Shown here in pieces: positions 1 through 64,000 of a stretch of DNA of 64,000 bases (positions are counted from its first letter, which is position 1; the number at the start of each line of letters is the position of its first letter). This DNA comes from Octopus bimaculoides (taxonomy: Eukaryota), in contig NC_068985.1 in the NCBI RefSeq assembly GCF_001194135.2, forward strand, positions 53,769,903 to 53,833,902. The letters run 5' to 3'. The position numbers were made by a program, and so were the translations under genes. The notes under the pieces are model-generated. The model was not told the origin of the DNA, did no database searches, and worked only from the letters and a program-made list of their open reading frames with translations.

Positions 1-47
<47 letters not shown>

Positions 48-125
48 ATACACATCTCTCTCTTTTTCTCTCTCTCTTTCTCTCTCTCTATATATATACA
101 CACACACATACACACATACACGTAT

Positions 126-430
126 ATGGCTTAGTAGTTAGGGGTATTTGGTTCACAATTGTAAGGTTGTGAGTTCAATACCTGGCAGTGTGTTGTGTCC
201 TTGAGCAAGACACTTTATTTCAAGTTTCTCCAGTCAAGTCAGCAGCAAAAATGAGTAGTACCTGTATTTCAAAGGGCCAGCCTCATCACATTCTGTGTCA
301 CACTGAACCTCCCTGAGAACTACATTAAGGGTCTGTGGAGTGCTTAGCCACTTGTGCATTAATTACACAAGTATGTTGTTCTGTTGATTGGATCAATGGG
401 AGCCCTCGTCTTTGTAACTGATGGAGTGCC
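126..430 (+). mobile_element. tRNA-derived SINE (head + TGTGTCCTTGAGCAAGACAC core + ...GATCAA(C)TGG tail), CpG-decayed copy
   Basis: A/B-box-like head (GGCTTAGTAGTTAG ... GTTCAATACC). Related copies occur at 42950-43090 (+) and 47340-47640 (-). Confidence 0.75.
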
Positions 431-914
431 ACACATGCATGTATATATTGTATGGGTTGGTGAATATTTGTTTTCAAATGAAGAACAAAATACTCAGTAC
501 ATAAAGTAGCATATATTTTCCTCTTTTTGTAAAAATTTCAAGCTTCTTGAATTGTTATTGACTTTCATGTTCCCAGTTATTCAAGCAATTGACATAGGAA
601 AACAGCATGACAATATATAAGCAAAAAGAAACAAAACAAAAGAACACTATTATATAAGACTATTCATTAAGATTTGATTGCTTGCCTAATAACTGTTGGA
701 AAAAAAACCTCTCACATTCATCTATTTAATTATTTCATGTAGAAAATATATCTACCACTTCACATGCAAAAAAGAAAATATATTTTCATGTATTCAGTAC
801 CACATGTGTAAGACACATGAAAGCAAGGAAGTTTTAGTCTTAGAAAATGACGAATTCTTTAAGTGGAATATAAATAATTTTAGTCTCTTTGTATTTGAAA
901 ATTCTTCTAGAAAA

Positions 915-961
915 ATGGTTGGAAGCGTCTGCAAGATTTCATTAATTTTGCTTGTCCTGTG
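915..961 (+). CDS. candidate first coding exon, signal peptide MVGSVCKISLILLVL
   Basis: Acceptor TTCTTCTAG ends at 910, ATG at 915, then a basic residue plus hydrophobic ISLILLVL. Donor TG|GTGAGA at 962 (phase 2). The link to the LDLa exons is inferred and needs a phase 2-to-1 bridging exon. Confidence 0.4.
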
Positions 962-2149
962 GTGAGAGACAAAGAGAATACCTCCTGGAGCCATCATTGT
1001 CACCAACATGTGTTCTGCAATAGACCAATTGATTTTATAATTGTTTTATCATTCTGTAAACTCCAGTCATATATATAAATGGATAGTGAGGTGATAGCAT
1101 ACTTCTAAGTATTTGAAGGTGTATCCATACAGTGAGAATTTTTTAAAAGTGATTTTCAATAAGCTTGCAAATATAATTAACTAAGTAACTATATAAGCTC
1201 AGTAAACTAATATAAGAGAATATAAATCAGCAGGAAGTCAGATATTAAATTGTTATGATTAGAGAGAGAGAGAGATTTTTACCATATCTGTACTGGAATC
1301 TTTTTTTCTGTTTATTCTGGCTATGGAAGCAGCAAAGTTCTTGATACAACTGTAGTTCATCTTAACACTATTGCCGTTAAAGATTTTACAATATTTATGG
1401 TTGGTGGAGAAGTGCTTATTTATTCAGTCAAAGAAAATTTTTATTTGACTGTCATTTTTCGTGTACAGCACATTCCCATACTAACAGTCTTCTTTCTCTT
1501 GAAACACGATTCTTCTTATACCCAGTTTTTTCTCTCAGTTCATATGCACTCCAGTATTTGTGTACACTAACATTATACATACAGTATAGTATGCTTGCTT
1601 TATTTCTTTCCTGTACTGAAAGCCATTTATTTCACCACCATGCAGCATTGCAATTCAAACACAAGCTTCATACTGTCTACCCTTCACTCTGAGGTAGAAG
1701 ACTTATGTTGCTAGCAGAAGTAACAGTCCACTGAAGTTTTTCCACCTTGTTTTCACTCTGCCTATTATACTTTTGGAACATCCACCATCACAGCATATTA
1801 ATACTACCTATATAACAGATAACAGGAGCCCCCAGCTATGTCTAGAAAGCCTTTTAATTATAAAAAGTAGATTCCTTACTTCTGATGTGTCCTTAGTGCT
1901 TATTGCCTCTGTGAATCTTCCACATACAAACTTTGTTCTCTCCATTAGCCTGTCTGTGGTTCCACTACACCTCCTGTGCATCTATAGCTTACATTGGGTA
2001 CAACATCTTGAATTTTGACCTATTCATTTACTTCATATCAAGCAAGGCCATTTCCCTGATTGTAGCAAGGTCCTGTCATTTTCCCAATTTACTATAGACT
2101 TTGCAAAGTTTACTTTGAGGCCTTTCAATTCTAGATTTTTATTCTTTTA

Positions 2150-2352
2150 TCCTTTTATTTGTTTGTCATTTGACTGCAGCCGTGCTAGAGCATCGCCTTT
2201 AGTCAAACATATCGGCCCCAGGACTTATTCTTTGTAAGCCTAGCCTACTACTTATTCTATCAGTCTCTTTTACCGAACCTCTAAGTTATGGGAATGTAAA
2301 CACACCAACATCGATTGTCAAGCGATGGTGGGGAGACAAACACAGACACACA

Positions 2353-2398
<46 letters not shown>

Positions 2399-2430
2399 AT
2401 GAGCTTCTTTCAGTTTCTGTCTACCAAAAA
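2150..2430 (-). mobile_element. CORE-like SINE with ...CAGTCAAATGACTGAAACAAGTAAAAGA tail
   Basis: Same family at 4960-5330(-), 5350-5795(-), 8105-8470(-), 13195-13610(-), 21815-22055(+) and 28026-28240(+). Each has an internal (TA/CA)n tract. Confidence 0.8.
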
Positions 2431-3145
2431 TTCCAAATTTTATTTAATTTGCTTTGCGGGAAGGACTGTTCCAACGAAGTCGTGTATTGTCCTTGCCTTC
2501 GAAACACGGAGTAGATGGAGCAGGGACAACTGATGAAGGGAAATATTCTTNNNNNNNNNNNNNNNNNNNNNNNNNNNNNNNNNNNNNNNNNNNNNNNNNN
2601 NNNNNNNNNNNNNNNNNNNNNNNNNNNNNNNNNNNNNNNNNNNNNNNNNNNNNNNNNNNNNNNNNNNNNNNNNNNNNNNNNNNNNNNNNNNNNNNNNNNN
2701 NNNNNNNNNNNNNNNNNNNNNNNNNNNNNNNNNNNNNNNNNNNNNNNNNNNNNNNNNNNNNNNNNNNNNNNNNNNNNNNNNNNNNNNNNNNNNNNNNNNN
2801 NNNNNNNNNNNNNNNNNNNNNNNNNNNNNNNNNNNNNNNNNNNNNNNNNNNNNNNNNNNNNNNNNNNNNNNNNNNNNNNNNNNNNNNNNNNNNNNNNNNN
2901 NNNNNNATATATATATATATATCATCACATTCATCTTTTAAAATCTATCCTCCTTGCTAGTATGGGATGGATGATTTGTTAGGATCCATTGGGTTTCAGG
3001 ACAGTATTGTACTCCAATGGTACATGCACACACACACACACACACACACCCTTCCAGGGAACCAGGGAAAAGACTGATCAATGGGATTCAAATGTATTTA
3101 ATATGACGTAACTGTCTGTCTGTCTATCAGTCTATCTCTGTGTAT

Positions 3146-3336
3146 ATCATCATCATCATCATCATCATCGTTTAACGTCCGCTTTCCATGCTAGCATGGG
3201 TTGGACGATTTGTCTGAGGACTGGTGAAACCGGATGGCAACACCAGGCTCCAGTCTAATTTGGCAGAGTTTCTACAGCTGGATGCCCTTCCTAACGCCAA
3301 CCACTCAGAGAGTGTAGTGGGTGCTTTTACGTGTCA
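3146..3336 (-). mobile_element. RTE-type tail repeat ending ...GGAAAGCGGACGTTAAACG(ATG)n
   Basis: Near-identical to 7134-7330(-) and 18575-18795(+). The short-tandem tail is typical of RTE-clade elements and their SINEs. Confidence 0.7.
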
Positions 3337-3982
3337 NNNNNNNNNNNNNNNNNNNNNNNNNNNNNNNNNNNNNNNNNNNNNNNNNNNNNNNNNNNNNNNN
3401 NNNNNNNNNNNNNNNNNNNNNNNNNNNNNNNNNNNNNNNNNNNNNNNNNNNNNNNNNNNNNNNNNNNNNNNNNNNNNNNNNNNNNNNNNNNNNNNNNNNN
3501 NNNNNNNNNNNNNNNNNNNNNNNNNNNNNNNNNNNNNNNNNNNNNNNNNNNNNNNNNNNNNNNNNNNNNNNNNNNNNNNNNNNNNNNNNNNNNNNNNNNN
3601 NNNNNNNNNNNNNNNNNNNNNNNNNNNNNNNNNNNNNNNNNNNNNNNNNNNNNNNNNNNNNNNNNNNNNNNNNNNNNNNNNNNNNNNNNNNNNNNNNNNN
3701 NNNNNNNNNNNNNNNNNNNNNNNNNNNNNNNNNNNNNNNNNNNNNNNNNNNNNNNNNNNNNNNNNNNNNNNNNNNNNNNNNNNNNNNNNNNNNNNNNNNN
3801 NNNNNNNNNNNNNNNNNNNNNNNNNNNNNNNNNNNNNNNNNNNNNNNNNNNNNNNNNNNNNNNNNNNNNNNNNNNNNNNNNNNNNNNNNNNNNNNNNNNN
3901 NNNNNNNNNNNNNNNNNNNNNNNNNNNNNNNNNNNNNNNNNNNNNNNNNNNNNNNNNNNNNNNNNNNNNNNNNNNNNNNNNN

Positions 3983-4015
<33 letters not shown>

Positions 4016-4021
4016 TACACA

Positions 4022-4945
4022 CAGGGTACGATGAATAAACTGTTGTTTAAATTACACAAAAATGAAAATAACACTGACATCTCATTTTAATAGATATATT
4101 TACCAAAATTACATAAAAATAATCTTGAAATACTAAAGAGTAAATTTATTCAATAAAACCGCCATTGACTTCAACCATGGCCTCCAGATGACTTCGCAAT
4201 CCTCTGCAACCCTTCTGGACGGTCTCTTTGTTTAAGGTGGTGAATGCTGCCATAATCCTTGCCTTCAGCTCATCTTTGGTGTTTCAAGGAGTTTTATTTG
4301 TCCCTTGCTTAACTGCATCCTATGCATAATAATCAAGGGGGTGGCAGTCTGGGGAGTTATGTGGCCAGATGTTAGGGGTGAGGTATTCACAGAAATTGTC
4401 TGACAACCATGACTGAGTTCTCTTGCTTGTTGGCATGGTGCAGAGTTCTGTTGTCAGACATAGGATCTTCCAGCAGCCACCCTTTTGACCCAGAGCAGTA
4501 CTACCTCTTCCAGGCACTTGATGTATGGCTCCATGTTGAGTGTGAGGCAGTGTGGGAAGAAGAATAGAGGCATAACATCGCCATCACTAGTTATCATTCC
4601 AAACACCTTGATCTTGACTGGATGTTTGATTTTTTTTATCACTCTTGGTACATGTCCTCAGATTGCAGTCTTCTCAGATTGCAGTATTCTCAGATTGCAG
4701 TCTTCTCAGATTGACACCCAAACACTCTGAAATGTTCATATTGGAACTTTGGGCACAAATGCCAATCAGCTCAGCATGTGGTTTCCAAATTTCTGGCAGA
4801 GTGAATTGCATCATGGTAATGTTTCTCTCACAGATGGTGCCCAACTGACTCTACTATACTATGCAGTCAATAAAATCAAAAACAAACAATGCACATGTGT
4901 GAAATTAAAAATTTAAAACAGCAACAATTTACCCATCTCACCCTG
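4022..4945 (-). mobile_element. internally deleted Tc1/mariner DD37D (maT-like) transposon
   Basis: Imperfect TIRs CAGGGT..GATG..TAAA.TGTTG at both ends and a TA at 4946-47. Minus-strand transposase remnant reads VFGMITSDGDVMP...QQ(D/N)SAPC...WPHNSPDCHPLDYY...KDELKARIMAAF...LEAMVEVNGGFIE*, with 37 residues between the 2nd and 3rd catalytic positions. Frameshifted. Confidence 0.85.
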
Positions 4946-5146
4946 TATGTATATATATATTCTTTTATTCTTTTATTTGTTTCAGTCATTTGACTGCAAC
5001 CATGCTGGAGCACTGCCTTTAGTTGAACAAATCAACCTCAGGACTTATTCTTTGTAAGCCTAGTACTTATTCTATCGGTCTCTTTTGCCGAACTACTAAG
5101 TTACAGGGAAGTAAACACATCAACATCGGTTGTCAAGCAATGTTGG

Positions 5147-5230
<84 letters not shown>

Positions 5231-5594
5231 TGGGCTTCTTTCAGTTTCCATCTACCAAATCTTCTCACAAGGTTTTGGTCAGCCTGAGGCTATAGTAGAA
5301 GGAACTTGCCCAAGGTGCCACACAGTGGAACTACATATATGTACATATATATTCAGTACATATTACTTGCTTCAGTCATTAGGTTGCAGCCATGCCTGGG
5401 CACGTCAAACGAATCAACTCTAGTACTTTAAAGCTTGATATTTACTCTATCAGTCTCTTCTGCTAAACTACTAGGCTACAGGGACTTAAACATACCAACA
5501 CCAGTTGTCAAGCAGTGTTGAGGGCACAAAAACATACACACATACAGACATGCATACATACACATTTACATACATACATACATACATAATACAC

Positions 5595-5643
<49 letters not shown>

Positions 5644-6247
5644 GATAGGCTTTTTTCAGTTTCCATCTATTAAATCCACTCACAAGGTTTTGGTTGGCCT
5701 GAGGTTACAGTAGAAGGCACTTATCTAAGGCACCATATAGTGGGACTGAAACTATATGGTTGGGAAGCAAACTTCTTACCATGCAGCCATGCTGTCTGTC
5801 ATGTTTGCTCATTTATACTTTAGCATTGTTTTGCTTTTAATGACAACAAATTGAGAAATATTATGAATAAAGCATTGAAATCGTGATGACTTTTGTTTGA
5901 CAACTGATGAAGGGTGAGTGTCCACACCTGTTGTGATTTTTCATGCTCTCCAAACTAACACTGGTTATCAAATTATGGGGTGGGAGACCAGCATGAACTC
6001 ACACACACACATATACACGCACATACTTACACTCCACTCACACACTCTTACATGATAAATTTCCAAACAGTTTCTGTTGACCAAATCTATTTACAAGGCT
6101 TTGGTTGGCTCAGGGCTATTGTAGAAGACACAAGCCCAATGTGTCATTTAGTGAGATTGAACCTGAATCCATAGCATTGCAAAGCAAATTTCTAAGTCAT
6201 ATGACCACACCTGCATCTGTTCATTTTTCAATATGTTCTCTGTTTTA

Positions 6248-6490
6248 GGCAGCGAGCTGGCAGAAACGTTAGCACACTGTGCAAAATGTATAGCGGTATT
6301 TCATCTGTCTTTACATTCTGAGTTCAAATTTTGCCGAGGTCGACTTTGCCATTTATCCTTTTGTGGTTGATAAATTAAGTACCAGTCGATCTAATTGACT
6401 GGGTCGATCTAATTGACTGGGTCGATTTAATTGACTGGGTTGATCTAATTGACTGGCTCCCTCCCCAAAAATTTCGGTAGAAAAGAATGT
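6248..6490 (+). mobile_element. tRNA-derived SINE (GGCGAGCTGGCAGAA head) with internal 4x18-bp tandem repeat
   Basis: A-box TGGCAGAAACG and B-box GTTCAAATT. GTCGATCTAATTGACTGG is repeated four times at 6385-6456. A TSD-like ATGTTCTYTGTTTT lies on both sides. Confidence 0.8.
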
Positions 6491-6519
6491 TCTTTGTTTT
6501 TAGAAAGATTGTAAATGAT

Positions 6520-7040
6520 ATTTAGAACGTTTATTACTGAACTGATTTATGGTTTATAGAATGTTCACTGTTGTGCTGTTTGTTTGCAGAATGTTCATAC
6601 CTTTTTATGACTATTGTTTACTAACTTTTCACATATCTAATAACTATTGTTTACAGACTGTTCACTCTCCTAATAACTATTGCTTACAGAATACAATTAA
6701 TATCCTGTGTTTATGTAATATTCACAGTTTACTAATTATGATTTGCAGAGTGTTCACTGACATACAGTGATTAGTGTTCATGAAAAAACATCACTATTAC
6801 ACCAATGATTGTTCACAAATTGTTCACTTTTTATAGTGATAATTGTTTACAGAATGCTCACTATTTTACTAACATTAGTTCGCATAATGTTCACTGCCAT
6901 GTTGGTGATAGCCTACACATATTTTGCTGATGTTTTATTGATTGTTTACTGATTGCTGACAGACTTTACTGATGTTATGATGATTGTTTACAGAATGCTC
7001 ATAGTATTGCTAACAATTGCCTCAATAACACTGTAACAAT
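6520..7040. repeat. degenerate minisatellite, ~33-bp unit (ATTGTTTACAGAATGTTCACT...)
   Basis: Recurring TGTTTACAGAATG(T/C)TCAC motif at roughly regular spacing. Confidence 0.65.
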
Positions 7041-7133
7041 TTTTGTCCTTTGGTAGCAACTGTTATTTCTTATTTGCTTAACCCTTGAAAGTATGAAAAA
7101 TGGCTGATATTTCCTTCAAACTTTGCTTTTGTT

Positions 7134-7570
7134 ACATCATCATCATCTTCGTTTAACGTCTGCTTTCCATGCTAGCATGGGTTGGACGATTTTACTGAGG
7201 ACTGGTGAAACCAGATGGCTACACCAGGCTCCAATCTGATTTGGCAGAGTTTCTACAGCTGGATGCCCTTCCTAATGCCAACCACTCCGAGAGTGTAGTG
7301 GGTGCTTTTTATGTGTCACCGGCACAAAGGCCAGTCAGGCAGTACTGGCAATGGTCACGCTCAAAATTGGTGTATTTTATGTGCCACCTACAGAAGAGCC
7401 AGTCCAGGGGCTCTCGCTTGAAAGTCCTTACACATGCCACAGGCACAAGTGCCAGAAAGGCGACGCTGGACATAGGTGCCGTCACGATTTTGCTTTTGCT
7501 TGCCCCAACAGGTCTTTGCAAGCTGAGTTTCGTGTCCAATGAAGAAGACGACGTTGGCATGGGTGCCAGT
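7134..7570 (-). mobile_element. RTE-tail repeat, longer copy
   Basis: (CAT)n tail at 7134-7147. High identity to 3146-3336 and 18575-18795. Confidence 0.75.
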
Positions 7571-9675
7571 CTTACATTTGTTCAAATCCCAAAGAATCCT
7601 TTTCAACACGTGGCTTATGATCAGAGATCCGCATATTGTCAGCCACTTTGTAACATGCTCAAGTGGTTAAGGTCAAGCAACTGACAAGCAAATCTGTGGT
7701 ACTGAGTAGAATATTTGCTATAATGATATTTCTGAAATTCAGCAACTCAACTGAATCTGTCTGAAGTGTAATGAAAAATAGGTCAGTTTCAAAACATTAT
7801 TGTTCAGGTCACAAAAGCAAAGTTTGAAGGGAATAATAGTCATTTCCTTTGATTTCTAGATAAAAGCAAATAGAAAATAACACTTACTGACCAAAAACGA
7901 AAAAAAAAATGTTAAATGTTCACTGCCTTGCTGAATATTGTCAGCAAACATTTCATTAATATATTATGAATAATTTCAAAATGCTCGCTTCATTTTTCTA
8001 ATAATTGCTTAAATGCTGGTCACTTTTGCTGTTGAATATGCATAAATCTCTTTTAATTTACTATGTCAATTAAAATATGGATATTAATGAAATATGGATC
8101 TTTTTTTTATCTTCTTTTACTTGTTTCAGTCATTGGATTTCAGCCATGCTGTGGCACTACTGCAAAGTGTTTAGTTGAGTAGATCAACCCCAGTACCTAC
8201 TTTTTAAGTCTGGTACTTATTCTATCAGTCTCTCTTGATGAACCACTTAGTTCCAGGAATGTAAACAAACCAACAGCAGTTGGCAAGAAGAGGGATGGTA
8301 GACAAACATACACATATGTATACACAGTTTCCATCTACCAGATTCACTCACAGGGTATTGGTTGGCCTAGGGCAATAGCAAAAGATATTTGTATGAGGTG
8401 CCACACAGTAGGACTGAACCCAAAACCATGAGATTGCAAAGCTTCTGAATCATACAACCATGACTGCTCCTATAAGGATGCTATTTAAATGTTTACCAAA
8501 TGATTTGATCTTTATCCTTTATGGCTATAGTGATAGAACTCATATTAGACAGCTGCTGCTTCTTATCACCTTCTTTAGGAGACAAACACAACACTATATT
8601 ACTATGAAGATTTTCACATGTTGTTATACACTGCTGGTTGCAATGCACTTCCTTGCAATGTTATAGCTTTTGAATGAAGCCACTTTGCTGGATACGCAGG
8701 GAGGCCAATATTCCTCATGAATGGAATGTCAGTCAATTACGTGGTTATCCATTTACAGCTGAGTAGACTGATGCAACATTCAATGATGTTTTGCTCAAGA
8801 ACACAATGCCCTTCTGGTCTGGGAATCAAAATTACAATTTTGTGATTGTGTGTGTGTCACCCTAACCACTAAGCAACACACCATCATCATATATATGATA
8901 AGGGTTATTATTCAGGGATCTGAGTGTAGGAAGTTTGTAAGCTTCAAGCAGTGAGTGGTAGGTATAAGACTGAAGATTCTTCTCAATTCTGCATTTTTAT
9001 GTGTGTATGTATGTGTTAATTTATGAGAGATAAAGAGATTACATACTGTTTGTCTTAGAGAAATTCATAAATTAACATATACAAGACTCCACTTAATTCC
9101 CCCACTACAATTTAATATGAAGAGATAACAAGAGTTATCTCCCCATGGTACCTAATTATAGATAATGGGACAGAGTCAGAGACACAGAAAAGTCTTGTTG
9201 ATGTGTTATGACCTAGAGATGCTTATTCAGCCAGCATAAAGGGGTGTTCCAAAAATAGAGTAGCATTTGAAGATATTTTACATAAAAATCTTGATAGACA
9301 AATGAGACATAGGATTTGGGGTGGGTGGGGGGTTCCTTACCACCTACAGCACTTCATTGTCTTGAATTCTTCTGTCTATATTCTCTTTCTCTCTCTCTTT
9401 CTTTCTCCTGTGAATTTAGAATTATTATTATTGCTGTTGTTGTTCTTGGTATAATAAATGTTGCTGGCAGTCTGTAAGAAGAAATACTTAGTAGCATTTC
9501 TTTTGGCTCTTTATATTCTGAGTTCAAATCCTGCTAAGGTCAACTTTGCATTTCATCCTTTTGAGATTGATAAAATAAGTACCATTTGAGAACTGGAGTC
9601 AATGTTATCAACTACTCTCTTCTAGAATTGCTGGCTTTATGCCTAAAGAAGAAGGAATCGTTACTATTATTATTG

Positions 9676-10140
9676 AGAGAGCAAAGTGACACTGGGGTAA
9701 AATATATGAAGCCCATCCATTATATCTCCCCATCTGATAAGGGTACACCAAGCAAATGCATCACAACCATATGTGCATATGTGACCTTAAGATAAACAGT
9801 GCATGACGTTGCAGGCAGGACCCAGTTAGAATTTTCTTCCAGTCTAGTAGCCCATACCACTCAAAAGGTCCCTGAATAAGGGTTGTTTAAGGACATTGAA
9901 TGAAACACCCAGGTTCTCAGAAGTGAATTATTCAAACCCCAAAGAATTCCTCTCAACACATGGCTATGATGCTCCCCCCACTGTTTCTGCTCATGATCAG
10001 AGATGCACATATTGTCAGCCACTAAGGGACATGCTCAACTGATTAAGGTCAAACAACTGACAAGCAAATCTGTGGTATTGAACAGAATATTTGCTGTAGC
10101 CCATCTTTTATACCAAGACAAAACATGTACATGACAACAC
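9676..10140 (-). repeat. ~450-bp dispersed repeat without a tRNA head, abutting (TAA)n
   Basis: Second copy at 54240-54690 and a partial copy at 7575-7720. Shared blocks include GATAAGGGTACACCA, AAGTCCCTGAATAAG and CAGAGATGCACATAT. Confidence 0.8.
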
Positions 10141-10150
10141 TTCTAGTCAC

Positions 10151-10183
<33 letters not shown>

Positions 10184-10185
<2 letters not shown>

Positions 10186-10358
10186 GGTGGTGAGCTGGCA
10201 AAATTGTTAGCATGCCGAGCAAAATTCTTTGCAGCATTTTGTCTGTCTTTACATTCTGAGTTCAAATTTCACTGAGGTCAACTTTGCCTTTCATCCTTTC
10301 GGGGGTTGATAAATTAAGTAACCACAAAATTTCAGGCCTTGTGCCTTGTGTAGAAAGG

Positions 10359-10360
<2 letters not shown>
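10184..10360 (+). mobile_element. tRNA-derived SINE embedded in (ATT)n
   Basis: GGTGAGCTGGCAAAATTGTTAGC head, GTTCAAATTTC B-box, tail ...GTAGAAAGG(ATT)n. Confidence 0.85.
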
Positions 10361-10407
<47 letters not shown>

Positions 10408-10420
10408 ATTTGTGTTGTAG

Positions 10421-10534
10421 AATGTGATTTCCAGAAACAGTTCCAATGTGGAAATGGAATCTGTATGTCCCACAAACATTGGTGCAACAATGTTAGAGAT
10501 TGTTCTGATGGTTCTGATGAATTGCCAGGATGCA
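10421..10534 (+). CDS. LDLa repeat exon 1: CDFQKQFQCGNGICMSHKHWCNNVRDCSDGSDELPGC
   Basis: TTGTAG| acceptor and A|GTAAGT donor, 114 nt, phase 1-1. Six Cys in LDLa spacing with the DCSDGSDE acidic motif. Confidence 0.92.
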
Positions 10535-11099
10535 GTAAGTCATTCTACAATATTTTCCTTCAATATATTTATTTTATGTATTTTATGTTAACTTGTTAAC
10601 TGTCTTGTTTTTATGATGTGTTTTTTTTTTAACAATAGCATCTTTGATTGCAAGTTTCAAATGCTCTAGTCAATGGTTCCTTTCATTGTAACAGCAAGAA
10701 GGGAAAGTCTGTACAAACTTGTGTGGCATAAATACCAAAAGGCATTTTGCTTGAAAACACCACTTGATTGGTTTTCTTGGTGATGTTTACATCATTCACT
10801 GTTATACAGCTCCTAAGGGAATACATATGCACACATATACTCACATTATCATCATCATCACTACCCTATTTAATGTTCATGCCCCATATTGGTACTGATT
10901 GGATGATTTGACAGGATCCAATACATCCAAGGACTGCATCAATCTCCTGTGTCTACTTTAGCATAGATTATACAGCTGGAGATCTTTCCTAATGCTATTT
11001 ACTTTATAGATTGTACTTGGGGCCTCTTTTTGTGCCACCAGCAGCTTGCAACAGGAACCTGTGAGAAGCAGCTTTATGCTAAGAGATGCTGACTATGTA

Positions 11100-11850
11100 C
11101 CTTCTCATATCTACTTCTCAGTAAACTCACAAAACTTCCATTCTTTTCTAGTATCTCACCTCAACTTAGATCTTATATTTCTGTAAGTTAAGATTATCAT
11201 CTCTATCCTTCAGATGATATACTGTACAGTTAAGATATGTCATTCTTGTCTTACATATGAAGTATCTGTGAGCCAAGATTTATCTACTTTGTGCTAGAAA
11301 TGGTACATCTTAACTCACAAATATCTGTGAGTTAAGATGTATGCCTACAGTTCTAAAGTTGTTGTATCTGAGAATTAAGATGCATCTTCCTGTACTATAG
11401 ATGATATATTCCAGAGTTAAAAGGTGGTGTCTTCATACAACATATGGTGTATCTTAAAGTTAAAATGTTATATTACCTTTTACTTGTAATACAAGGTAAT
11501 ATTACTGAAAGTTAAGATCTATCATTTCTGTATTACAAATGAGTTAGGATCTATCCTTCAAGTGCTTAGATCTGTCCTCACTGTTCTACTGATGAGTTAG
11601 GATTTGTTCTCATTGTACCACCGATGAGTTAAGATCTATCCCTGCACTACAGATGAGTTGAGATTTATCCTCTCTATATAACAGATATTCTATTTGAGAA
11701 TTTAGACCTAACATCTTTGTATTACAGATGAGTTAAGATCTGTTCTCTCTGTATTACAGATGACTTAAAATCTATCTTTCATATACTTCACATCAGTTAA
11801 GCGCTATCCTTTATTTACTACAGATATTATATTTGAGAGTTAAGACATTT
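11100..11850. repeat. degenerate intronic minisatellite, ~31-bp core GAGTTAAGATCTATCCTCTCTGTATTACAGAT
   Basis: Many recurrences of (G)AGTTAAGAT and TACAGATGAG, running up to the exon-2 acceptor. Confidence 0.75.
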
Positions 11851-11880
11851 ATTGTTTACTATGTTTCATTATCATTTTAG

Positions 11881-11994
11881 AATGTCTTGAGACCCAATTC
11901 CATTGTAAACTGTCCGGAGAATGTATTCCTGGAGAATCTTACTGTGATGGTCATGCTCTATGTCAAGATCTCACTGATGAACCACACAATTGTA
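11881..11994 (+). CDS. LDLa repeat exon 2: CLETQFHCKLSGECIPGESYCDGHALCQDLTDEPHNC
   Basis: CATTTTAG| acceptor and A|GTAAGT donor, 114 nt, phase 1-1, six Cys. This frame is absent from the supplied ORF track and was read manually. Confidence 0.9.
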
Positions 11995-12218
11995 GTAAGT
12001 TATCAAGAATTGTCTATAATACTTTTAAGGTCAAAACTATTGACACCTCTCACCTGCAACGTTTTGTTTTCATTTTCTGACATAATCCTCACTCCTACTC
12101 TCTACTACACAGTTTAATTGCAATTAAAGGATGGCCTGCATGGAAATTAACTAATGTTGTTTCTCAAAGTTCTGCTGCACAAGTGAATCCAAAAGACCTA
12201 GCATTCAGCAATAAAGCA

Positions 12219-12262
<44 letters not shown>

Positions 12263-12475
12263 CCTTTCTATTATAGGCACAAGGCCTGAAAATTGGGGGA
12301 TGGGGATAGTTGATTACATCGATCCCAGTACTCAACTGGTATTTCATTTATCGACCATGAAAGGATGAAAGGCAAAGTCGACCTCAGTGGAGTTTGAACT
12401 CACAACGTAGTGATGGGCAAAATATTGCTATAAACATTTCGTCCAGCATGCTAAAGATTTTGCCAGCTCACCACC

Positions 12476-12477
<2 letters not shown>
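12263..12477 (-). mobile_element. tRNA-derived SINE embedded in (AAT)n
   Basis: Reverse complement of the 10184-10360 family, with (AAT)n on both sides. Confidence 0.85.
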
Positions 12478-12512
<35 letters not shown>

Positions 12513-12884
12513 TAATAATAATGATAATAATAATAATAATAATAATAATGATGATGATAATAATGACAACAACAACAACAATAAAGTAATTACTTTTTCC
12601 ATAGAGTATTGATGAATATTTGATATACAGTCTACATTAGTTCTTCCTCAGTTGTAATAGTAGTAGCTTGAGTAGTACTGGTGATGGTAGTAGTAACAGT
12701 GCTTTGTGTAGTGGTGGTGGTGGTATAGGTGACAGAAATTGTGATAGTCGTGGTGGTGGTAGTAGTAATAATAGTATTGGTGGTGGGAGTAGAGGGTAGC
12801 AGGGTGATGTAAATGGTGTTAAAAGAAATGAAGAACCAGTTCATGAAACTCTTCTTTTTTTGTCTTCTTCTTCTCTCCCATTAG

Positions 12885-12995
12885 CATGCAACCCCAAATG
12901 GCACATAGAATGTGCCAACCATCGATGTCTTCCAAAGTCTTTCAAATGTGATGCAATTAATCAATGTGGAGATTTCAGTGATGAAGTAAATTGCA
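12885..12995 (+). CDS. LDLa repeat exon 3: [36 protein letters not shown]
   Basis: Long pyrimidine tract ending CCCATTAG| and A|GTAAGT donor, 111 nt, phase 1-1. Six Cys and CGDFSDE motif. Confidence 0.92.
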
Positions 12996-13149
12996 GTAAG
13001 TGTTTCATCCTCTTATCTCTTAAATTATTTATTCACATAACAGCACAATTACAAAATATTTTATTCTTAAATTGTAAAGTATGTCCATGGATATTAACTG
13101 GCTGGGTATCATCAATATTACACACACACACACACACACGCACGCATGC

Positions 13150-13190
<41 letters not shown>

Positions 13191-15182
13191 ACATATTCTT
13201 TTATTCTTTATTTGTTTCAGTCATTTGACTGTGGCTATACTGGGGGTACTGCCTTGAAGGGTGTTAGTTGAACAAATCGACCCCAGGACTTTTTTAAAGC
13301 CTGGTACTATTCTATCAGTTCCTTTTGCTGAATTGATAAGTTATGGGGGTGTAAACACACCAATACTGGTTATCAATTGGTGGTGATAGACAAACACACA
13401 CATACACTTTCACATGCACACACACTCGTACATGCACACATATATATATATATGACAGGCTTTCAGTTTCAGTCTACGAAATTCACTCACAAGGTTTTGG
13501 TTGGCCTGAGGTTATAGTAGAAAACTTTTGATCAAAGTGACATGCAGTGGGACTGAACCTGGAACAACGTGGCTGGGAAGCCAGCTTCTTACCACACAGC
13601 CATGCCTATATGATAAAATATTATAAACAGAAGTTTATATCAGTTTTTCTTTGTGTACATTTCACACTTGTGATTGTTTGAGAGCTCTGCATTGGTTGTC
13701 TCATTTGATGTCTGTAACATAATGCAATAAGATGTTCTAATGATCTGCAGTGGTTCAGCATCCAATTGCACTTGGAACATCCAATGCAGAGATTCCAGAC
13801 AGCCACAATAATGAAATCTATAATATGTAGGGAAATAAACAATATAAACTTGTGTTTAGTATAATTTCTCTTACATTTGCTCTGCATATCATAACCAGTT
13901 ATTACTATTAATATAATAGTAAATAACCACTACATTGGAAGCAGACTGGATGATGACAATCTACAAGGAGCTCTAAACTCAAAAGTAGCAGTCATACATC
14001 TAACTGTACACATCAGATATACTATGTATGTATGTATGTATGTATGTCTCTTCTATTTTTTAATTATCATAAATCTTCCACTGAGGTGGGAGCTAGTTTC
14101 CAACAAAGATATGAGGCTCCATCTTTGGGATGTTGTCAACACAAACAAATTCACATTTGAAACTTGAGAAAAGTCTTGCATATTTTTACTGTTCCACTCA
14201 CAGATTGCATTTGTAATGTATGAATTAGCCGGTATATTTCTCTTTCTGAAAATCTCAGTTTATCCAGATTCTCTTTTAAGCACTTACTTTGTATGTATGT
14301 ATGTATGTATGTATGTATGTATGTATGTATGTATGTATGCATGCATGCATGCATGTATGTATGTATGTATGTATGTATGCATGCATGCATGCATATATGT
14401 ATGTCATTATTCAGTTTTTTTTCAAGATTTCTTACTAATAAAGACAGAGAGCTGGTTTCTAACCTAGATTCCAAGACTCCTTCATTGGAATTTCAACAAC
14501 ATCAACAGGGTAATTTTGTATGTATATATGTTTGCATATGTGCAGATTTTTATGTTTTGTTTTATGTATGTGTTCTCATGCATATGTATGTATGTATATT
14601 GAAAATACTTCACGGAGTGATGACTGTGCCCTGCATAATTACAGGCTGCCCTTTGGCAAGTTATAGCACCTGTTCAGCCACCCTGCCAGGGATATGATGA
14701 AGTCATGAGATTGCAGTATGATTGATTGGGAAGAAATAATGGAAGAGCTCAACTGAGCTAATGGTGTTTCTTACATTGATGCTGAGCAGAGGAATCCGAG
14801 AAGATCAATGATCAGAATCATCAAACTCTATGAAGAGAGTAACTGCAATGCATCCATAGTGTTGGCATCCATGGTTGTGTAATCAGTTAATAAAAGATTC
14901 ACTATGACTCAAGTTCCCAATTTGAATTCATAATAATGGAATTGATGGCAACAGAGTGTCATGCGAATCTGCAAAATAGATAACGAAACAAAGAAAAACA
15001 GTGTATGTATGTATCTATGTCACTGGTCTGGAGAGACTACAGAGGTCATGGACACTGACCCCCTACTCCATTGACTTATACAATATTGCAGGAATGGATT
15101 TGAAGACAAGTTTTTCATGATGAGCCAACTGGCAGGAGACCTAGGAGTAGGCCAAGAATGAAATGGTTGGCGGCGAATGAGA

Positions 15183-15412
15183 AGGCGGCGAGCTGGCAGA
15201 GACGTTAGCACACCGGGCGAAATGCTTAGCGGTATTTCATCTGCCGTTACATTCTGAGTTCAAATCCCGCCGCGGTCAACTTTGCCTTTCATCCTTTCGG
15301 GGTCGATAAATTAAGTACCAGTTACGCACTGGGTCGATGTAATTGACTTAATCTCTTTGTCTGTCCTTGTTTGTCCCCTCTATGTTTAGCCCCTTGTAGG
15401 CAATAAAGAAAT
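15183..15412 (+). mobile_element. young SINE copy with alternative tail, inserted into an RTE-like RT remnant
   Basis: CpGs are intact. 17-bp TSD with one mismatch, AAGAATGA(A/G)ATGGTTGG, at 15154-15170 and 15413-15429. Flanks rejoin to read ...RPRSRPRM(K/R)WLDNI. Confidence 0.8.
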
Positions 15413-16213
15413 AAGAATGAGATGGTTGGATAATATTCAAAGTCTCAGCTGGTGATGCTGATGCTTGGGAATCCAGCAGAAAAGTGTAATAATGGTTACT
15501 TCTGATAGCAATCTACTTCCATGACCCTCCCAGAAATAGTGGTGGAGAAAATGGGTGGATGAATGGATGGATGGATGTTAAAGTGTTGGATAGTGGGTGG
15601 AACAGTGCTGGATATAGGAGTAAGCTAAACAAGTTACAATTTGAGACTTACAATTAGCTGGGCTTGGAATGATTAAGAGATATGCTTTTAATTTTTGTGA
15701 GATCTGATGTAAATGTTTAATGGGAAACTTCCAAACTTTATGTAGCTTAGAGGCTCCCCCATTGTAACAGCATTAAAGAACCCCAAGCAAAGCAATGCAC
15801 TGAGGTCACAACATACAAAATCTTAGCATAGATCAGCACTAAGACACTGGAGCAAGGCATGGACCTCCAACCTGTTGAATCCTGTTGAAACATGCAACCC
15901 ATACCAGCATGGAAAGTGGACATAAGGTTATTATAATTTAATAGGGAAAATGCCACTAGAATCACCTTATCCCCAACAAAAAAGAAGCATAATTAAATTA
16001 ACTATTTTGTACAGGTATGGTTGTGTAACTAAAAAGCTTGTTTTGCAAGCTTTGGGTTCTGTGCCACTGCCTGGCACCTTGGGTAAGTGTCTACTATTAT
16101 AGCTCTGGGTTGACCAATGCCTTGTGAGTGAATTTGCTAGCCTTTGTTTTGTTTTTTTCAATTATTTTTATTGGTGTTCATTTTTGTCCAATTCTCTTTC
16201 TATTGTCTTCCAG

Positions 16214-16324
16214 CTTGTTTTGGCAGTGATTACAAATGTAAGAATGGGATGTGTCTTCCTATAATGAAAGTCTGTAATGGTCAACCAGACTGTGCTGATG
16301 GTGATGACGAATCAAGTGACTGCA
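16214..16324 (+). CDS. LDLa repeat exon 4: CFGSDYKCKNGMCLPIMKVCNGQPDCADGDDESSDC
   Basis: TTGTCTTCCAG| acceptor and A|GTATGT donor, 111 nt, phase 1-1. Six Cys and DCADGDDE motif. Confidence 0.92.
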
Positions 16325-16856
16325 GTATGTAGATCATTTTAACTCTTTTGTTATCATATTTCTGTTGAAATACTTTGCCTTTGATTCAATTAATTTTGAA
16401 AATTATGAAGAATTTAGTGAAATAACTGTCATTGTTAAGGTGATGTTTGGAACATGAATTACTATGAAATTTTGATTAAAATTTCTGTTTTAGACCACTT
16501 TAAAACAGAAAATTTTTTATCACAAAACCAGATGTGCTCTCAGCCCTGGTTGATAGCAATAGGATAAAGTTAAAAAGATATGCTCAGCTTAATGTTTTTG
16601 TTGCCATATTTTCTGTTGAAATATATTTCCTTTATTTAACTTAATTTTGAAAATAATGAAGAACATAGCAAAATAATTTTGCCATTATGGTTGGAATATA
16701 AATTAACATAATCTTAATATGAAGTTTTAATAAAGAATTTAATAAGGTAACTTTGTACTTATTGAACATGAATTTTTGTTGGAAGGTTTGAATTTAGATG
16801 ACTTTAAAAAAAACAAGGGGTTTGTATTAGGAAGTTACGGTTAATGTTGGGAGGAT

Positions 16857-17063
16857 TACTGAACTGCTTTGCCAATGGGTTCCACAAGGTAAAAGAAGAC
16901 ATGGCCGACCAAAGGAAACGTGGCGGAGAACAATAACAAAAAAACTTAAAAGCTGAGGGTTAACAATGGAACAAAGTGTCAAGGATGCTTTTAGTGTTGG
17001 AAGGTGGAATGATCTTGCTGTTGCCTCAAGTGCCACAAGACACAATGAGAACCAAATGTAATG
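16857..17063 (+). mobile_element. 5'-truncated RTE-clade LINE 3' end
   Basis: Perfect 15-bp TSD TAATGTTGGGAGGAT at 16842-16856 and 17064-17078, (TAATG)n tail, remnant W.P.GKRRHGRPKETWRRT. Confidence 0.8.
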
Positions 17064-17870
17064 TAATGTTGGGAGGATGAGTATCAAAAGAGTAAACAAA
17101 TAATTTACATTCTCTCTCAGACCAACTTCATTTCATTACATCATTGTTGTTCTTAAGGTTAACCCTGACCCAGTACACCTTTGGTCAAAGCTAGTCCATC
17201 CATGACCTTCTCATCTTACTTTTCTCTTCAGTCATAATATATTTATGATTACATTATCCAATGTATCCTTTGTTTTTATTGGTTATCTTTCGATTGTTTA
17301 TAAACACAATATGATATGATGTAACAGATATTTAGTTGCTATTTTTAGGAAGTTGGGTAACCACATATAGGATTTATAAGTTCCCTCTCCATTCAGTTTC
17401 ATGATACTTATACAATGTTTATTAATTAAGGACCTAAAGTAACATTCAAAGGATTCTTAACTGTCTGAAAAGGGATCTGAGTTCCCAAACCACAGATTGA
17501 ATTTGACAATTGTGACTGTGTAGTTAAGAAGTTTGCTCCTTAATCACATGCTTTTGAGTTCAATCTTACTGCATGGTACTTTTGGCAAGTGTCTTCTTCT
17601 ATGGCTGTGTAAGTGGATTTGGTAGATGGAAACTGACAGAAGTGTGTGTGTGTTGATATTGCATGATTGTTGTAAATGTATGTCACTGTTAGACAAGCAC
17701 TGTCCTTCATTTCCAATCTCCTGTGAGACCATGTCTGGCCATGGGGAAATATAACTTTACTTGAAAACAGGTGAGGGTTGGCTACAGGAAGGGCATTCAG
17801 CTAAGAATACTTGCCTCAATGAATTCTATCTGGCCCATGTCTATGGAAATATGGAAAAGTGGATATTAAA

Positions 17871-17908
<38 letters not shown>

Positions 17909-18574
17909 TAACAACAACAACAACAGAAATAACTACCCCTTTTTGTTGTCATACAGCTCATGCCACTCTCACATGATATCAAGACAAGGAATCACACACA
18001 TGCATATGCCAACTCTTTGATGCTGTTATTTAGATCATATGAGATCTGTGTGAAGCTTCATAACTGCAACAACAGTAACAACTATATAACTCTGACCAAA
18101 TAATGATATAATGTGCAATCTCATTTATCTGATTGTGGAACAATCCAAATTTAATAATGGCATAATTTGTCCAGTATTGAATTCCCTCTTGTTGTTTGAA
18201 TGATATAAGAAATAAGACAAAGAATACACAAGTTGATAAAGCAGGAATGATTTGATATAGACATAAATTGATACTAATATTAATACTAATAATAATAATA
18301 GTTATCCTTTCTGCTCTAGGTACAAGGCCTGAAATTTTGTGTGGAGGGTATAAGTTATTTTCATTGACCCCAGTGCTCATCTAATTCTTGTTTTATTGAT
18401 CCTGAAAGGATAGCAAACTTTGCCTTCCATTCTTTTGAGGGGTCAATAAAATAAGGAGCAGTTGAGTACTGAGGTCGATATAATCAACTAACCCCACTGT
18501 CTGTAATTGCTGGCATTGTGTTATAGCAGAAAGGATTATTATTATTGTTATTGTTATTATTTTTATAATTATTC

Positions 18575-18759
18575 TGACTGGCCTTCGTGCCGGTGGTGCG
18601 TAAAAGCACCCACTACACTCTCGGAGTGGTTGGCGTTAGGAAGGGCATCCAGCTGTAGAAACTCTGCCAAATCAGATTGGAGCCTAGTGTAGCTATCTGG
18701 TTCACCAGTCCTCAGTCAAATCGTCCAACCCATGCTAGCATGGAAAGCGGACGTTAAAC

Positions 18760-18795
<36 letters not shown>
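18575..18795 (+). mobile_element. RTE-tail repeat with (GAT)n tail
   Basis: Inverted, high-identity partner of 7134-7330 and 3146-3336. Confidence 0.8.
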
Positions 18796-18799
<4 letters not shown>

Positions 18800-19769
18800 C
18801 TACTGGGGTCAGCTTTGCCTTTCATCCTTTCAGGGTTGATAAATTAAGTTCCATTGAAAGACTGGGGTCGATGTAATCAACTAGTTCCCTACCTTCAAAT
18901 TTCAGGCCTTGTGCCTATAGTTGAAAGGATTATTATTATTATAAATAATAATGATAATAATGACTCTGTGGTTGAGAAGTTTGCTTCCAGCCACATGATT
19001 CCAGGTTCAGTCTCACTGTGTGCCACCTTGGGCAAGTGTCTTCTTTTATAACCCCAGGCCAACCAAAGCCTTGAGAATAGATTTGGCACTGAGAAAATGT
19101 ACCTCCTGCATATGTAAACACACACACACACACACATTATATGCATATGTATGTATGTGCACACACATTTTTCTATGTGTGATTGTTTATATCTGTAATC
19201 ACACAAAAGTTTGGCAGGTGATGTTGCTTCCAGTTTCTCGTGTCAACAAATCATTCAGGCACTTCAAAGCTGTGTGAAATAAGTGATTTCTTACTAGAAA
19301 AACAGGTGAGAATTAGCACCAGGAAGAACATCTGACTAAAAGAATTCCTCAACATATTCTTCCAACCCATGCAAGTATGGAAAAGCAGATATAAAACAAA
19401 TAAATGAAATAACTAATATTATCTCAAGCCAAAATTAGTTTGGTACTCTTTTCCCATACATTTCTGTTTGCTACTTGTGTTAGAATCAACAAAAGGGTGG
19501 TTAAGAAGCTCACCTTGCAACCATGTGGTTTTGGGTTCAGTCCCACTGTATGACATTGTGGGCAAGTATCTTGTACTTTAAGAAGTACATATTTTAGTAA
19601 AAATATATTAAAGAATAAGCTACATTTATAGGTTCTGGAATTTAAAGCTTCTTGATGAATCAACAGAAATTTGTGCATGTGTGTATATGCATAAATGTAT
19701 GTGTGTATGTATATGCGTGAGTATGTATGTATGTAAACATATATATATATACATACATACATACATACA

Positions 19770-19805
<36 letters not shown>

Positions 19806-19894
19806 TNNNNNNNNNNNNNNNNNNNNNNNNNNNNNNNNNNNNNTATATATATATATATATGTATGTATTAGAAAAGAATATGTTTTTCTAACAG

Positions 19895-19911
19895 AAAATG
19901 CTAAGATTTAA
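19895..19911 (+). CDS. candidate terminal coding exon ((K)NAKI*)
   Basis: TGTTTTTCTAACAG| acceptor, phase-1 compatible with exon 4, TAA at 19909-11. A competing candidate lies at 17957-17976. Confidence 0.3.
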
Positions 19912-20090
19912 TTAACTGCTACACTACCCATCTATCCTTCTACCATTCCACTTCACTCTTCTAAACTTGAAAGAATTCCTTTGCCACACTTTGTTGTAAA
20001 CATGCCTTTGTGTACGATCAAATGTAATAACGTCTGTGCATTGCCCACACTGCTGTGTACAGCATATAGTTTAGTGGGTTGTGATGGTGC

Positions 20091-20096
20091 AATAAA
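20091..20096 (+). terminator. candidate polyadenylation signal AATAAA
   Basis: Lies 180 nt after the candidate stop and is followed by a GT-rich TGTGTTGTGTTGTT tract about 40 nt downstream. Confidence 0.3.
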
Positions 20097-20322
20097 CCAG
20101 TAAACAACATCTGTAATATTGTAGTGCAGCTACTGTGTTGTGTTGTTATATTATATGGGTTTCATTTATCTATGCATGTGTGTGTGTGTTTGTGTTGGTG
20201 TAGAGTAATGAGTGTGTTCGGGCTAATTGTGATAGATTACCTGCAGTACTAAATAGATTTGTTTCACCATACAATGAAGTTGTATTAATATAGACTTAAA
20301 ATAGCTTCGATAGCATGCAGAA

Positions 20323-20325
<3 letters not shown>

Positions 20326-20407
<82 letters not shown>

Positions 20408-20820
20408 TATTATCACACAATTCCTCTATCAGTCACTCCTTCTCTCTTTTGTCATTCACTCTATCTTGTCTGTCTGTCTCTCTTTCTCTGTCTTCCTCCC
20501 CCCCTCTCTCTGTTTGTCACTCTCTCTCTCTCTCGGTTTGTCACTCTCTCTCTCTCTCGGTTTGTCACTCTCTCTCTCTGTCACTTTCTCTCTGTTTGTC
20601 ACTCTCTCACCCTCTGTGCCACTTACTCACTCACTCACTCTCTCTGTCTCTCACTCACTCTATTTTATTGTCACATTCTTGCTTACACACTTTCTCAATG
20701 TCACTCACTTTCTCTCTTTCTGTTTCTCTCTCTCTCACTCTTACTCCTTATCTCAGTCTCTCACCCACTTTCAGTCTAATTGACAACACTCATCTGTCTG
20801 TCTCTCTCTCTCACTCACTC
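20326..20820. repeat. (CT)n and cryptic CT/CTGT/CACT polypyrimidine tract
   Basis: Seen directly in the sequence. Confidence 0.9.
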
Positions 20821-21234
20821 TCAAAATGTGGGAAAGAAGGTGGAAGAGGAAATAAAAGAGGAAAAACTAAATTCTTTCTCAGAGGATCTGAAATATTGCC
20901 TAAAGGAAATTAAAATTCACACACACACATACACACCCAATCTTACAAACACATATACATACACAAGTACTCACACAAGTATACAAAGAAAAACACACAC
21001 ACAAACAGAAGCACAAACTTAGAAATCACATACATACACAAATACACACACACACACACATGCGCACATATATACATAGAAAATAATTACACATATATCA
21101 TTAATTATGCACTTATAGCAGTTATAAATATATAGCTATACACATAGTATAGTGAATTGTGCATGAATGCATTCATGTTATTCATCTACACATAGCATTT
21201 TTAGTATACTTACTATTTGTCTGTTCTTATATCT

Positions 21235-21245
21235 ATCTGTCTGTC

Positions 21246-21307
<62 letters not shown>

Positions 21308-21325
21308 AATCTATCTATCTATCTC
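21235..21325. repeat. (TATC)n microsatellite
   Basis: Seen directly in the sequence. Confidence 0.95.
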
Positions 21326-23049
21326 TCCTTTCTCTCACTATATGTCTGTCTCTTTGTTTGTCTAAACATGGAAGACTTCCAAGATGCATCCATACATAGC
21401 TACATGCTTACATACATGTATGTATGATAGAAGTCAGCTCAATAATGAGTATTACCATCTTTTGTTAATGAGCTGCAAAGCAAAGATTACTTTTTAATCC
21501 AGCTGATGTTGTGCAGCTTTTGCTAAAACTATTACATAAATGTCTCTTCTCGGTTAAATGCCATACAGAATCATGACAACTGACATTGTGTACAGTCATA
21601 TGTCTCTTCAGACCATGAAATCAAAGGACATTTACATTTTACATGATTTGCTGGCACATATAGACATACATATACAGTTTTGTATTATACCCAAACAATC
21701 ACATGCACACACATNNNNNNNNNNNNNNNNNNNNNNNNNNNNNNNNNNNNNNNNNNNNNNNNNNNNNNNNNNNNNNNNNNNNNNNNNNNNNNNNNNNNNN
21801 NNNNNNNNNNNNNNAAGAAGCCCGTCGTATATATGTATATATATGTGTGTCTGTGTTTGTCCCCATAGCATTACTTGACAACCGATGCCAGTGTGTTTAT
21901 GTGCCCGTAACTTAGCGGTTCGGCAAAAGAGACCGACAGAATAAGTACTAGGCTTACAAAGAATAAGTCCTGGGGTCGATTTGCTCGACTAAAGGCGGTG
22001 CTTCAGTATGGCCGCAGTCAAATGACTGAAACAAGTAAAAGAGTAAGAGTAAAGAGTTAAATTCTAGAACTACAATCAGAAGAAGATCAAAATGCCGAAG
22101 AGAACCTGACACAGCACGAACGAACAAGCAAAAGAGGGAAATGTACAGTTACATAAATACGACATTAACATCAAAAAATATCGAAGTAAACATAGACATC
22201 TCGTCATCGGCTGCTCTACTCTAACAAATATATAAAAATTCAATGTCTATAACCAACCAGCAATAAGAAATTATTTGAGTCCGCAGCTTAGTAAACGAAA
22301 TGAAACTGACATTAAATTGGCGTTTATTAAACGAGTCTGTTTATTGCTATTAAACGGAATTAAATAAGACAAAAACCATGTTCTAATCTTTTACCTTTTA
22401 CTTGTTTCAGTAATTTTACTGCGGCCATGCTGGGGCACCGCCTTGAACTAGTGTTATACATTAAAGAAAAAATAACAAAAATGGCGAGTAACGTAAAAAA
22501 AAATCCTATAACCATAATCGTAGTTCCAGCTTTACTCATAAGTTGCATGCACAAGATGATCTTGCTGAAGTAGTTGAACTCAGAAGACAAAATACAGCTT
22601 TTTGCTATACTTAGAGATGTAGATAATAAAAAGACTAGGGAGATAAACATGTATACCATTAACCCCCCTTCAAACACTGAGAAACTCACTTTTCCAACAT
22701 ATGTTAACTAATCAAACCCAGTCAAGCAATACAATCTGTTAATGGTAAAATAATAAACTAAATCCTGTGTGGGTACCTAACTATAAAGTTCCATTTTAAT
22801 GAAGAACTTGTTTTCAAAATTAAAAATAACGTTTCGTGTTGTTTCGAAAATTATTATATATTTTAACATGCAACAGTTACTAAGAACGTTATCCTGGCCA
22901 GACTGGCTTGTCATTTCATCGTCACCAAATTTGGGAGCAATCCACAAGAAAATTTTGTAGTCAAGAAATAAATAATTGCATGAGGTCTCTTAAAAGCTCT
23001 GGATTTTGCCAAACCCTTACAGTTGTTAGGAACATCGGCATTCTTGCAT

Positions 23050-23790
23050 GTCAAGAAAATGTTTGCGTTTTAAGAGGAAGTAACCTGAGTAAAAAGAAAA
23101 CGGTGTAGAACTACTTGATATACCAATGGGTACTCATGACGGGGTAGATATGTGTGTGATTATACGTTACAGTAATCCCTCGCCATGGCGTGGTTCACTA
23201 ATCGCGGTTTATTATTTAAGCTTACGTCGATTCCTCCGTGGTGTTGTTTTGCCTTTATAATAAAATATACAAATTATAGAAATAATAAATAAAATATACA
23301 GTACAGTATTGTTTCTACTTCGCGGATTTTCATCTATCGCGAAGGGTTTGGTAATGTAATACCCGCGATAGTCGAGGGATTATTGTACATTATGGATTCT
23401 TTCCGCAAATAATTAAATCAGAGAGCAGGCATATACAGAGATGACGGGTTAATTACTACTCGAAATATGAGTGGATACCAATTGGATATGCTTGGGTAGG
23501 ATTTGATTCCATTCTTCTGTCCTGTGGATTTAAAAATCACAGTAGATACGATTCTGAGTATTATTAACTTCTTAGATTTTATCTTGGACTTACACACCAG
23601 TAGATTTAAATCCTACCGTAATTCTAATGAGAAGCTTCTCCCTATTAATAAGCAATCTAATAGCCCTCATAATAATACCACGAATCTAGTTTCTTATATA
23701 AATAAACTAATTTCTTCTCTACATCTAGATGACGCCTTTTTCAATAGTACCGCCTCACATTACAATAGAGTACTCAGAAGATTTGTCGCT
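23050..23790 (+). mobile_element. Penelope-like retroelement RT remnant (interrupted by a MITE)
   Basis: SRKCLRF..P..K...LDIPMGTHDGVDMC, then AGIYRDDGL...LKITV...INFLDFILDL...YRNSN...INKQSNSP, matching PLE RT motifs. Stop codons present. Confidence 0.75.
23170..23385. mobile_element. 216-bp Tc1/pogo-type MITE
   Basis: TIR CAGTAATCCCTCG / CGAGGGATTATTG (one mismatch). TA at 23168-69 and 23386-87. Confidence 0.85.
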
Positions 23791-23899
23791 TTATCCGGCA
23801 TTCAGTGTTAATATATAAACTAATGAAGCTAGAAAATTCTTAAATTTGGTATTTAGAATGAAAGTAAAGTCATGGAGCAACCCCAAAGTAAATTACTGG

Positions 23900-24216
23900 A
23901 CTTTTATTTATGCGCCCTTTTAAAGCCTAGCCAGGCTCATGGGCCCGGTTTCCCGGTATCTATGACGTATGTGTTCCCCCCGGCTGGACGGGATGCCAGT
24001 CTATCGCAGCGTTACTCAAGAAACAGGAAGAAAGAGTGAAAGAAAGTTGGAGCGAAAGAGCACAACAGAGGTCGCCACCAGCCCTTGCCGGAGCCTCGTG
24101 GAGCTTAAGGTGTTTTCGCTCAATAAACACACACAACGCCCGGTCTGGGAATCGAAACCGCGATCCTCCGACCGCGAGTCCGCTACCCTAACCACTGGGC
24201 CATTGAGCCTCCACAA
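23900..24216 (-). mobile_element. tRNA-derived SINE with GGCCCAGTGGTTAGGG head
   Basis: A-box and B-box (GTTTCGATTCC). Head and mid-block are shared with 30860-31215 and 45140-45545, but the tail differs. Confidence 0.8.
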
Positions 24217-25752
24217 ATTACTGGACTAAGTGGAGTAAATGCTTTCGAGCATTCAGTTTTGACTCCCTTCTGATTCGAGTTTTAAACTCTAGGAGCGTTG
24301 ACTTTTCCTTTCTTTGCGTTAAGGTTGATACCATAAATACCAGGTTTTTACTTGAATAATAAAAATGTATGAGCTCGTCATATTGAGAAAGTAGCATTTC
24401 CAATAAAACGCTGATTGAATGACAGAATCTCTATGCGGTCATCTGATTTCCTAAAAATAAAGGTTACATCTCTTCTAAATAAGGCAGGACACAAATAATG
24501 TAATAATAAATACGCCGACTTAGAAAGAAATATAAAGACGGTCACTGTTAGATAGTTTTTTTATCATAGGTCTGTAGGATCAGGTATGACAAAGTTAAAT
24601 ATCATGCCTTAGAGGAATTACCATGAGCTCTGCGAGCCCCTTGTTAGAATGGCTGTTCCAGCGCATCTCTCTCGCTACCCTTCGGGGTAACGCCTTTTCC
24701 ATTTTGACTGCTATAACCATGAGGCGGTCCGAATTACAGGAAATCGAGAGAATGTAAGAATTTCGTATGTCATGTCTGGAGTTGTCTCCCATGCTTGCCG
24801 AAATAATTAAAGTTTATTTGTTTATAATTCGCCATATAATTATTTATAGTTAACTTCTCAATGATCTTTGTATTACATATATTAACACTGACTTAACTAT
24901 TATGTTTTATGCGGACGGTATTTTTGAGTTACGAACTCAATTATATTTTAGAAATGTTACATGATTTATATGAGTCGTGAATGCGTTTGCGTGTATCAAA
25001 AAATAACAAGTACTCGAGTTTCACTTGGTGGTTGATCTCAACTGTAAGGAGAATCAATTACTTCTGAAATACGCACACGCGTGTGTGTGCGCGCGTATAT
25101 ACGAGCTGATATGGGCGTCTCTTCATGGTTACTTGACCTGTTAGAAATAGCAGGATCATCTATCTCAATCAACACCCTACAGTCTTGATAAAGAGAAGCG
25201 CACTTTGGGTAATGTAGTCTCAGGTACATTATGTCTGGAAGATGGGATGGTCACAGATGGAAAACTTTTGATCGAAGATCTGCTGGACTTACAGTAGCCA
25301 ATATCTACAACAACGACAACAACAACAAATACATGTTGAATGTTTGCAGTTTGCTTCTTGTTATTTGCATTTTTTTCTGAGCAACAATGTTTTGAAAATA
25401 ATATTAAATATCAATGAAAATTGACAACTTTACTTAATTCTTCCTATACACAGTAGATAACCTCCAACTGTAGGGGTGTACCCCACGTCACCACACCTCT
25501 CAAATATTTCAGCGAAGTCCTAAAACTTCATGTAATCCTCCCGCCAGTACTTTCTCTCCACACTGCCACGGCCACCAACGCAGCTTAGGGTTATTTCCTA
25601 CAACTCCAGATTTGTGATAAGCAAACTGACTGCAGCAACCAACTGTGAATACACAGGTTAGACAGGTTATCCACAATGTTTTAGGTGAAAAAAAATTAAA
25701 TACCAGATGGTATATTCTTGTAGACAGAGTTTGTGAAGATATCCTACACTAT

Positions 25753-26481
25753 AGGGCTTTCCTATAAGTAGGTTATCTCCCTTGGCTAGGCGGCGCTCCA
25801 TGTAGATAATTAAACTTCCGGAGGCTACCCACGCCATTGTTATTGTTTTACGTCTTATTATGGGTATAACGCAGCTTGATGATTCAGCTATCGAAGTACT
25901 TACTGTGCCTGAGTTAAAGAAATATTTAAGATTATATGGACAGTATGTTACTGGAAGAAAGGCGGACTTGACTGAAAGGTTGAAAGGAATAAAAATTCTG
26001 TCGATGAAGAATGTCAACAAAGTAAATTCATCGGACGATAAGTCTGAAGTATCGGACGATACTTCAGACAGGAATAAGCAGAAGCTTATATCTCCTCTCG
26101 GTGAAGAATTGCCTGATCTAAAGATCTTTGTAAGTTGCCGAATTTCACAGATAATGACATAATTACCTCGTGCTACGGATGAAAGCAAAGCAACAGTTAA
26201 GGAGTGACATATTTTACCACGACAGACACGTACACAGCATCGAATACCACGATGTGAGTGAAAGCTGCTCTCACTGTATTGTCCGGTGTCTGGTAATCCC
26301 TTCGATACCGACATCAAACCAAAAAAAGAATCCTGACCACAGAGTGTGGGTAATTATGTCAAGTGTCACTGGCGATGTGCATTCAGCTGATTGCAACTGT
26401 TAAAGCAAGTCACTGAGCATGCGTACATGTCATACGGGATAGTTCCAATCAGGGGTGGATAACACCTTATAGGAAAGCCCT
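25753..26481 (+). mobile_element. 729-bp TIR-bounded non-autonomous DNA transposon carrying a SAP-SWIM gene fragment (ISL2EU-like; Kolobok not excluded)
   Basis: Perfect 19-bp inverted match TATAGGGCTTTCCTATAAG (25750-68) / CTTATAGGAAAGCCCTATA (26466-84). It reads as AGGG...CCCT with an AT TSD, or GGG...CCC with TATA. Confidence 0.8.
25860..26430 (+). pseudogene. frameshifted SAP-domain + SWIM zinc-finger protein fragment
   Basis: LTVPELKKYLRLYGQYVTGRKADLTERL fits SAP. After frameshifts it reads LPNFTDNDI.NYLV...CLVIPS...HRVWV..SVTGDVHSADCNC..(A)..ACVH, i.e. CxC...CxH. Confidence 0.75.
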
Positions 26482-26590
26482 ATACGACATACTCATGTAA
26501 AGATATTTTACACCGCACCAAATTATATATATATATATTTATATTTTGTAGAATACCAACACATCGGCACTTCTAACTTTGTTTACAAAG

Positions 26591-26627
<37 letters not shown>

Positions 26628-26789
26628 ACACTCACACTCACACACACACACACATATCTATACGTGGACTGATCAGTAAGTATCAGGACTGTTGCCAAAT
26701 TAACGAAGCTAATGTAGAGTACAGCCGCTTGGCACAGATTGATCTTGAACTTTGCTGTGCATGCCCACTAAATTTCAAAATTCTCGCTT

Positions 26790-27190
26790 ATTCAGTTTAA
26801 TGCTGGAAAATTCGAAGCCCTGCGCTACCAGCGCTCATAACTGAAAGTAAAACTTACAGGGTACTCTGGCCCACAGGGGATTACAATCCCAGAACCTAAA
26901 TCAGTGTCAGACCTGGGTATCGACATGAGTGATAACTTTTTCTAAGTGCACATTGCCAAGATGGTGACAAACTGCAGACACCTGACTGGCTGGATCCTGA
27001 GAACTTTCAGAATCAGAGAGAAGGAAACCATGATGGTCCACTGGAGGACATTCTCCCTCAGCCACTTGGATTACTGCTCCCAGCTATGATCACCCGACAG
27101 TGTAAAATTAACAGCAGACCTTGAAGCAATTCATCGAAGATTCACAAAGAAGCTCGTCTCATTGCAACAGTTCAGCTACTGGAAAAGGCG
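26790..27190 (+). mobile_element. CR1/Jockey-like LINE RT C-terminal fragment
   Basis: FNAGKFEALRY...VSDLGIDMS...WILRTF...HLDYCSQL*SP...LEAIHRRFTKK...SYWKR, with stops and a frameshift. Confidence 0.75.
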
Positions 27191-27219
27191 CAGAAGCGGC
27201 TGTGTGGCAAGAAGTTTGG

Positions 27220-27450
27220 GATCTAGTTCAAAACGGGGGCACCAGTTTTCATTTATGTTTTATGTAGTGTTTTTGGTACCGAAAGACTTTCAAACTTCGT
27301 ATACTTATCTATTTTGTGTTATAGAACAGAAAAAAAATTTTGTATTCGGAGTTATTTCATGTAAAAAATTGTCTTATTTCGATAATTTCAACCAATCACT
27401 GACAAGTATTCAGCTGTTTACAGTTACTCCTTTGGCAGAGTAAGCGGTGT
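27220..27450 (+). repeat. ~230-bp direct repeat, copy 1 (copy 2 at 28960-29190)
   Basis: Long identical runs, e.g. GACTTTCAAACTTCGTATACTTATCTATTTTGTGTTATAGAACAGAAAA. Confidence 0.85.
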
Positions 27451-29573
27451 AAAGCGTATTTAATCTCCATTTATAATTTCGTTAACATCTGCCTGAACTG
27501 TTTGTGTACAACATTTGCTTTTTTCNNNNNNNNNNNNNNNNNNNNNNNNNNNNNNNNNNNNNNNNNNNNNNNNNNNNNNNNNNNNNNNNNNNNNNNNNNN
27601 NNNNNNNNNNNNNNNNNNNNNNNNNNNNNNNNNNNNNNNNNNNNNNNNNNNNNNNNNNNNNNNNNNNNNNNNNNNNNNNNNNNNNNNNNNNNNNNNNNNN
27701 NNNNNNNNNNNNNNNNNNNNNNNNNNNNNNNNNNNNNNNNNNNNNNNNNNNNNNNNNNNNNNNNNNNNNNNNNNNNNNNNNNNNNNNNNNNNNNNNNNNN
27801 NNNNNNNNNNNNNNNNNNNNNNNNNNNNNNNNNNNNNNNNNNNNNNNNNNNNNNNNNNNNNNNNNNNNNNNNNNNNNNNNNNNNNNNNNNNNNNNNNNNN
27901 NNNNNNNNNNNNNNNNNNNNNNNNNNNNNNNNNNNNNNNNNNNNNNNNNNNNNNNNNNNNNNNNNNNNNNNNNNNNNNNNNNNNNNNNNNNNNNNNNNNN
28001 NNNNNNNNNNNNNNNNNNNNNNNNATACTTATATATATATGTTTGTATCTGTGTTTGTCCCCTCACCATCGCGTGACAACCGATTTTTGTGTTTACGTCT
28101 CCTTAACTTAGCGGTTCGGAAAAAGAGAACGATAGGATAAGTACTAGGCTTACAAAGAATAAGTCTTGGGGGCGATTTATTCGACTAAAAGGCGGTGCTC
28201 CAGTATGGCCGCAGTCAAATGACTGAAACGAATAAAAGAATACATATATGTATAGAGAGAGAGGGGGGAGAGAGTGAGAGAGAGAAAGGGGGAGAGAGAA
28301 AGGGAGAGAGAGAAAGGGAGAGAGAGAAAGGGAGAGAGTGAGAAACTTTATTCGGTCATAGAAGGTTGAGTTTTTTATTTGTTTCATTATTGATATTGAC
28401 GTAGTACAATAGGTTAAGAACATCGTCCAAAGCATGCATAACTCTGTACAACATTATAATATACGACAAAAAAATACCTATACTTTACCCGGTCATTGGT
28501 ATGGTGCTAGGTAAGTTAGACAGTTGGTAAGGTCGTCTTCATGTAGTTGGTGTAATCGTTTGTTTCTTTACCTCAATATATATATATGTTACAAGAAATA
28601 AATGGCATAACATATAATGTAACAATTACATTTGTATTATATATGTAAGTCTGTTTTATTATATTCGTCATCCCCATGCCAGTGGGAAAACTGTCTTGTC
28701 CGTGGGACAAATAAAGAGGATGGACACCGCTGCTCTAGAATACGTAGAGATGTGTACAAGTACTGGAATATAATAATCTTATCCTGTATGCGTATGTCCT
28801 GCATAACGAATATATAGTGTTTACTCCTGTTGAGCCGTGTTCTACTATAGATGTTGGAAGAAGGGAAAGTCAACCAAACTGACCCCAGTAATTGACTGGT
28901 ACTAAATTTATTGAACTAGGGAGAGATGAAGCGCGAAATCAAACGTTAAAATACCTAAATGGGATCTTTTTTAAAACGGGGGCCACATTTTTCATTAATG
29001 TTTTACGTAGTGTTTTTGGTACGGAAAGACTTTCAAACTTCGTATACTTATCTATTTTGTGTTATAGAACAGAAAAATATTTTTGTATTCGAATTTATTT
29101 CATGTAAAAAATTGTCTTATTTCGATAATTTCAACCAATCACTGACAAGTATTCAGTTGTTTATATTTACTCCTTTGGCTGATTAAGCCATAGCTTCGTT
29201 TTATTTGCTTTTTCATTTTCTTTTTTTTTTCTTCGTTTTATTTGCTTTTTTCTTNNNNNNNNNNNNNNNNNNNNNNNNNNNNNNNNNNNNNNNNNNNNNN
29301 NNNNNNNNNNNNNNNNNNNNNNNNNNNNNNNNNNNNNNNNNNNNNNNNNNNNNNNNNNNNNNNNNNNNNNNNNNNNNNNNNNNNNNNNNNNNNNNNNNNN
29401 NNNNNNNNNNNNNNNNNNNNNNNNNNNNNNNNNNNNNNNNNNNNNNNNNNNNNNNNNNNNNNNNNNNNNNNNNNNNNNNNNNNNNNNNNNNNNNNNNNNN
29501 NNNNNNNNNNNNNNNNNNNNNNNNNNNNNNNNNNNNNNNNNNNNNNNNNNNNNNNNNNNNNNNNNNNNNNNNN

Positions 29574-29634
<61 letters not shown>

Positions 29635-30149
29635 CGCGTGCACATACGTACATACATACATACATACATACAAGCAAACAAACAAACAAAAAATTTTCGT
29701 CAACTGACGTAATGTGATAGGTATGTACTATGAGTGCTCAGTTTGGTTTGCTACTAAAATTCCGGCTTGAACTGCAAATGAAAGTGGGATGTTGAGGCAG
29801 CTTATCAGAGGCGCTAGAAGCGGTTTCTCTTTGAGCTGGTAGATACATATTAAAGTAAGAAATGAAGAAGCAAAACATTTGTCACCATTCGACGAGGACA
29901 TTTAATTTAGATAGAGAATATATACATATACAATCTCTTACAGTTGTTTCTAGAATAGCCAAGCTTGTAGATCAGAGACGGAGAAGTCAGAGAGATGTGA
30001 AAATGTAGAAATATCCCCAGTCGAGGATATTAGTATATTGCAGTTTATCAGAAATTAGAGAAAGACCAAAGATATGCGTTAATCACTTCATTAATCAAAT
30101 AAATAATACAATTATAGGTAGGGTCCATTAGCAGTTTCAAAAGAAAATG

Positions 30150-30650
30150 ATCGATGATAATCCATGGTAATTTACCAGTTCCAGTTTTGAATAGAGAATG
30201 AATGAGAGTTGAATAGGAATATTATACTACAGTGTAGAGGAAAGACAGAGGTAGATGTAGTAAAGCAGATATCTACTAGTTTTTATAGAGGGGGTATGCT
30301 TGTCTAAAGAGGTGAGGAGGTGCATATTCATAAACAGATAGGTAAAGGGATGAAGAATAGCAGATGTCAGATGCTGTCATCTTTTTAGCCGACCACCGGC
30401 GCTGGCCAGAGTTCTAGGGTGGCAGGAGTGGGAGGGAGGGGGTTAGGATGTAAAAGATAATGAAAAGTTGAAGCTATAGTGAGCATGCTACTACTAGAAG
30501 TGAGGGGAGACTTAGGTCTCGTCTGGTTATTATGGTGCTAGAAACAGATGTCCATAATATTAATCGAAATTTAAAGATTTGGAATTTAATGAAGGTGTAT
30601 GCTCGTTGGGAATCGAAGGATAAATATAAGGATTTAAAGATGACAAATTA
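30150..30650 (-). mobile_element. heavily decayed L2/CR1-like LINE 3' fragment
   Basis: Only weak remnants of the RT C-terminus on the minus strand. Confidence 0.3.
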
Positions 30651-30859
30651 AAAATAAATGAAAGACAATTATTTATTAAGTTTAGGTGTAGTGAAATTAC
30701 AGGGCCCAGGGATGAAAGAAATATAGTTCTAATGGATAATGGAAGCTTAAATTAACTAAATGTATTTTATTACTTTGTGTATAACTCCAAACCATGAGAA
30801 GAAAAGGCCTAGTGGTGTTTTGCTCATTAAGCGAGTGTTGTAACTGTGATGATATTCTA

Positions 30860-31215
30860 TTGATTACCATCTAGGTGGCTGGCACTCCGTGGCTACGACG
30901 TCGAGTGTTCCAGTTGATCCGATCAACGGAACAGCCTGCTCGTGAAATTAACGTGCAAGTGGCTGAGCATTCCACAGACACGTTTATCCTTAACGTAGTT
31001 CTCGGGGATATTCACCGTGACACAGTGTGACAAGGCTGACTCTTTGAATTACAGGCACAACAGAAACAGGAAGTAAGTGTGAGAGAAGGTTGTGGTGAAA
31101 GAGTACAGCAGGGTTTGCCACCATCCCCTGCCGGAGCCTCGTGGAGCTTTAGGTGTTTTTGCTCAATAAACACTCACAATGCCGTCTGGGAATCGAAACC
31201 GCGATCCTATGACCG
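30860..31215 (-). mobile_element. tRNA-derived SINE
   Basis: Near-identical in structure to 45140-45545. Confidence 0.8.
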
Positions 31216-31782
31216 CGCCTCTACACAATCTAGGAAGGACGCGTTAAATGTGAATTAATAGAAAGAATGAGGATCTATAAAATAAAGGATAAAAAGGATA
31301 TGATGATACTGCAGATATACTAAATTAAGTGGGCTCATATAATGTTTAAACTATATATTAGTGATAACCTGAAGTAATTGTTTTACTGCAATTAGACCCG
31401 TGGTAAAACTTAGAAAATTTCTGGACACCTACACAAGGTTTCGTGCTGCTTGTTTTTATAATTGTGTGGGATTATGTGACAGGATTTGGATAGATCCCCT
31501 CAAATATTAACGCATACCTATCTTACTCTGATCCTTTTCTCATTTCTGATAAACTGGAATATACTAATATCCTCGACGGGGAATATTTCTGCAGTTTTAC
31601 ATCTCTGGCTTCTCTCCCTGATGACGGTATACTCAGTTTATGGAATCCTTACTCAATATCATGATCTACACTCTTGGTTATTCTAGAAACGGCTGTAAAA
31701 GACTATATGTTTATATTCTCTATCTAAAGTGTCTTTTTTGAGCGATGTCAAACCCTTTGCTTCTTCATTTTTTATTTTAATA

Positions 31783-33113
31783 TTGGGTTGGCAACTAAGT
31801 ACCCGCCGTTTTTTTTTCTAATTTTGGAATTTATTGCGTTTTTAAATTTTGGAATCTATTTTTTTCGAGAATTCTATTTTTGAATCATTTTGGAATCTAT
31901 TGTTTGTTTGTTTTTTTTTTTNNNNNNNNNNNNNNNNNNNNNNNNGGGGGGGGGGGTCTAGTTAATTTTAGTTAATTTTTGTTTATTTTCACATCATTAA
32001 AATGGAATGTCAAGTTAAGAAAAACGAGCATTTTCGACACCTTCTTTTTGCTTTTAATCAAGGTTCTAAGGCCGCAAAAGCTGCTCGCGACATTTGTGCT
32101 GTGTATGGAGAGGGTACCATAGCTGAAAGAACCGCTTGTTATTGGTATGTCAAGTTCAAAAATAGAGATTTTGACCTCAAAGACGCACCTCGTTCTGGCC
32201 GTCCAGTTGAGTTCGATGAAGAGCGATTAAACTAATTTTTGCACGAAAATTCTCGTCAAACGACAAGGTAACTGGCTGAGAAAGTGGAATGCTCTCACAC
32301 TGCTATACAGAAGCATCTTCACTCGATGGGAAAAGTTCAGAAGTATAGAGCATAGGTTCCGCATGCTTTAAGTGACAACAAAAATCAACGAATCACAATT
32401 TCCGCTGGTTTGCTTGCTTGTCACCGCTCAACTCATGGACACAAGTAACGATTTCTTTACCGAATCGTTTCTGGCGACGAAAAATAGTGCCTGTACATCA
32501 ATATGAAGCAGCGTAAGGAATGGCTTAGCCTCAGTAAACAAGCGTCACTTCGCGTGAAACAAGATCTTCATCCGCGTAAAACGATGTTGTGCGTATGGTG
32601 GGACTGGGAAGGCATTATCCATTACGAATTGCTTGAACGGAACCAAATGGTCAACGCGGAACTATGTTCAACAGATGAAGCGACTCAACACGGCTATTCA
32701 AGAGAAAAGACCTAATCGGCAGCATGGAGTTCTTCTGCTGCACGACAACGCCCGCCTTCATATCGCCAATATGACCAAGGAAGCCATTCAAACGCATGGC
32801 TGGGAAGTGCTGCCACACCCGCCGTACTCTCCTGATTTGGCACCAACGGATTCCCACTTCTTTCGATCTCTTTCAAATGCTATGCGCGGAGTTTCGGTCA
32901 ATATTGATGCAGAATTGAGAGCTTGGTTGTATCAATTTTTCGAGTCGAAATTGGGTGATTTCTACCAACGAGGTATTGGAAATCTTGTTGAACGTTGGGA
33001 AGAGGTTGTAAACAACAAGGGTGAATACATTATTGATTAATTAGTTATTTTTTATTAAACCTTTTAAAAAATTTAAATTTTTAAAAAACGGTGGGAACTT
33101 AGTTGCCAACCCA
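31783..33113 (+). mobile_element. full-length inactive mariner (D,D34D; mellifera-subfamily-like)
   Basis: TIR TTGGGTTGGCAACTAAGT / ACTTAGTTGCCAACCCA with TA at 31781-82 and 33114-15. Confidence 0.95.
32002..33040 (+). pseudogene. mariner transposase pseudogene
   Basis: HTH region, (W)VPHAL, SGDEK, HDNARLH and YSPDLAPTD with 34 residues between the last two Asp. Several stops and frameshifts. Confidence 0.95.
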
Positions 33114-33740
33114 TAAGGTCAAAAATGTGTAGGGGAAGACGATTGACAATTGACCCCATATCATGACGTTTCTGATATTTTGAGTTATCGACCTTGGAAC
33201 GAGGAAAGGTGAAGATGAATTGAGCAGAATACGAACTCACAAATAGAAAGTTACAGCTAAATACTGTAAGACATTCAATCCACTGATCTACCAATTTTTC
33301 CAATCCATTGAACCATAACTAATAATTATAATAGTAAACGTATTATTGTAATCTGTTTTGTAGTAGGCTTTCTGTATTGATTATGATGTAGAATAAATAC
33401 ATGCATGTTTAATGTATCAAATTTCACAATCATCGACATTGGGATTAGAAAATCAAAAATGTCGGATGACTGTCATCTCGGATCAAGGTTTTTGTTAATC
33501 TTAAACTAGATTAAGACAAACACAACATGAACATAAATAAATAATACAAATAATGAATATTAATAATAAATTATGGTAAATAATACTAATAAGTTAAGCA
33601 GTAGTAGTAGTAGTAAATTTTGACAAATCCTGCAATTTTTAGTGGGAGAAAGGAAGTCGGTTAACTGGTAATTATTTTTATCGACTCTTAAAGTTCCCTC
33701 ACTTGTGCCAAAAGTAGAGATGATGATGATGATGATGATT

Positions 33741-33777
<37 letters not shown>

Positions 33778-33779
33778 AG

Positions 33780-33983
33780 GCGGTGAGCTGGCAGAATCGT
33801 TACCACGCTGGACGAAATGCTTAGTGATATTTCGCTCGTCGCTACGTTCTGAATTCAAATTCCGCCGAGGTTGACTTTGCCTTTCAGAGTCGCTAAACTA
33901 AGTACCTGTGAAACACTGGGGTCGATGTAATCGACTTGTTCCCTCCCCACCAAATTTCAAGCCTTATTCCTTCAGTAGAAAGG

Positions 33984-34025
<42 letters not shown>

Positions 34026-35600
34026 TAGTTTTATTTTCATAACGTGCTTTCACTTCACTACCGAGCGCAGCTCTGTGCGCCTTGGGTATGTGCTGTGGTT
34101 TGCTGTGGTGCTCTTATGGTTACTGTATTGAAAGTGTTTTGCGTAGGATGTGTGCAGTGCCCACTAGTGCAATTTTCTGTATGTTATATATATTTGTAAG
34201 TCCTGGTGTTTTTGTTATGTATTTGTCTGAATATTTTTTTATTATACCTAAGGGTGCCTTAGGTATGATAGGAATTGTTTCTGTTTTTCGATTCCACATT
34301 CGAGTTACCTCTATTTCCAGGTCTTTGTATTTTGAAAGTTTTTCCATTTCTTTTAGAGAAACGTTGTCATCTGCTGGTATTGATACATCAATTGAAAAGC
34401 ATTTTTTTCTTCATGATCTTTGACAACTATATCTGGTCTATTTGCCTATTATTATTATTATCATCATTATTGCCCTCTCCCGCAAAGTTCCAGGCTTTGT
34501 GCTTATAATAGAAAGGATTATTATGAATATAATTAAAAGGGCGGTGAGTTGGCCGAATCATTACTACGCCGAGCAAAATGCTTAGCAGCATTTCATACGT
34601 CTTTAAGTTCTGAGTTCAAATTCCGCTGCTGTCGACTTTGCTTTTCATTCTTTCGGGGTCGATGAAATAAGTACCAGTTGAACACTGGAGTCAGTGTAAT
34701 CGACTCATCCCCTCTCCCAAAATGTCTGCCCTTGTGGCAAAATTTGAAACCGTTATTATAATTATTGAGAAGGTGGCGAGCTGGGAGAATTGTTAGCACG
34801 CCAGACGAAATACTTAGCGGTATTCCGCCGAGGTCGACTTTGCCTTTCCTCCTTTCGGGATAGATAAATTAAGTGTCTGTAAAACACTGAGGTCGATGTA
34901 ACTGACTAGTCCCCTCGCCCAAAATTTCAGGCCTTATGCCTTTAGTAAAAAGGATTATTATTATCATTATTATTATTATTATTATTATTATTAAGATGTC
35001 ACTTGATTGATAGCATTCTCCGCAGTATGTGAGCTGTTCTTAGTCTTATGATTTTCTGGACCACATAAATACTGATGTTGCTCGGGGACACGGTTGTTAA
35101 GTGACATCTTACCTATAGCGTCTCAAGCCCACTTTTGGACTGACCTCTACGAATATGAAGCAGGAAGTACAAAAGAACATCGACAATAACAATAAGAATA
35201 AAACAAGGCCAGCAACTTCAGGAGAGGAGTAAAGTAGATTACATCGGCTCCAGTGCTCAAATGGTACTTATTTTATCGACCCCGAAATGAAGAAAGTCAA
35301 ACTCAACCTCGACGGAATTTGAACTCAGAATTTAAAGACGGACGAAATACCGCTAAGCATTTCATCCGGTGTGCTAACGATTCCGCCAGCTCGCCGCCCT
35401 TAGTAATAACAATTTTCCGATTTTAGTACAGAGTCAACAGTTTCGAGGTGTGGGGGAGAGTCGATTACATCTACACCGGTACTTGACTGGTAATTTATCG
35501 ATACCAAAAGGATGAAAGGTAAAGTTTACCTCGGTGAGATTTGAGCTCAGAACGTATTGTACCGGAAGAACACTGCAAGGTATTTTTCAGACACCAACGA
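33780..35600. mobile_element. stack of ~5 TAA-associated SINE copies around an R4/Dong fragment
   Basis: + copies at ~33780, 34540 and 34772; - copies at ~35215 and 35415. Separated mostly by (ATT)n/(AAT)n. Confidence 0.8.
34022..34445 (-). mobile_element. 5'-truncated R4/Dong-like LINE 3' end (RLE domain)
   Basis: EKLSKYKDLEIEVTRMWN..TETIPII...LGII...IQKIALVGTAHILRKTLS*, flanked by (TAA)n on both sides. Same family as 59581-59990. Confidence 0.85.
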
Positions 35601-35671
35601 TTGCGCCATTTCACTTCCTTAATAATATTTGCCTCAGGGATATCGGATGAAGTGAACATTACAAAGCCAGC

Positions 35672-35733
<62 letters not shown>

Positions 35734-35874
35734 TGAATCTCCAGTATTTTTGCTCTTTTATATTTTTACANNNNNNNNNNNNNNNNNNNNNNNNNNNNNN
35801 NNNNNNNNNNNNNNNNNNNNNNNNNNNNNNNNNNNNNNNNNNNNNNNNNNNNNNNNNNNNNNNNNNNNNNNNNN

Positions 35875-35908
<34 letters not shown>

Positions 35909-37085
35909 TTTTCTTTTTTCTCTTTTTCTTATTTCCAGAGTATGTTTATAATTACAATTATTTACTATCTTCGTTATGGACATTTAATAACAATGACAAC
36001 TGTAGCAATGCTTCATTACCTAACTCGAACGGACAAATAACAGCAGGATCGCTCAAATTCAAGATCTTTAACGAGACACCACTTTATGTATGAATGTACC
36101 TGATGTGACCCAGACTGCAAAATGGCTGCAATACAACATGATACATAGAACCTCACCCATAAGGAATAATAGCAGGATGGGTAGAGACGATCGTCATGCA
36201 AAATAAAGACTACCATCAAATCCATCTTCTGTTTACTTAATCAATTATTATTATTTCAACTAACACTGCGGAATTCCTGAAGTAGATCCAACGGAAATAT
36301 ACCCCAACTGCGGATGACACCAAGTAGCCCAAACCGTGCCAGTGTTTTACTCAACATATCAACACACTAATCGACATATACCCATTAGTCCAAAATATTA
36401 TATATATATATATATACACANNNNNNNNNNNNNNNNNNNNNNNNNNNNNNNNNNNNNNNNNNNNNNNNNNNNNNNNNNNNNNNNNNNNNNNNNNNNNNNN
36501 NNNNNNNNNNNNNNNNNNNNNNNNNNNNNNNNNNNNNNNNNNNNNNNNNNNNNNNNNNNNNNNNNNNNNNNNNNNNNNNNNNNNNNNNNNNNNNNNNNNN
36601 NNNNNNNNNNNNNNNNNNNNNNNNNNNNNNNNNNNNNNNNNNNNNNNNNNNNNNNNNNNNNNNNNNNNNNNNNNNNNNNNNNNNNNNNNNNNNNNNNNNN
36701 NNNNNNNNNNNNNNNNNNNNNNNNNNNNNNNNNNNNNNNNNNNNNNNNNNNNNNNNNNNNNNNNNNNNNNNNNNNNNNNNNNNNNNNNNNNNNNNNNNNN
36801 NNNNNNNNNNNNNNNNNNNNNNNNNNNNNNNNNNNNNNNNNNNNNNNNNNNNNNNNNNNNNNNNNNNNNNNNNNNNNNNNNNNNNNNNNNNNNNNNNNNN
36901 NNNNNNNNNNNNNNNNNNNNNNNNNNNNNNNNNNNNNNNNNNNNNNNNNNNNNNNNNNNNNNNNNNNNNNNNNNNNNNNNNNNNNNNNNNNNNTTAAACG
37001 TATATATGTATGTTCATCTATACGTATATATATTTACATACATACATATTTACATATATACATACATATATACACACACACACAC

Positions 37086-37116
<31 letters not shown>

Positions 37117-38134
37117 TATATATATACACACATATACACACACATATATATACATACGCACACATACACACACATATATATACATACGCACACATATAAA
37201 CACATACGCACAAATATACACATATACGCACACATATATACACACATACGCACAAATATACATATATACACACACATACATATATATACACACACATACA
37301 TATATATATATATATACACATACATATACATATATATATACACACACACACTAAATATATATATAAGCATATTAAAAGGGGTCCTTGAGAAAACTCATTT
37401 AAATAAACGAGTTGTGAATAGGTTGGGAATTACGGTAGACGAAGAAACGGTGCTAGATTTAAAATACGATAGAATATTGGTAAAAGGTGGTACTGATGGC
37501 TTTTCGTATCAATGTTTACGTGAGTGTGCCAGGTTGCTATATAACTAATTGTAGTGGAGGTTTGAATCGCATGATGATTTGGCGCAACATAAATGACAGC
37601 TTCCCATTAATATGAGAACGAGATGTCATTCGTTTGTGTGTGTTTTTTTTAAATTATATATCATTTTATTATATTCTGCATCACACATACTAGACTGTTG
37701 CCCCTTATATGATGGAAATTCTTGAGGTATTATTTTGTCACCATGAGTAGTATCAGGAAATATGGCATACATGCAACAATTATAATTTGACCCAATTTCT
37801 TACTACTATTAGAAAATGATGCAATAAATACTAAAATTTCAAAAGAAAAATATTGATTATTTCAAAATAAAATTGAATAAAATATATTTCTCATTTGTAT
37901 ATTTGCACTACATATGTTATTTTGCCAGCATTTTATCAACATAATTACCATCAACATCCTCGGAAACATATCCCTGCAAAATCTCATTGAAAATGTATAT
38001 TATTCATAAAGATGTCACTGCCAACCTCCAAGCCTCGTATGTATACTCATTCTGTGCCTTTTATGCTAACTTTTTTTTATATACTATGTGAAACACAACT
38101 GGAGAATCAACCAACCAATATTTATATCGGCTCG

Positions 38135-38221
<87 letters not shown>

Positions 38222-38950
38222 TTAAGATGCATCTTGCGAATGCTCTAGGCTGCCTCATCAGTGATGTTTCTGGAGTCTCAGGGGAATTCATGTCTTTCAA
38301 CATCAGATCCCACTCGCCCAGTTGACTCAGCCGGGTTGGATTAAGTCCCAGCTTACATTCCACTAGCAGCGAATCACTGGCCTGCCCTCTTTATCCAAAG
38401 CCACCCAGTGGCCTTCTTTAATACTTCAGTGAGAAAATTCATAGCCCTCCTTTTTGCTGCACCAGTACCTACAAACCCAATCAGAACTTTCAAGAATGAA
38501 AGCCCCACAAAACCTCGAAAGCTCACTTCTGCTGCCTCAGAACGTGCTTGCAAGCCCCTGTTTCTGCATTGCTCTTCCAGCTCCTGGTATTTGGCAAGCT
38601 TTCCCCATGTGTTCCTCCCAGGGCATAGTGAGTTCCCACATGATAACTTGTTTGGTGGAATTTGAGAAAAACACTATGTCTGGGTTGAGTGTTGTTAGTA
38701 CTATGTGATCTGACGACTTTACCCGTCCAGCGAGATTCACTTTCAGCTGTCAGTCTGGGGCTGCGGAAATTAAGCATCATACTCGTTGAAGTTTGAACTG
38801 GACTTTGAGAGTCATCACTTCTCTCCGGCTTTGGGAAAAGTGATGGTTTGTTTCTTAGAATGGTATTTACCGGATTGAATAGCCGTCAATGTCACATCGG
38901 CAATCGCCAGTGATAGCGGCCATCAGCTAAACCTTTGTGGTAGCTTTGAG
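38222..38950 (-). mobile_element. Hero/NeSL-type RLE non-LTR retrotransposon 3' fragment
   Basis: TTLNPDIVFFSNSTKQVIMWELTMPWEE, then LAKYQELEEQCRNRG.QAR...EVSFRGF...WLWIKR across a frameshift. Ends at a (CA)n tract. Confidence 0.8.
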
Positions 38951-39049
38951 GTGGTGCTGAATGAATCTCTTCATTTGTGACGTTTTAACTCCTTCCATAT
39001 CTTTCCTATTATTCATTCTCTTGTCATTTGTAACACTTTTGCGTGTTTT

Positions 39050-39104
<55 letters not shown>

Positions 39105-39583
39105 TGGGCCTTAGTGACAACTATAATCAAGGAATTATCATCATTAACCATACCATTATTACAAGTATTATTGCATCACTGAAGATTAGGTTTTAGGAAT
39201 CTGCTTACGTCATCACATCCCTGACAAATGTTTCAACTGACTAATTATAGCAGTTTCATATACTTAATACCATTGACTTTAAACATTAATCGAGAGCGAT
39301 CAACTATCAAAAACGATAATCCAAGTTAATAATCGCAATTTAACAATTCATATCTGACCAGTAAATATTTACGGAGAGAAATTCAATACAAGATAACATT
39401 CACCCACCACTTTCATTAAATTATTCAGATTCACTTGATATATGTTATTCAGTTATACAATATCTTCATATTATATTATATTCTTAGCATATAGTAAAAA
39501 GTCATTAGAGCATTGTCTTATCATCTGAAAGGTAAACATTCTGTATGTCACTAGTGATTGATTCTACGCTTTTATTCTCTTAA

Positions 39584-39737
39584 TTCTCGCGAGATCAGAC
39601 CATTACGACGCATGATTTTCACAAGACCAGTCTATACGGCATCTCATTCTCATGATATCAACCCATTCCGCCTCAGATTCTCACGAGATCAGTCCATTAC
39701 GACACCTTACTCTCGTGGAATAAGTCCATTACGCTGC
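39584..39737. repeat. five degenerate ~31-bp tandem units (TTCTCACGAGATCAGTCCATTACG...)
   Basis: Units begin TTCTCGCGAG, TTTCACAAG, TTCTCATGAT, TTCTCACGAG and CTCTCGTGG. Confidence 0.7.
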
Positions 39738-42700
39738 AAAGTATGACTTGGAGCCCTAAGATCTATAAGGCCGAAGCTTCACCCGGTCTCCGTGGTATAG
39801 AATTGACTGAGATTACAATACTATTCTCTGAAAGGGCCGCCGGTTCGTCTCCCATCTATTATTGAAACTCCTTTACAGTTAAGTGAACTGGAGCAACGTG
39901 AAATGCAGTGTTTTGCTCCAGAACACAATGCATTGCCCGATCCAGGAATCGAAACAACGATCTTACGACCGTGAGAGCAACACGCTTATCACTAGGTCAC
40001 GTACTTTCATTGTTCAATATTACTATCCAAAACATATAGCTTACAGATGGATAAAATAGGTGCCATGTAGGGGCATCATGTGGTAACCTTTAACTAGCAC
40101 CATATATGCGGTTGGAAGAAGTGTTCAAACGTTGGACACAATATCGCGAGACGTTTATTTAGTTCAAATCCCATTGCAGCTGCATTTCCCTTTCATCTTT
40201 TCGGGGTCGATTAAATAAAGTAGCAGTCAAATCCAAATATTAGGTTGATTCAATCAACAAACAGCATTGACTTCTCGACTCGTTCAAACAGAATTCTATG
40301 GTTGAGAATCCTGAGAGAATCTCCTTAGTGTTCCTTGTATATTAAAGATGATTAATTACCCGCAACAGTCACAGTATTTCAATGAGGATCAGGATTCGGA
40401 AAGACATTGCGATACAAATCGTATAATTAATGGGATGTGATTTGCCCATCATTCATGTATACATATATAAGTTGCCATGGGAAGTAGAAGAATGTAGTGA
40501 TACACACAACGCAGCTGTGAAAGAGGGCAAACACAACTGATGTGTGATCGGGCAGATTACTGAGATGGGTTCAATCAAATATTTATTTCTATTGTTTACT
40601 AGAAACAGATGGAAAAATTAACAGTCTTGTAGCTAATACAAAAAGGACAATAGCGCTAGTATGTCGGAAAAAGCGATATATTAATAGTATCGTTAATGTT
40701 TTGGACCTTTAACTGGTGTAAATGGCTAAGGAAAAACGAGAAAAGAAACATAGGCAACGTATATTGTATACATATTATTTATATACAATGGTATGGTAGA
40801 GCTGGCATTTGAATTTATGATGCCAACCTGTGTATTTTTATCTGTAATCTCAACCTCTAGCCTACGAAGAAGTCTCTATTAACTTGACCGATCTATTAGA
40901 AATAGAACATTCAAATTTTGTAAATCCCACCCAAAAGTTTTAAAAGAAAGAAATGAACATTCGTACAGTCTTAGTTACGCTGTTTCTGAATAAAATATAG
41001 GATGACCACAGGTGAAATACCTTTAGTTATTAGGTTTACTAAATCATAGATTTAATAAACTCTAAATGTCTGATACATTCAAATGTGGTACATATCACAA
41101 GGGTGAACTGAATCTTTACAGTTTCGTTTGCACCGTCCAATTTTGTTCAAATTTTCTATTCTGTAGTAGTTTTGCATGTTAATAGCGAAAATCGCTTTAA
41201 TGATTAAGTAAACGTTTACAAAGCCAATCGAAAGTTTCCATAATCAACAAATATTTTTTAGACATAAAAAGAATTTAATAAAAGAAAATTTAAAATATCA
41301 CGGAACCCTCTGAAGATGGGAAAAAAGGTTTAGTGAAATAAAATGAAAAAGTTATATAACCTTCGAATATGAAAGGGGAAAAGTAATGAAAACTTCCAAA
41401 ATGAAAGATAGAAAACAAGAAGACAGTGGCAGTGAAATTCTGCTATGTATTCAGTTTTTGCAAGAAGTCACCGAATTCTTAAGGACCATAACCCTAGCTC
41501 TAAATCTTAAACTTAAACCCTAGCCCTACGGCTTGCACTAGTTCAAACATCTGGCTATGGAAACAGACAAATGCGACTTTCGGTACGTCAATGATGAAAG
41601 TTTCCTATTGGCTAAAATTTCAAACTTTAATAGATTAGTAATGTCTTTATTAATTTCCATTAAAAACTAGTATGATTTTCGTCATTAACGTGCAAAACTA
41701 TATCTGAGTAGAAAATTGGAATAACCCCGAACGGTACTAAACAAAACTATAAAGATTCTGTGAATTTACAAATTAAGTTGTGTATATCTTGAAAGTTCTA
41801 TTAGCTGCAGTCAGTCAGCTATCATCAATCGATGCAGTAGATTTCTCTTCCGGGAGAAAATGTTGGTTGAGGTTATTGTTCAAAGATATAATTATACTTA
41901 AAATCTGACGTTTACATTTGCACACGCATCAAAAATATAGGAGGATTAACTCAATTTCACGGAGCTCACTGCCTTCTTCTCGAACTTCACATATGCAGTT
42001 ACCAATATCACGCAACCTGGACACCTCACACTAGTCATATGCACTAGTTTTAACAATCAGAGACCTTGAAGATGTCTTCCAATAGTGATATAACAACTAA
42101 TCTAATCTCTTTCAACAGCGCTTACACAGAATATAAATGAAACAACTTAATACCCTCTCTCCATCTCTTTTTATCTAACTTCCTCTCTCTCTCTCTACAC
42201 ACACACACACACATTAACACACAACTAAAACTCCCTGAAAACCCTAACGGTTATCTAAAATACTCGGCCTTACAGGCGATGATGATCTTACATGACAATC
42301 TTGTATGTGTAGCATTAATACCACATACCAAAGACATTCAGGTTTAGAAAGTACATCCCAATTATTTACTGACATTTTATAAGGGAAAATATAATCACAC
42401 TAGAAAACTGCTTATATTTATAAGAAAGTAATTCTACTGTTATATACACACAGACATCACTGTCTATATGTACCAGAAAGCCAGCCGACCGATAGGTGAT
42501 CAACATACTTCAATACCGATTTCCCGAAACCTGTCTCTAAAGCCTTTCCAGATTACTGATTTTTCCGAGCGAGAGGTGGTCACCTTGCTCAACACACTCT
42601 AAATTAAACAATTACTACATTTACTTGATTATATGGAATACAAGTGTATGTACATTAGTATAAATTATAGAAGTTAATTAATACTGAATTGAGCAATATA

Positions 42701-44095
42701 TTGTGAAACGGGGTCGCCTAGTAAACTATTCTAGCGGCCCCAGGAATTTGAAGCTCCTGCTCCTAAATTATTGCGGATTAAAAGAGGTTCCAGTCAACCC
42801 GTGTCGGGAGAGTTGTTGTAAAACCACTGGCTCAGCGATAGACTGTTTATTCTATATCCTCCTTCTCCCGCTACTACCACGGTCACTGTTCCTCTATCTA
42901 TATAACTCATTACTCAAACATTCCCATGCGATATGCTCGTCTCAGTGAAGGAACGGCGCTCAGTGGTTACGATATTCGACTCATGATCATAAGTTCAATT
43001 CCTGATGATGTGTTGTGTCATTGAGCAAAACACTTAATTTTTTCACGTTGCTCCAGTCCACTCAGCTGGCAAAAAGAGTTGTACATATAACTCAATGGGC
43101 AGGCTGATTTAGAGACCAGCTTTTCTCTTTTGGAAAGAAATTTGTAAAATATAACCAGAATAATATACACATATTAACATATACAGGAAGCTATATTATT
43201 TTATCGAAGTGAAATAATTATATTATCTTTATGTCTTTGGTTAAGCTTGCTGTCTTTTAATCATAGAGTCCTTAACATTTGTATGTAGCTGTTATTTCCA
43301 TCTATTTGGATGTCATCAGTATGATGTGGTTTGGAATCTAGCGTCTATTAAACATTGCATACAATTAAATTTTTTAACTTTACAAAAGAAAGGGACATAA
43401 GAAAATTATATAATGAAGTCATTTCTGTTCATAATTCATTAACAGTGTAAAAAGAGAGAGGAAGAGAGAAATAGAGAAAGAAGTAAACTTAGTATGAAAT
43501 TTACTTATTCAGAACAATCCAACTCATGACTAAGTAGTGTNNNNNNNNNNNNNNNNNNNNNNNNNNNNNNNNNNNNNNNNNNNNNNNNNNNNNNNNNNNN
43601 NNNNNNNNNNNNNNNNNNNNNNNNNNNNNNNNNNNNNNNNNNNNNNNNNNNNNNNNNNNNNNNNNNNNNNNNNNNNNNNNNNNNNNNNNNNNNNNNNNNN
43701 NNNNNNNNNNNNNNNNNNNNNNNNNNNNNNNNNNNNNNNNNNNNNNNNNNNNNNNNNNNNNNNNNNNNNNNNNNNNNNNNNNNNNNNNNNNNNNNNNNNN
43801 NNNNNNNNNNNNNNNNNNNNNNNNNNNNNNNNNNNNNNNNNNNNNNNNNNNNNNNNNNNNNNNNNNNNNNNNNNNNNNNNNNNNNNNNNNNNNNNNNNNN
43901 NNNNNNNNNNNNNNNNNNNNNNNNNNNNNNNNNNNNNNNNNNNNNNNNNNNNNNNNNNNNNNNNNNNNNNNNNNNNNNNNNNNNNNNNNNNNNNNNNNNN
44001 NNNNNNNNNNNNNNNNNNNNNNNNNNNNNNGTAAGCTCGACGCTCTAACCACTGAGCCATGCGCCTTCACACACACACACCCACATATATATATG

Positions 44096-44154
<59 letters not shown>

Positions 44155-44766
44155 TGAATATTTGCTCTGTAAACAAACACACAAGCTGAACAAATAAAGC
44201 CTGTATATTTTATTAGAAGTAGAAGCTTCAGGAATCGTAACTAAGTTTCACCTTACCGATCAATCAAACGACTTAATCACGTTACTGCATATTCAACCGC
44301 TTGAATAACCGACAATATGAAACAGATGAACAATTCAAGAAAGCTTCTAAAATCATTTAATTGTTATATAAATTTGTTTAAAAAACAAAACAGGGAGAAC
44401 CACAATTTCATACAAAAATATTACATAAAATTGAGCAAGCATATTTCTTTATTGAAATAGTAAGTCGTATAAGACTAAGCCAGTTTAGAATTCGTTATAA
44501 TATACCACCATTTTGGAGTGTCCGCTTGATTATGTGCGCTGCACTTATGTGCATGTGTAAATTACATTTATAGTAATATATATTACCGAATACTGAAACA
44601 TTTAACCGACGTAACAAAGGAATACCAAGTTCAAGCCCATGTTGTTTTCTCTCGTTATTGATGCGTTCTTTATATGACGCTCTAACCTTCCTCACACCTT
44701 ATGGAACCCTGTCTGATCATGCCCCGGTGGGAGCCTCACATGATTAACAGTAAGAGCTGAAACTTG

Positions 44767-44823
44767 AACGGTAAAATTGTCGCGTACCATCCACACACAC
44801 TGTGTATATGGAGAGAGAGAGAA

Positions 44824-44874
<51 letters not shown>

Positions 44875-45195
44875 ATAGGTAGAAGAGGGAACGTGAGTAA
44901 GAGAGAGAAAGAGAGGGAGGTACAGGGATAGATAGATAGATAGATTGTTTGTTGGCACTCCGTCGATTACGACGTCGAGGGTTCCAGTTGATCCGATCAA
45001 CGGAACGGTAAAATTGTCGCGTACCATCCAGACACACTGTGTATATGGAGAGAGAGAGAAAGCGAGAGAGAGAGAGAATAGGTAGAAGAGGGAACGTGAG
45101 TAAGAGAGAGAAAGAGAGGGAGGTACAGGGATAGATGGATAGATAGATTGTTTGTTGGCCCTCCGTCGATTACGACGTCGATCCGATCAACGGAA
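44767..45195. repeat. local tandem duplication (~240/190 bp) including a SINE tail
   Basis: AACGGTAAAATTGTCGCGTACCATCCA...GATTACGACGTCGA occurs twice in tandem. Confidence 0.85.
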
Positions 45196-45545
45196 CAGCC
45201 TGCTCGTGAAATTAACGTGCAAGTGGCTGAGCACTCCACAGACACGTGTACCCTTAACGTAGTTCTCGGGGATATTCAGCGTGACACAGTGTGACAAGGC
45301 TGACCCTTTGAATTACAGGCGCAACAGAAACTCAGGAAGTAAGGAGTGAGAGAAAGTTGTGGTGAGAGAAAGTTGTGGTGAGAGAAAGTTGTACAGCAGG
45401 GTTCGCTACCATCCCCTGCCGGAGCCTCGTGGAGCTTTAGGTGTTTTCGTTCAATAAACACTTACAACGCCCGGTCTGGGAATTGAAACCGCGATCCTAT
45501 GACCGCGAGTCCGCTGCCCTAACCACTGGGCCATTGCGCCTCCAC
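45140..45545 (-). mobile_element. tRNA-derived SINE, near full length
   Basis: Head GGAGGCGCAATGGCCCAGTGGTTAGGG...GTTTCAATTCC on the minus strand, with an internal 16-bp GAGAAAGTTGTGGTGA repeat. Confidence 0.85.
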
Positions 45546-47295
45546 CGAGATACATACATACATACATACATACATGTATGCACACAAGGAATAAAGCGAA
45601 TCAGTTTAATGTTATGCGTTCATTTTTATGCATGTTTCTTTTTCCTCTTTTCTCGTCATTTTCCCATCTTTTTTTAAATAACAACAAATACCTGCCGTAC
45701 GTTGCAGGTAGCAAGCCCGCTTCTTGTGTGTGACTCTAGAAGTTCCAACAAAAAAAAATAAAAGAGTTAAAATAATAATAACAAATAACTATTAAAGTCA
45801 ACGATCGATTATTATCGCAATTAAAGAGCTTAGAGACAAAACAACAGTATAAACATAGAGATTATCACTACTCTATTATGTCACGTCATTGCACACGATT
45901 TAACCGATTATTACAAGCAGTTTAAGAGATTTGGTTGGAGTTTAATTGGATTTCAGTGAACTTCTCGACATGAGAGAGCTGACTATATACATATAACATT
46001 AAAACACGATTATTATTGTTGTTGTTATTATTATTATCATTAATATTATTATTATTATTATCATCACATCGAAATATGTCATGGCAGATACGCACTATCA
46101 CTGATCTGCTTTGTGTTGATTCTGGCGATGGTAAGGTTTGGGTGGTGGTTGTCATAAGGTGGCGACTGTTTTAGACGATGTTTGTAGCTGTCACGGTCGT
46201 AGTGGTGGAAGTGATGGCGGTAAGTTGTTTGTGAACGATGATGATGATGATAATGGAGGTGATAGATAAAGCAACATTCCCCACCCCCAATATAAAGAAC
46301 TACAGACACTAAATTAGTCATAACTGTAGCTTCCCAAAATTACATCTGACTCTCCAAAGAACATACCCCACAAATCTCATTAGTTTAGCTAAAATATATA
46401 TCACAAATTTTATGGTTAAACATTTATATGAAGTTCTCAATACAATCCACGACCAATATGGATACATATATACATATACAAGCATTGATCATGCAAGCAG
46501 TAAACGCGGTGATCATTGCTTTTGCTTGCCATAGTAAAGATTTACTAAAAGGATTATGTCTGCACCTTGTGTAATACATCAAAGTTTCAGGCAACGAATA
46601 TCTTAACAGTTAAAAGTAAACTGTCGGTGGACCAACAATGCTAGCTGATTAAAACCGCTTCACTTATATCATTAATAAAGAGAGAAAGGGCATGAACGTA
46701 AAAATCCTAACATGTCCTTTTTATATATCCTCTTCTCTTTCACATTTGTCATTGTAATTGTTTTCATCTGGTACTTATTGTATCGATTCTCTTTTGCCGA
46801 ACCGCTAATTAAAAACCAATACCGGTTACCAAGCGGTGAAGGACTTCCACACAGTTTCTGTCAACTAAATATACTAACAGATCATTGGTCAACCTTCTTG
46901 CTCACAGTGATACTGAACCAGAAACCACCCGATTGTAAAGCGAGTTTTTTAACCACACGCTTATGCCTGCGCCTTTTTATAGAGAAATTAATATATTGTT
47001 AGAATATCTATAATCTTATACTTGTTCCAGATATTGGACTGCGACCATGCTGGGTCACCACCTTAAAGGAATTTAGTCAAACGAATCGACCCTAGCACTT
47101 ATTTTTATTTAAAGCGTGGTACTTATTTTAACGGTCTATTTTGCCGAATCGCTAAGTTACGGATACGTAAACACACCAACACTGGTTCATATTAAACACA
47201 CACACACACACACACATATATCGAGCGTTAAGCTAATACATCAATTTGTTGTTTACACCACCTGTCTTCGTCTGTTGTTTTTTTCGTAAATTCTC

Positions 47296-47340
<45 letters not shown>

Positions 47341-48879
47341 AGCACTCCATCGGTTACGATGACGAGTGTTCCAGTTGATACGATGAACCAAACAGCCGGT
47401 TCATAAAATTAACGCGCACTTCATAGACACACGTAACAGTTCTCAGGGAGATTCTGCGTGACACAATGTGACAAGGCTGGCCCTTTGCTTTACAGGTACC
47501 ACTCTTTTTTGCCAGCTGAGAGAACTGGAGCAACGTGAAATAAAGTGTCTTGCTCAAGAATGCAACGCACCGCCGGGAGTCGAACTCACAACCTTACGAT
47601 CGTGAGCCGAATACCCTAACCACTAAGCCACGCGCCTTCACAGACACACGCGCGCGCGTACACGAAGGTCTTCTTTCAGTTTTCATCTACCAAATCCACT
47701 CACCAGACTATAGGCGGCCAGGACGCTACAGTAAAAGACACTTGCCCAAGGTGCCATGTATTGGGACTGAGCCCAGCACTTCCTTCAGAGAGTCGAATCA
47801 GAAACCAACCATCATTACATTTTCTGGCTGGACTACCCAGCGCGACTAACTCTACAAGTCAAATCGCCACCAAATCCCATCCCCTTCAGCCAAAATACAA
47901 TATAAATTATAACCCTATCATTTGACCAAAGGTTTAAAAGAGCGGTTCGCACTTGGAATTTGAATCTTAAAATCTAAGAAAATTAAAGGGTATAAAACTC
48001 CGAATCGCTAGAAACTAATATGGAAGCAAACAATGAAATAATGGTGATCTAAATAAAATGAGACTGTCACAATATCATTTCAGAAAAGAAAATGATTCTG
48101 GTCTAAATATTACTTTAAATATCAACTGAATAATTAATATAAAAGCATATATTTTTAAATCAAAAAGTATCTGGCACTGAAAGAAAGAACTGCAGCAAAA
48201 ATACAACCAAAAAGTTTTTAAAATGTATCTGTATTGTGTGTGTGTGTGTCCAAACTATTTTCATGCTCTGGAGCTTGAAGATTGCTTGGAGACAAGGGAT
48301 GTCCGGGTCAGAATACACCTGGGAACGACAGTAGCTAAGAGGCAGTTCAACAAAACACAAAACCTTGGAACTCCCAAACTAGAGTTACACTATCGAATGT
48401 AGTTTAAAGTCATACCTGGGACAAAATACAAACAAATGGAAATACAAGAAAGAATTAAGGAGAGAAAATTTCATGGATAGAAATTTCGAATATGTTAATA
48501 ATCTAAAGGTGTAAATATTTAAAATAAACTGTCTGCGAAAGACCTTCCCAGGATCCAGTTCCCACTGGCAGGGGATGGGTATTTGCAAATTTACGGTATT
48601 TCATAAAGGACAATCAAGACAGGAAGTACCAGATTAAAGTACCAGACAATGATACGCCACAGAAATATCTCCCATAGTTTACACGGTAATTGATTTGACG
48701 CTGATGATGTTGGACAGTAAAGGCGTTTACATGTAGCTAATCTTTTGTCGTTTTGCTTTTAGTTACCATCATGGTTTAGACTGGTGCACATAATGCATTT
48801 GTTGTTGAAGCATTTAAAAAGGATTGGTGTATGTAGGAGGTATTTTACAGCGTAATGCATCATTAAAGGGAAATTTTAA

Positions 48880-49190
48880 AATTATCTAAATATAAAGAAA
48901 TGGAAATAGACGTAACTGGATTAAAATAGAATACGAAGATTCAAATTAGAAATAAGCTCTAAAATATGATTTAGGAACGATAAAAAAAAATGCGGAGAAA
49001 TGCGTAACCAAATCCTCAGGGATTACAAATATACACATCACACATAAATTAATACTAATAGGCACTGCTCGCATTACATAGCATATCTTCAATGCAACAA
49101 AATAAAATACCGCACATACCCAATGCACAACCTTCGGTAGTGCAGTGAAAGCACACTATGAAAATATGAGTACTGACATAGTCTTCTGAC
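48880..49190 (+). mobile_element. old R4/Dong-like 3' end
   Basis: LSKYKEMEIDVT...IGTARI... The 3' UTR GCACATACCCAA...CGGTAGTG.AGTGAAAGCAC..TATGAAAAT is homologous to the 34022 and 59581 copies. Confidence 0.65.
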
Positions 49191-49199
49191 ATAATCACA

Positions 49200-51070
49200 A
49201 GACCTAAAATTTGAGGGAGGGAGATAGACGGTTAAATCGACTCCAGTACATGGCTGGTCGACTCTGAAAAGAAGAATAATAAAGCTGACCGCGACAGGAT
49301 TTCAACTCAGAAAGAAGGGAACCGCAACAATACTGCAAAGCGTTTTATCAAAGTTAACGATTCTGCCAGTCTATCGCCCTAAAGTAATGCAACAATAATA
49401 ATAGCAATTTTTCTACTATGAGTACAAAGCCTGAAATCTAAGGGGGTAGGCAAGTCGATTAACTGAACCCAGTACTCAACTGGCGTTTAATTTACCTTCA
49501 TGATCTGAGCAAAATGCTTAGCAACATTTCGTTTGCTTTTATATTCCGAGTTCGAATTCCGCCGAGCTCGACTTTGTTTTCCATCCGTTCGAGGTTGAAA
49601 AATAAATACCATTTAAGCACTGAGTGAGTGAATCGATGTAATCGACTCGTTCCCTCCCCTAAAATTTCAAACCTTTGTGCCTATAGTAAAAAAATAATAA
49701 TAATAATAACTATTCATAACACAGGCACAAAGATCTGAAATTTGTAAGGGGCGTTAGTTTATCACATGAACTTACTGGAAAAGATGAAAAATAAAGCTGA
49801 CTTTAACTCCAATGACCAACTGGTACTGATTTTACGAACCCCGAAAGGATGAACAGCAAAGTCGATCACGGTGGTATTTGAACTCAGAACATAAAGAGAC
49901 AGAAGAAATGTCACTTTATATTTTTCCCGACGCTCTAATTATTCCTTCGGCTCGTAATAAAAATCATTGTTACCATTTTAGGCACAAGACCAGTTTTGAG
50001 GGGAGTGGGTCAGTCGATACAATCAACTAAAATACTCGACTAATACTTTATTTTATCGATGCCGAAAGAACGAAAGATAATTTTGACCTCGGCGGGATTT
50101 GAACACTGAACTTATGGAGCCAGAAGAAATACCGCCTAGCATTTTGTCCGACTCGCTAACGATTCTAATAGGTCACTGCTTTAATAATAATAATGGTTTT
50201 CACATTTTGTCACAAGACCAGCAATTTTATGGGTGGACTAAATCGATTACATCGACACTAGTAATCGATTGGAACTTTATTTTATCGATCCTGGAAAGAT
50301 GAAAGGAAAAGTCGATTTTAGCGGGATTTGAACTCAGAAAGTGAAGAGCGAGTTCGCCGCCTTAATAATAGTCCTTTCTACTAGATGCACCAAGGATTGA
50401 AATTTTGGGGGAGGGGTTTAGTCGTTTATATCGGCCCTAATTTTTGACTGGTACTTAATTTATCGATCCCGAAAAGATGAAAGGTTAAGTCGATCTCAGT
50501 GGAATTTGAACTCAGAACGTAAAGACGGACAAAATGCTTAGCAGCATAGCGTTTGAAGTCAGAACGTGAAAACGAACGAAATGCTGCGAAGCATTTTGTC
50601 CGGCGTGCTAACGATTCTCCCAGCTCGCCTACTTAATAATAATAATAATGGTTTTAAATTTTGGCGCAAGACCAGCAGTTCCGGAGTAGGGGCTAAGTCG
50701 ATTACATCGCTCCTGTGCTCAACTGGTATTTAATTTATCGATCCCAAAAAGATGAAAGGTAAAGTCAACCTTCGTGGAATTTGAACTCAGAACGTAAAGA
50801 CGAACGAAATACCGCTAAGCATTTTCTACTATGGGCCCAAGGCATGAAATTTTGCTGATGGGTGTATACTCAAGTAGCACTTTACTTTATCGACCCCGAA
50901 AGGATGAAAAGTTAAGTCGACCTCAACAAAATTTGGAATAATAAGCTACTCTCAATTTCTGTAATGAATACTACGGTCCGCTACTATATCAACTGTAAAA
51001 CTTGAACTCAGAACGTAGAGAATCGTAGCTAAATACAGAGGGCTCTCGCTGTAGTGGTTCTGCTAGTCTC
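49200..51070 (-). mobile_element. head-to-tail pile-up of ~8 TAA-associated SINE copies or fragments (mostly minus)
   Basis: Repeated GAATTTGAACTCAGAAC (reverse B-box) and CGAAAGGATGAAAG blocks separated by (AAT)n remnants. One + copy at ~49505-49690. Confidence 0.8.
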
Positions 51071-52829
51071 CTTCGTATCATAAATAATATTATTGAAATG
51101 TACATAGATATTAATAAAGTCACAATAGAAAACAATTCAGTTCTTTCATAAGAAATATCAATTTAACAATGAAGAAGATAAGAAAACATTAGTTTTGTTC
51201 ACTTACAATGAGTCAACGGCTAACTTGGATCCAAGCTGCATTGAAAAACGGACTTGTGTACTGAAGGCAAAAAAATTCCCAATAGACGTGAAAAATTAAA
51301 GAAAGAGAAAGACGTTTAGGCGGGGGGGGGGAGAAAGAAAAAGAGGTGAATAGAAAGAAAAGAAAAGATGAAAAAAGAAAGGAGGGATGGGAGAAGAAAA
51401 AAATTTACTGAAAACAAGGGAAATAATTTAGTTAGAACTCAAAGTGGTGGACACGAAGTGCAATGCGTGGAAAGCACGGTTGAATGATAACTTAAACCAA
51501 AACTCTGTAACATAAATTGCAAACGGAACCGAGATAGAGGGTAAAGATCGTGGAGAGAGTAGGAAACAGAGCATCTTTTTATCAGCAGACTGAACGAGAT
51601 AACATTCTTAAGTCATTGACCACAAAGACAGCTTTGTAAACAAGATGGCTGATGAATAAACACCAACATTTTATATCTCGAAGCCAGATGTTCTCTCTCT
51701 TTCTAGCGAATGAAGAGTTATGACAAACAATATCAGAAAATAGAAATAAAATTATATAAGTGCACTTTACTTGTGGGGTTTGTTGTTGTTTCTATTAGAA
51801 AAATCGTTGTGATGTATATTTTAGGGTGTTGGTGGAGAAATTGAGATAGTTTTCATTTCAGGAATTTTAGCCCAATTTCGATCTCGTCTGCTTATTTTGA
51901 CAACTAGTGTACAGGAAATGAGAAAGCAAAAAAACAAAAAAAACAGTGCAACACGAAACTAAATGCTTAATGGTATTTAATTCCATAATTTTGTGTTCAA
52001 ATTCTAGCAGTATGCCAAATTAAAAAAATTCCTATTAGCGTGTATATAATTCTTTCAAATTTTGGCACATGACCAGTAGTTTTGTAGGGAGGGGATTAGT
52101 CGATTATATCCACTTCCCCCATCCCAATGCTCAACTTGTGCTTATTTTATCGACCCCAAAAGGATAAGTAAAGTCTACCTCAGTGACATTTGAAATGAGA
52201 ATGTAATAAGTCGGAAGAAATGCCGCAAAACATTTTGTCCGACGCTGTAAGAGTTCTGCTAGCTCACCACCTTTGGAGTGTAAATAATGAGTACTCTACA
52301 GCAGAGGTCTATTTCCTGAGTATCGATAATGCAGTCCGGTTTCGCTTCTTGATTGAAAACATTTTCTTAATCCACGCCGCAAATACTCTTAAGAAATGCT
52401 TGAACATCGCAGACTCTTTCTTTTATTTCTCAATTTATGACTATTGTAATTTGACTCAAATGACCGTGACTAGAATGTGAATATGGAGAGCGTTGTTCCA
52501 GTAAAAGGAAATCTCCCGATAAAGTTTCGATTCCGGCTAAAGCGCTTGAGAAAGAAATAACTTCCATTCCTGTACTAGAAAAATGAATTGTATCTAATCA
52601 AAAGAAATTATTCCAATTAGCAAGGATCTACTATTTTTGATAAATACTTTCCATCTCTAAAAAAAATTTATTATTGCAGTTATTGTTGTTGATGTCATCG
52701 TTCTAATTGTTGTTTATCCAAAAACTATGACCAAACGCATTCCAACCAAAACCATTCTATCAGACTTCCATTATTTAATGTCTTTCTTTTTAAGACAGTA
52801 AGGTGTGGTTTGAGGGAGATTCAACTGTT

Positions 52830-53950
52830 ATTTTCTTTTTCGATAGCTCATTGCATTCACTTAGGAGATGGTTAATACTTTCATATCTTTTTCCACAAAT
52901 CCTGCGTTTGCACTCGGATTGAGTTTTATTAATCTTTGTCTTTATGAAGTTCATTCTATGGATTGTTCTTGAGAGGTTATAATTAGAACTTCGGTTTATC
53001 GGTTCAGGTTTCTGTCTGTCATCCACTTCTTGCGTTCTTTACTTACAACATCGTCGGTTTGTTGTATCCTTCTCTTTCCAACTACTTGTCTTGTCGTTCT
53101 TCCTTCTGTTCTTGAATTCTCCTGCTGCTTCGGTGCCTTTTTGGATGCCTCTGGCCGCACAGCATAGTTTTTCAAACCCAATATCGCAGTATCGACGTTG
53201 TATTCTGCGTTCAACATACCTCTGCATTCTCGCTTTCTTGGTTGTTAAGATCTGTCGGTATTACTTTTAGGGTTGTGCACGCTGTGTGTTGTGAGCAGCT
53301 TTCTAGTCCTGTTTCATTCCGGACGCTCCGTTTTTGTCCATTTTAGAAAAAAAAAACAGAGTATCTCAATCCTGATATGTAATAATTGCTTTGAGAATAT
53401 CTCCTCTGTTTAGTTTTGTTTCAAGCACCTTCCTAATCCTATTCTTGTACCCTTGGGAGATTTCCTCTAATTTCTCTCAACTAATTGTCATTTCCATTAA
53501 CCAATTGTCCTGTAGTTACATGTATCCCTCATTATTTCTCAGCAATCCAATGATATCATCATGTGATAATTTTATAGAATCAGAGTCAATATTTCGGCCA
53601 CTATTCATAATTAAAACTGCATATTTACATATCCCAAACTGCATGCCGATATCCTTGCTAAATATCCTTTATTTTTGGACAAGAGAATCCAGGTTTTTTT
53701 CATTTTTGGCGTATAGTTTGAGGTTACACCATATATAATGAGAGATTTATTTTCATCCTGGTTTTAGTAAGTTCATAGGCAGATCTGAATTTTTCTCAGT
53801 ATACTTGTCAGAGGGAATAATACACTGCCGAAAAGTAATAATTTGTGTTAGTCTCCTTGAAATATCCTTTCCCCATATCTCTTCACTTTCTAATGATTCA
53901 CTTCTACACTTTAGTTCTAATTTCTATGATCTCATAGAAATTTTTCTAAA
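52830..53950 (-). mobile_element. decayed R4/Dong-like LINE (RT thumb + CCHC knuckle)
   Basis: NLDSLVQKIRIFSKDIGMQFGICK...; IKTKINKTQSECKRRICGKRYESINHLLSEC. Confidence 0.75.
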
Positions 53951-54699
53951 AATATATATCATTATTATTATCACCATCGTCGTCGTTTTTGTTGTCGTTG
54001 TTGTTAAAACAGAAGCGTTAGCGAGCTGTCAGAATCGTTAGCACGCCGTACAAAATGCTTAACGGCATTTCGTTTGACTTTACATTCTGAGTTCAAATTC
54101 CGCCGAGGTCGACTTTACCTTTCATTCTTTCAGGGATAATAAAATAAGTGCCAGTCAAGTACTGGAGTCGATGAAATAGACTAGCTCCTTCTCACAAAAT
54201 TTCAGGCTTTGTGCCTATTATTATTATTATTATTATTAAGTGAGAGAGCAGTGCATACCATCAAAGTGACATTGGGAAATAAATATACGAAGCCCATTAT
54301 ACCCATCATAACAACCCATCTGATAAGGGTACACCAGGTACATACATTACAGCAATATGTGCACAACATGGTGATCTCATATCAAGATAAACTACACATG
54401 ACCTTGAAGGTGGGGTTCAATTATAATTTTCTTAAGGTCAAGTAGCCCATCCTGCTCAGAAAGTCCCTGAATAAGATTTCGCTTAAGGATGATGAACGAA
54501 ACCCCCATGAGAATTCCGGTGAACACATGGCTATGATACTCCACCACTACTTCTGCTTGTGGTCAGAGATGCACATATCATCAGCTACCAAGGGACATGC
54601 TCAACTGGTTAAGGTCAAACAACTAACAAGCAGATCTGTGGTATTGAGCAGAATATTTGTTGTAGTCCATCTTTTACAGCAAGACAAAACTTTATTATT

Positions 54700-57110
54700 T
54701 TTGATTTGGCTCAGGTTTGGTCTTATTCCTGGTATGATTTATGTGAGTAGTGGGTACCTGTAACCTTATGTATCCACAAGTTTTTGGCAGTCTTTCATAT
54801 GCTTAGAACCCTCCCGATAATCCTTGCTGTCCCTAAGAGACAAACTTTCGGTTGGAGCTCTATCTGGCATTCTCATTCTATTTCAGTTTCCTCTGGCCTT
54901 TCGTCTATATCCTGGTTTACTGTTTCCAACGCACCAGTTATTATAGGCAAGACCTCTACTGTTCGCATGCTCCAAATTCTTCTTATTTCAAATTTTAAGG
55001 GTTTGCATTTTCTGTTTTTCTTCTTCTTTCTTTACGATCCTGAAATCAAACGGGCATGATGGTTCGATAAGGAAGCAACTTTGCTTTTCCTTATCTATGA
55101 TTGTAATATCTGGTCTACTATTTTCTAACTTCTTGTCCGTTTGAATAGGAAAATCCCACAAAATTTTACATTTCTCCGACTCTAGTATTCTTTCGATTCG
55201 ATGATTGTACCATGAGTTTCCAGCTTCAAATCCCCATTTCTGGCACAGTTTCCAGTGTAAAAGTTTTACAACCTGGTTGTGCCTCCATTTCTTATATTCT
55301 TCCTATGCCAATTCGAGACATTCTGTCACAATGTGTGCCACTGTCTCGTTCTAAGTTCCACAGGCTCAACATTTTCCTGATACATTCTCACCATATATAT
55401 TTTTTCTCAAGTTCTCAAGTTGATCTTGGGCTCTCTTTCTCTTTTTAATTGCCTCTTTTTTAACCAAGCCCAGGATTTCATTCCACATACGTCTTCAGTG
55501 GCTCTCCATAATTGGCTATGTAGAAGTTTTTCTTCGCTCTGTCTGACATGCTCTGTTTGTATTTCATTCTTGTCCTTTTCTTCTATTTCGCGCTTCATTA
55601 CCTGTTCTTAATAAACTACCTTTAGTAGTTTTTCTGTGCTGTTCTGTAAATACTCGACTAGTCTTTTTCTTTCCGTCTGTACACATTCTTCTACTGCTGT
55701 TAAACCCCTCCACCCTAGTCTATCTTCAAGTACACCCGGTTGATATCAGCTTGCGAATGGTGGACTCCATATATCGTCAACAACTTCCCAGTTTTTCTAT
55801 CAAGTTTCTTTATATCGTTTCTGGTCCAGTCTATAATTTCAATTCTATATCTGATTATGGGTACTGCTCTTGAATTTATTGCTTCAATAAGATTTTTGGA
55901 ATTCAGTTTTGACTGCAATAATTTTCTTACCCTCTTTGTGTACTCCCTACTGGTAATTTGTTTCATTTCTTCATTTTTTATTTCGTCTGCTTCCGGTATT
56001 CTCATGTACTTATGCCACTGTCCTTTCTCAACCGCTCTCATTGTTTGACCATTTGGCATTTCAATTCCTTGGCTTCTTTCAAATCTTCCTCGTTTCATTT
56101 TCAATATAGCGCACTTTGCTATCCCAAATTCCATACCTGCATCATTTGAGAAAATGCGGATAGTATGCACAAGATTTTCAAGGTGTTTCTCATTTTTCGC
56201 ATAAACCTTTATATCATCCATGAAAAGGAGATGACTTATCTGACCATTTCCTTTTCCCAAATCGTAAGCAATTTTAACTTTTCGTAATATCATAGTGAAC
56301 AGTGTCATGGAGAATAGGAATAGTAATGGAGATAAGCTATCACCTTGGAATATTCCACGTCTGATGTTCACTTTTCCGAGTTTTTGCTTTCCTCCGATCA
56401 ATTCAGTATTCCAATGTTTTATACTTTCATTAAGCATTTTCTCCGTGTTTTTTTGCTATTCCAAAGATGCTCATTGTTTTACTTATCCAACTGCGTGACA
56501 CCTTGTCATGTGCTTTTTTGTAATCTATCCATGCTACATTCAGTCTCACCAATCTGCGTCTACAATTTCTAATTATCATTTTATTAATTAATAAGTGATA
56601 TTTTTGTTGCCCTGCTTTTTGTTTCTGTTCTTCTGGAAGTAGATTGTTACTTACCAGATGGTTGTATTACACTTCCGCCAAAACACCGGTCATAAGCTTC
56701 TACATTAGTGGTAAACAGGTTATAGGTCAAAAATTTGATGACAAATTCCCTTTCAAGGGATCCTTGAGGCATAGCAACATTCGTCCAGTTGTCATCCAGG
56801 CAGAGACGTGACCTTGCTGCAGGCAGTCATCCAGTTGCACAGCGATCCTTTCATGCAACTGTGTAAAGTTCTTCAGCAAATAGCCTTGTACTTCATCCGG
56901 ACCTTGTACAAATAACCGTATACTCCATCCAGTAGACGCTTTCTATTTAATTGGAGCAGTCTATTCTGTTCGAAATTTTTGCATTTACCATCATATCTTT
57001 TCAATTTGGCCTTTAACGCTGTCACGTTTGTGTCGATTCTTCATGTACCGTTTGACTTCTCCTTTCTTCTATCCTGTACTGTCCATTTAATTTTCAATTT
57101 TAATTTTATT
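54700..57110 (-). mobile_element. R4/Dong-like LINE, RT through RLE, inactivated
   Basis: RRGIFQGDSLSPLLF and HLLFMDDIKVYAK (ORF 55715-56437). Upstream PITCLP; C-terminal CLLGTARII..VL*. (TAA)n at its 5' side (57125-57190). Confidence 0.9.
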
Positions 57111-57125
57111 TTTCCATTTTTCTCA

Positions 57126-57189
<64 letters not shown>

Positions 57190-58030
57190 GATGATGATGA
57201 TTCGAAATGCTTAGCGGTATTTTGCCCGTCGCTACATTCTCAGTTCAAATTCTGCCGAGGTCGACTTTGCTCTTCATCCTTTCGGAGTCGATAAATTAAG
57301 TACCAGTGAAACACNNNNNNNNNNNNNNNNNNNNNNNNNNNNNNNNNNNNNNNNNNNNNNNNNNNNNNNNNNNNNNNNNNNNNNNNNNNNNNNNNNNNNN
57401 NNNNNNNNNNNNNNNNNNNNNNNNNNNNNNNNNNNNNNNNNNNNNNNNNNNNNNNNNNNNNNNNNNNNNNNNNNNNNNNNNNNNNNNNNNNNNNNNNNNN
57501 NNNNNNNNNNNNNNNNNNNNNNNNNNNNNNNNNNNNNNNNNNNNNNNNNNNNNNNNNNNNNNNNNNNNNNNNNNNNNNNNNNNNNNNNNNNNNNNNNNNN
57601 NNNNNNNNNNNNNNNNNNNNNNNNNNNNNNNNNNNNNNNNNNNNNNNNNNNNNNNNNNNNNNNNNNNNNNNNNNNNNNNNNNNNNNNNNNNNNNNNNNNN
57701 NNNNNNNNNNNNNNNNNNNNNNNNNNNNNNNNNNNNNNNNNNNNNNNNNNNNNNNNNNNNNNNNNNNNNNNNNNNNNNNNNNNNNNNNNNNNNNNNNNNN
57801 NNNNNNNNNNNNNNNNNNNNNNNNNNNNNNNNNNNNNNNNNNNNNNNNNNNNNNNNNNNNNNNNNNNNNNNNNNNNNNNNNNNNNNNNNNNNNNNNNNNN
57901 NNNNNNNNNNNNNNNNNNNNNNNNNNNNNNNNNNNNNNNNNNNNNNNNNNNNNNNNNNNNNNNNNNNNNNNNNNNNNNNNNNNNNNNNNNNNNNNNNNNN
58001 NNNNNNNNNNNNNNNNNNNNNNNNNNNNNC

Positions 58031-59520
58031 CTTATTGCAGCCTTTATTTGTTCCATGCACTTCTCAATGTTTTTACTCACTGTTCCGAGGGCTCCGACAA
58101 CTATTGGTACTACTAGCACCGTTTTCATCGACCACAACTGCTTAACCTCCCAAGCTAACCTGTCATATCTTTCGACTTTTCTTCCTTATCGCATACCTTG
58201 TTGTCAGCTGGGCATGCTATATCTATGATCCAGGATCGTTTGCTTTCTTTCTCAATTAAGACTATGTCTGGCTTCCTATTCTCTATCTCATGGTCGCACT
58301 GAATCATAAAATCCCATAGGATCTTTGCATTACCATTTTCGATGATCACTTCGGATTTATGTTCGTACCATTTTTTTGCTCTGTCAAGTTCATACTTGTT
58401 GCAAAGCGTCCAATGGACAAGCCTTGCTATATTGTCATGACATCTCTTATATTCTTTCTGGGCTAGTGGTATACATTGACTGGTAATATGCTATACGGTT
58501 TCACGATTTTGTTCACAAATTCTGCACTTATCACTTTTTGATGTGCTGTCTATTCTGTATTTGATGTAATTCGTTCTTAGTGCTTGCTCTTGGACAGCAC
58601 AGATTAGAGCTTCCGTTTCCGGTTTTAAATCACTTTTAGTCATCCATAGCCATCTTTTTTCTCTCTCTCTCTGTCTTATTTTCAACATCCCTATGAAATT
58701 GTCCAAGAATTTTTTTCTTTATCCACCTATTTTCAGTTTTCTTCATTCTCAAGTACTTGTACAGTGCTTGTACACAAGCCTGACCTTCTTACTTCCAATA
58801 ATATCGGTTCTATGACATTTTTTACATACCATGCTATGTTGTTTTCTTCTGCTCTAACGCTATGTTCGCATCCAATCAGTCCTCTTTTTCTTGGTACAAA
58901 CAGTCTGTCTGTGTCACTTTTTGGGTGGAGTGACCCATATCTAGTTAGCAACTTCCTTGTCTTTCTGTCTAAGCTGTTTATTTCGTCTACTGTCCATGCG
59001 ATTACCCTTGCTCCATATCTAATGAGTGAAACCGCCCAGGTGTTGATAGCTTCAATCTTATTCCATCCGTTTAATTTCGACTTAAGGATCAGTATTAGCC
59101 TGCGCAAGTACTCCACCTTAAATTTTTATGTCATTTCTTTCTCCATCAATTTATCCATTTCCAATTTCCCCAAGTACTTATAGCCCGTCTCTTCTATCTG
59201 TTTCATAATCCTCCCCGACGCTATCGCTAGCCCGTCCATACATTTGATTTTGCCTCTCTTCAAGACTAATACACGACACTTTTTCAGTCCGAACTCCATT
59301 CTGATATCAGCACTGAAAGTATCAACGAGGGAACTAACTTGGAATTCATTTTTACCATAAAGTTTGAAGTCAGCCATGAATAACAAGTAGTTGATTTTTG
59401 TTGGCGGCTTTTGAATACATACCCAGCCTTTGCTTTCCTCAGAATCGGTGTTAGTGGTATCATACACAGTACAAAGATCAGTGGGGACAGGCAGTGCCCT
59501 TGGAAGATGCCTCTCCTGAT
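58031..59520 (-). mobile_element. 5'-truncated R4/Dong-like LINE
   Basis: Starts at IEIRRGIFQG directly after (TAA)n. Contains LLFMADFKLYGK, KPETEALICAVQEQAL, CRIC knuckle and the RLE motif RKPDIVLIEK...IIDIACP. Confidence 0.9.
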
Positions 59521-59523
59521 TTC

Positions 59524-59580
<57 letters not shown>

Positions 59581-59584
<4 letters not shown>

Positions 59585-61107
59585 TAGTCTTATTTTTATA
59601 ACGTGCTTTCACTTCACTACCGAGCGCAGCTCTGTGTGCCTTGGGTATGTGCTGTGATTTGCTGTGATGCTCTTATGGTTACTGTATCGAAAGTGTTTTG
59701 CGTAGGATGTGTGCAGTGCCCAGTAGTGCAATTTTCTGTATGTTACATATATTTGTAAGTCCTGATGTTTTTGTTATGTATTTGTCTGAATATTTTTATC
59801 ATACCTAATGCGCCTACTATGATAGGAATTGTTTCTGTTTTTAGATTCCACATTCGAGTTACCTCTATTTCCAGGTCTTTGTATTTTGAAAGTTTCTCCA
59901 TTTCTTTTAGAGAAACGTTATAATCTGCTGGTATTGATACATCAATTAGAACTCAATTTTTTTCTTCATGATCTCTGACAACTATATCTGGCCTATTGGC
60001 CTTAATTTCTCTATTTGTGTGTATTGGCATATCCCAGAGTACGGTTGCTTTCACATTTTTCTGTGACCTTTTCTGGTGTGTGCCTATACCATCTTTTTTC
60101 TGTTGTTATTCCATAGTGTTGGCATAGCTTCCAGTGTATGTAGGTCCCAGCTCTGTCGTGTCTGTGAATACATTCCTTCTTAGCCAGGACTGGGCAGCCA
60201 GAGATAATGTGATTTATTGTTTCTTTTCCATCTCCACATATTCTGCAGTTACTTGTTATGTTTCTTTTCATTATATGTTTTTGGTAATTTCTGGTGAGGA
60301 GGCTTTGGTCTTGTGCTGTAATTAAAAACCCTTCAGTGCCAATCAGAAAAGGAGTGGAGAGAGCGAGTCTCCTCGGAATATTCCTCTTCTAATGGGGATG
60401 GCTTTGGTTTTCACGAGTCCCTCTTTTGTTTGGAGCTTTAGCACTGTATGCCATTTATTCATAGAGTATCTTATGTATTTTATAATTATTGGTGCTACCT
60501 TGTTTATGGCTAATGTTTCGAGGATCCATTTGTGGGGAATACTATCAAAAGCCTTTCGGTAGTCGGTCCAGGCCATACTGAGGCCTTTCTTCTTTCTGCG
60601 GCTGTCTTCAGTTATGGCTTTATTGATCATTAATTGACCTTTACAGCATCCCTTCTACTCTTCTGGAAACAGGTCGTTTTCTTCCAGGTGCTTGCTCAAT
60701 CTCTGCGATATTATTGCAGTAAAGGCTTTGTAGATTGTAGGGAGACAGGTTATAGGTCTGAAGTTTTGTGGTTTGCCGTTTCAGTGGATTTGGGAATTAG
60801 GATAGTTTTCCCTTTCGTGAGCCATTCGGGCATTGTCTCTGGCTCTGCTAGTATGCCGTTAAAGTTATCAGCCAGCTTATTGTGTATTCTTGTCAGATAT
60901 TTTAACCAGAAGTTGGGGATCTTGTCGTGCCCAGGTGCCTTCCAGTTGCTTAGTCTTTACAGTGCCTGGGGGACCTCTTCAGTTGTTATAGGGGTCCAGA
61001 GTTGCTCAGGTGCTAAGTTCGTTGTTTTAATAGTCCTTTTCTGAGGTTGTTCCTTTGCCGACCATATTTCTTTCCAAATTCTTCCACTCCTTCTGCTGTT
61101 GGTGCTG

Positions 61108-61110
<3 letters not shown>
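59581..61110 (-). mobile_element. R4/Dong-like LINE with internal deletion
   Basis: DYRKAFDSIPH...RRGIFRGDSLSPLLF is joined directly to TEGFLITAQDQ...CRICGDGKETINHIISGC. (TAA)n at both ends. Confidence 0.9.
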
Positions 61111-61155
<45 letters not shown>

Positions 61156-61179
61156 GAGCCGACCAACAGGCAGCATCCG

Positions 61180-62009
61180 ATTTTAAGGCGGTGAGCAGGA
61201 AGAATCGTTAGCACGCCAGACAAAATGCTTAGCGGCATTTCGTCTGTTCCTACATTCTGAATTCAAATTCCGCCGAGATCGACTTTGCCCTTCATCTTTT
61301 CGGAATCGATAATATAAGTACCTGTTGAATATTGGGGTCGATGTAATCGACTATCCCCTGCCCCTAATTTCAGGACTTGATCCTATTGTAGAAAGGATTA
61401 TTACCATTATTAAGACGATGAGCTGCAGAGTCGTTAGCAACACAGACAAAATACTTAGCGACATTTCGGCCGTCTTTACATTCTGAGTTCAAATTCCGCC
61501 AAGGTCGACTTTGCTTTTCATATTTTGGGGATCGATAAAATGAGTACCAGTTGAATATTGGAGCCGATGTAATTGACTTGTCCCCTTCCCCGAACTTTCT
61601 GGCTTGTGCCAAAATTTGAAACCATTATTATTATCATTTACTTTTAATCTGCATGTTTGTTACAATCACTTGCTGAGACACACCCAGCGTCCTAGAGCGA
61701 GTGAAGGAAAAGAGATGTTACAGTATGACTGAAAGCTTGGGAAAGAGGGGATGTGGTAGGGGCAGTAGTGAAATATCTTCGCGTAATACAACACACACAT
61801 TTAAGTCGATAGGGATTTTCTAAGGATGTGGGCAGTACTTGTCAGCAAAATCTTTTGGATTTCTCTGAGACATGGTTCTCCTGGGATCTTATCTAGATGT
61901 TTCTGACATCCCATTTTTATCATACCTAGGGCACCTACAATAACAGGCACAGTTCTCGCTTTAAGATGCCACATCTTTTGTATTTCAATTTCCAGGTCCT
62001 TATATTTAC

Positions 62010-62077
<68 letters not shown>

Positions 62078-62560
62078 ACCAATGGGTTTCATTCGATTTC
62101 AAGGCGGCGAGCAGGTAGGATCTAACGACAAAATGCTTAGCGGCATTTCTTCTGGCTTTACGTTCTGAGTCCAAATTCCGTTGAAGTCCACTTTGCTGTT
62201 CATCCTTTTGAGGTGGATAAAATAAGTACTAGTTGAACACTGGGTTCGATGTAATCGACTGCCCCCACCCTCGTCCAAAGTTTCAGGCCTTGTGCCTATA
62301 TTAGAATTTATCATTATTATGGGCGGTAGATTGGTAGAATAGTTAGTGCGTCGAAAAAATACCTACTTGTATTTGTTCCGACATTTTGAATTCTGAGTTC
62401 AAATTTTAACGAGATCAACTTTGACTTTCATCCATTCAGAGTCAAGTACAAGCCGATGGCGTCGACTAATGTCTTCCCACAAAATTTCCTGCTATGTACC
62501 TAAATCAGAAACAATTATAATTTCTAATTCTACAACTCAATTTTACGAACATCCAACCAT
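61180..62560 (+). mobile_element. cluster of + strand TAA-associated SINEs
   Basis: Copies at ~61185, 61415, 62100 and 62320, each with A/B boxes. Confidence 0.8.
61630..61990 (-). mobile_element. short 5'-truncated R4/Dong-like 3' end (different subfamily)
   Basis: SKYKDLEIEIQKMWHLKARTVPVIVGALGM...IQKILLTSTAHILRKSLST*. Begins immediately after the (TAA)n at 61990-62076. Confidence 0.8.
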
Positions 62561-64000
62561 TTTCCCAATTTTCAAATTTGAAACAATCAATTATACGAAA
62601 TAATTATAATCAGCTTAGCTGTCACTCACAAGCATGAATAACCTGGTAATATGTACCATACTTTTATTAGTTTTTTTTTTCTTATTGTTGTAGTTGTTGT
62701 TATTGCTTTTCTCGTCTCCTCTTATATTATTTTTATTTCGTGCTTTATCTCCTATCTATTCAAGCAGCTACATGTCGAATGGTCCGATCGCATCGCCTTC
62801 AAATATCCTGTTTTCATCAACACGCATCAACATCACAGTTCGTTGTTTCTTGGTGCCAAATTATAGACGAGAAGATATAGATACCCTCTCACCGCTTCAA
62901 ACTTTGTCTCAGCGGCACATTCAGGAGGCAATTGCTGGAGAGAGAAAAAGCTGAGTTAGCAGTTGGCTAGTGCTCCAGGAAGCGAACTCTCGAACACGAC
63001 CAGGAATTGAATCCCGAACTAATGATTGTAAGTTTGACACCCTAACTACTGGGTCATTAATATCTAGGTTGAAACCGTAACTTTGCCATTCTCTAAACTA
63101 TGTCTTCTACTAGCCCACCCATATTAGCAGTATTGCATTGTGAAATAAAAATACTCATGGACGGATGTCGTTTTACTGCATCCGATATGTTCGTTTATCA
63201 GTGAGAATGACCTCAAATTAAGATTCCATCACAGTATATGCCATAAAAGTTAAAATATAATTATTGGTGTTGTTAATTTATTGTGTATTTCTAATTGTTT
63301 TTATCTGTGAAATAATGAAATAACTATTTCCTTATTTCCAACTATTACTACTTTTGCTGTCTTTGTTGTAGTGTTGCTATTTTAGTATAGAAAAAGATCA
63401 ATTTAGTATCATCTAGAACATTCAACAACTTTAACACGGCCCTAAGATATCTTACATGTATAAAATGTCATTAACAAAAACGACTTTATGGACAGCGTGA
63501 TGTATTTTTGTGTATTTTTACTTTACCTCTTAGTTAATAAGCTATGTTCTAAGACGGTGGATTAAATAAAGATAAGAAACGGCCCAAATTGAAAATATTG
63601 ATGTCAAGAATAAGCTATTTATTTTGTTTGCAGCTTTGTCATGTGATATGTTTAGTTTGAAAAGAGAGAGAATGATTGTATGATTCGTTTAAAGACTGTG
63701 GCTGGCATGTGAGAAGATAGAATTGGATTCTGAAATTAACGAGTGAAACATTGGTGGTTTTCATTGAGCAGAACCAAATTTTCGCTTGATGACTGCCCAC
63801 GTTACTATTTTTACTTGAATTTCTTGTTAATTCCAAACGACTAGAAATATGTGTGATTACGTAACAGTTTTGATTGAAATTGTAGATAAATGATAAAATA
63901 GCATTGAATGAAATATGTAAAATAAGTGCACCCGTGAGAGGTTAATGGTTTTGCTTCGACTCTCCTAAATGTGTTAATTATTTTGATGGATGTGTGATGG

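What the first reader, a model, noticed from the sequence alone, without database searches (positions are those of the whole stretch)
25750..26484. 729-bp mini-transposon that kept a promoter plus SAP-SWIM cargo but no transposase
Seen: perfect 19-bp terminal inverted match with an AT (or TATA) duplication. Inside are ACTTCCGG (ETS-like, 25814-21) and CGCCATT (YY1-like, 25832-38), then an ATG at 25860 opening a 100-aa ORF with an intact SAP motif. A frameshifted continuation ends in a SWIM CxC...CxH just before the right TIR. Established: ISL2EU (and some Kolobok) elements carry an accessory gene whose YqaJ/lambda-type exonuclease follows a SWIM finger. Inference: this is a deletion derivative that lost both nuclease and transposase and may still express a stand-alone DNA-binding SAP mini-protein, a possible regulator or domestication substrate. 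The superfamily assignment is from memory.
Basis: partly seen in the sequence, partly recalled or inferred. Interest (0 to 1): 0.7.

Follow-up and report, generated by a model that had tools for sequence, protein, structure and literature searches.

The report
Octopus non-autonomous ISL2EU DNA transposon
This is a 729-bp internally deleted copy of an ISL2EU cut-and-paste DNA transposon in an octopus genome: it keeps both ends and the first third of the element's accessory nuclease gene, which makes it an ordinary hitch-hiker element and not a new kind of system.

Summary
The inverted repeat is real: 19 bp, perfect, at 25750-25768 and 26466-26484. Read against relatives, the element proper is 25753-26481 (729 bp), flanked by a 2-bp AT duplication.

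Its left 650 bp are collinear with the left end of fuller relatives. That end holds the TIR, a conserved 108-nt leader and the SAP and half-SWIM part of a SAP-SWIM-YqaJ gene.

Its last ~82 bp match the transposase-side end of autonomous relatives in two bivalves (Mya arenaria, Sinanodonta woodiana). There the SAP-SWIM-YqaJ gene faces a THAP-HTH-DDE_Tnp_4 transposase between similar TIRs with AT duplications. This is the published definition of ISL2EU.

At least 25 Octopus bimaculoides predicted "SAP domain-containing proteins" are copies of the same mini-element. They share its frameshift and its deletion junction, so it spread as a mini-element.

One correction: only the CxC half of the SWIM finger is present.

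In the only test possible here the SAP ORF looks neutral. An octopus transposase was not found.

This is an ordinary feature of low interest.

The parts
25751..25752 (.). Left copy of the 2-bp target-site duplication (AT).
   Evidence: AT|AGGGC...GCCCT|AT in the window. The same register gives AT in 6 of 7 Mya copies and in Sinanodonta. The palindromic TATA context makes TA or TATA formally possible in the window alone.
25753..25790 (+). Left (ORF2-side) terminal inverted repeat. The core is AGGGCTTTCCTATAAG (25753-25768, perfect), with an imperfect extension to about 25790.
   Evidence: The core CTTTCC.ATAA is shared with L001, Sinanodonta and Mya termini.
25791..25859 (+). Conserved subterminal leader, either a promoter/5'UTR or protein-binding sites. 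It holds TAGGCGGCGCT, ACTTCCGG (25814-21) and CGCCATT (25832-38).
   Evidence: The leader is 79% identical to L001 and 73% to the bivalve element, while 53-61% of synonymous sites differ. ACTTCCG is invariant in four elements. Promoter function is inferred, not shown.
25860..26162 (+). 100-aa ORF. It is the N-terminal SAP domain (residues 13-42) and linker of the ISL2EU second gene, ended early by a frameshift.
   Evidence: Pfam SAP 25.4 bits against a cut-off of 23.9. It is collinear with L001 residues 1-81. The same ORF is the family consensus in O. bimaculoides (P0011, P0012).
26030..26068 (+). Imperfect 21-bp tandem duplication inside the linker. It carries the 15-nt insertion relative to L001 and creates a 13-nt palindrome.
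   Evidence: It is present in the family consensus (SSDDKSEVSDDTSD).
26118..26161 (+). Disrupted stretch. A 25-bp deletion lies after 26118 and a 4-bp deletion after 26160, relative to the intact relative. These two frameshifts separate the SAP ORF from the SWIM half.
   Evidence: The 25-bp deletion is shared by O. bimaculoides copies (LPDLKIFVSCRISQIM in P0001, P0003, P0011, P0012). GTAAGT at 26130 is not a real splice site: L001 reads straight through.
26158..26400 (+). Pre-SWIM region and first half of the SWIM finger (ending ADCNC). It is out of frame with the SAP ORF.
   Evidence: 87.7% amino-acid identity to L001 residues 105-185, dN/dS 0.05, and 83% identity to the octopus long copy P0021.
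26399..26401 (.). Junction of the internal deletion. It lies 9 nt before the end of exon 1 of ORF2 and joins to a point about 82 nt from the right terminus.
   Evidence: Homology to L001 stops at 26399. Homology to transposase-side ends runs from about 26401 to the terminus. The same junction is read through in P0003 and P0018.
26402..26444 (-). Transposase-side subterminal region. It holds the GCATGCG box (26417-26423) and AGTTCCAAT.
   Evidence: The box has the same spacing from the terminus as GCGCATGCGC in L011 and GCATGCGC in Sinanodonta.
26445..26481 (-). Right (transposase-side) terminal inverted repeat. The core is CTTATAGGAAAGCCCT (26466-26481).
26482..26483 (.). Right copy of the AT target-site duplication.

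Best explanation
The feature is one copy of a young, multi-copy, non-autonomous ISL2EU (PHIS superfamily) DNA transposon of an octopus genome.

An autonomous ISL2EU element carries two inward-facing genes between short TIRs. At one end is a SAP-SWIM-YqaJ exonuclease gene. At the other is a THAP-HTH-DDE_Tnp_4 transposase.

A single internal deletion removed everything from 9 nt before the end of exon 1 of the exonuclease gene to about 82 nt from the transposase-side terminus. What is left is both TIRs, both subterminal regions (the right one truncated), the 5' leader and the first ~540 bp of the exonuclease gene. That gene remnant also carries a family-wide 25-bp frameshifting deletion.

The remnant has no enzyme of its own. 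It moves, or moved, only when a transposase made elsewhere binds its ends, cuts it out and inserts it at an AT dinucleotide, which is duplicated.

Shown: the anatomy, the homology to both ends, the family membership, the multi-copy state and the shared junction.

Inferred: trans-mobilisation by a DDE transposase, and promoter activity of the leader.

The 100-aa SAP ORF is most likely a passive leftover.
For: 1. TIRs and AT duplication.
2. Left 650 bp: 74% identical and collinear with L001. That contig starts at the TIR and runs through SAP, SWIM and an intron into a YqaJ domain (PF09588, E = 9.6e-20).
3. Mya arenaria: eight loci hold a 6.48-kb element more than 99.9% identical between copies. 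Most show a SAP-SWIM-YqaJ gene (581 aa) convergent with a THAP+HTH_Tnp_4+DDE_Tnp_4 gene (521 aa in the intact copies). The TIR is TGTCCTTTCCGATAAC, and AT is duplicated in 6 of 7 copies.
4. Sinanodonta woodiana: the same two genes lie between AT|AGGGCATTCCAATAAG ... CTTATTGGAATGCCCT|AT.
5. The window's last ~82 bp align with the transposase-side ends of Sinanodonta, Mya and L011, including the TIR, CCCCT.ATTGGAACT and the GCATGCG box at equal spacing.
6. Literature: ISL2EU is defined by AT TSDs, a DDE/HTH/THAP transposase and a second ORF with a YqaJ domain (PMC4482050; PMC4122938).
7. Multi-copy: 20 protein clusters, about 30 sequences, all but one from O. bimaculoides, 50-95% identical to the window. 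About 25 sequences are of the window's type. Most of these end at ADCNC, the stop created by the junction, and P0003 and P0018 read through the junction into the right TIR.
8. An octopus long copy of the second gene with YqaJ exists (P0021/P0023). It is 83% identical to the window over the shared part.
9. dN/dS against L001 is 0.22 for SAP and 0.05 for the SWIM half, at dS of about 1. The coding sequence was therefore functional through most of its history, in autonomous ancestors.
Against: - No transposase gene is in the window.
- No octopus-named transposase is among the 120 hits listed out of 1,947. A source of transposase in this genome is therefore not shown.
- Copy evidence in octopus comes from predicted proteins only. 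No second DNA copy, and so no independent TSD or empty site, could be read.
- The bases outside the AT are T...A, not the A...T preference reported for ISL2EU. The Mya copies show A or T on either side.
- In the window alone the TSD register is ambiguous (AT, TA or TATA).
Confidence: 0.92

Rival explanations
1. The mini-element family is kept, or some copy has been co-opted, because its own promoter expresses the 100-aa SAP protein. This protein would act as a DNA-binding regulator. One model is a competitor of the full-length SAP-SWIM-YqaJ protein at element ends, analogous to the KP repressor encoded by internally deleted P elements.
For: - An intact ATG-to-stop ORF with a SAP domain above Pfam's cut-off is present.
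- The same 100-aa ORF is the family consensus and is intact in at least P0011, P0012 and the window.
- The leader, with its invariant ACTTCCG box, is retained.
Against: - Residue divergence from the family consensus is the same in the SAP domain (9/432, 2.1%), the tail (10/365, 2.7%) and the SWIM half that is out of frame and cannot be part of the mini-protein (20/833, 2.4%). That is the neutral expectation.
- The family is young, about 1% nucleotide divergence by inference, so intact ORFs are expected by default.
- The window copy has changed residues 2 and 4.
- No expression data could be obtained.
- Counts are small, and gene models are biased toward open frames.
Confidence: 0.06
2. It is a one-off relic. 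A full-length element inserted here and was deleted in place, so the 729-bp form was never itself mobile.
For: Only one DNA copy could be inspected directly. Internal deletions of resident DNA transposons are common (general knowledge).
Against: - Many O. bimaculoides predicted proteins end at the junction-created stop after ADCNC.
- Two of them (P0003, P0018) continue through the identical junction sequence (KSLSMRTCHTGEFQSGV.NTL) into the right TIR.
- The 25-bp frameshift deletion is shared as well.
- Independent identical deletions are very unlikely.
Confidence: 0.02

Closest known systems
ISL2EU (IS4EU) group of the PHIS (PIF/Harbinger-ISL2EU-Spy) superfamily of eukaryotic DDE transposons
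   Same: - A 2-bp AT target duplication and short TIRs.
- Autonomous relatives carry a THAP-HTH-DDE_Tnp_4 transposase plus a second gene with a YqaJ exonuclease domain (PMC4482050, PMC4122938).
- The window element is collinear with both ends of such elements.
   Different: - The window copy has neither enzyme.
- The TIR starts AGGG, not the 'usually GG' reported.
- The bases outside the AT are T/A, not A/T.
- The octopus transposase partner was not found here.
- The published survey listed ISL2EU in 14 animal species. No paper in the held library names ISL2EU together with octopus.
Deletion-derivative non-autonomous DNA transposons of the sister group PIF/Harbinger (for example mPing derived from Ping; recalled from general knowledge)
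   Same: An internal deletion of an autonomous two-gene element keeps the TIRs and subterminal sequence and is amplified by transposase supplied in trans.
   Different: - PIF/Harbinger makes 3-bp TWA duplications, and its second gene is Myb/SANT-like.
- This element retains a translatable 5' piece of the second gene, whereas typical MITEs have no coding capacity.
KP element of Drosophila P transposons (recalled from general knowledge; analogy only)
   Same: An internally deleted element that still encodes only an N-terminal DNA-binding domain of an element protein.
   Different: - KP encodes the transposase's own THAP domain and is a demonstrated repressor.
- Here the remnant is the SAP domain of the accessory nuclease.
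- No activity or selection is shown.

Membership tests
ISL2EU (PHIS superfamily) | 2-bp target-site duplication, typically AT | tested here: met
   The window has AT at 25751-52 and 26482-83. The register was fixed by homologous termini: Mya has AT in 6 of 7 copies and Sinanodonta has AT/AT. The definition is from PMC4482050 and PMC4122938. Within the window alone TA or TATA cannot be excluded.
ISL2EU (PHIS superfamily) | Terminal inverted repeats homologous to those of elements that carry the ISL2EU transposase | tested here: met
   The core AGGGCTTTCCTATAAG compares with Sinanodonta AGGGCATTCCAATAAG, Mya TGTCCTTTCCGATAAC and L001 AGCACTTTCCGATAAG.
ISL2EU (PHIS superfamily) | Transposase with THAP + HTH + DDE (DDE_Tnp_4) domains in the autonomous form | tested here: inconclusive
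   This is met in relatives. In Mya: THAP 4.3e-08, HTH_Tnp_4 1.9e-15, DDE_Tnp_4 3.4e-42. It also holds in Sinanodonta and L011. No transposase is in the window, and none labelled octopus is among the 120 listed of 1,947 hits.
ISL2EU (PHIS superfamily) | [quoted passage not shown] | tested here: met
   The window holds the 5' third of this gene. It is collinear with L001, which continues into YqaJ (PF09588, 9.6e-20). The octopus long copy P0021 has YqaJ at 8.9e-21. The window copy itself lacks the YqaJ part.
ISL2EU (PHIS superfamily) | Target context A|AT|T and TIRs usually starting with GG (reported tendencies, not strict) | tested here: not met
   The window has T-AT...AT-A, and its TIR starts AGGG. 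Mya copies have A or T on either side, and their TIR starts TGTCC. These are tendencies reported in PMC4482050, not defining rules.
Non-autonomous (deletion-derivative) transposon family | Several copies sharing the same internal deletion junction | tested here: met
   About 25 O. bimaculoides protein sequences are of the window type. Most end at the junction-created stop, and P0003 and P0018 read through the same junction into the right TIR. This is protein-level evidence only. DNA copies could not be fetched.
SAP domain (PF02037) | Profile match above Pfam's gathering score | tested here: met
   25.4 bits against 23.9, residues 13-42 of the 100-aa ORF.
SWIM zinc finger (PF04434) | Complete CxCxnCxH signature or a profile match | tested here: not met
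   There is no Pfam hit in the window. Only CNC is present. In relatives the CxH half lies beyond a conserved intron and is deleted here. The apparent CVH is the GCATGCG box of the other end. The full-length relative P0022 has CSCTAGLGEACNH and scores 17.5 bits, below the 19.6 cut-off.
Kolobok | TTAA target-site duplication | tested here: not met
   The flanks are ..CACTAT|A...T|ATACG.., with no TTAA. The TTAA rule is recalled from general knowledge.

The most novel reading that the evidence does not exclude
The mini-element family is more than a passive hitch-hiker. One reading is that its retained leader drives a 100-aa SAP protein that competes with the full-length SAP-SWIM-YqaJ protein at ISL2EU ends, as a KP-like self-repressor. 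Another is that the retained sense leader and the truncated transposase-side promoter region give convergent transcripts that seed small-RNA silencing of the autonomous elements. Either would give a first functional handle on the unexplained second gene of ISL2EU.
Probability: 0.06. Interest if true: 0.5.

Novelty: new member of a known kind. Interest (0 to 1): 0.15.

Why it matters
The value is mostly for annotation.

- About two dozen UniProt entries of Octopus bimaculoides named "SAP domain-containing protein" (for example A0A0L8IGG2, A0A0L8HYP1, A0A0L8HXV9) are fragments of this transposon family, not host genes. Their predicted introns, such as the GTAAGT at 26130, are artefacts of frameshifts.

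- The comparison shows a conserved layout of ISL2EU ends across mollusc elements. On the nuclease-gene side this is TIR, then an ACTTCCG box, then the gene. On the transposase side it is TIR, then CCCCT.ATTGGAACT, then GCGCATGCGC, then ACTTCCG, then the gene. An intron also splits the SWIM finger at the same codon in all of them. These are concrete candidates for the promoters or protein-binding sites of a transposon group whose second gene has no known function.

None of this would surprise a transposon specialist.

Tried and rejected
1. Intron hypothesis. GTAAGT at 26130 and CAG at 26196 would splice the SAP ORF in frame to the SWIM half, and several O. bimaculoides gene models do something similar. 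I rejected it because L001 and P0006 read straight through this stretch as coding sequence. The window simply lacks 25 + 4 bp.

2. The 'CxH' as the second half of SWIM. Rejected; see the observation check.

4. DNA of other octopus copies. The window's 100-aa ORF and P0023 are not on record in the contig index. The O. bimaculoides proteins are UniRef-only, so there was no DNA-level copy count, TSD logo or dN/dS among copies.

5. Octopus transposase. A profile search with the two bivalve transposases gave 1,947 hits. None of the 120 listed is labelled octopus. This is inconclusive, not negative.

6. P0141 / L011 as a possible cephalopod full-length element. It is an autonomous relative, useful for the end alignment. 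Its second gene is only 45% identical to L001, so it is not the octopus parent.

7. Empty site. The joined flanks have no paralogue in the window.

8. Transposase or further copies in the window. None found.

9. The antisense 216-aa ORF (25667-26317, minus strand). It has no Pfam hit, and I treat it as the shadow of the sense coding region.
Full report
**What is in the sequence**

The window is a gap-rich, repeat-rich, 34.5% G+C animal sequence.

At 25750-25768 and 26466-26484 lies a perfect 19-nt inverted repeat. It continues imperfectly to about 38 nt on each side.

An ATG at 25860 opens a 100-aa ORF ending at 26162. The N-terminus of that ORF matches the Pfam SAP domain above the curated cut-off (25.4 bits against 23.9).

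Downstream, in another frame, an open stretch ends in ...HSADCNC followed by a stop at 26401-26403.

**What it is related to**

A protein search with the conceptual SAP + SWIM-half translation returned 20 clusters, about 30 sequences.
- All but one are short Octopus bimaculoides predictions of 93-182 aa, mostly named "SAP domain-containing protein", 50-95% identical to the window.
- The window is therefore from an octopus, and the sequence is multi-copy there.
- The remaining hit, P0006, comes from a 1,990-nt Logan contig, L001.

L001 begins exactly at a homologous terminus, AGCACTTTCCGATAAG. It runs through an undisrupted SAP and pre-SWIM reading frame to CNCTAG. After a 250-nt GT-AG intron it continues as QGEACNH... 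into a YqaJ/lambda-exonuclease-type domain (PF09588, E = 9.6e-20; also Viral_alk_exo).

The window element is collinear with L001 from 25757 to 26399 at 74% identity. It differs by a 15-nt insertion (part of a small tandem duplication at 26030-26068), a 25-bp deletion after 26118 and a 4-bp deletion after 26160.

My first idea, an intron from GTAAGT at 26130, was wrong, because L001 codes straight through that stretch.

**The autonomous form**

Full-length homologues of the L001 protein (565-620 aa, SAP + SWIM + YqaJ) are common in molluscs. They also occur in amphioxus, corals and ticks.

In Mya arenaria:
- The 581-aa gene lies in a 6.48-kb unit present at eight fetched loci at more than 99.9% identity.
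- In the intact copies it is convergent with a 521-aa gene carrying THAP, HTH_Tnp_4 and DDE_Tnp_4 domains.
- The unit ends in TGTCCTTTCCGATAAC... / ...GTTATCGGAAAGGACA.
- It is flanked by AT on both sides in 6 of 7 copies.

In Sinanodonta woodiana the same gene pair lies between AT|AGGGCATTCCAATAAG and CTTATTGGAATGCCCT|AT. These termini are almost the octopus ones.

This matches the published definition of the ISL2EU group of the PHIS superfamily: AT duplications, a DDE/HTH/THAP transposase, and a second ORF with a YqaJ exonuclease domain of unknown role (PMC4482050; PMC4122938).

Applying the same register to the window gives:
- TSD AT at 25751-52 and 26482-83;

**The right end and the SWIM claim**

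The last ~82 bp of the window element (26401-26481) do not belong to the nuclease gene. They align with the transposase-side ends of Sinanodonta, Mya and a further autonomous relative, L011. The shared layout is TIR, then CCCCT.ATTGGAACT, then a GCGCATGCGC-like box about 60 nt from the tip.

In the three autonomous elements an inverted ACTTCCG box and the transposase ATG follow. In the window the alignment switches at that point into the reverse complement of the CNC codons.

So one deletion joined a point 9 nt before the end of exon 1 of the nuclease gene to a point about 82 nt from the far terminus.

The true CxH half lies beyond an intron that sits at the same codon in L001, Sinanodonta and Mya, and it is deleted here. 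Only half a SWIM finger remains, and Pfam SWIM does not hit.

**It spread as a mini-element**

Most O. bimaculoides proteins of the window's type end at ADCNC, the stop that the junction creates.
- P0003 and P0018 read through the identical junction sequence into the right TIR (...KSLSMRTCHTGEFQSGV.NTL...).
- P0001, P0003, P0011 and P0012 carry the same post-frameshift tail, LPDLKIFVSCRISQIM.
- The founder therefore already had both the internal deletion and the 25-bp frameshift.

A longer octopus copy of the second gene, with the 25 bp intact and a YqaJ domain, also exists: P0021/P0023, the latter being XP_014784938.1. It is 83% identical to the window over the shared part.

I did not find an octopus transposase. 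None of the 120 hits listed out of 1,947 carries an octopus label, which is inconclusive.

**Selection**

Against L001, dS is about 1, and dN/dS is 0.22 for the SAP part and 0.05 for the SWIM half. The gene was under purifying selection through most of the divergence, that is, inside autonomous ancestors.

The 108-nt non-coding leader is 79% identical to L001 and 73% to the bivalve element, while 53-61% of synonymous sites differ. ACTTCCG is invariant in all four aligned left ends.

The leader is therefore functional cis sequence. It could be a promoter, a protein-binding site, or both. The data cannot separate these.

Among the octopus copies, residue divergence from the consensus is:

| Region | Differences | Share |
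|---|---|---|
| SAP domain | 9/432 | 2.1% |
| Tail of the 100-aa ORF | 10/365 | 2.7% |
| Untranslatable SWIM half | 20/833 | 2.4% |

There is no sign that the mini-protein is constrained. The low divergence points to a young family, in which intact ORFs are expected by default. The counts are small and come from gene models, so this is weak evidence.

**Mechanism**

- Shown: a two-ended, enzyme-less derivative of an ISL2EU element, present in many copies with one shared junction.
- Inferred from the family's established biology: mobilisation in trans by a THAP-HTH-DDE_Tnp_4 transposase that recognises the TIR and subterminal sequence, with insertion at AT and a 2-bp duplication.
- Inferred: the leader can still start transcription into the SAP ORF.

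**Verdict**

The "SWIM CxC...CxH" is only half right. The regulator or domestication idea has no support so far.

This is a new, apparently unnamed member of a well-described kind, and interest is low. Its practical use is to flag about two dozen O. bimaculoides "SAP domain-containing protein" entries as transposon fragments. It also points to conserved boxes at ISL2EU ends for anyone studying this group.

Noticed in passing
window 32633-33040 (+): A 135-aa ORF that looks like the C-terminal part of a mariner/Tc1-type transposase (LLHDNARLH...PYSPDLAPTD). Its Pfam DDE_3 score of 28.3 bits is just under the 28.6 cut-off. Probably a decayed mariner-like copy.
   Followed up: partly
window 55715-56437 (-): A 240-aa ORF with a reverse-transcriptase domain (RVT_1, E = 4.8e-12). 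It is a fragment of a non-LTR retrotransposon next to an N gap.
   Followed up: partly
window, many places, e.g. 12224-12549, 33720-34447, 34488-34995, 50126-50925, 54023-54240, 61106-61638: A 250-450-bp interspersed repeat occurs in both orientations at 67-93% identity (98 self-matches of 150 bp or more). It accounts for most of the 929 inverted-repeat pairs. It looks like a SINE-type family and was not classified.
   Followed up: no
window 3224-3340 and 7205-7684 (+): Two ORFs start with nearly the same peptide (MKPDG.TRLQS.LAEFLQLDALPNANHSESVVGAF). The longer one has no Pfam hit. Probably another repeat family.
   Followed up: no
window 2551-2906, 3337-3982, 19807-19843, 21715-21814, 27526-28024, 29255-29573, 31922-31945, 35771-35874, 36421-36993, 43541-44030, 57315-58029: Eleven runs of N (3,863 bases in all), mostly bordered by microsatellites (TA, CA, CT). 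This is a draft assembly with gaps at simple repeats.
   Followed up: no
P0009, P0013, P0015, P0020 (O. bimaculoides proteins): A second, more diverged subfamily (50-57% identical to the window). It has a short deletion inside the SAP motif (MNIKQLELKNYLRLHGQYVTG). Three of the four read CNCTAGKE.., that is, into the start of the SWIM intron. Possibly older decayed copies, or a different deletion derivative of the same ISL2EU lineage.
   Followed up: no
P0019 (O. bimaculoides A0A0L8HQJ3): A gene model that fuses an unrelated lysine- and glutamate-rich N-terminus to the element's SWIM half (HVHSIEYHD...ADCNC). This could be an annotation chimera or an exonised element piece.
   Followed up: no
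L003 9913-22559 (Mya arenaria CP111013.1): Two copies of the 6.48-kb autonomous ISL2EU lie head to tail, overlapping by about 3 bases at the joint. Together with the more than 99.9% identity among eight loci, this suggests very recent or ongoing activity in Mya.
   Followed up: partly
P0248: An ISL2EU-type transposase cluster (530 aa, 43 member sequences) whose precomputed Pfam list includes a SAP domain as well as THAP, HTH_Tnp_4 and DDE_Tnp_4. In that lineage SAP appears to sit on the transposase itself.
   Followed up: no
P0119, P0131, P0134: Proteins of 757-883 aa that combine the YqaJ domain with PF20700. In these lineages the same nuclease module appears fused to another domain.
   Followed up: no
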